The position numbers were made by a program, and so were the translations under genes. Shown here piece after piece: positions 1 through 64,000 of a stretch of 64,000 bases of DNA (position 1 is its first letter; each line of letters starts with the position of its first letter). Under the pieces are notes generated by a model. That model searched no databases. It was not told where the DNA came from and worked only from the letters and a program-made list of their open reading frames with translations. The DNA is from Antedon mediterranea (lineage: Eukaryota; Animalia; Echinodermata), in NCBI RefSeq assembly GCF_964355755.1, contig NC_092672.1:28712437-28776436 (forward strand). Reading direction: 5' to 3'.

Positions 1-283
1 CTGCGACAACAAATAACCATTGAGATGTTCGTCTCAAACCTAAGTCTAAGGTTACAGAGCGATGTCCATAAGTGTTGATAGATGTATTATTTGCGGCAGT
101 CAAAGTAGACTCTTGTCGCCTATGTAGACGCTCATGGCGAGTAGGTGGAACAACGCTAACTTCTGCCCCAGTGTCTATGAGGAAACGTTGTTTGGATAAT
201 TGATTAACAATAAAGAAAAGGCGACTTACGATTTGACGGCCAGCAACATTCGTCGCATTTAGTTGTCGGCGTTGGAGTTTTCC
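1..283 (-). CDS. pol: Gypsy pol N-terminus (aspartic protease), -1 frame relative to gag, truncated by the window edge
   Basis: Manual translation of the minus strand gives GKLQRRQLNATNVAGRQIVSRLFFIVNQLSKQRFLIDTGAEVSVVPPTRHERLH, which contains the retropepsin DTG active site. Confidence 0.85.
221..283 (-). promoter_or_regulatory. -1 programmed ribosomal frameshift signal (slippery G GAA AAC plus predicted H-type pseudoknot)
   Basis: Heptamer at 283-277, 6-nt spacer, stem 1 GCCGACAAC/GTTGCTGGC, and loop GCGAC complementary to downstream GTCGC. Confidence 0.7.
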
Positions 284-1191
284 GAACACGGCGGATTGCA
301 TTTTCGAGCATTTACTCCAAATTTTTCATGGTACCAACAGAGTTGAGGAGTGTTGTTTGAATGTTGAGCTGAGCGATTGGTACTGTTAGGTTGAGCAGGA
401 GATGAATGCCTACCACTCGATCGATTTCGATGTCGACTTGTGCTGCGACTCTGATATCTGTTGTGCCGTCGGTCAGATTGCAAGGAATTAACTTGCGTTG
501 ACAGTTGTTGAATCTGTTTTTGCAGGTTTTCAAGGGTCGCAGACAAGGAGGGTGTATTGTCCGTGTGTACTGCCGATACACTTGTTGGCGCAGTTGCAGT
601 TACAGATACTTCAATAATTTTGTCAGCCAATGATGTCAAGCTTCCCAGGTCCAACTCATCCTTGGTTGAAGCTAGGATAAGCTGTACATTAGTTGGGAGG
701 CGACTTAAGAATAGTTGTTTCATAATTGAAGATTCAAGTGGCCTGTCGCCTAAGAGTTGTAACATCCGTCGGTATAATTGCAACGGTTTCCTATCCCCCA
801 ACTCCTCGGCCGTCAGGAGTTGGCGGAGGCGCTGTTGGTCGGAGTCAGTTGTCCGACGTATTAAGGTATCTTTCAAGTTCACATACCTGTTAGCAGTAGG
901 CGGGTTGAGAAGTAGATCCCGAACTTCCTGCGCAATTTCAGGTTGCAATGATCCGACTAAGTAAGCGTATTTTGTAGCATCTACTGTAATCCCACGCGTT
1001 GTGAACTGTGCTTCCACTTGGGTGAACCACAATATCGGATCATTGGGCCAGTATGGAGGCAGTTTCAACGCTACCGAAGAAATTGGCCTGTTGACGGTTG
1101 CTGCGTCAGGAGCGGGCACCACAGGTTGTTCCTGGTGCTGGGGTTGTGCTGGAGGTTGCGGTAGCTGTCGTTGTTGCTGTTGTCCTTCCAT
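259..1191 (-). CDS. gag: Gypsy gag-like protein, 310 aa
   Basis: KLPPYWPNDPILWFTQVEAQF N-terminal motif, ELGDRKP motif and a C-terminal CWYHEKFGVNARKCNPPC zinc knuckle, all typical of this invertebrate gypsy gag family. Confidence 0.9.
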   Translation of the reverse strand: MEGQQQQRQLPQPPAQPQHQEQPVVPAPDAATVNRPISSVALKLPPYWPNDPILWFTQVEAQFTTRGITVDATKYAYLVGSLQPEIAQEVRDLLLNPPTANRYVNLKDTLIRRTTDSDQQRLRQLLTAEELGDRKPLQLYRRMLQLLGDRPLESSIMKQLFLSRLPTNVQLILASTKDELDLGSLTSLADKIIEVSVTATAPTSVSAVHTDNTPSLSATLENLQKQIQQLSTQVNSLQSDRRHNRYQSRSTSRHRNRSSGRHSSPAQPNSTNRSAQHSNNTPQLCWYHEKFGVNARKCNPPCSENSNADN

Positions 1192-1216
1192 TTTAAGTTA
1201 AATTCGGTATAAGAAA

Positions 1217-1230
1217 GTCGAGGGTCACCA
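1217..1230 (-). promoter_or_regulatory. Primer binding site, tRNA-Trp-like
   Basis: Minus strand reads TGGTGACCCTCGAC; the 3' end of metazoan tRNA-Trp is ...GTCGGGGTCACCA, differing by one extra base here. Confidence 0.7.
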
Positions 1231-1231
1231 C

Positions 1232-1669
1232 TTTAGTAATTGTCGGCGCAACGGTAAAATAAAACAACTACTAAATGTATACAGTAAACTATGCAATTTA
1301 TTCCAAGTGAATCAAGTGAGGATTCTCAATAAATAGATAAAATATACAATATACAATGTTTGATAAGACAGAGCAATAAACGGTGTAGCTAAGATGCTGG
1401 TTGAGAAAAGAGTGTGTTAATAATGTGGTCAGTGCATGGTAATATTGGGCTTGGCCCACCTCATCTGACCAATTAGGATTAAGAGAATTAATGTGGTTTT
1501 CTGTTAGAGTCATTAACATTCTTAAAATCCATTAGCTAGAAAAGTGAAGGTAACAGGAAGGTAACCTGTCAATGTGAGGTTAAATAAAGAGATATATAGA
1601 GGATGTATAAATAATCAAATTAAAAGCAAATGTTGAATTGTTTAAAAGCTATGTGGTAGGTCTGCTACA
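1232..1669 (-). repeat. 5' LTR of the gypsy element
   Basis: Minus strand starts TGTAGCAG and ends TTACTAAA (imperfect inverted end) directly before the PBS; AATAAA on the minus strand at ~1297-1302. The second LTR lies outside the window. Confidence 0.6.
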
Positions 1670-1749
1670 GTACAATGAGCTCCTAACAGCTCATTCCCTT
1701 ACGTTCAGAATGAACAAGGGACTCACATTTAACTTTAATTGTTAAATAC

Positions 1750-1950
1750 GTATGTTGACTTTGTGTGGACACCTTCTTAGTCTAGACTCTGATATCCCAG
1801 CTCAAAGAGCTGTATACGAAACAGACACTGAGAAGAGTCAAAAGACCAAAGGGACGACCCATGGATTAAAAGGATAGAAAATGAAAAAAACAGTCTATGC
1901 ACACTTAATCTCTCTGATTGGAGAAGTCTTGTTAAGTGCGCTATGTCGCA
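1750..1950 (+). mobile_element. Degenerate RTE-clade LINE 3' remnant (paralogous to 52400-52650)
   Basis: Decayed GHL.RL...PA...KRP.GRP..W-type C-terminal motif, shared with the equivalent intron of the downstream gene copy. Confidence 0.5.
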
Positions 1951-2174
1951 AGACGTTCAGCGTCCGTGATAATAATGTTTACGATCCCGAACTATCACAG
2001 CATATTAATTGAAACGTCGAGAAACGCAACCGTTTTTTTCATATTTATTTCATTATGCAATGCAACATGTTAAATACTTTGATTATACACCTATCGTGTA
2101 TACGTTTATATACTGTATGGCAGTTTTTTTTATTATTGTGAATTATAATTAAATATATACGTGTTTGTTTGTAG

Positions 2175-4146
2175 AGCACAAAGTTTCTAAAATAGAGAAA
2201 ATGGCACTGACTGAGATGGTATCTCCAGTTAAAATGTCAGGCTATGCGAATGAATCCGAAGAAGAGACTTCACTGAGTTCTAGCAGTGGATCTAATCAAC
2301 TATTGTAAGTATTATGCCTAATAAATAAATAAATATTTAGAATATTTGTTCTTCTTTGTGTTTAAGTATACAGTGCCAGTAACTACTGTTAATGTGTATA
2401 CTAAACTGCTTGTCAGTCCAAACTTATAGCATTCTATTTTGTTGCCTTTTTTTCTTCTTTGGAATAAAAAAATGTATTATTAGTTATTTTTCTGATTTAA
2501 TTTCTATGGAATTTTTAACAAGCAACTTACATTACAAAAAAAAAATACCTTAGAAATGTAGAGAAAGAAAAACAATTAAATAATTATGTTACGTCCTTTC
2601 AAAATATATGTAGGGAGCTTCCTACAAAAAGGTCTTATACAAAAAAAACAACAAAGTAAAACAGTTAAGAAACAGATGATAATAGAAATTAGACTATTTA
2701 TGTGGCATGGTCATTAGCGAAACAGTAAGAGAAAATTAAACTGTCTCAACATTGTTTGAAGAATAACTTGTAGTAAAAGTTTGATCCAAAGGAAATTTAA
2801 AGGGCTAACAGGTAGAATGAATCTTAACAACAACAATAATGATGCATTAAGGCCAACTCATACAGCATCGTACGATGAGGCCCGAAGAGACGTCTTGACT
2901 CGTCGGTGCTGTCTGAGTTGAATCCCGACGAGACGAGTCTTCTTGAGATAGCGTCGAGCATAGTTTTTAAGTTGTCGGAAGGTTTAATTTTCTTCCGACG
3001 AGACGACTCTGAGTTTGCCTTAGTAGTTGCCATTACTTTGAAGCTGTTACAGCAGAGTTATATATTTTGACAGAATTTCAATGGATGAGTTGCAAGTGCC
3101 TAGGGCATCTTCAAGTCGTAGTAAGTCACCAGGTTTTAACACGCCATCTAGAACACCAGAAATAATGGTAACAGCCCTGCCACCAGGTTTTGCCGACGGT
3201 TCACACGAACAAGGTAAATTCTTTAAGAAAATGTAATTTGATTTTTCATGTGGGTTATGAAGAATTTATCTCGCTTACGTATTATTGGCAATTCAAGCTT
3301 GAGCCAATAAAGAGAACATTCTTCAAAATAGTACAACCATTTAGAGCAATACTTTTGATTTGCTTATAGAATTTACAACAATAAATTATTCCTTTTATCA
3401 GTCATGGAAGATCGAGCCAATATGTATGTCATGTTTTCCACGCCAGAACGGTCATTCAAGAAGATAGGTTTACTGTCCGTAAACCTAGTTGGAACTCTTA
3501 GCACTCTCCGTGCAGATTTGAAGGAAAGCCTGGGTAGCAAACTCCAACAACTACCATTCGCTTTCTTAAGTGAAAGCCTTGTGGATATTGATGGGGCTAG
3601 TGAGCGAAGGAGGACGGTCCATGAGACTTATGCGTCTGACAGTGTTCTTATTCGGTACATTGAAGGCAAAGGTAAGTTACAAAATGAAAGAAAATATTTT
3701 ACCTTTCTAAAGTTTTGACATGATAACATGTTTTCTCTTCAATAGTAGAATATAAATATCAGCAATGTTATGAAAGACAGATTTTGACTTATTTTTAACT
3801 AGCATTTAAACAAAAACCTTTTTTAATTAAAGAGATGGGAATTTTTTGTGATTAATTGACACATGTTAGCCATTGAGTTTTTGGTTTTTACCAATGAAAA
3901 GGCTATTGTTTTCACTGCAGAATTATTATGTCAGTGTTTTTACACTAGATAATGATATTCATTTTATCTTTTTATAGCGCAAACATACATAAATCAGCAA
4001 TTGTTTTTACAGATTTATCGAAGTTGTGTATCTGTGGTTTGATTGGTCAATTTGAATGCTCTTTGTGTCATAGTCAAACTTACTGTAGCCCCACCTGCCA
4101 GTCATATGATTGGGCAAAGCACTGCAAAATATGCAGTGGAATGTAG
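2175..4146 (+). CDS. pkhd1l1: Last four coding exons (cytoplasmic tail: beta-grasp-like domain + MYND finger) of the upstream fibrocystin-L paralog
   Basis: Exons 2175-2304, 3074-3213, 3402-3671 and 4013-4146 have GT-AG sites and matching phases, and are nearly identical to exons 52867-55679 of the complete gene. Confidence 0.85.
2848..3022. mobile_element. MITE with TIRs (TAAGGCCAACTCA...TGAGTTTGCCTTA), Harbinger-like ends
   Basis: Terminal inverted repeats are visible. A paralogous copy at 54342-54510 shows the insertion predates the gene duplication. Confidence 0.6.
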
Positions 4147-5164
4147 ACGAACAATTTCGCACAACGTTTGGTAGACTGTGTCGTCATAGATTATGACTGT
4201 ATATATACCAGTTCTCTGACTATCGTTGAAGAAATTAATATTGTATAGTAATTATCGTATTTGTCCAGTTTTTAAATAAAATATAAATAAAATATAAATG
4301 TGGGGCTAGTTATAGTTTTAGCAATGATTGTTAGCTAAGTTGATAAAAATGAAGTTTTATTTTGATTTTCATGGTATGTTTTAAAGGTCATTTTACAAAG
4401 AAAAGTACAAAATAAACATGAATACATTCATTAATACTGCATTCTATCGGGTAATAATTCATTTTCAGGGGTACAGAGAGAAAGGCTAAACCGCGATGAC
4501 GTCACTAAAATTGGTGAGTTGGATATTGAGTGTAAACAAAAACGGATCTGTCTACATTTTTTTTTTGCGGTAGAGTATGTACACAAATGGGGAAAACCAT
4601 GTACTAAAAACACCTCTTATAATATTCGAAACATTTATTTACATTTGTATTACAGTACATAAAAGCCACGAAAGAGTGTATGGAAACCAATAATTAAAGA
4701 GGGTCTTTTTGACCTAACATAGATGCTTAACTTGTAAAGATGGCAACACTGTCGTAGTTAGGATAAGGCCAGAATGTTTCTCGTATAGCATAGGGGAATC
4801 AGTGCTTCTAACATTTGGAAAGACATTATATAGATGTAAATATTGACGATTATAGATGGTTTTCAATATCTGATTATCCATTCTATAAGATTAACATTAA
4901 AGTTTATATTATTTGAACGGAATATTATGTAAATGTCCTGTGTGATTTTTTAATTTTCTGAATTAGGACTAATGGGATTGTGTTCTCTAATTTTAATAGT
5001 TTTTGAAACGTCGTTTCAATTTCATTTAGAATTTGATTAGATCTTATTATTATTATTTTATTTTGCTCATAAATCATCAGGACCTATAGCTAATCACATT
5101 TTGTCAACTAGAGATACTAATGTTAAATAAAAAATCCAGTCATATAGCATGTGTAACCTTCGAC

Positions 5165-5635
5165 CCTTTAATTGAAAAAGGGAAAAATATATTGATACTG
5201 ACGTCTCAAGGGATGAACATTTTTTCTGAAAAAATAGCCTACCATATACAATAATTGTTTCCTTTATTGATACATTGTTTCTCTAATTAACAAATACATT
5301 AAAAAATACCTACTTTATTTTTACGCCAACCTAGCAATTTTTAAAGGCCTTTTTAATTGATTTACTACAAGGCGGAAATGCAGTCATTTTAATTGAAAAG
5401 AAAAGTAATTAAGAAAATTAATGTTTAAAACAATTATTTAAAAATTAAATAAATTGTGTGAAAATTCAGTTATTATTATTATGTTTTGATATGAGATTTG
5501 TCAATATGTTCTAGTTTAAACGTTTAATTCATAGTCAGTTAAGTTCCAGTTAAGTTTTTTTTGGCTAGTGTAAATGGAAATTTCCTCCTAGTTCAAATCG
5601 TGTTCCTCTCCCAGTCGATAGTGTAAAAAGGGTAT
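5165..5635. mobile_element. Partial copy of the TIR element at 13719-14836
   Basis: Alignable with 14260-14835 and ends in CAGTCGATAGTGTAAAAAGGGTA; a further part-copy lies at 56790-56968. Confidence 0.6.
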
Positions 5636-6162
5636 TATAGACGTGGATGTATAACAATACACATTTATAACTCCATGGTTATAGACATAGCAATATATAC
5701 ATATAAAATAAATGAAGTTGCCTACTCTTTTCTGTTAATGAACGATTAACATGTTAATAATTGATTTCTCGTTTTAATCCATATGGCCAATGTGTTTGTG
5801 TAACGACAGATAGAATAAATGAATAGGACATATACTGTTTAGAGAAGATTATACTGAAGGTATTACTAAAGGAAAAGTAAAAAGAAAATATTCTTGAGGT
5901 AGGAATGGTGCAATGTTGGTAGATTGAATTTATTAAGACATATGAGAGATATACAAACTTAAAAAGAATCATACGATTAAAAAGTTGACCTTTATTTTTA
6001 TACAACGCGCGACTCGACCACTGCGCACGCTCAGCAACTGTTCAGTTGAATTGAGTCAATTAATTTCAATATTGGTTATTATTTTAGCGACTTTCCTTAT
6101 GGGCCGAGAATGGGCTTAGCATCTACAGTAGTAACACATAGAGAAGATTGTTTTGTTGACTT

Positions 6163-6301
6163 AAGCTCTCTGTATAATGTCAAACTTTATTTGACAAGAA
6201 AATGTAATGTGCCCATATATGGACATGATGTCATATCACTACCATATTTGGGCTTTTCACTCTTTTTTTGTCAAACTCTTTTATTTTGTAGACTCTAGAA
6301 T
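6163..6301. mobile_element. ~145 bp MITE, degenerate copy (family also at 19783-19929 and 25364-25509)
   Basis: Shared core ATGTGCCCATATATGGACATGATGTCATATCACTACCATATTTGGGC and AAGCTCTGTCTACACTATCAAACT-type TIRs in the family. Confidence 0.55.
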
Positions 6302-6321
6302 TAGAAATGATATATATTGAG

Positions 6322-6476
6322 TACACCTCAGTGAGTAGGCCTACACCTCAGTGAGTAGGCCTACACCTCAGTGAGTAGGCCTACACCTCAGTGAGTAGGC
6401 CTACACCTCAGTGAGTAGGCCTACACCTCAGTGAGTAGGCCTACACCTCAGTGAGTAGGCCTACACCTCAGTGAGT
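6322..6476. repeat. Perfect 20-bp tandem repeat (CTACACCTCAGTGAGTAGGC) x ~7.7
   Basis: Identical units with no spacers. Confidence 0.95.
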
Positions 6477-8234
6477 TCCTATACAAAAGATAGGCTTACA
6501 AAGTAAATGTTAATGTTTCCAATGATCATAATTTGCTAGCAATTTTTCTTGGGTTTATAATTATGGTTTTTCCCAAAAGGAAAGTAATTGCGTTTATACT
6601 GGGTGCAACGCGTTTTGTTTCCCTTGTACGAACCAAGCCTTGCCGAGCGGCGGCGGTATTTAGCAATATAAATCCTATAAAGTTCAATTTGGTGTTAACA
6701 AATTATATATTCCAAGAATATATATAAATGCATAAAATAAAATCTAGGTATAAATCATTATTATAATTAATAGTATTGTTATAAAATATTATATATAGAT
6801 TTATAAGTTTAGTTATAATTAGTCTATTATACGTACAAATGCATTTGCTACAACTGTATAAAATAATAAAAGCATATAGACTATTTCACTGGTCTATTAT
6901 GTGTGGAAGTGGTTGTACCATTCTATTAGATTTCCATCCCATAAAAATAAAGTTATTTAAAGTAATGTTTTGTTTCATTGTCATATGTACCAAAATAATT
7001 ATTAATGTACATCTGTATAGGCTATAGTCTAAGCAGGTAAAACATTTTTTAAATTTCATGTGTTCTCTTCTTACCAGTGTAGGCCTACTTTATCCTAGAC
7101 CCTAACCTAGTCAGCGATATCGTGTAATCCGTGTATTGTAGGTACTTAATACAAGCAGACGTATCTAGATGACTTGCGATAGTGAGACGCTATCTACTGA
7201 CGGCTATAGATTAGGTCAACAGCGTAACGTCCCGTCAGACAGATGAGGTGTCGCATTGCACTGGTGCCAATCAAACAAACACGCTTTTTTAACTCCGTGT
7301 CTCCATGGATTAATTTTTTATCCTTAATTCATGCTAGAATCTATACTAAATGTATATAAACATCATACAAAACATGGCACAACTGTACTTCTAACTTATT
7401 CCACACGCTTATGTAACATTACATTTTTTTAAAGTAGAACGTATAACAACAAAAGATCAACATGCATTCTGAAAAGAAAGCATTAGTAGGATTGACGTAA
7501 AACATGATATACATTTCAAAGAAATATATTTCTAAGCTAAACTACATAAACAATAAAATAACTTTATAAGAGAACGACGTGTAACTGTAGAGGGCGTAAA
7601 TGGAATGCAAGCGAACTGTATTCCTATAAAAAAGATATTAATAATTTAATATGGGCTGAAATAAATTGTTCTGGTGCTTTAGTGACAACAACACTATATT
7701 CTGCATCAACACGCAAGTGAGTCGACCAATCACAAGCGACTGTTTGAATTTATCTATCGCATCATGATTGGTCCGAATTACTTGCAGCCCGCACTGAGAA
7801 CCAAGGAATAGGCCTCCCGAGTAGGCCTACAAAAATGGGTAAACCAGATTCTCGAAAATGTCATTGACTTGTATGTAAAGAGTTGTATTCTCTGGCGATT
7901 CTTTGAATTCGTGTCATCATCAAATTCACCAATAATTGGTCGTTGTCGTAGAAACTGTTACAAAGTCCTGGTTTGCGAGACACGTTCCCTGGTGCGTCAT
8001 TGGTTGTGTGTCATGGTTGAATACCTCCGCCGCGATAGAGAGATATAATACGAACGGCTACGCATAAATACAATCAATTTATAAAAAGAATGTTTTAAAG
8101 CGATTTTGTGTCTTTAATTCCTAAAACGTTTTAAGCTTAATTGTTTATGAATATGTATCAAAGAAAATATATGACATGTTTCTCTCAGTTTATAATAATA
8201 ATAGATCCATATTTTTGTATAATTATTGTAATAT

Positions 8235-8431
8235 TATTTTATTATGTTGGGGACCCCTTTGGAAACAAGCCTCTGGGCTTAAAGGGCCATCCCCTGCTTT
8301 CCATGCTTATTTTCTTGTCTAGTCTTGTATTTTTATATTTAATGTTTCTCTTTTTATTTCATTTACATTATATTGTTTTATTTATTTGTACTGTATTTGG
8401 AAAGCAATAAATATTACTTACTTACTTACTT
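8235..8431 (+). mobile_element. Probable 3' tail of an L2/CR1-type non-LTR element
   Basis: GC-rich stem-loop-like segment, a T-rich stretch, then AATAAA followed by a (TTAC)n tail. Confidence 0.4.
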
Positions 8432-9327
8432 ATGAGCGGATCTTGTGCGGTGGGATTGTTTTTTCTTGGTGTGTATATTTGTTTAACTTTCTTTATGAAC
8501 TCTCTACTACTAATTTTTATTGGTTTCTTCTGTATTGATTCTTCTACTTTATGCCCTGGATGTATTGCCTTTGTGGCGAGTGGTACTGATACATTGTAAT
8601 TCCAAATAATAAATAAATAAATCTTACAAAATCCTTAATCTTGGTTGTTTTACGTCATATTGTTCAAGGTCGTGAGTTACCACATACAGAGGGAATTACA
8701 CTACGTACACATATTTTAATGGCTGGGGTAACAGGAGAAAATTGTTTGATGTTTAAGGAAACGATTGTATTGCATGAAAACCATATTATTTTGAGGTTAC
8801 CAAACAAAAACAAAAAAACACCACATGCAAAGCGTGTGATCACACTACAAAACAATAACATCCCCCTTGCAAAATCCAATCGAAATGAACTAGGCCTAAC
8901 ATGTTATGCAGGTGATACGAAGGCCGACGTATCTACTACAAACAAAATAGCACCCTTTACAAAATCCAATCAAATTTTGTACACCACAAAACAAAACACT
9001 ACTATCATATTGTCTGCTCAAATTCTATTGGTCAACACGGTGCCGGTATTAACTCCAGATATTTATCGATCGATGTAACTTTCTTTTATGTTTTAACAAC
9101 TATTAGTTATTACGAAGACCGCCTCGCATTGGCCAAACTGATACCAGTAGTTTTGGCTTGTAACGTCACAAATCGGTTCTATTTATTACAGTGTCTTGAT
9201 CCGGAAAAAATCATTTTTTCGCGATCTTTGTTAGAATATGCTTTGTGATTGAGTTGTTATTTTTTCAACCTCGACGGTTTTATACTGTTATTTAGTTTCT
9301 TGTTAATAGTATTGAATATAACGAGAA

Positions 9328-12300
9328 ATGGCCACAATGCGTGTACATTTATTTGTCTTCACCTGTTGTGCGCTTTGGAAATTTGGTAAGTAATAGATTA
9401 TTTTAAATTATGGTATTTTATTTTTATAAAATGGAACATTGTATTTTATTTTTGTAAGTAATGAATTGTTTCTTTACTGAAATGAAAACAATAAAATCGT
9501 CAGTATAGTTCGGAACATGATGCGCGCGTTTTAGCATTGATAACATTGTGTAGTATGTACGCGCGCGTACCTTATTTGTGGTGTCACTGATTTTTTTTTT
9601 TACATTGTGATAGTATGAGTATAACCTCTAAATGTATTGTATCGTTTCTTAATCATTATACATTTTTACTATAATATATGATAAAAGTATTTTAATATAT
9701 TACCGTATAGTAACATTACTGCAATATAATATTACTGTAATAACGTTTTTGTAATGTAATTATTATATTACTGTAATAAACGCAGTAGTAATATATTACG
9801 GTAAATATATTACCGCTGTAATAATGTTACTGTGATATACTACTGTAGTTAATAACGCATTGTCTACAATTTTTTGGTGAAATTAAAATAGTAAAAATCA
9901 AAGTGATAGCCCCTATGCTAAATTTGTTAATTGAATTAAAATAACAAGGCAGAAAACCGGCCCCAAGAAAACTCCAATTGAAACTTGTGTGGAACCATAA
10001 ACTATACACACATAGACGTACTCTACAGACAAAGCGGTTAGTAGAACGCAGAGAAGAGTGAAGAGTGAAACATGTAGAGGTACATTTAAAACAATACAAC
10101 ATCGGTAATATGATTACAATGTTGCCCGTTTTCCCCACCGTCTAGCTACATGCATAGTTAGTAGGCCTATTTATTGTATTTATGTGACATATAAGAGAAG
10201 CAAGGAGAAAACTCTAACTTAAATATTCAGTAATTCCGATCATTTTAGATAGTAATATACACATTTACTTTTAAAAAGTAGCCTACTTTTAATATTTCGA
10301 CAAAATACACAACTATCATAGGTCTATAAAATATTACACAATTATCATTCAGAAATAGTAAGTGTGTCAACTTTATAATAATGATGAATTCATTTTTATT
10401 CATTTTGTCAATTCACTGATAGGTATTTTTGATATCGTTCAACGCTTATCAATACAAAGTTAATCACCAACTGGTCGTATTGTTATCTTTGACACTATAC
10501 TAACTTGTAGTTATTGTTCTTTTATTTTTGTTTGTGCCGGTTGCCATATCAACAAAACATTTGTTATTGTACCACCATGGCAACACGAATTGGTTATAAA
10601 TTCCGTACTTCGTTATTGTGCAAGTTGAACAAAATCACGTTTACCCCATATTTTTGTTGTGTTGAATTTTTAAGATGCTTACAGGGGTACCGTGCAAATA
10701 ATGGGACATTTTTAGAGCAATAGCCAATCAGAAAGCAGAAAATGCTGTTTTTAGAAGGTTTTGAAACCAATAATAGGAAAAGACACCAAATGTTATATTT
10801 TTTATTATTTATATTTTACAGGAATCTGTTTTTTTTCCTAATTCATTACCGGTACACATTTACAATCACAAAATATAAAAATCGTTTTCCTGTAATGTTT
10901 GATGAATCGGTATGAGTTTTATCAACTCATGTAATATTTAAATGCATTTTCGTGTTTCTGGGAAAGACATGATTAAAAGAAAAATAAATATTCGAAAAAG
11001 AGTAGCTTCAAATTAACCATATTTTTAACGTTTTTTTTTATAATACATTAGGCCTATATATATTATTATATTATCTGAGAATAGAATTTACGAGTATACG
11101 ACAAAACTCATTATAGAGAGGTAAACAGGCAAAGAAGTAGAAATAGAAAAAGTGGCAAAGTTTCAAATGATTTTTCAAAAATTCAATTCAAATTTGCAAT
11201 GAATTGTCAAATTAAAATTAACACTGACTATACGGAAACACTAATCTGGCACCACGCAATCTCTAAACGCAAAATGTGATGATGTCAGCAATCCTTTTAA
11301 ACCTTATTCCGCAATATGAATCCTAGAATAGGCCTAATGTGTTTTGTTTTTGTTTGTTTATTGTTTTACCACAAACAATGAACATAATAATGAATTGAGA
11401 ATTGAACATAATTTAAGATAAATAACAAGTTAGATTTCTCAAACAAAGTATTGCGTGCGGATGAAGACCAAAATAAGTTTGAAAATAAACTTTAAGGCAT
11501 GGTCACCAGTTAGAAATCAGAGTCACAAATCAATAAGCACAAAAAAAGCATAACTTGAAAGCCACTCCGAGAGTGCATACCTCCGCCTACTGTAAAATTC
11601 TCCTACATAAGATTTCTCCGGTAAAAAAAATATATATATAATTATAGCCTATATACTAGATGGTACGCTCGCTTCGCTCGCGTACCATCTAGGTCGTGCC
11701 CACAGATGGTTCTCGAATACATAATAATTTCAGCGTTAAAAAACTGGCGATTTCAAATGTACGTACAATAATACATGTCGTTTACAGGAACGAATAAATA
11801 GACACTGATTTATGTACTCAACTAAAATTAGCACCCTGAGAATTACTTCTGAAAGAGAAACTTGTCACAAAATGAGACCAATTGTTTAAGTCAAATTTAA
11901 ACAAACTTAATTTGTGTTTTGTATGTAACATTAGGGGTGAGGGATGGGGAAGAGGATGGGTGCAAGGGGAACAATTTTTAAATATATTAAATATATTCTT
12001 TATCCATTTAGAACCGAAATATTAATTGTTTTCATGCTTTACAAATAATATATCACTAAACACAGTAAAAAATTGCTATGTAATACTTTGTTGAAACTAT
12101 CACCGTCCTAGTCGATTGAAATAGTACAGTACATGTAACGATACATCACTACGACGTGTATGTTTATATAATGTAAAACAATTTGTGAAAACCACCTCTA
12201 TTCGGGGAAAATCATAAAATCGATTTAATCGTCAATAAAAATTAAATTATCTAACTCAACTTTATTAGTAGGCCTAATGGTTTTCAATTGTTTCTTAAAG

Positions 12301-15300
12301 CCAATTCATACTTAAGTTGGTTCCTACCCTACCCACCCTGCGTTTAGGGGATTTGATGCACCGTAGGCCTATCCTCTACTGGCTTTACAACGCTACTCAT
12401 GCCAGTGAGGGAAGGGTGATGATGTGGGTGGTTTAAATGCAATAATAAAGATTTGTACATAATATACGGCGACTGAAAACGCTAGCTCATTATCCGTTAA
12501 AAAAAATTATATCCAACCTCTGCAGCACAGATTGAAAAAAAATGGATCGAATTTCTGTTATGAGTATACAGTACTTGCCTTTACGACGCCTGAGTGAATA
12601 GAAACTTGTGGAACAGAGATTGGAATGTTCCATTCATCGCAAATCAATACATTTGTATAAACGTACATTAAATCTATCAAAATAGTATTTTTTAAAGAAA
12701 AGTGGCCTGTCTTCAACATTATGATGCTGTACTCGAGCTGTTCAACCGGTTTTCAGCCATTAAAAACAATTATCGTAGGAGGAGATAGGAAAATGCGAAG
12801 CATCCTCGTATTATTGTCTGTGGGTATTTTTCAAGACGGACATCCATTAGACAGTGTATACCACGATCGAAAAACACCCCTATTTGGGGCAAATCGTTGA
12901 ACCTAAATTCGTTTTAATTGTCAATAACTAATTATCTAACTCAATTTAATTAGTAAATAGGGTTACATCAGGTGGTTAAAATCAGTACCGAGATTCTAAC
13001 CAACTTTATATACCATCGAGTAAACATTCTAAAAAAAACGCGCGATTTACCGAATTTTGCCCTTACGTAAATTTATATATAGATTTGTGTGTGTCTTAAT
13101 GCTGTTTGTGATGTAGGCTAATTTCACTACAAGCATGTGTATGCGAGTTTGGTGTTATGTAACAAGCCTTTCAATTAACATAGCTTCAGTTGACTAACGC
13201 AACGCGAAAATCAAACGAGTAAATTTAAAAAGAAATTGTGTTTTTAAACTACTCGCATAAACAAAACGTGCACATTAAATCAAAATATGTTTTAAAATTA
13301 CAAATCACAAATTATAACACTTGCCTCTTGTACAAAAATGAAGTTTTTTGGACAAGTAGTTTTAGAGAAAATGCAATTCCAGTTTACTTGTTACTTTAAG
13401 ACTGCTCGCCAGCTTTTGAAAAATTCTGTCCTGTCTTTTAACACTAGCAGGTCTGAAAAGTATACTAAAAAGTGGTCCAGAATTAGGACCATGGTCCCAA
13501 ACAAACACACGCTACCGATTACCATATATGAGACATGAGAATACGACTAATCCCCGGTAAAAACTGTGTTTTAATATTGCCTATTAATTGTGTTTAATTA
13601 CGCGCGGCACGGTTACAGAACTCGAGTGAATGACCGAGCGACAGTGGGACCGTAATTACGTAAGGTTCGAGGCTCACTCGCTCTATGGTTCTCTGGTGAC
13701 AGAACAAGTCGTCTTGTACCCCTTTTACACTATCACTGTAACAGCGGTGTAACCCCGCAGTTGTTAGTACACCGGTTCGTTAAACGCCGGTGTTGTGGTT
13801 TTTATTGACTGGTGTAAATGGGAAAATCCAACCACCCCGGTGTGGTCTCCCCGGGGTGAAACGAAGCTGAATGTTTTCCGGTGTACCTTCTCCGGTGTAG
13901 TCGAATCTACACCGGGGACAAGAAGTGTAAACGGTTTTTGTGGTTCACCGAGCTGTTAAAGGTCATTGATGTGAAAATGTAACATTTTGTCACAGAAATA
14001 CAATATATTATGCGAACAAAATAGGTTTTTTGCTTAAAATACACCCTTTTTGCTTAAAATAATAATTGTACGATATATTGTGCTCTTCGTTATTTTATTA
14101 TTTATTTATTTATATTTAAAGGCAAAAAAAAAATTTGTGATTTTTTTTTCTGCTGAAAATATTGAAATTTTTCGTGTGCATTCTACCTTAACCAGAAAGC
14201 CTAAAATAATGTAATATTGGTGTAACTCTACCCTGGCCGATTCTATATGTAGGCCTAATTATTGAAAAAGGGAAAACTATATAATACTGACGTCTTTAGG
14301 AACTGAAAAAGTAGGCCTATCATATAATAATTTTCCTTCATTGATACATTGTTATGCTAATTAACAAATACATTTTTTATTTTAAATACTTACCATACCT
14401 ACCCTATTTTTACGCCAACCTAACAATTTAAGGCCTATTTGTACGTACAGTCTACAAGGCGGAAATGCAGTCATTTTAAAAATAAAAATAATTGTTAGGC
14501 CCTAATTTTTAAATAATAAATGATAATCTTAATAGCCACAAAGAAAATATAACACTGGACTACATTCAAAATTAAATAAATTGTGTGTAAATTCGGATTA
14601 TTATGTTTTTATATGAGATTTGTCGATATGTTCCAGTATTTTAACATTTAAACCATTAGTCAGTTAAGTTCCACGTGTGCGCTTGCAATAGTGATTTGAT
14701 TGACAGCACCGGGGTGATCGATGTAGTGTAAATGGGCGCAACTCGAGTTCATCTCGCAGTTTTTTTGGCTAGTGTAAATGGAAATTGCCTCCGAGTTCAA
14801 CTCGTTTTCCTCTCTCAGTCGATAGTGTAAAAAAGATATTGGAGAAGGACTATAAACCTTACGTCCGGTGTACATAATCTAGCTCATGTACATCTTTCGA
14901 GACGAGTAGGGAGTTACCACGGTGTACTTAGAACATCAGAACCACTGATCCTAACTGGGCCCTCTGGGAGACCAGTCTTTCACTGAAGAGGTCGCCCAAT
15001 ATAAATAACATATTTCACTAAATTCAATCAATATAAGACTACAACAGTAAATGGCAACCCCATGGGGGTCAATATATCAGGGATGTATTTGTACTGAACC
15101 TATTTAAGTGTTATCAGCACTGTCAAAACTATCCACCTCAATATGATAATATAACGCCATATTAAACGGAACATATTTCGATAACATTCTTGAATTGTGA
15201 AATCAGGGTTCAAGCATATATTGCTTGCATTTGAAGCAGTGGTGGCGTCAACGGTGATGTCTCATGCCCGGTGGCATGCTGCCCGGCGCGACGAGCATCT

Positions 15301-16365
15301 ACAAAAACGACCACGGAACAGAGGGCTAGCATCTTCATTGAGTATTGCGCGTATTAGCAGGTGGTTCTAGCTATTGGCATTTTCAGAAAATGTCGCAATG
15401 GGATTTTATTTTGCTTTAGGCCTAATCCTCCTTCCTTATTGTCTTATTAATGTCTCAAAATAATTAGGCGTTTCACAATAAATTAAAACGAGTTAAAAAG
15501 GAGAGTATTTTCATGAGGTTAATAGAGTCTAATAAAGCCGGAATCAGGCTTTCGAAAAATGAAAAGTTTTTCCTCATTCAACAAATACAAAAAAATGTAA
15601 TGTTCTAATTTAAACTTAAAACATCTGACCTGTAATAGGCCTATGAAATACAACTTCACCGTGCAATAGATAGTATACTCAACAGCACGTGGTACAAAAT
15701 TTACCAATCAAATAGCAAGGATATACTGAGGTGTGGTATAATGCATTTTAATCTTATGTTATGAGCACACGTGCTACTTAAAAAGTTCAGTCAAAGTTCA
15801 CCAACAAACTTATCGATTACCAGACCACCTTAGTGCTGTTATGCAACATCGAATCGTTAGCCACTTCGTTGCCTTATTGATTTGTATTGTTTAGATCCGA
15901 CAACTACCTAGTATAAAATAACAAAGATTGATTAAGTATTGATTGTTTGAAAATGAACTAAACTTCAAACATTGTTTCACATTGTCGGCTTTCGTTTTAA
16001 TAGCATAGCTTATAGACAAAATCGAATACTAATTCTTTGATTTCGTTAATCTGTTTGAAGTTTAAAAAAACAAGTTTATTTTTGGAGATCCTATGAAAGA
16101 GCAAATTGTGTGAGAAGTCTCCATAAAACCGATTGGCTCATCGTGTAACCAAAGTAACACTAAACACAATTTCTTACAAAACAATAAATACAATTTTGCT
16201 TTGTTACTCTTATAACCAAACATGTTTCTTCACATGTCAGGTGTTCGTGGCATATGAACAATTGTATTCTTTTTTAAAATATAAATATAATGAGTATTTT
16301 GTTGCTTACAAAATAAGATAACATAATAATAATGTAAAATTCTCCTACATAAGATTTCTCCGGTA

Positions 16366-16400
<35 letters not shown>

Positions 16401-19400
16401 CTCCACCTTGGCTCCCTTTGTTATATTTCTTTTATTCCTGTCCACCCAAGCAGAACTTGCCAGCTTTATACTATGACGTTATCCAAATTCCTTCACTTGC
16501 ACTGATGAAGGGCTAGTGTTGCCCGAAAGCTCTGCTAACTTTTCTGGCTGTTTACTTTTATCGTTTTGATTAAGCTTTTCGCTTTTTATTTTTGTATCTC
16601 CATTGAGATCCAGCCACTGATACCCACAGCATTGTCATTTTTTTTCAGTAATTTGCCTTTGGATTTATATATACATATATATATATATATATATAAACAC
16701 AAGAGGCAAAGAACTTTTAATTCTAAACCGCCCGGTGATATACTGAAATTTAATTAATTAATTTGAAACGATAAAGATGAGGAAATCTGTGAGAATGAGA
16801 AAAAGTCGCCCCAACCGAGACTCGAACTCGGACCGCCTGCTTGATATACAGATGTCCTAACCATTAGATATAATAATAATATAATATATATATATATTTG
16901 TGTTGTCTTAATGCTGTTAGTGATTTAGGCTAATTTCACTACAAGCATGTGTATGCGAGTTTGGTGTTATGTAACAAGCCTTTCAATTAACATAGCTTCA
17001 GTTGACTAACGCAACGCGAAAATCAAACGAGTGAATTTAAAAAGAAATTGGGTTATAAATAAAATAAGATAACATAGAAATGTTTGTCCATTTAAAGAAA
17101 TATAATTTACGGATCACTTAAGCAAAATATAAAAAATATTACCCCTCGTAAAAAAATAATAAATAAAATAAATCTAATGCGTATTTTGTTACTTATAAAA
17201 TAAGATAACATAGAAATGTTTGTCAATTTAAAGAAATACAATTTACGGATCACTTAAGCGAAATACAACCCATTATTACCCCTCGTCCCGTTCATGACAA
17301 AAGCATATATAAAAAAAAAAGAGTTTAAGGATGTCGAAAGGAGGATTTCCGCTGGTAACACATTCTATACTGCGTTGTGTTTTTTGTGACATCTATTTCT
17401 AAGAAAAATGATTAATAATTTATACAAATAAACTCAGGCATGTCGTCGCATCAATTTTGATTGCTTAACTTGTTATATATTTTTAGGAGTTGCGTCAAAA
17501 GTTACGAGTATATGGCCAAGGCGTGGTAGCTATGAAGGTGCAACACGAATAGCTATATCTGGAAAAGGTAATTGTCTATTATATTCAAACTTTAAATTAT
17601 CAAATTCAAATTAAATAACCTAAATAAATAATATTAAACACAAAATAAAAGACCTGATATAATATTCGCATGGTTTTATTTATTATTTATTTTACTTTAG
17701 ATTTTAGTCCTGATCAATTTAATTACGGTGATGAGAATGAGAAAAACGGTAATCGTGTTTATTTACGCTCAACTACAGCAACCGTAGAGTGTGACGTAAT
17801 CACTTACTGGACTACAGAAAGTACAATTTACTGCGATACAAGGTATGTAATGATAATTTGGTTTTATGTGCACAGTTAGCTAATTTCGACCGATTTACCC
17901 GGCTAAATAACTATCAATTCTAACTGTATCAGCATTCTGAAAGCCATGACTTCATCAATTCTAATGACGTAATGTTATCTAGTTTCTTTTAAACAATGTT
18001 TGGGCATTTGGTTTCACTTTTAGAGCTGCGATTCCCGGTGACTATTACATTTACGTTACAGTCGATGGGAAAGAAGTTGATACCTACTGTAGTAACTCTA
18101 ATAATTGCAGATTTCAGGTAATAATAAAGTGGTTTTATTTAGTTTGCCCTAATGTGTAGGCCTAATGATTCTTCATCAAGAAGAATAAAGTGTACGTTAG
18201 TAAATTAAACACCAATTTAGTAATAAATTAGTTTGTAAACAAAACTTTAGTGCGGCAAATGGAACAGATAAGATATGATTTGTCAGAGGAACGAGATATA
18301 AACCTTTGCAACATTAGATACACATTTCAGTACCGCAATTGAATCAAACAAAGCGATCATTTTTGCTATATTTTTTTTTACCAGAAATGTTTTATATAAA
18401 ACAATATTACAATTGTCTGTTCTTTATACTTATTCAACTAGTACAAAAGTAATAGAACACCAATAGTAAGACTTGTTTGGCCACGATCTGGAACTCCAGG
18501 TAAGTTAGAATTTGTAATAAGATAATAAAATATTTCTATACTTAAATATTGATTTAGCCTGATAATAACCACTCGATACGTTAAATAAACTAAAAAAATA
18601 GCATGGCCGCATAAATTTCACGTTATATTATGTATTTCCAAGACTAAATTTACACAGAAAAGCGGTAACGGTAAGCCGCGTACCTGGTCCCACATAGAAT
18701 ATATATCTTCCGCTCAACAACCGTCCGCTCCGCGTTTTGTGTAAATGGCAAATAAATGGATAACATAGATTCTATACGCGACTCTATAGTTCACTATGTC
18801 GGTCGGTCGGTCGGTCGGTCGGTCTGTCGGTCTGTCGGTCTGTCTGTCGGTCCGGTATCACTATGCGTTTTATCGCTTTCTGAACTTATCTTGATATCAG
18901 TTTAATCTAGCTAAGTTAATTTTTCACAGTATATTCCTTATGGCCAGGAATCGATGTGGTTATGTTTTCACGGTGCGCAATAAAAAATTACGCGGTCTAC
19001 GCACGATTTAACGAAATCACGTTTGTAATCATATCTTCACAACAATGAATCACAATTAAATAAAATTTGGTACTCATAAATTTCAGGGCATAAATCATTA
19101 TATAGCAATACAATTACGTGCGTAGCGCATGTAACGCATGCGTACGCGCGCTTAAAATTTTCAAAATTTATTTTCGATGAAATAAGAGTACGTTTCAGGC
19201 AATTTTAAGCGTTTACAAAATTGCCATGAGTGCGCAGATTTTGCGCGCGCACTGCGCGTTAAATGTTATTGCGCACTCTTTTTGCCCGATTTCTATTTTC
19301 TTGACTTACTTTTCAACTCGAAATTACGTTATACGAGCACGTCAAAAGTGACAGGCTACGCACGTGTAAATTAAAAAAATATAAATGTTTTTAAAAATTT

Positions 19401-22400
19401 CAACATTTTTAAACATGTTCAGTAATTTCGGTCAGTTGGTAGGTTGGTCGGTCGGTCGGTAAACACTAATGAGCACGCGACTGCAGACATCTATATGGCC
19501 TTGTTATTTTCCGCTTACCGTTTACCGCGTAGTGTTACCCGCTCCTCTGTGTAAATTGTCCTTTTTAAATGTATGAATGAAATGTATGCTATATCACACT
19601 AAAGACTTAAATTGAGTTTAATCGACCTGAGTTTATTTTCACGCATTGCAGATTCTACGTTGAATTTCTATGGCTATATTGTAACTGATATTGTTACACC
19701 AAGTCAATCTCAATCTGATGAATATGAAGACTCAAATACCGACATTGAAATTCAAAGGTACGCCTGAAAAACAGAAAATCGTAAAGCTCTGTCTACCCCC
19801 TCAAACTAGTTTGAATAAAAAGTGTGATGTGCACAGATAATGGCAGTGATATACCCAAATATGGTAGTGATATGACATCATGTCTATATATGGGCACATC
19901 CATTTTTTGGATAGTGTAGACAGAACTTGAATGAAACAACAAAAACTAAGCATACAGTTGTGTAACTACTGCTGTACAATCAATCTTAATTTTTTTACAT
20001 TATTAGGAATTGTATAATTAAATCTTATACATGCTAGAAACCTTCTTTAAAGGTGGAGTACAGTAGTATTTAGTATAACATTATTCGTCTAGCCTGTTTT
20101 TGTTTCAAATGTATGAATTTAGGATAAAAAGATTCTTAAGGATCCTCCTGAAAAAATAATTTTTAACAATTTTGTTGTTGAATATGTAATTTTAAAGTAT
20201 AAAAAAAATAATCCAATGGGTTTGTGGTAGAATTTAACCATTTTTTGTGTAATTAATTGATTTTGCAATTGTATAAGTGAAACATTATTTGTTTTCTTTT
20301 TTTTCTACGGAAGTTGATAACTTTATTTTACTACAAAATAACCTATATAAAGTGTTTTTGGGGGACAATACATCTTTAAGCAGAGCCACAACGTAAAACA
20401 CCTGATGCAAAATTTCAATCGTATAACTGTAGTTCAAATTTGTTGTTTTTAGGATATATATGGGATCTAGTATCTGTGATCCTATTGACCAAGAAACGGG
20501 AACTGTGTAAGTATTCATGTGTTGGTTATGTTTTAAGTAGGCCTACAGTTTCTATTACCGAATTTATTATTAACTCGATCAAATGATCAGAGATATTGGT
20601 AAATGTCATACCCTGGGTATATATAGGTCTTTGTTTATACCACAATGACAAGTTCACAATTATGACAAATCTATTATACCATGCATAACAATATCTAGTA
20701 TGACTTAATACTAGTTCAATGATAATTCAGTAATGTGTTTTATAATTCTAGTATTTTACTATCTAAAACTGACATTTAAAACCGAGAGTGCTATTTGAAT
20801 CAAAAATAACATTCCGCTTTTAGAAATTAACCCATTAATCATAATGTTACACTACACATGAAGATGAGCAATTAGTAATTTCATATTTTCTTCTTTAAAT
20901 ATCAACTCATTTAGGTATGGTATTGACAAGGCTTCCAATGGTTGGGGAACCATTATTTGTAAACCGAACAGTACAATTGTTGGTAAGTGTTTAAAAAAAA
21001 GAAAATAACAACAATAGGTCATAAAATACACATTGAATATTAAGCCCTTTCTGTATTAGTCGGCCTATTGATATAACGACGTTTAAGAGATCACACAGCA
21101 ATAGATATTTTAACAGAATTGGTTGTCACAAAATTGACTATGAGATTATCGGAAATCAGCTCGTAATTTGGAGTAGGGTCTGAAGAACATAAAAAAATAA
21201 AATATATACATCACTAAAACAAATAATTACAGAAATCGTCTGCTAACAAGTTTTATGTAGGAGCGCTTAATGATTTCCTTTTTTTTAAACCATATTTAAT
21301 GAGGGTGATTCATCCAGCAATTGATGATCATCAGGGACCCTCAGAGACAAACATATACACAAGATGCTCTACATAAACAAAGTCTTATTACAAGTCTTTG
21401 TGAGTGAAATTGTAATTTTGTCCTTAGAAAAAATCCTGACATGTGACGGGACTTGAACGCAGGACCCTTGGAGTGGTAGTCAAGCATCGTAACCACCAAG
21501 CCACAACTCCTCCCCAAATGATTTGTTTCCATTTATAATAATAAAATAAGTTCTAGAACAGAGAAAGTGAAAAAGAAAAAAGAGTAAATAAATAAGCATA
21601 TACTGTACAAATGATATGTGTTTAGAGGAACGGATAGAATCTTTAAGCGTTGAAAGATAGATTAGATAACGAGATGGGCCAACGTACCTAAATGCTGTTA
21701 TTATATGTGATTATTGTATTGGTCAAGATATCTTCAAGATAAATACAAACCATTACCACACCTGAATCTACACACTAACGTGTCATTGATCAAATATAGA
21801 TTACACAGTCAGTCAACTAATAATAGTATTTGGTCAACAGAAAATGTACCAGTTTAGAGAGCGGTCAAGTGATCAACACGTGTTAATATAGTAGTGTTTA
21901 GCAATAGCAGTAATCATGTTTATTACAATAAAACAACTCTACATTGGGTTGAGCAATTATTACACATTATCGAAAAACTACATTGAATGCTCTTTCACAC
22001 CTGCGCCGATCCGGCTCAAAATAAAATCGCATCTCATTGTTTCGTTTCACGGCGCTCCACGCGGCCGGCTACGCACCAATCATTTTACTCCATATGCGTG
22101 TAGCCGCGTTGCGCGTCGTCAAAAAGATATGTTGTTATCACGAACCTGAACTGGAACTGGAGTCGAAACGGAGAAGATTATGAATGCCGCCTAGTTTTTG
22201 CTACTCTGAGTTAATGAATGACAATATAAATAAATTTTTGCTTTTGTCTCTGTTTATAAAAATCCTACAGCTATTATTATGGTATTGCTTTATGTTTCTT
22301 CATCTTATTTTGCCAGATTCGAAGAACATAACGTTCCTTGTGTCGTCTGAATGGGGTCGTTCATACACCGAGTCGGGTACTTATTCTGTTAGCTTTGGAG

Positions 22401-25400
22401 GAGAACTTTATTTATATCAACTACACACCGGTAAGAACGTAGTCCTAAATGTTGAATCTGTAAATCCAAAATTATTGCATAATAATAATCAAAAATCAAA
22501 TCATCAAATCAAATCAACATAATAAGAAGTAAATAACAATAACAAAAATGCAGTATTGCGTCATCATGTAATAAAGCAAAATGATACCCTTTTCAGATAT
22601 TAAAGGAGTAACACCAAATTACGGCAGCTACAGAGGAGGTACCCATATCACCATTGCTGGTAAATACTTTGGAACCAAGATAGAAAACGTTGCTGTTGAT
22701 GTTGGTGGAGTCAAATGTGAGTTAGTCAGCGTTAAAGATAATGCTATTGAATGCATCACTGGAGAACAGCCTAGCAATCAAACAACCTTTCCCGGCAACC
22801 GAGGTATTTACAGAGAAGTATGGACAGACACATATTTTAACAGGTAAACGATATTGTTTAATTGAAATTTGGAAATGTTTTAATTTCTTAAGTTTCTGTT
22901 CCTCCTTTTGGTCGTATTTACTGTAGATTATTTTAACGTAACTTTGACATTATGACCAAGAAAAAGAGTCTTTCCTTTTCGTTTTCTTTTCCATGTTATA
23001 GTAGCGTTGCAAAAATGACTTTCAAAGCGGTCAGCGCGAATTAAAACCGAGTCGCAGGATGTGCCATTGAGATTGAACATTTGAGGAAGCCAAACTTTGG
23101 ACCAAGCTGTTATACATGTGATTTTTTTCAATGTCACTTTCATGCAAACTTTTAGTTAGTTTGTCAAGTTTACGATGAGAGCAATAAGTCAGATGTTTAC
23201 ACTACCACCAGCAGTGTTATCAAAATTACCTCACCTGGTTTTCACTCATTTTCAACAACCGTCTTTATCTAAATGACTGTAAAGATAATCATAATTTGTA
23301 AGTTCTGACAAATTTACTGAGTGTATTATCAACATTATTGACAAATTTTTGTCGATATCTAATATTTTAGGGTTATCATAATTGATGTATGTTTCAAGAA
23401 TAACCAAATATTTGCCTAATTATCGGCTCACACGTTGAATCATAAAATGCAGGACATATTTGCAAACTTGTTGAGATGATAATAACTATAATGGTTCAGA
23501 ACGTTGATCTTCTAAATGACAAAGGCTAAATCCTTGTCCAGGGCATATAATATGATTGGTAAACATGTCTGTACGAACTTTAGGCCTAGGCCTACTTTTT
23601 CACAACAGATAAAAATTATCTTTGAAGTGCTGGTATTGTCTGTTATCTAAAACGATAAATATAACACTAGAAATAACGTATTGTTGCACTAGACCTATAT
23701 TGCCTTTTTCACCTTGTTAACATTTTATTCTTGTATTTTAAATATTTGTATTTTATGCTTTTCCTTCGGGAATTTTTAAAAATAAATGAATGAAACAAAA
23801 TAAATAAGTAAACCTAACATAATGTTGATCTTTGTGGTACTTTTGCAAAAGTGTGATAAGTTTTCCTTCACTTTTTATGTGTATAATCCTTGAGAATCTA
23901 TTTCAAAAGCTGTTCCAAAATAATCGTAAACTGTCACGATTTTATATATCCATATTAATTGACATATTTGCTTCTTACTTCAACGGCTTTAGTTATAGTA
24001 GTCCTAGATGCACACGTTTGGTTTTAAAAACTGTAAGTAATATGCTTCGGTGTAAGTTGTTGAACATATACATAAACATATACGATAGTAAAACTGATTT
24101 TTTTTCCTCATTTTAATTCATTTTAGTGACTTCTCTGATGCTAACTGGAACACATCGGCCAGTGATTACAACATTGAGGTGCGAGACGAGTTCCAGTCTC
24201 CAGATGATCCCACGTTTGGAGAGACCGATTACTACTCGTCCAGATATAGGGGCTATTTTGTGGCACCATACGACGGTGTATTTAAATTCATGATTTACAG
24301 CGATGACCAATCAGAACTATACTTCAGCATGACAGAGAATCCGGAAGATAAAGTAAGACATTTTAAAATGCTATTATAACACTGTATTACTTTATGTGCC
24401 TATTTCGTATATTTCTGACATAAAAGAATAATTTTCTGATGTATTTTGTCAAGGTGTATTTATAAAGAAATGTATTTAATAGTATTATCTGTTATAGTAA
24501 TAAAAACAGTCTATTAATAAAAAGAGACACGTAATAAATAGAGATGTGCGTTCAAAATGATGACGATGTTACTTGCCCGTTCACAAATGGATTACACTAG
24601 GATCCATCAGGATGTTAGTTCTCATTTCGGATACATTTAATGACTTCTTTCTTCTCGAATCAAAACTAACTTGTGCAAACGCATTCCAAATATGATGAAA
24701 TGAGATGAGTTTTTGGTATCCATAAAGAAACCATTTATTCCCTTTTTTTTGTAGGTAAAAATTGCATTCAATTCATGGGTAACAGGTAACTTTTACACCC
24801 GTCCCGACGAACAGATATCCGACGCGTTGACACTAACTGGCGGGAACCACTACTACATCGAAGCCTATCTTCGTGAAGGATACGGATCAGCCTATATCAA
24901 CGTTGGTTTGATGATGTTTGATCTGCCGATTAGTAATGCTGATTATAGCGGAGCAGTTAACGAAGAACAAACAATATCAATTACATCAACTAAGAATAAT
25001 GAACAACAGGTAGACCTAAATTAAATTTATTTTAAGTACCATGCCGTTCATACCTTGATTTTATCTTATTTTTCACACCTGTACTGGATTAGTTTCCTTT
25101 GCAAAATCCGCTCTATTATCAATGTAACCATGACATTGCATCAATCTCCAAAACTTACACTGACTTGAATACAAATGCCCGCTAATAATAGGACACTTGT
25201 AAAAGTAAGTCAGGCCTAGGTCATTCTGAAAAACAAGACAAATTGTCAAGCAAGACCAACAAAGAATATGACTACATGATGTACAGTTTGACTTTATCGA
25301 AATGTTTTAAACTATGCTATTGAAGGATTTACTTTTGTTAAACTGGCAGTGTCTCTCGCATTAAACTCAGTCTGCACTATTAAACTAGTCTGACAAAAAA

Positions 25401-28400
25401 TGGCGATGTGGCTAAATATGGTAGTGATATGCCCAAATATGACATCATCATTTCCATATATTGGCACATCACATTTTCGCTTAAAGTTTGATAGTGTAGA
25501 CAGAGCTTTAGATGAGTTCACATGACAGTTAACACCAGATAAATAATTTAGCAGTTCGTTTAGTATGACTTAAGTAAAAAACCGACAAAACAATTCATTA
25601 TCTTTAAAGGTTTTAAGTATTAATGGAGGAGATGGAGAAGTTCAAGAAATACTGTTGTTGTTTTCAAACTGTTCAAATGAAGACACGGAAAATGAATATG
25701 TACGAGTATGCGAAGATCTGGAAGGAATTTTCAGCATTTCATTTATGGATGAAACCACAGGTAACACTTTACTTTACTTACTAACAATATCAATAATTCC
25801 AATACTGGTTACACCATCGCAAGATGCCAGTTTCATTTCTAACTATATAATATAATAATATAATAATATAATACAATTATAAATAATTCAATATACAATA
25901 TGTTTTCCTCTATTTAGCTTCATTATCTGCTGATGCCACTGCCAATGAGGTACAAGATGCTATTAACAACCTACAGAACGTTACATATTCTGTGTCTGTC
26001 AATAAAACAATACGACTTGCTGGAAATGTGTTTGTGATTCATTTCCCATCAGGTTCGGGTAAGCAGATAATTTCATGAAACATGGCTTTGTTGTATTGCA
26101 AATTCTATATTCTATATCTCTGTTTTCTTCCTCTTGAATATTGAACTCTTTTTTATAAATCGTATGACCTTTAAAAGAGGTTACGAGAGCATGAGAAAAT
26201 GCATGAAGGAGAATAAAGTACAAGAGGTGTGCCAATCACCATTAATATATAACTTAGTTAATCGTGTCCGATGAAATTCCAATTATATGTATAATGTAGT
26301 TGCTTTTAATATGTCCTAAACAACTATTACTGCTACTAAAAATAAATGTAACTTTTTTGCTTGACAAAAGCAGAGTTTGTTAATTAAAATTTAATATTGG
26401 AATATTCTAGACACAGTATAATTACGTTCCTTTGAATTCAGTAACAATAGTATATTCTTTAAAAATGTCTTCAATTCTTAAATATACAAAAAAAAAAGGT
26501 TTTTGTAATATTATTCTTATTTAGGTAATGTTCAACAATTGGTTGGAATGTCCGATGACTTCGAGGTCGAGAGCTCCACCACGGTTGAAGGAAGCATGGC
26601 TACCATTGACAGTTTCACTGTCAAATTTGACGAAATTGAAAGCGCAGAACTGTCAAGTTCATCAACTGCTGGAGATTTTGAAGAAGCTTTAACACAGATG
26701 TTCACTGTCCAATGTCAACAAGATTCAGAATCTAGTGGTCTTTACACAAATGATTACGAGGGTACTGCAAGTGGGTATGAGTCCGGCGCACGGGTGATGG
26801 ATGTGGAACCATACTGTGGACAGGCTTCTTTGAAGAATCCTAGTATAATTTACGCAGCAGGAGAAACTGTGTCATCTAATGGAGAGACTGTTGATGTAAT
26901 CGATGCCAAAAAAAATGGAAAGGTAATAATTATAAGATTTTGTTGTTGACTTTTACGTGGTTTATGCGCGTAATAAGGTTTAGTGCATGCCAGCTTTGGC
27001 GGGAAAACGACAGAAGATCAATGAAAAGCAAAGAATTGCTCTTGTCACTGTATTTGTACTGTTTCTTATTATTTAAAGTAAATCGGAACGAAAACGAACA
27101 CAACCAAAGTCTTCTAGTTTTCTTTTAATTAGGCCTATTGATCCCGAGAAAAGCAACACATCACTATAACTAGATAAATTGTAAATCCCAGATGCAAATC
27201 TGTCTACTATCGGGATTTTGTTTCTTATGAAATTTCAACTACACTAAAATCCCACAAATTGAATACTTTGGGATGTTTTTCTTGTATATGTTTTTATTGT
27301 AAATGAATTCAATTACGGCTATCCTTACACATTTTTCTATATACAAGAACAACAAAAAACATAATGTAATTACATTAATTACAGGTATGCTTTGCTTATA
27401 ATGGAGCCCTGTCACAGGAAGTAAAGTTCACAATTCGTTGGAAACATAATGAAGATGGAGATCAAAGAAGTGAGAGAGTTTACAGAGTGTCTGAACTGAC
27501 AAAGACAACAAGGTAAGAAGACCATGTGTTACTGTGCGTCTTTTGAACTGGTACTGCATTATACGATTAAGAGAGTTCGTATCAGGTATAATCAACTTTT
27601 GAATATTAAGGCTTAATACTATGCATTGCTTAATCAACGTAAAAGCATGGCGATTATTATTACTATTTTATTTGTTATTACCCATTATTAATACTTTTTT
27701 TTCAAATACCAAACACCAATAGCAAGAAGACGATAACAGGATGCTTTTTTTTGTCTTATATAGGATCAACCCACTTTTATTTCTTCATCAATAAAGTGTT
27801 CGTTTACAATGCATTGTACATGAGTAATGTAATGATACAATACAATATAACTGACATTAAATAACTTTCAGTACATCTGATATCTCACTCCTACCATTGC
27901 ATTTTATATATAATAGTATAAAGAAAGAAGAAAAAAAAAAACTTTACTCTATGTTATACACTCGTTTTTCAATCCTTAACAATGTACGTATAATTTACCA
28001 CAGAATTCTTTATTTTATAACTCTTTTATCTCTTTATGGCAATCAAAAAAAGTTATATTTTACTTTACCTAAATATCAATTTTATAAATTTTAAATTTAT
28101 ACCTTGCTAAATTGTTACGGTCCATATCTGACCACATTTTGTTGCCTTTTCTTTATTTATTAACAACTCACAATTGATTATACCTTCTAACTCCGCAGTG
28201 AACATTAACCATGGACATTTTTTAACAAGTCCTAATCTATGTTTGACTTTACTTTTATAAACACAGAAAGTTAAAATGAAAAATATTTTATTAATTTTGA
28301 CATCATATTTTCCAAGTACAATTTTCTCCAATGTAACTTCCTGAGTAAATGCAAAACATGTTTTCAGCATAGCGCAACATTTTACCCAGCAATGTTTTAC

Positions 28401-31400
28401 TTCTTTGCATGTAAATAACATATGCTTTTCATTTTCAACCTCCTCATTACAATATTCACAATAATTACTGTTGGACAAATTCCATAATTGTAGCTTACAC
28501 TTAGTTGGGTAAAATTTTATGTAGAAACTTAAAATTAAAGAAAGCCACTCTTTTTATGTGCAACATACTCTTAACTTTGTTTTTCCAACATAGATTCCAG
28601 TCAATAAAACAATTTTGAAGTTGGTTTTCCCATTTATCTTGTGCTTTTGGTATGCACGCTTTATATGCTACATCGGTAAAAGTGGAATAGAATTGTTTGA
28701 CAGTTGTATAATTTGAAGTAACATTAACATTTTTGTCTATTGTATCAACCTCTTTATGTATATAACAATAGGATTTCTCAACCACTATAACTTTCCAGCT
28801 TCTCGGAATAGCGTCAATTAGTGCCATATATATTAAAAATGCATTTTCCATTCGTTTCAACTGTGGAGTTATTTCATTAATATGCTTAAATCTAGACTTA
28901 ACCATAATATCGCCTACTGTTTTTATACCTGAATTCACCCAAGATTTACAGAATAGTGATTTTTTGTTATGCATGACATATTATATTCTCCCATAACCTC
29001 TGAGTTTTTTTATTTTACATATACATTGAGGTTTTTTAGCATAAATATTATTAAACCGTATGCAGGCTTTAAGCATATTTATATAGAATGTATTCACATA
29101 TTTGAGTGCATTATGCTTCTCAAAGTTTTCTTCCGTCATACTTAATGTATAATCAATTGGATATAAATTGTATAATGGAATACATTTCCACTTTCCTGGA
29201 TCCGGGCTTAGTAAACGTTTTACCTAGCCTAACTTTAAAGATTCAATCATAGAGTTAAATTCAATCATTTTAATCCCACCATGTTTTGTATCAGAGTATT
29301 TCTTTAATTTTTTTTCTTTATTACCACTCCATAAAAAGTTGTATAACATCTTGTTTATTTCAGGAATAATATATTTTGGCAAGTCTGTGACACTTGCATT
29401 ATAAATAAGTTTTGATAACGCTAGTGTTTTGATTACCTTGATTTTCCCAAAGAATGATATTTTTCTTTTTTCCCAAGTTTTAAGGATCTTTTTTAGATTT
29501 TCAATTTTCTCATACCAATTTTTTGTATTGCAAATATCCTTATCATAACCAATGTAAATACCTAGAAACTTAATAGGTTCTTGATTAAAGGAATTTTGCA
29601 AGAGTTACTAATTTTCTTTTTATCACATCAAATCCACATTCTCCTTGTCTTGGATTTATTTAGCATCAGACCTGACATTTCACAAAAACAATCTATTTCG
29701 TTAAAATAGCTTTGGTTTATAAATACACTAGACTATAAATACACTACACTATATATAAACATATACAATAAAAACGTGATAGCCTAATATTAAAACAATA
29801 ACAGATATTCTAAATTCATATTGTTGTAAATAACAATGAAAAGTGTAGTAACAGTAGCGTCGGAAAAAAAATACTACAACCAACCAACTAATAAATTATG
29901 GAAGTTATGGGCATAAATCCCATCTGAAAAATGTGATATTTTCTTCTTCTGCAAAATTTATACTATGGGACTAACTACACTTAATGACATGTTTTATTTC
30001 GTTTCGTTTATTTATTTGACCAACATTAAATCAATACAATATATTTAAAAAAAACAAAAACCAAAAAACAAAAACAACAAACCTATTTACCTCTTTTATT
30101 TTTATTGGAATGTTAACAAATTATAAAGAAAAGTAATACTCTACCCAATCCTTTCTAGTTCTCTTTGATAATCGATTGGCAAATAAATTTGTATATGTTT
30201 ATTTTAAATGTTTGTAGAAACTGATCCTTTAATAAACAGAAAACTTGGTTAAACACATTTTGTTAAATTTCAGTTGGAGTTATGACTGCTTTGATATATA
30301 CAGCTATATAAAACTAGATGAAGAACTCAATTTTGATAGCAGTCCCGATTCTCCATTTGATGTTGAGGTCATTACACTTTACCAAGATGGCGGTGACTTC
30401 TACATTGATAACTTGAATATTGGGTCCAGTGAAATAAGATGTAAGTCATTACAGATACCGATATATCTGTAAGAAAACTTCCTGCTCAAAACAGAAAAAT
30501 ATAGAAACGTGGAGTCGTGGATAGCGTGATGTCTGAATAACGTCAAACGTTTCAAGAGAGGGGGTGGGGGGGATTTCTGTAAGGTGAAAACGAAAGGAAA
30601 AAAAAGCTTGTTTGCATCTTTTTAAAAGAACATTTCCTCCTTTCAGTTCAACCCCACCCTATCATTCAAGCAATATTTAAGGCAAATACACTTGGCAGAC
30701 ACGTGATCGAAATGAAAATCGCAGAAAATACTAAGAGTAGCCCAATATGAATTCGCCTTTTTAATATTTGAAACATGTTTTAAAAGTATAGATTCTATAC
30801 TAAATATTGTAACGCTTGAAAAGGAACTGATTTCTTCACTGCTTTTGTCACATGTAGTTTTTAAGTATAACAATGTGGAATTTGTTGTTTTTCTTAAATC
30901 CTGATTTAATAGATATGCTCTCTTTTAATAATGTTTATTTGTGGTTTTCAGATCTTCAAACTCGTCCTGCAGCTCGACCAAACGATATATTTGTTACAGA
31001 TGTATCCGTTGTAAAAGACACAAACAGCTTTAATATCACACTGTTTGCAGCAAACTGTGCTTACGGATTTCCTCTTCTCCAAGTTAAATCTGCAAATATT
31101 ACAAATGGATCAGTTAAAGACGAAAGTGATTATGTCGAATTTAGCAGCAATGATTGGCGAAATGGAACAACGATTATTGTTGAAAGAATGATAGCAGCCT
31201 CAAAACCAATATCTGGTAGTTTCATGATGGAATGGAATGGTAAAAGCTCAGGTAAGGTCATTTTAATAATATTACTATACCTATAACATTTGTTAACAGC
31301 TATAAATAAGCCCATAGTTACATGAGAAACTTATGCAATAATACCATTAAAAAAATCGTTTCATTGCCATCACAGATGTATACTGTACTCTGATAATAAT

Positions 31401-34400
31401 TGATTATTTGGGCCAACTAACTCAGACATTCGTCACGGTACATCATACACCACCACAACTATAGTAGGGATAATACAGAAATTGAGCAAATTCATTCAGT
31501 AGGCAAAACTCAGGCGGCTTACTCAGAAAATCATTGCTCCACTCTTAGGGTACAGTAGCAGTAATGCACACAACCGTGAGCCGGATTTTCCCGTGTTCAC
31601 TTAATAATTCTGTTCTATTTGTCTTTTTAAATATATAATTTCAGCCATTTTAGTACGCTTTAATATTTAAATCGTATAACACTCATCAAAAATGGTTTAG
31701 TATTTAGTTTAGTTATTTACTTCCTTTTAATTAAAAAAAATATATATATTTTTTCCATAGCTGTATCTGCCACGTATTCAGCCAAACAAATGAAAGAATT
31801 GCTTGAAGGATATTTTGCCACTGGACTGGTGGCTGTAGAAAAGACGTCAACATGCTCATCTTCTATCTGGAACATTGAATGGACTGACATTGGTGGTGAT
31901 CATGAACCCATAGAGGTAAAGGCAATACTTAATGTCTTTGCAAATAAATTAAACATTAAATCTAATCTAATAATCTAATACATATTGTGTGTGGAAAAAG
32001 AAAGACATAAAAAGAATAAATGTTGTGTTTTACCCCTGGAATTTTCACAATTTTCCCGTATGTTTTTAGGTACATCCATGCGCTTACTATTCTCAGTTGG
32101 TAGTATAGTTCCTGAACAATGTCTTTTTGTTTAGGCATCAGTGTCTCAACAATCCTCGTAGATTCATATGTTATGTTACATTATAGCCACAGTGTATCCA
32201 GGCTTACTAATTTCAGGATTTTAGTGCATCTAACAAATATAATTTGTTTGATATTTTCAGATTAATGGAACAGGTTTAGTAGGTGATGACGTTGACATTA
32301 CAGCTTCTACAGACGTTGATGGCGCACTAGTCCTTGCTCCTATTCCAGGTGACTATCTACGAACTCCACATTCGTCGCCTCAAGTAAGTAGTCAAGATTA
32401 AAGTAGTTTTATGTTTGGGTCCCACTACAGACGCATGTACGTAACGCAACGTAAGGGATTTGACAAATCACATGTGATGAAATATTTGAACCGTCGCTTG
32501 CCATTGGTCAACTTTGTGTCTACGTTCTTGCGTTGTATCTCTAATGGAAACCGAGCTGTACTGGAAACAAAACAAGAGAAAGCATAAGCAATTAGAAAAT
32601 AACCACATTCGACAATAGTCACGAAACAAAATTAAATTTTTGAAAACAGACTCTTGTCAGATCTTCAGCCGTCAGTTTTTATTTTTATTTCAGGTTGAAG
32701 TCTATATAAATGAAGTGATCTCCAGTTGTGCCACGGATAATTGTACATTTGATTATAATGAAGATTACACTGCCGAAATTACAAACATTGACAGACATGC
32801 AGGTAATAAAATAAGCACACTCGGTTTCCAATGACTTCTTGACTTTTAGTGTAAAGAATATTGACTTATCTGACAGATTGATAAAGCCCTGTTCCCACAA
32901 GGCGCAGCACAAGTGCGTTGACCAATCACGTCACGATGAATCTTCCGAACTGTCCCTGGTGATTGGTAAACTTACTTGCGTTGTTTACTAGTTGTAACCA
33001 AGTTCGAGGAAAACGATTACGAAAATTGGCCTTCCCAGCAGGAAATTAAAATTTGACACCTGTATATCAGTAACCTGGTTGGGTTAGTGGTATACAATAT
33101 GTGTTGCGATAAACACGCATATGTTACAGAAGACGCCAGACTTTCCCAGACTAACCTACAGCTTTAACTTCTTCCTCTTAAATAATATCATCTAGAATGT
33201 CTTCCATAAGAAACATTGTGTGCACGTCCATATGTGTTAACTATCCATGTTTTCTGTTGATCAGGTTCTGAAGTTGAACAGACGACCATCACCATCACAG
33301 GCACCGGATTCAGCGTGGAAATTTCTGAGAACATCGTGACCATTGGTGATATAGCATGTGAAGTACAATCCTGTGGCGAGACTCAGATAGTCTGCGATGT
33401 CCAAAACGGAAAGGCGGGAATTTATGAAGTTGAAGTCAACGTTGTACCTTTTGGATATGCTGAAAGCAGTAGTGTGTATTAATTTACATTATTATATATT
33501 TTAAATATTATGTTGTATTGGAATTTTGTATATTTCACTGGTTAACTTTTTTTAATTCTGGAAAAGGTATTTTTATGGCGATTCATACTTAATTAATTTT
33601 TTTGCACCTTATACATATGAGGAGGCGCGACAGTGTTTCGACTTACTGTTTGACTTTGATTAAAATAGGCTAAAAGTTGAGTTGGGTTTTTTGTTGTTTA
33701 TGATCAGATATCGTAACTCATGATTTTATTCCATATTTCAGCTGATGTATATTTTAACTACACTGTCAATATAACCAGTATTGAGCCAGAATCAGGCAGT
33801 GAATCAGGTATAAACATTAATTTCTCTCTGATATAGCAGACACATTGTTTACTTACAGCAAACAGCAAAGCAAGGCATGGAGAGGCTATGTATAAAGCCC
33901 CTCTTAAAAATAAAGTCAAAGATTCAGGGTGAGAATTGTTGTGGGCGGTTGACTAAGAGCTTGCTTGACTTGACTAAGAGCTTTGCAGAAACAACTGTAT
34001 GTTGTGGTAAATAAACTTGACATTGATGAAATGTTTATCTTTTATAGGAGGAACTGAAGTAACTATATATGGTCACGGTTTTAGTGATATTCCAGAAGAG
34101 AACACAGTTTTCATTGGTAGTACACGATGTGTCGTCACTCATTCAAGCTTTAATGTTATCATTTGTACATTGGAAGTCCAGGTTAGCAACACAATTTCTT
34201 TGTCATAGGCTTGAAATAAACTGGTTTTCTATTATAGCTTATAGGATCCTTCTAGTAAAACACTTACCACTTATTTATTTTTCATTTTTATTTGTCTCCT
34301 TAAATAAAATTACAAACAAAAAACAACATTCATTCAAAACCAGGCAGAAATAAATACTATACAGTAGGACTCATATTGCACTGATAGGATACAAACACAA

Positions 34401-37400
34401 TTTAGAAAATGCATAAAAATAGTATATCAAAATAAAATTAAAATATATAGGAATAACATTAAAAATCATCAATAAATAGAAAAATCTTACTTACAGTCTT
34501 ACAACAATTGTTAAGCTGGTTGAATACGATCGTATAGTCGTAATAGCTGTATTTAAAATGAGTGAAACTTTTATATTCTTCATGATGCACGCGGAATGTG
34601 GAAAATTGAGTATTTTAAAGAATTTTCTAACTGCTTATTTCAAAATCAAAGCAAAGCATAAATATTCAACCAAAAAGTTTTACTTTTGATCTGTAATATG
34701 TACTGATCGAAAACAATAAAACACATACAATAATTATTATATGGCTTATTAAAGCTTTAATATTAACAATACATTTTACTGTTTCTTTTAAAGAATGAGT
34801 CTAGACGACGAAGATCAACAAACACGGTAGATGTTTATGTTGAAATCGATAACCAATCGCACAGTAAGGTCAATGCATTTACCCAAGATCCAGCCTTAAC
34901 GCCAACAATATCAAGTATTTCACCAACTTCAAGTAGTGTTCTAGGTTTGTTATTCTTGCTGATTTAATACAAATTTGTTGATATTGTTTTATGATAATGG
35001 GTTCTTTTACTAAATCCTAACTACAGTAGGTTGGGACAAGTTAGCCTATCAATTCTTATATACAATACCGGTATTAGATATAACATTAGTTACAATTAAG
35101 GTGAAAAAAGATTTAAAAACATGCATTGTAATTTAATACATCGGCTTCTTATAGGATTATTAAACACCATGGTTGAAATTTTAACTTTGTGTGCAAAAGT
35201 TTTACTTGATGTGCAAAGGTTTTACCTGTATGTGCGCGCGCGCAAAAGTTTTACTTTGTGTAAAATAGTGTTACTTGATTTACAAAAGTGATGATTGTAT
35301 AATTATCTTTTATAGGCCAATGCAGAGAAATTATGAAAAGAAAATTACTACAGAACTTTATTTATTTTAAAATATGCGTTTGCGATGTGAAATTCAGGGC
35401 TATGATGTTGTTTTAAATATTTTTTTTTTTTGGGATTTGGCGCAAAATTTATTTTGAATATTTTATTTTCTTTTTAGGAGGAGGCACCATTGTTATACTT
35501 GGTTCAAGCTTCGGTACCAAAGAGCCTATGGTCACTATTAATAAACTTGAATGTTCTGTGACATCATTTAATGACACCGAAATTCAATGTACTGTTCCTG
35601 GCAACGAACCTGGAATCTATGACGTGACAGTATCTGTGCCAGGAAAAGGTTATGCTAAAACTGGGTATGTTTCAAGCTATGCTTAAATAGAGATTTTATG
35701 AATGTGTCTTTTGATACTTGAAAAGAACTACAGCATTAGTATACAAGACCATTATCTAATTTTCTCTGAAAATGATTTTGCTTAAGTCAGTATAGAAGGA
35801 TTTAACTTAAAGTGGTTTTCACTTAGTAGACTTTTTACATTTCCTTCGACATAAGTGTAAATAATTATGGCCATTGTGTTATAGTAACATAAAATAATCA
35901 ATTCGAAATTATTTAAACATCCCACACGGGCAATTCAAATAAAAAGGTCTGAATTAAAATGATCTTACAAAATATACAAAATATCACAATACATATTACA
36001 ATATAACAAGAGTCAAAGTTCAAGAATTTAAGAGTCGGATGGCCACTGGCAAAAACGAATTTCTTTTCCGGTTTGTTCTACATGCCGGCCATCGAAAGCG
36101 ACGCCCATGAGGCATGAGTTTGAAATCACTGAACAAGGCATGGTTAAATAAATATCTTAATCCTGATGAATAATAATCAATATAAATATTTATTTTTTCA
36201 GACAACAATTTTCGTATGATCTTGTAATTGAAGGCATCTTCCCTGATCATGGTTCTCTGCAAGGCGGTACAACGGTATTCATTACTGGTTCTGGTTTTGG
36301 TACTAATACCTCTTTGGTTGATGTAAGTTTTGGTTTTGTGACCTGTGCCATCACAGATCTGAATAATGACCTGATTAAATGTACATCCGGGAGCTCGGGA
36401 GTTGTACATACTGTGACCAATCAAGGAAAACATGAAGGTATGTTGATGTTCAAATTAACAAATATGCCATTGGAATATTTATTAATCTAAAACTAAAATA
36501 CGTGTGTGATATACTAACATTGACCTATTAAATAATTATCATTCTGGCAATGATATAATAATGTTTACAGAGAAGTATAGATTCTGCTAAGGTCCAATCT
36601 TCTCTTTCTTTGAAAGACTCTTCCGAATATTGTAAATGCATTCTTAAAACAAGCTATTTAGGTTCAGGCATTTATCTATAAAATGCATTTTCTGCTCTTT
36701 TAAAGATTATGGAGTTGGTTATAAGTGGGATCCACAGGTGTTGAAAATAATGGCAGGAGATACAGTGATGTGGCAATGGTCAACACCAGCTCTTGTTGAC
36801 TCTGTAGGTTATACAGTTCAACAAACTGCAGATGCAGATTCGGTAGAATATGATGGTAAAGGGTTCTATGCAGGATCAAGCTCAAAAAGTGGTATGTTTG
36901 TCACTCATAACAACAAGTAGTTGTTTGAAGGGTTTTTGCTGGCATGTAGTCCCCTATAGTCTCTCATTGGCCGTCTTCGTGTACGAAGTTGTTGGTCATG
37001 ATATTTCATAGTGGTAGCAAAGGGCTATATGACACAGCATTCCTCCATTCCTTAAACAAAGCTGAATGAACCAGAACTCTGGTTAACCCGACACATCATG
37101 AACTATATTAATGTGACAAGTGTATAGGCTATTCTTTTAAACGCTTGGCCACTCAAGTATTATACATATTAAACCATTCACAAATATAATGAAACTTAAG
37201 GGAGATAAATTCTACTATTAATTGCCCAGTTATTTAAATGTCGTATCAAATTTAAATTACTTTATCAATAGTGCTAATTTTGTTAACCTTTTATATATAA
37301 TGAATATATTTAACATTAATCTATGTTTTTAAATAGGTACTTATTCTTACACATTCAACAACGAAGGAGAATATTATTATTCAAGTGGTCCTGTAAATTC

Positions 37401-40400
37401 TGATGTCCCAGAGGAAGACAAATTCTATCTAACTGGAGTTATCTATGTTGCTCCATTTGGATCTGTAGCTTATCCCCTGTCTGTAAAATTGAATGACATT
37501 TCTGCAAACCATGATGTCAGTGCTCAGAGCAATACTCCATCTGATAGTAGTTCTTGCCCAGGAGATGAAGACACTATATCTGGTTGTTCTTCAGCAATGC
37601 CAACCATAAGTTACACCTCGTTGTTCTCTTTTGCATTCTGGGATTGCAGTACAGCTACTATTGACGTCATTGAACCAGTGATTGGCTCAGCTGAGCAGAC
37701 TATAACTATCGGAGGATCTGGATTCAGTGATGTGGCTTGTGAGAATGTAGTTATGATTGGGTATGATCACACATGTAGCGTCATTTTCAGTAATGCAACT
37801 CTTATTCAATGCACTATCGAAACTAATAACTCACTGCTGGTTGGTTATTATCACGAGATATCAGTTAATGTGAAAAATCAAGGTTACGCTATGAATGTTA
37901 TTGATACGCTAGCAGCAAGAAGTTATATCTTAGTGCCTAGCATAACCTCTGTTGATCCATCTGAAGGTTCTCTAAATGGTGGTACCGTACTAACGATTGA
38001 GGGAAATGGGTTTTCTGCTTCATCTATTGATGAATTGATTGTTTCACTTGGACCAGAGTCTTGTCTCATTCAATCATTTAACTACACTCACATAATTTGT
38101 GCCACCACTTCTCATGATGTATCTGGTCATACATTTGATGTTGCTATCGAATTAAACCACCAGTCATCCATCAACATCGGTGGTCAGCCTTTCAATTTCA
38201 CCTACCAGCAACATCTGACAATGCAGGTTCAAGACGTTTTTCCAGATACTATTAGTGGTGCCTTGACCACCATCTATGTAAATGGATCTGACTTTGGTGA
38301 TGTCATCAGTGACATCACAGTAACGTTCGGAAATGTTGATTGTGCTGTGGTTGCTGTGAATAGTGAAGAGATTGAGTGTGAGGTTGGCTATGTCCCAGTA
38401 GGTGAACTGCCAATCACGGTCCATCGAAAGAGATACGGAAATGCAAAATTAGTAAATTTTGATAATGTATGGGGAAATGCTGTTATCGATACTATCAGCC
38501 CACAACAGGGAAGTACTGAAGGTAGAACTCTGATTACCATCGAAGGGAGTGGATTCCATACTGATGACACATCTGTATTAATTGATGGTGATGTTTGTGA
38601 TATTACTTTTGTTAACATCTCAATGGTCACATGTATCACAAACTCTCACTCAGCTGCCACTACAAACCTCCTTGTTACATCGAATGGGGAAGAGTTTTCT
38701 ACTCAGAGTTTTGAGTTCACGTCTTCGGCAACTCCAACTATAACATCAGTTTCCCCATCGTCTGGAATTTCTGGCGACAGTATCACAATACGTGGATTCA
38801 ATTTTGGATCATCGACAACAGATGTTGAAGTAACAGTTGATGGCGAAAAGTGCACAGTTGTAGGCAGTGTAACAGTGACAGAGATTATCTGTGAAGTTCC
38901 ATCACACGGCGCTGGAGTGTACACAGTAGAAGCTGCTGTCTTTAACCTTGGGAAAGCTTCATCAGTGGTAACATTCGAGTATATTCTCTCAATTGCTTCA
39001 AGTTTTCCAATTGATGGTAAGCTAAGATTACTTGTTGCAATATTACTTCAAAAGGAATCTAATAAATGTAAAAGATTAAATAACTGCCGAGACTTTATCA
39101 GTAATGGAGATGTTGTGATTATTCATCATCATCATTATGTCTCATTATTTTGCATCTTTTAGAATTATCAGATGACAAGATATTTGATCTGAATATCAAA
39201 ACATGGTTATAGTGGTGGTTATTTTGAGTTTCTTTAAAATTTGAATATGTTAATCTGTTTGGATCCTAACTGAATTACATCATGAAAAGTTAAATAATTA
39301 GTACTCTTAACATTTGTATTACATCACCTTGAATGTTTGCGCCCTTTTACAAATATTTGAATCATAATATTTGCCAGAGTGGGAACGGGATTTTAAATGA
39401 ATAATTCCAGTTCTGTAAACATGTTTCTATTTATCATTACAGGAAGTTTCGCTGGAACAAAAACACTTAACTTAACAGGTTCTTGTTTCGACGAAGATAG
39501 AACAAAGGTAACAGTTTGTGGTAACCCATGTGATGTCACATCAGGAACATATACATTTGTTCAGTGCCTAATACCGGCCAATGATGGAATTGGTAAGTTG
39601 TACGTTTACACTTGTTTCATATGTTTTAACTGGTGTTACTTTTGAAATGTAATTTTTATTATCGTTTTAACTCAAAAATAAATGTCACAGTGTTAACTTG
39701 AGCATGCTAGCTATTCTTGTTTGAAATTAGTTCTGCTCTAGAAGTTTCTTTTTAGAAGTATTGAAGAACATACAGAAAAAATTATTACAAATACATAACG
39801 GGGACCTAATTTTCTTCCAATACTAACTTATAAAGTGCAAATTGGTCTTGGTTTACTCTACCCTCTAGTTTATTATACTATTTTTCTTTGTTAACAGCTT
39901 CGTCTACAGTATCTTGTGACATTGTGGTTTTGGTTGACAGTGGATTGAATGCTACCTTGTCGGATGCATTCACTTACAAGTCTTCTTTAACAGCTATTAT
40001 CGACTCAGTAGAACCAACAAGAGGAGGAACGGGTGGAGGAACCGATTTGATTATTATTGGAACTGGATTCAGGTATTAAAACTTTTGTGTAGTAATTGTT
40101 TTATTGTGAACTTATACATAATACTCACATAGGTTATTTACAAGATGAATAATAAATAAGTTGTATATTAAAAAAAAATATACATTTATTATGTTTCTGC
40201 AGGTCGTCTGGCAATGTGGTGACTCTTGATGGTTCTGAATGCATCATTTCCTCTGAATCGACTACCGTAATAGAGTGTACAACAGAAGCTCACCAAGGAT
40301 CCATCAAGACTCATGTCAGAGTTGTAACAGATGACGATGACAACATCGCCACACAGGTAAGCATGCCATGTAACTCCTTGACCATTAAACAGTAGGCATT

Positions 40401-43400
40401 TGATCTGTAAAATTATATTGTCTAAAATTTACTAAACAGAATGTAGAGTAATATAGTCCTAAATTAATCATTTACGTAACTGCAAACAAAACATGCAGAA
40501 TGCCACTAATGTGGGTTATCTTTACCGTTATCAGGACAATGCGGAATATTATTACATAGACGTTTGGTCATCTGTTTGGACTTGGGGAGGACTTGAACCT
40601 CCCATTGCAGGTGACTTTGTCATAGTACCTGCCGGACAAACATTACTATTAGATGTCGATACACCTATACTATCAATGCTTTTAATTGAAGGTAATGTTT
40701 ATTTTAATGTTATTTCCATTTCTATTTAAATTAGCAACTTAGACATCTCTGTATTCATCACTGTAAAAACAGGGAAAAGAAACACTAAAACAGTTTGATT
40801 GTAATTATTCTTTTTCTTAGGAGGTGAATTTATTTTCGATGAAAAAAATATAGAGTTACATGCAGAAAACATTCTCATCACTGATGGAGGATTGCTACAA
40901 GTTGGCACAGAAGAAGAACCATTCCAGCACAATGCAACCATTATGATGCATGGTCACCCGAGGTCACTAGAACTTCCTCTTTTTGGCGCCAAGACTCTTG
41001 CTGTAAGAAATGGAACACTTGATCTACATGGTAACTACATTTCCTATTTCCACACATCAATACCATTTCCATGTGCAACCTAAAAAAATTACAAAAGTTT
41101 ATTTCAAAGTCACAGATTTGTTTTGCTATTAAAAATGCATTCTAAAAACTAGAATTTCTTTTAGCAAGACGCTGTGGCTCTAACAACACAATAGTTTAAT
41201 TTTGCGAGAATATGTTATTACTATACTTCTACTACATGTTTTACATTTTTGATCGAAACACAGTCTAGAACCTAGACTAAAATAAGACATACTTACACAC
41301 TTTTCGTTCTTTTGTAGGTATCCCAGTTCCTGTTACATGGACGCATCTGGCACAAACCGCTGTGGCTGGAAGCACTGAACTTGTGTTGGAACTATCCGTC
41401 ACATGGAATGTTGGTGATCAGATAGCAATTGCTTCAACTGGGCATCGGCATAGTCAGCGAGAAAATGAAATGGTTCGAATTGTTGGTAAGTATCGAGTAG
41501 CCTCAGTTAGCGCCTCAAATACAATTCTGGATATGTCACTGATGGTTTAATTTTGTTATTTACCCATTGGAATAGCCAAATGAATAGGCTACAATCTTTA
41601 TGTTTAGTAATAAGCTTAATGTTTAATAGAAACAAATTTAAATGCATGTATTTAGCGTAATACCAATATAAACAAACTCTACTTTGTATACAGTATATAA
41701 TTTATGTGCTAAATAGTAGAAATAAATACAAATGCACACTTTAACCCATCTCAAACGTAGGCCTACCATTGAAGAGTCTTGCTCGTATCCAGTAGACCTA
41801 TTCATTTAAAAGATAATTTTTTATTTATGTTAGATATATCATCTGATGGACTGACACTTGAAGTTGAGCCTGCACTTGAGTATGAGCACATCTCAATTGA
41901 ACAAACTCTAAATGGCGTGTTTTTATCAACTAAAGCTGAAGTTGGTCTTTTGACCCATAACGTTGTCGTCCGTGGATCAGTGCAAGACGAATGGACAGAG
42001 ACCATTGAAGCATGCGAGGAAGAATTCAACACCAGTAAATGTTTCTTTTACTCTTGGTTTTAACGTAAACGTATTACAGTGCATGAACAAACAAAATGTT
42101 CATGTTTTATGATATTTAAAGCATATACAAATAATGAAAACAAATTGAATGTAAATTGCTATTTGTTTTGCAGATCAATTTGCAACACAGACATGTTTCC
42201 AGGGCCGATATGGCGAGGAGATTGATAGTGATAAATATGGATCCCAGATAATGCTTTTCGGAAAATATCAGAATCAACAATTGGTAACAGGCCGTATTGA
42301 GTACGTGGAGGTGACGCACGCAGGACAAGCATTCCGTCTCGGACGGTATCCGATCCACTTTCATTTAAATGGTGACGTCAGTGGATCTTATGTTCGTGGA
42401 TGTGGAATCCATCATACCTTTAACCGTGCAGTCACAATTCATGCCGTAGACAACTTGTTAGTTGAGCATAATGTTGCATATGATATCATGGGTCACGCCA
42501 TCTTTATGGAAGATGGTATTGAAATGGGAAACACTATCCAATACAATCTTGGAGTATTTGTCAAAAGTAGCTCTAGTCTGCTTAACGTTGACGTAACACC
42601 TGCTGCATTCTGGGTAACAAATCCAAACAATACTGTGCGACATAATGCAGCTGCTGGTGGATCACATTTTGGGTTTTGGTACAATATGCCCGCACATCCA
42701 GGAGGCCCTTCTTATACAACATCAATGTGTCCCCGTAAAATGGTTATGGGTGAATTCATAAACAATACTGCTCATTCCCAAGGTTGGTATGGAATCTGGA
42801 TTTTCCCAGAATATCACCCAATGGAAGGTGGACAGTGTAACTCCAACATACCAACGCAGGCAAAGTTTTACAGTCTAACGGCATGGAAGGTAGAACGTGG
42901 CGCTGAAGCTACTGCCGTCGGCGGTGTCCAGTTTCATGGTTTTTTGATTTCAGATGCTGATAAATCAGGAATTGAATATCAATCAATTGATAGTGACATT
43001 CCATTTGATAATGATGGGGCACTTGTCAAGGATTCCACAATTATTGGATACAGTGCCATATCGAATGCATCCGAATGCACATCAGCTGGTATCCATGGTC
43101 CGAAGAGTTCTGGTCTGACCATTGATGGTGTCCAGTTCATTAATTTTAATGAAGGCCGTTGTGCAGCTCTGCGTGCTTGTGCTCATTGTAAAACAGATCA
43201 AGGTGGCTTCAAAACACGAGTGAATAATCTTGAGTTTACCGACTCTCCAAACAAGGCTGCGTTCCAATGGCAACATGAGCATTGGTTTGAAGATTTGGAT
43301 GGTACACTAACAGGATCAGCCAATCAGATTGTATTACCCAACAATCCTAATCTTCCACCAGCTCATTGTACTAACGATGATGCATTCAGTTTAGATTTAG

Positions 43401-46400
43401 ATGGAGTGTTTTGTGATGATACGGTAAAACTTCACCGCATGGCATTCAACGGTGTTTCTCCATCCTCTCTTCTTTATAAAGATACCTTATTCACGAATCA
43501 ACATGGTACAAGCCGTATACCATACCATAAGAAACGTATAACACATCCTGAAGGTTGGATGATAACATTAATAGAGGGTGACACATACAACTTCATTTTC
43601 GAAGACGTTGATCATGTGACTAACATTACGTACAGCGCAGGTTTCTATAATTTCAACGATGGTGACTATGTTGTTATGAATCATAACTTTACACAAAGTC
43701 CTGATGTGTTTGCAACGATCGGGTACGTTACAAACAGCACAAAACAAATGGTGACATACGAAAACAATAGCTATGGAGAATATTATTTTAATAATGATAA
43801 TAACAACCTTTATTACTTAGGTAAGTTGCAAATACAGTATATATAATATAAAGTAGCACGAAAAAAGAAAAAAAAATGCTGAAGTTAGCTTTATCATAGA
43901 AGATATCACAATGCAATGCAATGAATCAAATAAATAGTTTTTGATTTAACTTTTGATCACAACACAATAAAAGATGAAAAATTATACAGCTGGTAATTTG
44001 ATATACACCAAAACAGATGATTCTCCAAGCTAATGTATGTGTATCTATAGCTTTGTATTCTTTAATGTATCCAAAACATGAAACATATTTTACCTTTTGA
44101 ATAATTTGAATTATATTATACTAAAGCTTGAGTCTTTTACTTTTATCTGTAAAGTAAAGTATCGATTTATCTACTATATTTTAATTTTTTCTTTAGTATC
44201 CGGAAAAGACATACATTTAACTGAAGGAGACACTTTGCCAATTAATCTGCAAGTTTACAGATGCTATTACCTTGACTGTATTCCACCGGTTCCTGAACCT
44301 CCTCCAGAAGGCAGACCAGATAACGTTTCTGTGCTTCTTTGGTCCACGGCTGAGGCTTGGGAAGGAGTGGAGGATGGATGGGGTGGCAATGATAATGGAT
44401 CATTTGTACTGCCAGCAGACGGTGATGATGTCATGATCATGCCTGGTATGTGTGATATAATAAAAAATAATCTCTTCTGGAAAAAATTAAGAGCGTTTTA
44501 ACTTTGGTTTTATTTGTATATTTAACGGCATATTTATTTCCACAAAATCTCACTATAGTAGGCCTAGGCCTAAACAATCCAAACAGGATGCGGAGTCTCA
44601 GTGATATTGTTTTTTCTTGAAGAAAATCTAGATGCTGTGGCAAAGGGTCTGGGATATTAACCACCGACTCATGGTTAATGTCATTGTTGTAATTTAAGCT
44701 TTCTTTTGTTTGTAGGGAAATGGGTAGTTGCTGATGTTCCTTTGCCAAATATGAATCGACTCTATATTTATGGCACCCTGGAAATTGAAGATACCAGAGA
44801 CAATTATATCAATGCAACTTATATATTTATTCATGGCGGTACTTTGGTTATTGGATGGGAGAAATCGCCATTTCAGCATCAACTACAAATTTTCTTAAAT
44901 GGAAACCATTTCACTGAAGACATTCCACTACCAAACGGACCAAATATGGGAGCCAAAGTTTTGGGTAAGTCATGGCATTACAATATAAAGTATGGTAAAT
45001 CTGCAATCTATTTAGTCTGATAGAAAGAGTCTAATAACCTGCAGCTAAATATAAAGAAGAAACACGTTATTCATCAACTCTAACTAAATCATGTTAATAT
45101 ATTTAGGTGTATTTGGTCGATTGGAGATGCATGGAGTTTCTCCCAATATCACATGGACACATTTGAGCAGTTCGCTCGTCGCTGGCGATGAAATCATCTA
45201 TCTAAGAGAAAATGTAACTTGGAAAGTAGGAGATGAGATTGTTGTGGCATCAACATCGTATGAGGCTTGGGAAACTGAAACGTTCATGATAATTGAAATT
45301 ATTAATAAGCATACTGTACGAATCAATGACACAGCCAAGTACAAACATATAGGTATTTATAGATTTTTTTAATTCAATAACATATCAAGTGTTTACAATT
45401 TTTCTGGAAGAACTTTTCAAACAACTAATTTACGAAGCCTATCAGTATTTATTTGCGTATCCTATCTTTAAGATATGAATAACCCCATTATTACATTTCA
45501 GCTGAAACGGTCACTCTTGAAGATGGATCTCTGACATACACCGAAGCTGCTGAGGTTGGTCTCCTTACGAGAAACATTCAAATTATTGGTGCTGACTACA
45601 GTAATTTGTTTGAAGAGTCATTTGGAGCTAGAGTTCTGATTGGCAAATTTAATCAAGACGGTATTGAATACAAAGGTAATAAAATCAAATTATATAAATA
45701 TTGTTGTGACGTATTATTTTATCAATTTACCTGGAAAGCAGCATTAAGTGAATCACAGTGTCGCTGCACAATACATGGTTACCACGCGTTTTAAAAGGTA
45801 AATCCAGATAAATTGGTTATTGATTAAAGTTCTTGCTGTTCCTGTTTCCGTAATCTCTTAACTTTATTTTCTATTTTAGGTTATGCTAAAATCTCAAATG
45901 TTGAATTTAAACATTCTGGTCAAGAAGGCTGGACCGATTTTTATGACCCACGTTATTCAGTTGCTTTCTTGGATATTGGAGAAGTTACTGTAGAAAGCCC
46001 ATCGTTTGTACGAGAATGTACATTCCATAATGGCTTCAGTCCTGCTATCGGAGTGTTCGGTACTTCAGGACTAACAATTCAGGATAATGTAATTCACCAC
46101 ACAGTTGGAGCAGGTAAGCAATGGCAAAATACTTCTCTTTCCCTTATATAGTAACATTTTAGATTAATCTGCTGTTCTCCACCAATTTAGATGAATATGC
46201 TTTTTTTTAAATTTTAACTTTGACATTACTAAGGTATTATTGCATGGGGTAGTGATCATCAAATCCTGCATAACCTAGTAACACTTACAGTATTTCCTGG
46301 TACATATCAAGACCGCTACAATGCTGAGGATATATCATGGCCAGCAGGTATTGAAATTGAGAGCTCCAGAGATGTCATCCTACAAGATAACACTGTGGCA

Positions 46401-49400
46401 GGCTCTGAGAGGGTGCTGTACCATATCAGTGGTGAGATCTGTGACGTTGAAAGTCAGTGGAGCAACAACGAAGGGCATACTTCTTTGCACGGTGTTCATC
46501 TTATGACGGGGGATGGTCAGAGAGACTGCACACAGATTGCGAATTTCTTCATCTGGAAGAATTGGGATTATGGAGTCTTTTTCCAAATTTCGAGTTCCGT
46601 TTTAATGACTGATCTTGTTCTTGCTGACAACAACATAGGGGTGATGCCATTTGTCATTGGGCCATCTTCTCTTAGTCATGAAGCTGTTGATAAGTATGTG
46701 ATTATGGATTCATCGTTTATAATTGGTACAAGCCCGTTCTTTGATTGCGATGAGTTACAGGTTGGTTCAGTAATATATAAACATATTCAATAAATATGAA
46801 CATTTTTATTATTCATTTTAAAAGATGTACTTATTTCTGTTTTTCAAATGTTATTATATTGTCATTTTGCATTCTGTCAATATATATATAGTATATATGC
46901 ATACGTGACTTTTACTCGAAAGGAACATTGTCAAAGGACTTTCTTACTCTTCTACCTTCTTTTTCTTAACGTGTACTGCTAATACCATTCCATTGTCTAC
47001 TCACTTAAATTATAAATTCTGATTAAAATATTACATTTTGCATTAACATTTTTATGTAAATATTTCAGAATCAACCGGAGAATGCAGGTCAAAGTGCAAA
47101 ACAGCGTGCACCTCGTGGTCCAGACAACGGAAATGCTGGATTCGTGTGGGCAAATTTCATGTCTGGTGATAATGGTGCTCCATTTTTTCCATTTCATGGT
47201 ATCCATAATTATCCAGCTATTGCTGGAAGCACAAGATTGCAAGGTATTAAAAGCATGACATACGCTGGTTCTTACTTAGAAAAAGCAACAAATGCCATTG
47301 TTTGAATTCTATTGCAGGAAACGCAAAGTTACAATGTATTATACTCATACTTATTCGGAAAACATAAAAATGCTATTGTACTGTTTTATCATATATGTCT
47401 TCCCTAATATCGGAATACATTTTGGTGAAACTTACTAAATGAAAATATTTCAACACAATTATTCATTTACAAATAAAGCTATTTTGCTCTTTCTTATAAA
47501 TAGATGTCACATTCGCTCATTTTGATACTGCTTGTAATAAAGATCAATACGCTATTATGACGAATCCATCAAATGATGATGGCATCCACCCGATGTCCGC
47601 TGTAGGTACAAAGATGGTAACAGTCAGAGATGAGAACAAGGTTTACATACATAGACCTAATTTAGGGTAAGTACTAATAGTATGTATCTTATATATCTAC
47701 GGACCTCGTGCATTTATCCAGGTTACGTCATGGTAAATCATTGTGTATCCTCACTTGCTAGTTGCATTATTTTCATCAACCAACCACTAGTCTACAATAC
47801 TTTTTTATTTAATCTTAATAGTAAGGTTAATCCTTCTGATTGCGTGGACATGGATTGTGATGCATTTAAGAAAGCAATGATCAGAGATGAAGATGGTGGA
47901 ATTCTAGGAGGATCACGGCCTGGTTATGTTATTCCTGATTCTGCATACGAATGGGATGGAGATCCGAGACGTGGACTTGGTGATTATAGAATTCCCAACA
48001 TGATGGTTACAGACATCGATGGTAGTAAAATCCCTTATGATGAAAAATGTCCACATAAAGGTTGGTTGTCTGCTTTAATTTTTCAATCGCTGATCAACCG
48101 ACTAGTCCAGTAAAAGTGTGTTGTAGCTGTGATCTTTTATATAACTTTCTATTTTCTTTAAGGTATCATTGGTACAGAAGGCTGCATATGGCATGACTCT
48201 TGGCAGGCTTTTGAATGCTATGACTATGATTACGCTATGTTAATTATTGAAAGTCTTGATCCGGACACAGAAGTACGACGTCTTTCACCAATCGCCATTG
48301 GGTCTAACGGTTATGTTGATTTGATAAATGGACCACAAGATCACGGCTGGTGTCATGGGTACACATGTCAAGAGCGCATCAGCACATTTATGTCTATCGT
48401 TGCAATTGGAGAGACTTATGAGATGTATATGAGTTCAACAAATCCTCAAATGTTACGACTTCATTTCCTGAACACAACTCCAGATCAGAAAATAGTAGTC
48501 GGCATCTGGTATGCCAATCCTCAACGCTTAGATGTGTACCATCAAGGTCGCTATGTCATGCCAAATAATGGGCAGATGGATGGAGATACGTTTATATGGG
48601 TTCCAGAAGATCCAAACGGACCAGATGATCAGTTCATGCCAACTCCTGACTCCAACATTTATGGCGAGAACTATTTTGATCGCGATTGGCAGACTCTTTG
48701 GATACTTATACGTGGTAGTGACCCGATTGACATCATCACTACACCGGTTATAATGGTTGACGTTGGTGTGGCTCCAGTTGATGTTGATGACTTCTATGAA
48801 GAAGATCTTGTTAACAATCTTGCCAGTTTGCTTGGTGTTGATGAGTCTCAGATTCGAGTCGTTGATGTTGTCAGAGAAGGTGGTCGTAGAAGAAGATCCA
48901 CAGAAATTCAAGTTTTAATGGAGATTGGAGAATCACCAAGTGCATCATCGAACAGCTCAGAGAATTCAGGTAGACCTAAATATGTTCTTTCTTGTGTATA
49001 TAATAAGAAAATATCGTTCTTTAACCATATTAAAGTATCACATAATCTATCCAGATTTCATCTTTTTTTTCAGTTTCATGTGTTTAGAAATGAGTTTCAA
49101 TTAAAGTTGATTTCATTGACTATTATTTTAATATCTAAGCAATAATTAATATTTCCTCTTTATAGGCAATTCAACCCTTGAATATGATGAGTTAGTTAAT
49201 CTTCAAGCAGAAATAGTTAATGCAGCACAAACCGGTACTTTGTCCGATAGTCTTGAAGTTGAGGTTACATCATTAGCAATGACCGATCCTTCTCCCCCAG
49301 CCGAAGACCCAACAGGAGGTGTCAAAGCAACAAATGAAACAGGAGGTCCAAGTACAGGCAATGAAACGTTAGTCACATTTTAAGCCTTCAAAGAAGGAAT

Positions 49401-52400
49401 AATGTGTTGAAGTAGAGTTTCTGTAGAGTTACTGTATTAAAGAACTGACTTGTATCGTCTTGTCAAAAGTCATAAATTGTATTCTCAAGTGTAGCTTGCA
49501 ACAAATATAACCCTAATGCCTATATCATTAAAAAACAACACAACTAATTGGTTCACAGGTATTCTAAGAAGCAAGCTGAAGAAGAGGCGACCAGTGACCC
49601 AGGAGTAGAAATCATCTATCAATTTCCAAGCACGATGAGCATACGTGTACAGCCGGCTGATGCTACGGAGAACCATCCATTTGGGGTTCAACCTTGTATC
49701 TGTATACTGGATACCAGTGTAGGTTTAACACAATTCTTTCTAAACTCCAATATCAAGCTTGGTAATACACCATACGTTTGATACAAATATATTCTGACGG
49801 AAAAAAGGAATTATTCAATGATTTGTTATTTTTTTCAGGGTGAAATTGTGGAAAATCTAGGACATTCTTCACATCCATGGAAAATGCAGGCAGTTTTGCA
49901 AAACCAAGGAGTATCTGATGCAGAGCTGGTCAGCAACAACACTGTAGATATAATTCATGGCTGGGCCAACTTCACTGATCTTGCCATTAATCTGCCGGGA
50001 AGTGGATACTTCTTGGAATTTAGTATTGTTTATCCCAATACATCCACGCTAGAAGGTACCAACTCAACGGAGTTTTCTGTCATGGAGAGCGTTTTCCACA
50101 TATCAATCGCTGATCAACCGACTAGTCCAGTAAAAGTTTTGGAGAAATTTGATGTTCAGTTTAATCTAATTGAAGATTTTACAATGGATATTGCAGAACA
50201 TCTGGATTCTAAGGTTGGTGTTGTTTTATTCATTATAAGTTAACTTCAGTCGTAGACTAGTGTATCCAATCTAAGAGCAACTTCTGTTGAAGACTAAACT
50301 ACAGTACCTACAAGTCACTCCCATAGAAAATCTAACCCTAACCCTATTTTATATACTACGACACTCAATAAGTTTCCATTAAGCTAAATTTAAGACCATC
50401 AATAATAATTACATCCAGTTACAAACTTCCGCATTAAATCAAAATCCAAATTAATGTCATGTTCCAACGTTCCAATATGTCCTATTTTCAGGATTACAAT
50501 TGGACAGCTAACATAAGTTTATACATGCCGGAAAACTATCGGGGCATTTTACAAGGCCAGTTGACTACTCAAGTGGACCTGACATCAGCACAAGGCGTCT
50601 TCTACAACTTATCGATCAGTGCTACTGGTTTTCAATATGTCTTACACATTGAAGTGGTTACCATCCCAATCAGTGACTTTTACTTGTCTGCAAAGTTAGA
50701 TCCTTTTGATGTAAGCAATGTTGATAAGCATACAGAAAATCCAGTCAAAGTAGGCTTGAAGTTTTACGGAGATTATGCAACAGTTGCCGCAGGAAAAGAA
50801 GACTATCTTGCAATCAACTTCATTAATAATTTTGCTGTTTCATATTCAAATGTCACTATTTTTTCAGTAGAAATCAGTGAAGGTAAGTTCACAATCTGCA
50901 AATTGAGTGGTTGCTAAAGTTCAATATTTTTTTAAGGATGTTTGTCACTTGGTTTCATCAGGGAAGAGTTAAATTACAGGGAAGAGTTAAATTTAACTGC
51001 TTTCATCATCATTAATTGTTTGATGACTGGAGATTCTGCAAGAACAAACGAAGCTATATATCTTTCTTATTGTATTGTATTTTTTACCATTGGTAGAAAA
51101 TAATAAATGCTGAATTATTATTAAAATCTTGACCTCATTGCAGGTTTCGATAACGTTAACCTCTTTTTACAAAAATGTCAGGTTCAGGTTCATAACCGTG
51201 GAGATAAAAAAAACAAAGGAAGTCATTTATCGTGACCTCTGCAGGTCGCATATCATTAACATTGTACAATGTTTTCGTCATTTCAGGTTCAATCATCATT
51301 GATTTTATAATGACTGGAGATACTTCAAACACACTAAAAGCCATTCATCTTGACCTCGATGCAGGTCGCATATCATTAATCTTTGATGGACATGTTCTTG
51401 AAGCAGATCCAAGTTATATGATGCTTGATGGTGAACCTTACGAGTCTGAAGTTGTAAGTCAAATAGTTTGTTTTTATTTAATATACAACCGGTAATTATT
51501 TCATTGCATTAATTTATTTCAGAACAATTCAGAATTAATTATTAATATGCCTATACTGTATGGTACAAATATGTTTAACTAAACTAAGTACATTTTTTGT
51601 AATGATCATTCAATAGTAGTAAGTTTTTGTGGTAATGCGTTTCCTAAAATGAAGTAAAATAAGGTAATCTTTAAGTTTCGTTTGTTATGCTATAATCGCC
51701 TTCTAGAGCATAAACGAAATATTGAGACATACTCAGCTTTACTTTATTTCCTTTATGAAAGCGCATGGTTTACCGCAAAATAAATCTCTTTACTAGTATT
51801 TATTCATCATCTTTAACCAATAATATGTTGTGTTTTAGGACGATCCGTCTGGTCTTCCAATATGGGCCATTGTGTTGATTGTAATAATAAGCTTATTAAT
51901 GATTTTAATCATGGGAGCTGCTTTGGTCAGAGTTTGCTACAGTCCAAGTAAGTATCAATTGTTTATGAGGATAGAAAATAACAAACGTTACTGTTACCAT
52001 GAATCAAATATAGGCCTAATAAGTTCAATTTATCCACGTACGCCCAGATCAACACAGGGTTACTCTTCCCAGCTTCTCGAACTTCACTAAATTCTTATTG
52101 GATGCTACACACACAGATCCTCTAAATTTCAGATGAAGATGAGCATTTTCATATTTTTCAGTCAAATGCGTTTACAATGTCATCGATTATATTATTGAGC
52201 AACGCATTGCTTTTTCAACCTTTGACATCAATTGACATTTCCAGTAGTTTTCATTTGAGAACCCACATCGCCTTAAACTTCTTACTAAAGCGTTTCTGGT
52301 AGCTACTAAAAATATATCCGTTTTAAAGGCAGGCTGTGTATTTTGAGTCTCTAAGATAAGGAGTGCCATAATCTGCCTTCATATACAAAATTAAGTTTGT

Positions 52401-55400
52401 AATTGTTAAATACATATGTTGACATAGTGTGGACACCTTATTCGTCTGTACTCTAATATCCCGGCTCAAAGAGATCTATCCGAGGAAACAAACAATGAGA
52501 ACATACAAGAGACCAAGGGGACGACTCAAAATCACATGGATGAAATTATAGAAAATGAAAAAAAACCAAAAATAAACAAGTCGATGTACACTTTGGAGAA
52601 TAATCGCTCTGATTAGAGAAGTCTTGTTAAGTGCGCTATGTCCTAAAACGTTCAGCGTCCATGAAAATGATATGTTTGCAGTACAGCATGTTGATTGAAA
52701 TGTCGACAAACGCAACCGTTCTTTTAATAGTGATTTCATCATACAGCAATATGTTAAATACTTTGATCATTATACACCTACCATGTATACGTTTATATAT
52801 ACTATTTGTCATTTTTTTTAATTATTGTGAATTAAAATTAAATATAATATGCGTGTTTGTTTGTAGAGCACAAAGTTTCTAAAATAGAGAAAATGGCACT
52901 GACTGAGAAGGTATCTCCAGTTAAAATGTCAGGCTATGCGAATGAATCTGAAGAAGAGACTTCACTGAGTGCTAGCAGTGGATCTAATCAACTATTGTAA
53001 GTTTTATGCCAAGTAAATATTTAGAATATTTTATTCTTCTTTATGTTCAGTATATAGTGCTATTTTAACTACTGTTTATTTGTACACTAATTAACTGTTG
53101 ATCGGCCCTTTTAGAATTCTCTTCTTTGGAAAATTAACAAGCATGAGTTTAGTTTATCTTATTTATTTATTCTATTTTATTTCTATACAATTTTTAACAA
53201 GCGCCTTACATTACAACAAGGCCAACAGCCATTAAGTCGCGTGCTACAATGCATAGTGATACCGGACCGACAGACAAACAGACCGACAGACAGACAGACC
53301 GACAGACAGACGGACCGACCGACATAGTGAACTATACTGACCGAAATTACTGAACATGTTTAAAAATGTTGAAATGTTTAAAAACATTTATATTTTTTTA
53401 ATTTACACGTGCGTAGCCTGTTACTTTTGACGTGCTCGTATAACGTAATTTCGAGTTGAAAAGTAAGTCAAGAAAACAGAAATCGGGCAAAAAGAGTGCG
53501 CAATAACATTTAACGCACAGTGCGCGCGCAAAAATCTGCGCACTCATGGCAATTTTGTAAACGCTTAAAATTGCCTGAAACGTACTCTTATTTCATCGAA
53601 AATAAATTTTAAAAATTTTAAGCGCGCGTACGCATGCGTTACATGCGCTACGCACGTAATTGTATTGCCATATGATGATTTATGCCCTGAAATTTATGAG
53701 TACCAAATTTTATTTAATTGTGATTCATGGTTGTTAAGATATGATTACAAACGTGATTTCGTTAAATCGTGCGTAGACCGCGTAATTTTTTATTGCGCAC
53801 CGTGAAAACATAACCACAGCGATTCCTGGCCATAAGGAATATTCTGTGAAAAATTGACTTAGCTAGATTAAACTGATATCAAGATAAGGTCATAAAGCGA
53901 TAACACGCATAGTGATACCGGACCGACAGACAGACAGACAGACCGACAGACAGACCGACAGACAGACCGACAGACAGACAGACAGACCGACCGACATAGT
54001 GAACTATAGAGTCGCTTCCACGCGACTAAAAACGATACCTTGAAAATGTACAGAAAGAAAAACAATTCAATAATTATGTTATGTCATTTCTAAAAATATG
54101 TAGGAAGCCTCTTACAAAAAGGTCTTATACAACAAAAAATTAGAACAATTAAGAAACAGATGATAATAAAAATTAGGATATTTATGTGGCGCTAGTAAGG
54201 TTTCATGGTCATCATCGAAATAGTAAGAGAAAATTAAACTGTCTCAACATTTTTTGGAGAATGACGTGTACCGTAGGGCTCTAAAGGAAATGTACAGCGC
54301 GTAAGAGGTAGAATGAATCTTAACGAAAAAATTACGATGCATTAAGGCCAACTCATATAAGCATCGTACGACGAGGCCCGAAGAGACGTCTGAACTCGTC
54401 GGTGCTGTCTGAGTTGAATCCCGACGAGACGAGTCTTAATGAGAGAGCATAGTTTTAGGTTGTCGGAAGGTTTAATTTTCTGCCGATGAGACGACTCTGA
54501 GTTGGCTTCAGTACTGGCCATTCTTTTGAAGCTGTTACAGCAGAGTTGTTTGCTTATTTTGACAGGATTTCTATGGATGAGTTGCAAGTGCCTAGGGCAT
54601 CTTCAAGTCGTAGCAAGTCACCAGGTTTTAACACGCCATCTAGAACACCAGAAGTAATGGTAACAGCCCTGCCACCAGGTTTTGCCGACGGTTCTCACGA
54701 ACAAGGTAAATTCTTTAAGAAAGTGTAATTAGATTTTTTTTTATATGGCATTGTAGCTCAGGTAAAATTTCACAATTTACTGTCCGATTTATGAGCAATG
54801 AAAAAATTATCTCACTTAAGTATTATTGGCAATTCAAGCTTGGGCCAATAAAGAGAACATTCTTTGAAATAGTAAATTCTCATAAAGAACCACTTTTATA
54901 GCAATACTTCTGATTTGCTTATATAATTAAAAAGGATAAATTATTCTCTTTATCAGTTATGGAAGATCGAGCCAATATGTATGTCATGTTATCCACGCCT
55001 GAACGGTCATTCAAGAAGATCGGTTTACTATCCGTAAACCTAGTTGGAACTCTTAGCACTCTCCGTGCAGATCTGCAGGAAAATCTGGGTAGCAAACTCC
55101 AACAACTACCATTCGCTTTCTTAAGTGAGAGCCTTGTTGATATTGATGGGGCTAGTGAGCGAAGGAGGACGGTCCATGAGACATATGCGTCTGACAGTGT
55201 TCTTATTCGGTACATTGAAGGCAAAGGTAAGTTACAAAATGAAAGAAAATATTTGACATGATAACATGTTTTCTCTTCAATAGTAGAATAAAAAGCATGC
55301 CATATGAAAGAAAGATTTTGACTTCTTTTAAACTAGCATTTTTTAAACTCTTTTAATTAATGGGATGGGAATTTTGTGATTTTAATTGACATCTGGTAGC

Positions 55401-55679
55401 CATTGGATTGTTCAGTTTTTAACATTTATGAAAAGGCTATTTTTTCACTGCAGAATTATTTTGGCATATGTGTTTTTACACTCAATAATAATTTTATCTT
55501 GTTATAAAACAATTATACATAAATCAACAATTGTTTTTACAGATTTATCGAAGTTGTGTATCTGTGGTTTGATTGGTCAATTTGAATGCTCTTTGTGTCA
55601 TAGTCAAACTTACTGTAGCCCCACCTGCCAGTCATCTGATTGGGCGAAGCACTGCAAAACATGCAGTGGAATGATGTAG
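9328..55679 (+). CDS. pkhd1l1: Fibrocystin-L (PKHD1L1-like) giant single-pass membrane protein, multi-exon and apparently intact, with a MYND-finger cytoplasmic tail
   Basis: Exon 1 at 9328-9385 (MATMRVHLFVFTCCALWKF, signal peptide). Following exons include 17487-17567 (TIG, VTSIWPRRGSYEGATRIAISG), 17701-17842, 18024-18117, 18442-18499, 19652-19757, 20453-20506 and 20915-20982. PA14 exons lie at ~22600-25010. Large exons are 37337-39016 (TIG array), 42174-43820 (PbH1; HAGQAFRLGRYPIHFHLNGDVSGSYVRG) and 48163-48969. The TM exon is 51839-51947 and the stop is at 55679. The splice phases checked by eye were consistent. Confidence 0.93.
10540..10584. promoter_or_regulatory. Pair of RFX X-box-like motifs in a conserved intron-1 element
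   Basis: GTTGCCATATCAAC (10540-10553) and ACCACCATGGCAAC (10571-10584); the surrounding block aligns with 63812-63935. Confidence 0.5.
11656..13083 (-). mobile_element. Non-autonomous Helitron
   Basis: Minus strand begins TC after A (13083) and ends CTAG before T (11656). Terminal hairpin CTAGATGGTACGC-N11-GCGTACCATCTAG; no TSD. The flanks rejoin into a host repeat also seen at 16335-17050. Confidence 0.7.
13719..14836. mobile_element. Non-autonomous TIR DNA transposon (~1.1 kb)
   Basis: CCCCTTTTACACTATCACTG ... CAGTCGATAGTGTAAAAAAG inverted termini, internal ACACCGG/CCGGTGT repeats, and partial copies elsewhere in the window. Confidence 0.65.
14841..15005 (+). mobile_element. Nin/Deu-domain SINE remnant
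   Basis: GGAGAAGGACTATAAACC...TTTCGAGACGAGTAGGGAGTTACCACGGTG resembles the conserved Nin/Deu central domain, recalled from memory and not aligned. Confidence 0.5.
16397..16664 (+). mobile_element. Penelope-like element terminal-repeat fragment inserted in (TA)n
   Basis: Carries a minimal hammerhead motif and is flanked on both sides by (TA)n tracts. Confidence 0.55.
16499..16535 (+). ncRNA. Minimal type I hammerhead ribozyme
   Basis: GCA-CTGATGA-A-GGGC(TAGTGTT)GCCC-GAA-AGCT-C-TGC: conserved core, stem II, palindromic AGCT stem III, UC cleavage site and stem I GCA/TGC. Confidence 0.75.
16694..16870 (-). mobile_element. tRNA-derived SINE fragment
   Basis: Minus strand ATCTAATGGTTAGGAC...CCGAGTTCGAGTCTCGG has A and B boxes followed by non-tRNA body sequence. 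Confidence 0.6.
17055..17287. repeat. Local tandem duplication (~140 bp period, 2 copies)
   Basis: AAAATAAGATAACATAGAAATGTTTGTC...CGGATCACTTAAGC...ATTACCCCTCGT occurs twice. Confidence 0.8.
18770..19505 (+). mobile_element. Helentron-associated non-autonomous element (HINE/DINE-1-like), nested in a MITE (~18640-19562)
   Basis: (GTCG/GTCT)n microsatellite near the 5' end and a CACGCGACT subterminal repeat with a 3' stem-loop. Near-identical to the reverse complement of 53216-54032. The host has ATTTACACAGA/TCTGTGTAAAT inverted ends. Confidence 0.75.
19783..19929. mobile_element. ~145 bp MITE
   Basis: AAGCTCTGTCTAC...GTAGACAGAACTT TIRs; same family as 6163 and 25364. Confidence 0.7.
21290..21514 (-). 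mobile_element. tRNA-derived SINE
   Basis: Minus-strand head GTGGCTTGGTGGTTA (A box) ... GCGTTCAAGTCCC (B box) followed by non-tRNA body. Confidence 0.6.
24127..25008 (+). CDS. pkhd1l1: PA14 domain exons of fibrocystin-L
   Basis: YSSRYRGYFVAPYDGVFKFMIYSDDQSELYFS and LTGGNHYYIEAYLREGYGSAYINVG are PA14 signature segments. Confidence 0.85.
25364..25509. mobile_element. ~145 bp MITE
   Basis: AACTCAGTCTGCACTATTAAACT...AGTTTGATAGTGTAGACAGAGCTT TIRs. Confidence 0.7.
27770..29700 (-). mobile_element. 5'-truncated, frameshifted L1/Tx1-clade LINE (RT C-terminus to zinc knuckle)
   Basis: ORFs 29224-29601 (PIKFLGIYIG...WEKRKISFFGKIKVIKTLALSKLIY), 28501-28974 and 28107-28478 (CEYCNEEVENEKHMLFTC) are consecutive pieces of one ORF2. 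Confidence 0.85.
32415..32560. mobile_element. Small MITE (related copies at ~32885-33003 and ~7700-7785)
   Basis: GGTCCCACTA...TAATGGAAACC inverted ends and internal GACCAATCAC/GTGATTGGT palindromic boxes. Confidence 0.5.
35925..36150 (-). mobile_element. 3' end of a Rex1/Babar-like non-LTR element
   Basis: HALFSDFKLMPHGRRFRWPACRTNRKRNSFLPVAIRLLNS* matches the typical H.LF..LPSGRR.R...RT.R..NSF.P.AIRLLN C-terminus. Confidence 0.7.
36707..37460 (+). CDS. pkhd1l1: Cupredoxin-like domain exons of fibrocystin-L
   Basis: WDPQVLKIMAGDTVMWQW ... GTYSYTFNNEGEYYYSSG, a plastocyanin-like pattern without obvious copper ligands. Confidence 0.65.
37337..39016 (+). CDS. pkhd1l1: Large exon encoding several IPT/TIG repeats
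   Basis: Repeated I.SV.P..GS..GGT.LTI.G.GF...V.....C.......I.C motifs. Confidence 0.92.
40535..43820 (+). CDS. pkhd1l1: First G8 domain and PbH1 beta-helix exons
   Basis: YIDVWSSVWTWGGLEPPIAGDFVIVPAGQTLLLDVDTP...LPLFGAKTLAVRNGTLDLHG, followed by the 531-aa PbH1 ORF. Confidence 0.92.
44197..48969 (+). CDS. pkhd1l1: Second G8 domain, PbH1 region and SEA-like segment with furin site
   Basis: LPNGPNMGAKVLGVFGRLEMHG; VNPSDCVDMDCDA; DLINGPQDHGWCHGYTCQERISTF; LVNNLASLLGVDESQIRVVDVVREGGRRRRS. Confidence 0.92.
50740..51453 (+). CDS. pkhd1l1: Juxtamembrane SEA domain with G^SIII motif (split over exons 50492-50882 and 51287-51453)
   Basis: VKVGLKFYGDYATV...FINNFAVSYSNVTIFSVEISEG|SIIIDFIMTG matches the SEA fold pattern and the GSVVV consensus. 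Confidence 0.7.
51839..51947 (+). CDS. pkhd1l1: Transmembrane exon
   Basis: DDPSGLPIWAIVLIVIISLLMILIMGAALVRVCYSP; phase-0 acceptor and phase-1 donor. Confidence 0.9.
52400..52650 (+). mobile_element. Degenerate RTE-clade LINE remnant
   Basis: GHLIRLYSNIPAQRDL ... KRPRGRLKITW motif. Confidence 0.5.
52867..55679 (+). CDS. pkhd1l1: Cytoplasmic-tail exons: Ser-rich linker, beta-grasp-like domain, MYND-type zinc finger
   Basis: Exons 52867-52996, 54566-54705, 54957-55226 and 55543-55679 join in frame. The last exon encodes LCICGLIGQFECSLCHSQTYCSPTCQSSDWAKHCKTC. Confidence 0.85.
53216..54032 (-). mobile_element. Helentron-associated non-autonomous element (HINE), inserted after the gene duplication
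   Basis: Minus strand starts TTTTTAGTCGCGTG, carries (GTCT/GTCG)n and a 3' CACGCGACT plus hairpin. It is absent at the paralogous site 2535-2546, which is an A-run. Confidence 0.8.
54342..54510. mobile_element. MITE, paralog of 2848-3022
   Basis: TAAGGCCAACTCA...TGAGTTGGCTTCA. Confidence 0.6.
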
Positions 55680-56968
55680 ACAAACAATGTTGCACAATGT
55701 CTGGTAGACTGTGTCATGAATTATGTATATAGACCAGTTCTCTGACTATCGTTGAAGAAATTAATATTGTATAGTAATTATCGTGTTTGTCCAGTTTTTA
55801 ACTAAAATATAAATGTGGGCCTAGTTATAGTTTTAGCAAAGATTGTGAGCTAAGTTGATAGAAATGAAGTTTGATTTTGATTTTTATGGTATACTTTAAA
55901 GGTCATTTTACAATGAAAAGTACAAAATAAACATGAATACATTCATTAATACTGCATTCTATCGGGTAATAATTCATTTTCAGGGGTACAGAGAGAAATG
56001 CTTAACCGCGATGACGTAACTACAATTGAGTGAGTTGTGAATGTAAACGGATCTATCTCCATTTTTTTTGCGGTAGAGTATGTACACAAAAATGGGGACA
56101 ACCATACTAAAAGTAGTAAGACATTTTCTAAAAACACCTCTTACAATATTCGAATGAAGTTTAGGTAATAATTAAAGAGGTCGTTTTGACGTAACATAGA
56201 TGCGTAGCCTAGCTAGTAAAAGAAACACAGTCGTGGTGAGGATATGGCCAGAATGTATCTCGTTTAGCATAGGGGAATCAGCGCTCCTAACACTTGAAAA
56301 GACATCAAACGGAAAATTTAACAAATAAGTGTACATAATAATAAATATCTAATGTTTTAAATGCTGTGTTTTTCTATTTTTACATTTTAATACACAAATA
56401 AATTGCTTGAAAATGTGATGACTCATTGTAATGTGTAAAATATATTTTATAGATGTACGTATTGACGATTATAGATGGTTTTCAATATTTGATTATCCAT
56501 TCTATAAGATTAACAATAAAGTTTATATTATTTGAACGGAATATAATATAAATGTCCTGTGTGGTTTTTTTAATTTCCTGAATTTTTCTAATGGGATTGT
56601 GTCCTCTAATTTTAATAGTTTTTGAAACGTCGTTTAAATTTCATTTAGAATTTGATTAGATTTTATTATTATTATTATTTTATTTTTCTCATAAATCATC
56701 AGGATCTATAGCTAATCACAATTTGTCAACTAGAGATAATAATGTTAAATACAACTTAAATCCAGTCATATGAAATGAGTGATGTTTGACCCTGTAATTG
56801 AAAAAGGGGAAAATATATTGATACTGACGTCACAAGGGATGAACATATCTTTTTTTAGGAACTGAAAAAAGTACCATGTACAATAATTATTTCCTTCATT
56901 GATACATTGTTATGCTAATTAACAAATAATTTTAAAAAAACCTACTCTACTTTTACGCCAACCTAGCA

Positions 56969-58232
56969 ATTTCAAAATGGCCAAAATAAAAACAAAAAGT
57001 GTTCATATCTTGGCAACTATAAACAGTAGAGACTTGATTCTGGTGTTAAATTGTTCACAAACCACATATTTCTATTTGCTCTAATGAAAGGTTTCGTCCA
57101 ATAAGACCGGAAATGACGTTTCTTCCAGTTTGACCTTTGACCTCTTATCTGTATATCTCAGTAACTACTGATCATTTTCAATCGATTTTGGTGTAATTTT
57201 GTTCAGAATAGAGACATTTATATTTGTAGTAATGAAACATTTTCACATAAAATGACTGGAAATACAATTTATAACCTTTGACATATATAATTATGTGAAC
57301 AGACTGTATGTTGTTTACACCTAATTTTTTTACCGAAATAAATGACACGGAATTATTATTCTGAATTTTTAACTTTTGATGTGATAGGATAGGCATAAAG
57401 TATGACAGATCACTGAGCTCATCTATGCCGACTTGTTTGCTAAACTGTGATTTGTCAATCGTTAGATAAAAATGTTGGTCCTCTCTCCTTCATCTTTAAA
57501 AAAAAAATGTATTATACCATATGGACAATTGTCTGAAATAAAAGTTGAATTGAATTGTTAGATGCCATTTGGAAATATTTTAGATGTAAAGTAGCATTCT
57601 TTCGTTGGCCTCTTTAATGTTGCATATGAGACAAGTTCGGAAAGTTCTCATTTTCATGAGTTAAGAGAAGAGAACACCGTCTTTCAAAGTACTTACTACA
57701 AACTTTATGCATTTGTGCAGTAGACCTACTTTCATTAGTCAGAAACTCAGATAATTCTTGTTCATTTTCGTTGCATCTAACAAAATGTACTCCATTTTTA
57801 TGGTAATGGGCCTTTGCTGTAAACCTTTCATCTGAATCCTTTTCCTCGATTTTCTCTAGTCATTGATTTTTTAGCAAAATCCGAACCAAATCAATTCGTA
57901 AAAGACATCTCAATATAATTATTCAAGTAATCCTCAAATTAGTGACATGGACCTACAATATACTGTTCTGTACAAGACCTTTTAAGCATCCACCTGTGAA
58001 CTTTCACTTTAAAGGTCTTGGTCTCCTAATCATACAAGAAACAATGTCTAATTTAATCAATCAAAGTAGTGGGTCAAGACAAAGAAGGGGTGTAAGACCA
58101 TCCACATACAAAGAAGGGGTTATAAGACCATCCACAGACAAAGAAGGGGATGTAAGACCATCCACAGAAAAAGAAGGGGGTGTAGGACCATCCACATACA
58201 AAGAAGGGGTGTAAGACCATCAGCAGACACAG
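56969..58232 (-). repeat. Left arm of a long inverted repeat (truncated copy of the element at 60445-62949), with ~5 minisatellite units
   Basis: Reverse complement aligns continuously with ~61530-62800. Confidence 0.9.
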
Positions 58233-58234
58233 AA

Positions 58235-58790
58235 ATATAAAAAGTTCTTTGTATGGTCATTAATAATTAATGGCAGGTTTCCCGTGGGAATTCCAGAATA
58301 TTTTTCACATGCCAGCATCGTCACTCAACGAGATTTCAAGCAAGGGGAAATCTTGCGATTCCAAAATACAAAAGTAATGTTGGTCAATTTTCTGTCCGAT
58401 ATTCTGGTGCTAATTCATGGAACGAGATACCAGAAAATATTAAACATGACTCTAAAATTATATTTAAACGGAAATTAAAGCAATTCTTACTTTAGTTATA
58501 TAATTATTTATTTTATTTATCTTATTTATGAAAAAGTGTAGTAATATTTAAGTTTTAAAATATATAAATGGGATTGTTTTAACTTATTAAGTTTTATATT
58601 TAGGCCTGTGTTTAAGAAATTATTGCCCATAGTTGTAAAAATTGAGTTAAGTATAATTTATGTAAAAGGGGCTGGACTTGATTAGTGTTTACACTATTTT
58701 CTAGCTCCTTCCTTATGTTTTAAAATTTGATATTATTTATTATTTTGAAACAAAATATTATTTGGAAAATAAAGTTGAAGTTGAAGTTAA
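58235..58790 (+). mobile_element. 3' end of a CR1/L2-type LINE
   Basis: HRHSTRFQARGNLAIPKYKSNVGQFSVRYSGANSWNEIPENIKHDSKIIFKRKLKQFLL, then a UTR ending in AATAAA(GTTGAA)n. Confidence 0.75.
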
Positions 58791-59049
58791 TATATTGATA
58801 TAAACACGATCATCATACTATTCATTTGACATTCAAATACAGTCTCGAAAAGAAGCTCATACTATCACCTTTTCGAGGTTTTACGGTATTCAATAACATG
58901 TATGTTATTTCCTCTGTCAAACTATTAAAACTTTTAACGAATCAGAAGGTGCCAACATCATTGAACTATTATGGTACCACCAAGCACAATGTTTACCAAT
59001 TTTATGTACTATATACAATTTAAGTCCATTACTCATTTAATATAATTAC

Positions 59050-59561
59050 GCCAATCAGGTCACAGTTCAAAATTAGGTGCATTTAAGACCAAAAAAAACC
59101 ACATACAGTATATTCACATAATTAAAAATCAATAAATTAATGTCAAAGGTCATAAATTGCATTTCCGGTCATTTTAGGTGAAAATGTTTCATTACTACAA
59201 ATATAAATGTATTTATTCTGAACAAAATGACACCAAAATCGATTGAAAATGACCAGTAGTTACAGAGATATACAAATACGAGGTCAAAGGTCAAACTGAA
59301 AGAAACGTCATTTCCGGTCATTTTTTGACGAAAATTTTCATTAGAGCAAATAGAAATATATAGTTTGTGAACAATTTGAGACCATAATTAAGTCTCTAAT
59401 GTGTATAGTTGCCAAGATATGAACATTTTTTGTTTTTATGGTGGCCATTTTGAAATCAAGATGGCCGATATTTTGAATCTATATACATTAAAGAAACTTT
59501 GTGCCAAGTTTCATGCTTTGGTAATAAAATGCACAGCTCATGTCATTAACTGCTCTACTAT
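59050..59561 (+). mobile_element. Third, more diverged partial copy of the 60445-62949 element end
   Basis: Aligns with 62430-62949 and shares the terminal AAGTTTCATGCTTTGGTAATAAA...TTAACTGCTCTACTA. Confidence 0.8.
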
Positions 59562-60315
59562 TCAGCGAAATTGGTAGTTCAAATTATTTCTACTTTTTGA
59601 GAAGCGAAATATTGCGCAACCAATCAGAGCTACTACGACACGTTCATGAGCACTCATGCGAATCGTAAAGCTCAGCAGCCACGCGAGGAACATGGAAATC
59701 GCTGCTATTCGCTCATGTAGTGGAAAGAGTAGGCCTAGCACAAAATTCGCTTTAGTGGAAAATCGGCTTTAGAGACAAATCGTCGTCAATGTCATCGTGC
59801 CTAATTGTTACTGGTAGAACAAAACTTTAAAAAATAATGTACATGGACTTATCATTTTCGTGAACATATTATAATAGTCAACAATGTTATTTCTTCTACC
59901 TTTTAATTAAAGGTGACCAATATAATTTATGTGGTCAAATGTAGGCAACTATTATAGATAAACTTGATAAACATTTACACAACAGAGGAACTCCTGGCTA
60001 AGTACGGTCCTGATAATATACGAGTTGAGAAACAAGTACATTGACGATTGAACATTTTAATGCATAGTTTATTTATACTATACTATACATGGTGTACACT
60101 TTAATATGGTTGTAGATATAAAATGATAACAAAATTATTTGTATAAATTTTCCAATATATAGTAAGTATAATTGCTAAACAAATGAATTTAACACAAAAC
60201 GCCTTTTGCTCAATATTTCAAAACTATGGTTTTGGCTTATAATGCGTTCTTCCAATTCAGAGCAGTACGGTATCTTTTTTTGTCTTTTTTGTTGCAAGAC
60301 AGTATGAAACAAAGT

Positions 60316-60447
60316 TCATGACCAACTTCTTCTAAAATTAACGTGGCCTATTCTGCCTGATGTCCCACACCCTTCCCTACACGTCTTGCTGCAATGTTCC
60401 CACCAATCATGTGACTGTCAAGTGGGGCTACAGTACGTCTGATTATG
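60316..60447 (-). pseudogene. Inverted, truncated pseudo-exon of a fibrocystin-L MYND finger
   Basis: Minus strand translates HNQTYCSPT*QSHDWWEHCSKTCREGCG..., compared with the intact HSQTYCSPTCQSSDWAKHCKTC; TGA replaces a Cys codon. Confidence 0.8.
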
Positions 60448-61675
60448 GTCCTACACCCCCTTCTTTGTCTGTGGATGGTCTTATACCCCCTTCTTTGTCT
60501 GTAAGTGGTCCTATACCCTTTCTTTGTCAGTGGATGGTCTTACACCCCCTTCTTTGTCTGTGGACGGTCCTACACCCCCTTCTTTGTCTGTGGATGGTCT
60601 TACACCCCTTTCTTTGTCTGTGGAGGGTATTACACCCCCTTCTGTGCCTGTTGATGGTATTACACCCTTTGCTTTGTCTGTTGATGGTATTACACCCTTT
60701 TCTTTGTCTGTTGATGGTAGACCCTTTTCTTTGTCTGTGGATGGTATTACACCCCTTTTTTTGTGTGTGGATGGTATTACACCCCTTTTTTTGTGTGTGG
60801 ATGGTCTTACACCTTTTTCTTTGTGTGTGGATGGTCTTACATCCCTTCTTTGTCTGTGGATGGTCTTACACCCCCTTCTTTCTCCGTCGATGGTCTTATA
60901 CCCCTTCTTTGTATGTGGATGGTCTTATACCCCCTTCTTTGTCTGTGGATGGTCCTACATCCCCTTCTTTGTCTGTGGATGGTCCTACACCCCCTTCTTT
61001 GTCTGTGGATGGTCCTACATCCCCTTCTTTGTCTGTGGATGGTCTTATACCCCCTTCTTTGTCTGTAAGTGGTCCTATACCCCCTTCTTTGTCAGTGGAT
61101 GGTCTTACACCCCCTTCTTTGTCTCTGGAGGGTCCTACGCCCCCTTCTTTGTCTGTGGATGGTCTTACACCCCCTTCTTTGTCTGTTGATGGTCTTACAC
61201 CCCCTTCTTTGTCTGTGGATGGTCCTACACCCCCTTCTTTGTCTGTAGATGGCCTTACACCCCTTTCTTTGTCTGTGGATGGTCTTATACCCCCTTCTTT
61301 GTGTGTGGATGGTCTTATACCCCTTCTTTGTCTGTGGATGGTCTTACACCCCCTTCTTTGTCTGTGGATGGTCTTATACCCCTTTCTTTGTCTGTAAGTG
61401 GTCCTATACCCCCTTCTTTGTCAGTGGATGGTCTTACACCCCCTTCTTTGTCTGTGGAGGGTCCTACGCCTCCTTCTTTTTCTGTAGATGGCCTTACACC
61501 CCTTTCTTTGTCTGTGGATGGTCTTATACCCCCTTCTTTGTGTGTGGATGGTCTTACACCCCCTTCTTTGTATGTGGATGGTCTTACACCCCCTTCTTTG
61601 TCTGTGGATGGTCTTATACCCCTTTCTTTGTCTGTAAGTGGTCCTATACCCCCTTCTTTGTCTGTGGATGGTCTG
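60445..61675. repeat. 30-bp minisatellite (GGATGGTCTTACACCCCCTTCTTTGTCTGT) x ~41
   Basis: Tandem units of 29-30 bp with recurring variants. Confidence 0.97.
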
Positions 61676-62949
61676 GACCCACTACTTTGATTGATTAAAT
61701 CAGACATTGTTTCTTGTATGATTAGGAGACCAAGAACTTCAAAGTGAAAGTCCACAAGTGGATGCCTAAAAAGGTCTTGTACAGAACAGTATATTGTAGG
61801 TCCATGTCACTAATTTGAGGATTACTTGAATAATTATATTGAGATGTCTTTTACGAATTGATTTGGTTCGGATTTTGCTAAAAAATCAATGACTAGAGAA
61901 AATCGAGGAAAAGGATTCAGATGGTTTACAGCAAAGGCTCATTACCATAAAAATTGAGTACATTTGTTTAGATGCAACGAAAATGACCAAGATTAATGAA
62001 AGTAGGTCTACTGTAGTAAGTACTTTGAAAGACGGTGTTCTCTTAACTCATGAAAATGAGAACTTTCCGAACTTGTCTCATATGCAACATCAAAGAGGCC
62101 AACGAAAGAATGCTACTTTACATCAAAAATATTTCCAAATGGCATCTAACAATTCAATTCAACTTTTATTTCAGACAATTGTCCATATGGTATAATTAAT
62201 ACATTACAAAAAAAAAAAGAAAAGATGAAGGAGAGAGGACCAAAACTTTTATATAACGATTGACACATCACAGTTTAGCAAACAAGTCGGCATAGATGAG
62301 CTCAGTGATTGCTGTTTCTCAGTGATCTGTCATATTTTACGCCTATCCTATCACATCAAAAGTCAAAAATTCAGAATAATAAATTCCTGGTCATTTTTGC
62401 ATTAAGTGTCATTTATTTCGGTAAAACAAATTAGGTGCATTTATACCAATGTAAACCACATACAGTATGTTCACATAATTATATATGTCAAAGGTTAAAA
62501 ATTGTCTTTCCAGTCATTTTATGTGAAAATGTTTCATTACTACAAATATAAATGTCTCTATTCTGAACAAAATCACACCAAAATCGATTGAAAATGATCA
62601 GTAGTTACCGAGATATACAGATAAGAGGTCAAAGGTCAAACTGGAAGAAACGTCATTTCCGGTCATTTTTTGACGAAACTTTTCATTAGAGCAAATAGAA
62701 ATATGTGGTTTGTGAACAATTTAACACCAGAATCAAGTCTCTACTGTTTATAGTTGCCAAGATATGAACACTTTTTGTTTTTATGGTGGCCATTTTGAAA
62801 TCAAGATGGCCGCCATACCGGACGTTGGACACTTGGCACCCCCCGATATTTTTAATCTATATACATCAAAGAAACTTTGTGGCAAGTTTCATGCTTTGGT
62901 AATAAAGTGCACAACTTGGCTATTTTTATGGCCTTAACTGCTCTACTAG
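60445..62949 (+). mobile_element. Non-autonomous element carrying a minisatellite array, possibly Helentron-like; forms the right arm of the inverted repeat
   Basis: Three related copies lie within 6 kb, two sharing the terminus ...GCTCTACTA. No coding capacity; the classification is inferred. Confidence 0.5.
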
Positions 62950-63297
62950 AAGCAAAAAATTCAGGAACTAGAATTCGTCGCAAAGAGGGAGATATGAAAG
63001 ATGTAAACATGAATACGCATGCGTATAAGCTGATGTTTTCGATTCACGCAAACAAATTCGCCATATTGTAAATCGGCTTAAAGTCGCTTCTCGCAACATT
63101 TCTTTTCTTCTTCGGAGCAATTGCCTGTAATTACTGTCTCAAGCTCATATTGTCAACAATCATTGTATTCATTAACTTTTGGATGAAGATCATGAACAAT
63201 CGTTCACACCTGCCGCAATCTGCATAGACGAGTATTTTTCATATATGTTTCATAGATTAAATTGTTATTGTTTTAAACAACAATAGATAGTTAGAAC

Positions 63298-63352
63298 ATG
63301 GTGCCTCCTCGTTTGATTTTATTATTCTTCATCTTTACACATTGGAAATATG
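63298..63352 (+). CDS. pkhd1l1: First (signal-peptide) exon of a probable third fibrocystin-L paralog
   Basis: MVPPRLILLFFIFTHWKY(G) with a phase-1 donor; TGGAAATATG|GTAAGTTATAGATT compared with TGGAAATTTG|GTAAGTAATAGATT at 9376-9399. The shared intronic element follows at 63812-63935. Confidence 0.7.
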
Positions 63353-63821
63353 GTAAGTTATAGATTTGTTTATTTATTTTTGTTAATGTTTTGCGTTCGT
63401 AGGCTTAGAATTGTATTTTACTTTATAAATTAAAGATATATAAGTTTTAATAAATTTAATCACTTCCGTAGAAAGTTGATAATTATTATGTTACATTAAA
63501 ATGGCATATTCAACACAAGGGGGACAATACATTATTATTACCCTCAACCATACGATCATATACGGAATTTGGTTATTAATTAATATACTAAACAGAATAA
63601 AACACCTGATAATCTCCTAGAATCGACGTTTCAACATCCTCAATTTAAAAAAAAAATAATATTCACTTACAAAAAAAATATGATTAGGTCTAATTAAGGA
63701 GGAAAGGAAAACATCATAATACCATGCACAATTTTTAAAAGCGGAAATTAATTATTATTAGTTAATTACTATGCAAACTGGTTTGAATGTTTTTTTTCTT
63801 CAAATATTCTTGTTTGTGTCG

Positions 63822-63867
63822 GTCACCATATCAACATAGTATTTGTTTACTGTATCACCATGACGAA
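63822..63867. promoter_or_regulatory. X-box-like motif pair, paralogous to 10540-10584
   Basis: GTCACCATATCAAC and ATCACCATGACGAA with nearly the same spacing. Confidence 0.45.
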
Positions 63868-64000
63868 ATCTTCAGATTGGTAATATAAATCGTGCTTGAC
63901 ATAAGGCCTATTGTAGAAGTTGACAAAGTTCACCATCGGGGGATAATACTTTGTGCATTTCCGTAATACATATACAGGTACCTTGTAAAGTGAACAAGAA

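Follow-up and report, generated by a model that had tools for sequence, protein, structure and literature searches.

A fibrocystin-L gene of Antedon mediterranea encodes a cytoplasmic tail with a predicted beta-grasp domain and a MYND finger

A fibrocystin-L gene, contained in a stretch of 64,000 nucleotides of the Antedon mediterranea genome (contig NC_092672.1, positions 28,712,437 to 28,776,436; hereafter, the window), encodes a receptor-like protein whose transmembrane segment (TM) is followed by a cytoplasmic tail, carrying a predicted beta-grasp domain and a MYND finger. There is hardly any doubt that this architecture is real; it is also ancient and apparently undescribed, and we infer below a function for it. 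The fibrocystins are a family of proteins associated with kidney disease and deafness. Their route of inward signalling is at issue, human PKHD1L1 being almost tail-less and the PKHD1 tail unstructured and poorly conserved.

Structure of the gene

All features of the gene lie on the plus strand, and are reported by their position within the window. Two full-length homologs, P0141 and P0144 (4665 and 4782 residues), align colinearly over their entire length with the exons between 17487 and 55679. Those encoding the ectodomain (17487..51453) were assigned by Pfam and colinearity: TIG, G8 and CEMIP beta-helix families match the upstream exons, and a PA14-like region, TIG repeats and then two G8 plus parallel beta-helix regions follow each other in the layout of the fibrocystin-L/PKHD1 family. 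The exon encoding the first beta-helix shares 83% identity with an Antedon mediterranea database entry, with which it forms a sister pair supported at 100/100 in the tree. A candidate first coding exon, signal-peptide-like, is located at 9328..9385; it is the sole hydrophobic ATG-to-donor exon found by scanning positions 4300-17480, and its phase-1 donor fits the acceptor at 17487.

An earlier note, made by a model from the letters of this DNA, had proposed that the TM exon ends in a phase-1 donor, with no stop codon, and that four downstream exons are spliced to it in phase, adding a Ser/Pro-rich linker, a domain of about 90 residues and a Cys/His finger. Both points hold. The TM exon (51839..51947) is followed by tail exon 1 (52867..52996), encoding basic stop-transfer residues and a low-complexity linker; tail exon 2 (54566..54705), encoding the Ser/Pro-rich linker; tail exon 3 (54957..55226), corresponding to the putative beta-grasp domain; and tail exon 4 (55543..55679), which includes the MYND finger (codons at about 55557-55664) and the stop. 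Each of the five exons is bounded by AG and GT at these coordinates, and together they form a single frame of 261 codons, with one terminal stop, which is still open after adding three further upstream ectodomain exons, back to 49839. In the spliced product, the hydrophobic segment is followed by about 90 low-complexity residues, by an exon-sized domain of 89 residues and by the finger. The tail thus spliced on after a clear TM is 225 residues long.

Transcripts joining the TM exon to the tail

One of five sequencing runs, X1, was taken by guess to be RNA; it skips introns, several of which have zero depth. Its assembled contigs, coming from a single probable RNA run, show the existence of a spliced form, not its level. 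All four junctions that the earlier note had indicated for checking were seen as spliced X1 contigs with GT..AG ends. The joint 51947>52867, from the TM exon to the tail, has a depth of 77 and a short side of 42 letters; 52996>54566 has a depth of 84.8 and a short side of 37 letters; 54705>54957 and 55226>55543 are found together on one contig of 496 nt, at a depth of 186. Upstream of the TM, the joint 51453>51839 (GT..AG) was seen at a depth of 65, with a short side of just 25 letters, while 50882>51287 is absent from the X1 joint list. Transcript cover runs past the stop, to about 56257. Within X1, no read-through was seen into the intron following the TM exon: the bin 51932-52135 shows a depth of 6.04, exactly what the last 16 exon bases yield. 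Since the depth after the TM donor is fully accounted for by exon bases, no short-tail form is visible in this run, nor are transcripts stopping after the TM exon, which had been named as evidence against the fusion.

These data bear on the possibility that the tail exons belong to a neighbouring gene, joined to the ectodomain by read-through or by gene prediction. The Antedon and Amphiura models do separate the tail from the ectodomain, and among the assembled contigs of the one RNA run none spans the whole join, from the ectodomain through the MYND finger. Against this, a stop-less TM exon is spliced to the tail with no intron read-through, ectodomain and tail are found in a single model in seven species, and even the Antedon fragment starts within the ectodomain and runs through the TM. 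We consider such a joining highly improbable.

The 89-residue domain

The domain encoded by tail exon 3 found no match in Pfam or in PDB sequence searches. Its fold was predicted from 19 aligned sequences, with a pLDDT of 91.6, and shows the beta-beta-alpha-beta-(alpha)-beta topology of solved ubiquitin-like domains (UBLs); a beta-grasp (ubiquitin-like) fold is thus confidently predicted. By comparison with 48,161 chains, the model best matched the UBL of USP7 (Z 9.4, rmsd 2.5 A over 81 residues, 7% identity), followed by the PI3K adaptor-binding domain (8.5), TINCR (8.3) and the Rap1-binding SPN domain of SHANK3 (8.2), with talin/kindlin F0 also among the top matches; many ubiquitin-like domains tie at Z-scores of 7-9, and these values reveal nothing of function. 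When the AlphaFold model of the linker, beta-grasp domain and MYND finger of Amphiura P0133 was used in Foldseek, ubiquitin-like chains alone were listed.

A resemblance to ubiquitin-like and SPATA1 N-terminal folds had been guessed in advance, and both the AlphaFold/Foldseek check and the Atlas model of the Amphiura homolog agree with it. The closest predicted look-alikes in the Atlas are TIR proteins (TM 0.79), DGK-iota (0.78), GTPase-containing proteins (0.75-0.77) and SPATA1 (0.74), all below the Atlas bar for naming a family, which was reached by a likeness to UFM1 (TM 0.59); Atlas feature scores were all below 0.9. The likeness to the beta-grasp domains of TIR proteins, of DGK-iota (PF23578) and of the SPATA1 N-terminus, which extends over 82-92 residues of predicted models, is structural; at the sequence level, none of the 19 aligned members matches PF23578 or any ubiquitin family. 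The domain defines a beta-grasp family for which Pfam has no model. In all rows of the alignment, the C-terminal diglycine is missing and the domain continues directly into the linker preceding the MYND finger; since it has no diglycine, it would be an integral interaction domain.

The MYND finger and the linker motif

The finger scores 30.5 bits on the zf-MYND profile (PF01753), above Pfam's curated cut-off of 22.7, so that the profile check put forward in the earlier note gave a positive result. All eight zinc ligands (seven Cys, one His) are present in nine of nine fingers, and the first ligand pair is always CxC. The residues regarded as likely contacts for proline-rich ligands in MYND fingers, Trp, Gln and Tyr (PMC6837996, seen in part), are also conserved: Tyr and Gln in all nine, Trp in eight, with a Tyr replacing it in Owenia. 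The conservation of these contacts suggests that the finger may bind zinc and proline-rich peptides. By sequence, the best PDB matches of the finger profile are DEAF1 (E 3e-7) and ETO. The C4-C2HC ligand set and the Tyr/Gln/Trp contacts are shared with DEAF1, ETO/CBFA2T1, ZMYND10, SMYD2/3 and ANKMY2; unlike these, which have a CxxC first pair, the finger described here has CxC and ends the tail of a type I receptor.

MYND fingers had been said to occur normally in soluble proteins, a generalisation to which an exception is USP19, an ER-anchored enzyme carrying a UBL and a MYND finger (PMC13349892). USP19 thus resembles the tail in its membrane anchoring and in the pairing of the two domains; as far as the consulted part of that source describes it, it differs in having both within the USP catalytic domain, a C-terminal anchor and no ectodomain.

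The earlier reading of the sequence overlooked a motif in the linker, immediately before the beta-grasp domain, formed by [TS]PxR[TS]P, a hydrophobic stretch and LPPG ([TS]PxR[TS]P-x6-LPPG, about 54633-54683). Its conservation is similar to that of the MYND finger: the commonest residue is shared, on average, by 6.28 of 10 rows, versus 6.14 in the finger and 3.61 in the remaining linker, the segment having been picked after viewing the alignment of the ten tails. The PP of LPPG is kept in all ten tails, Holothuria and Owenia retaining PP alone. SP and TP sites are targets of proline-directed kinases. PPG followed by a hydrophobic residue, a pattern fitted by seven of the ten tails, is described as a ligand of GYF domains (PMC12171015, seen in part). 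In the AlphaFold model of the Amphiura P0133 segment (pLDDT 63-68, pTM 0.57), LPPG is undocked, so binding of LPPG to the MYND finger of the same tail finds no support in the monomer. Inspection of the tail by eye revealed no obvious nuclear localisation signal.

Taxonomic range of the tail

Single gene models including ectodomain, TM, beta-grasp domain and MYND finger were found in seven species: a starfish, a sea cucumber, an urchin, three hemichordates and the annelid Owenia. The Holothuria model P0007 is without any TM. In Antedon and Amphiura the models are split, the tail being annotated apart from the ectodomain: Antedon P0001 starts in the ectodomain, includes TM and beta-grasp domain and ends before the finger. 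Saccoglossus P0143 ends after LPPG.

Several searches contributed to this set. By using the beta-grasp domain as a query, one of 134 candidates matched, the Antedon fragment lacking the finger. The ectodomain retrieved the whole tail in Acanthaster, Holothuria and Owenia, among the 120 of 197 matches listed. An exhaustive search gave 18 matches, 15 of which were kept, including a full-length Glandiceps protein (4619 aa), an Amphiura fragment with linker, beta-grasp domain and finger, and 12 exon-sized fragments; the other three (P0126, P0134 and P0138) were repeat-driven chance matches, and were dropped. With the Glandiceps C-terminus, 5 of the 1369 sequences that were scored matched: the finger was present in Glandiceps, Ptychodera, Saccoglossus and Lytechinus, the fifth match being a second Saccoglossus model, without a finger. 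Since word-based searches miss distant relatives, the range found is a minimum.

When the tail profile was run on 165 proteins, 23 strong matches were obtained, mostly its own members; none came from the chordates, molluscs, flatworms, orthonectids or crustaceans of this set, where most such models are truncated. About 14 proteins without the tail do reach a terminal hydrophobic segment: five from vertebrates, three from molluscs, two from Intoshia and four which group with P0118, taken by us to be a sponge entry from its gene prefix. Proteins of this sponge group combine a TM with an unstructured tail; in two fibrocystin-L proteins among them, P0048 and P0164, the tail is 192 residues long and contains PPPY, a WW-domain-type motif.

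Among the ambulacrarian genes found, the MYND tail is the rule, and it is present in one annelid. The earlier suggestion of a candidate undescribed architecture stands in so far as no description of a MYND-tailed fibrocystin-L was found in the open-access literature, subscription journals and supplements being outside the scope of the search; it has to be amended because the architecture is not limited to one species, and zf-MYND is already listed, by automatic database annotation, on six of these proteins.

Relationship to chordate PKHD1L1 and PKHD1

Vertebrate PKHD1L1 shares with the window gene PA14, TIG repeats and two G8 plus beta-helix regions, in the same order, with an identity of 45-51% over the first beta-helix region. 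It differs at the C-terminus: the human tail is given as 8-9 residues (PMC11043200, PMC13424714; both seen in part), versus a TM and a 225-residue tail here, and platelet PKHD1L1 is reported to be GPI-anchored (PMC13566292, seen in part). PKHD1 (fibrocystin/polyductin) is similar in its related ectodomain, convertase site, single TM and tail of about 200 residues; its 192-residue tail is said to be of low complexity and confined to vertebrates, and the word 'zinc' is absent from the consulted part of a 2026 review.

Two trees were built. The first, based on the first beta-helix region (60 rows, 557 columns), recovered an ambulacrarian clade (100/98), placed chordates with molluscs, flatworms and Intoshia (100/99), and Owenia with crustaceans (92/95); a mixture model, applied to 34 of these rows, agrees with it. 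In AU tests on 24 rows of the same region, one deuterostome clade was rejected (p 0.00013), as was one protostome clade (p 0.0002), whereas Ambulacraria plus Owenia was not (p 0.055). For the second region, 33 of 39 candidates were kept by coverage, Antedon standing in for the window gene. Here Owenia fell within the ambulacrarian group (91/96) and the deuterostome clade was again rejected (p 0.007); after removing nine long or redundant rows, under the mixture model, teleosts were joined to molluscs at 99, and the p-value for the deuterostome clade was 0.0015. The place of Owenia hence differs between the two regions, and its union with Ambulacraria was never fully supported (91/96 and 86, besides the AU value above). 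Chordates are represented by three teleosts in the second-region trees, and amphioxus, named cnidarians and PKHD1 are absent from the trees; rate or composition artefacts could have joined chordates and molluscs.

Since chordate PKHD1L1 groups with tail-less mollusc genes, and a deuterostome clade is rejected, the tail-bearing genes probably form an ancient paralog lineage, separate from that of chordate PKHD1L1, rather than reflecting a loss of the tail in vertebrates. The window gene departs from the chordate-type PKHD1L1 group on both counts examined: in place of a short tail or a GPI anchor it has 225 cytoplasmic residues, and the grouping expected for a member was rejected in all three tests (p 0.00013, 0.007 and 0.0015). 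On the evidence of the trees, the contrast drawn earlier with the few cytoplasmic residues of vertebrate PKHD1L1 probably compares paralogs, not orthologs. The simplest reading would be that two lineages existed in the bilaterian ancestor, with the tail on the one that chordates lack; the tree data fit equally a gain of the tail in one lineage and its loss in the other. These trees call into question the view, found at review level, that short-tailed FPC-L is simply the ancestral form.

Possible processing of the ectodomain and possible roles of the tail

Upstream of the TM, the sequence includes an RRRR site of the proprotein-convertase type (48885..48896), at the position of which R-x-[RK]-R is found in 13 of 18 homologs checked, including all nine from Ambulacraria and Owenia. 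A membrane-proximal domain of about 100 residues follows, encoded by two exons (50743..51430, start approximate), and contains a G-S-hydrophobic motif whose GS is nearly invariant in 14 aligned homologs. We take this motif to recall SEA modules; the domain is SEA-like by pattern alone, having no match to SEA in Pfam and a non-significant one in PDB (E 2.4). Vertebrate fibrocystin is reported to be cut by a convertase, an ADAM and gamma-secretase, with its tail reaching the nucleus, and to go to cilia by way of the same tail (PMC13424714, seen in part).

Given a human protein with almost no tail, and a tail conserved in the animals studied here, the tail-bearing branch likely signals through a built-in docking module, and we infer direct signalling by the tail. 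It is quite possible, on the analogy just described, that the receptor uses its tail as a signalling output of its own, in the form of a docking module freed by Notch-like cleavage. Following the precedent of vertebrate fibrocystin, the ectodomain would be cut at RRRR and shed closer to the membrane, and intramembrane cleavage would free a tail of about 225 residues. The MYND finger might then recruit partners of the PxLxP/PPPLI type, such as co-repressors, and the non-conjugatable beta-grasp domain dock a second partner, while proline-directed phosphorylation of [TS]PxR[TS]P could gate binding at the adjacent LPPG. This model of processing is taken over from PKHD1, which is only distantly related and has an unrelated tail.

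The tail may instead remain membrane-bound, serving there as a scaffold or as a module for ciliary targeting, with the MYND finger doing in cis the work of free MYND adaptors, which act in trans on ciliary membrane proteins, and the beta-grasp domain docking a small GTPase or a kinase; this we regard as conceivable, if somewhat doubtful. It would accord with the ciliary traffic directed by the fibrocystin tail (PMC13424714, seen in part) and with the MYND protein DAF-25/Ankmy2, said to localise a membrane guanylyl cyclase to cilia (PMC2991253, seen in part), as well as with the PI3K adaptor-binding, SHANK3 SPN and talin/kindlin F0 domains among the fold matches, DGK-iota and GTPase proteins among the Atlas look-alikes, and the GYF-type ligand in seven of ten tails (PMC12171015); yet tied Z-scores of 7-9 carry no functional signal, and a conserved convertase-type site fits shedding. 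That the tail mainly governs receptor turnover, its UBL-like domain and MYND finger recruiting proteasome, p97 or deubiquitinase machinery, appears improbable: the best fold match is indeed a USP7 UBL, the membrane-anchored USP19 combines the same two domains (PMC13349892, seen in part) and the [TS]P sites might act as a phosphodegron, but identity to the USP7 domain is just 7% and no USP19 chain is found among the 46 PDB sequence matches of the tail profile. Taken together, the convertase-type site, the membrane-proximal domain and the precedent of fibrocystin processing favour the release of a docking tail over both a scaffold and a turnover role.

A more detailed scenario, rather unlikely as a whole, would have a bilaterian ancestor with two fibrocystin-L genes, the one lost by chordates being a Notch-like receptor whose tail, freed by shedding, recruits co-repressors directly through its MYND finger, under phospho-gating beside LPPG. 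If true, this would be a receptor equipped with a nuclear effector domain of its own, and PKHD1L1 could not be taken as the family's ancestral state. The branch from annelid to hemichordates offers two folded interaction domains, as predicted, and a conserved phospho-motif in tractable animals such as Lytechinus, and the tail may serve as a handle on the pathway downstream of a G8/beta-helix receptor.

A second tail copy and repeated sequences in the window

The tail exons of a tandem paralog are located at 2175-2304, 3074-3213, 3402-3671 and 4013-4146 (+), and keep an open frame, one codon shorter; the tail is the only part of the paralog falling within the window, its TM exon and ectodomain lying beyond it. 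The two tail copies had been estimated by eye to differ by about 14 silent and 8 replacement changes, and a recount over 223 codons gave exactly 14 and 8 (dN/dS 0.14, Fisher p 8e-6). Exons are 96.6% identical, versus 85% for two introns. Such a pattern indicates that the tail is under purifying selection. An X1 contig, at a depth of 44.8, bears the diagnostic letters and a junction of the paralog. The second copy was also considered as an allele or an uncollapsed haplotype, and this was rejected on account of its tandem position, the 85% intron identity and the presence of both forms in X1.

Other repeated sequences were observed in the window. Gypsy-like gag (DUF7041) and aspartyl protease frames at 2-1197 (-) lie upstream of the first tail exon of the paralog, and probably sit inside its TM-to-tail intron. 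A palindromic-looking repeat just upstream of tail exon 2 is common to both copies (54394-54435 and 2870-3020), and is also present elsewhere in the genome, judging by loose ends. A high-copy element with GACA-repeat ends occupies two introns in opposite orientation (53245-53976 and 18785-19460, 95% identical); its depth exceeds 10,000 in X1, and it is absent from the paralog's intron. By eye, part of the exon 51287-51453 recurs as short, degenerate repeats in the intron before it (51130-51290). Within another intron, at 28110-29604 (-), are the broken remains of a LINE-like reverse transcriptase, which gave a zf-RVT match. Downstream of the gene, an inverted duplication (56969-58235 and 61503-62801, 87% identity) lies on either side of a 30-bp tandem array (60437-61690), which retains long open frames in several phases; beside this array, at 60379-60447 (-), the 3' half of the MYND exon occurs a third time, in decayed form and containing a stop codon.
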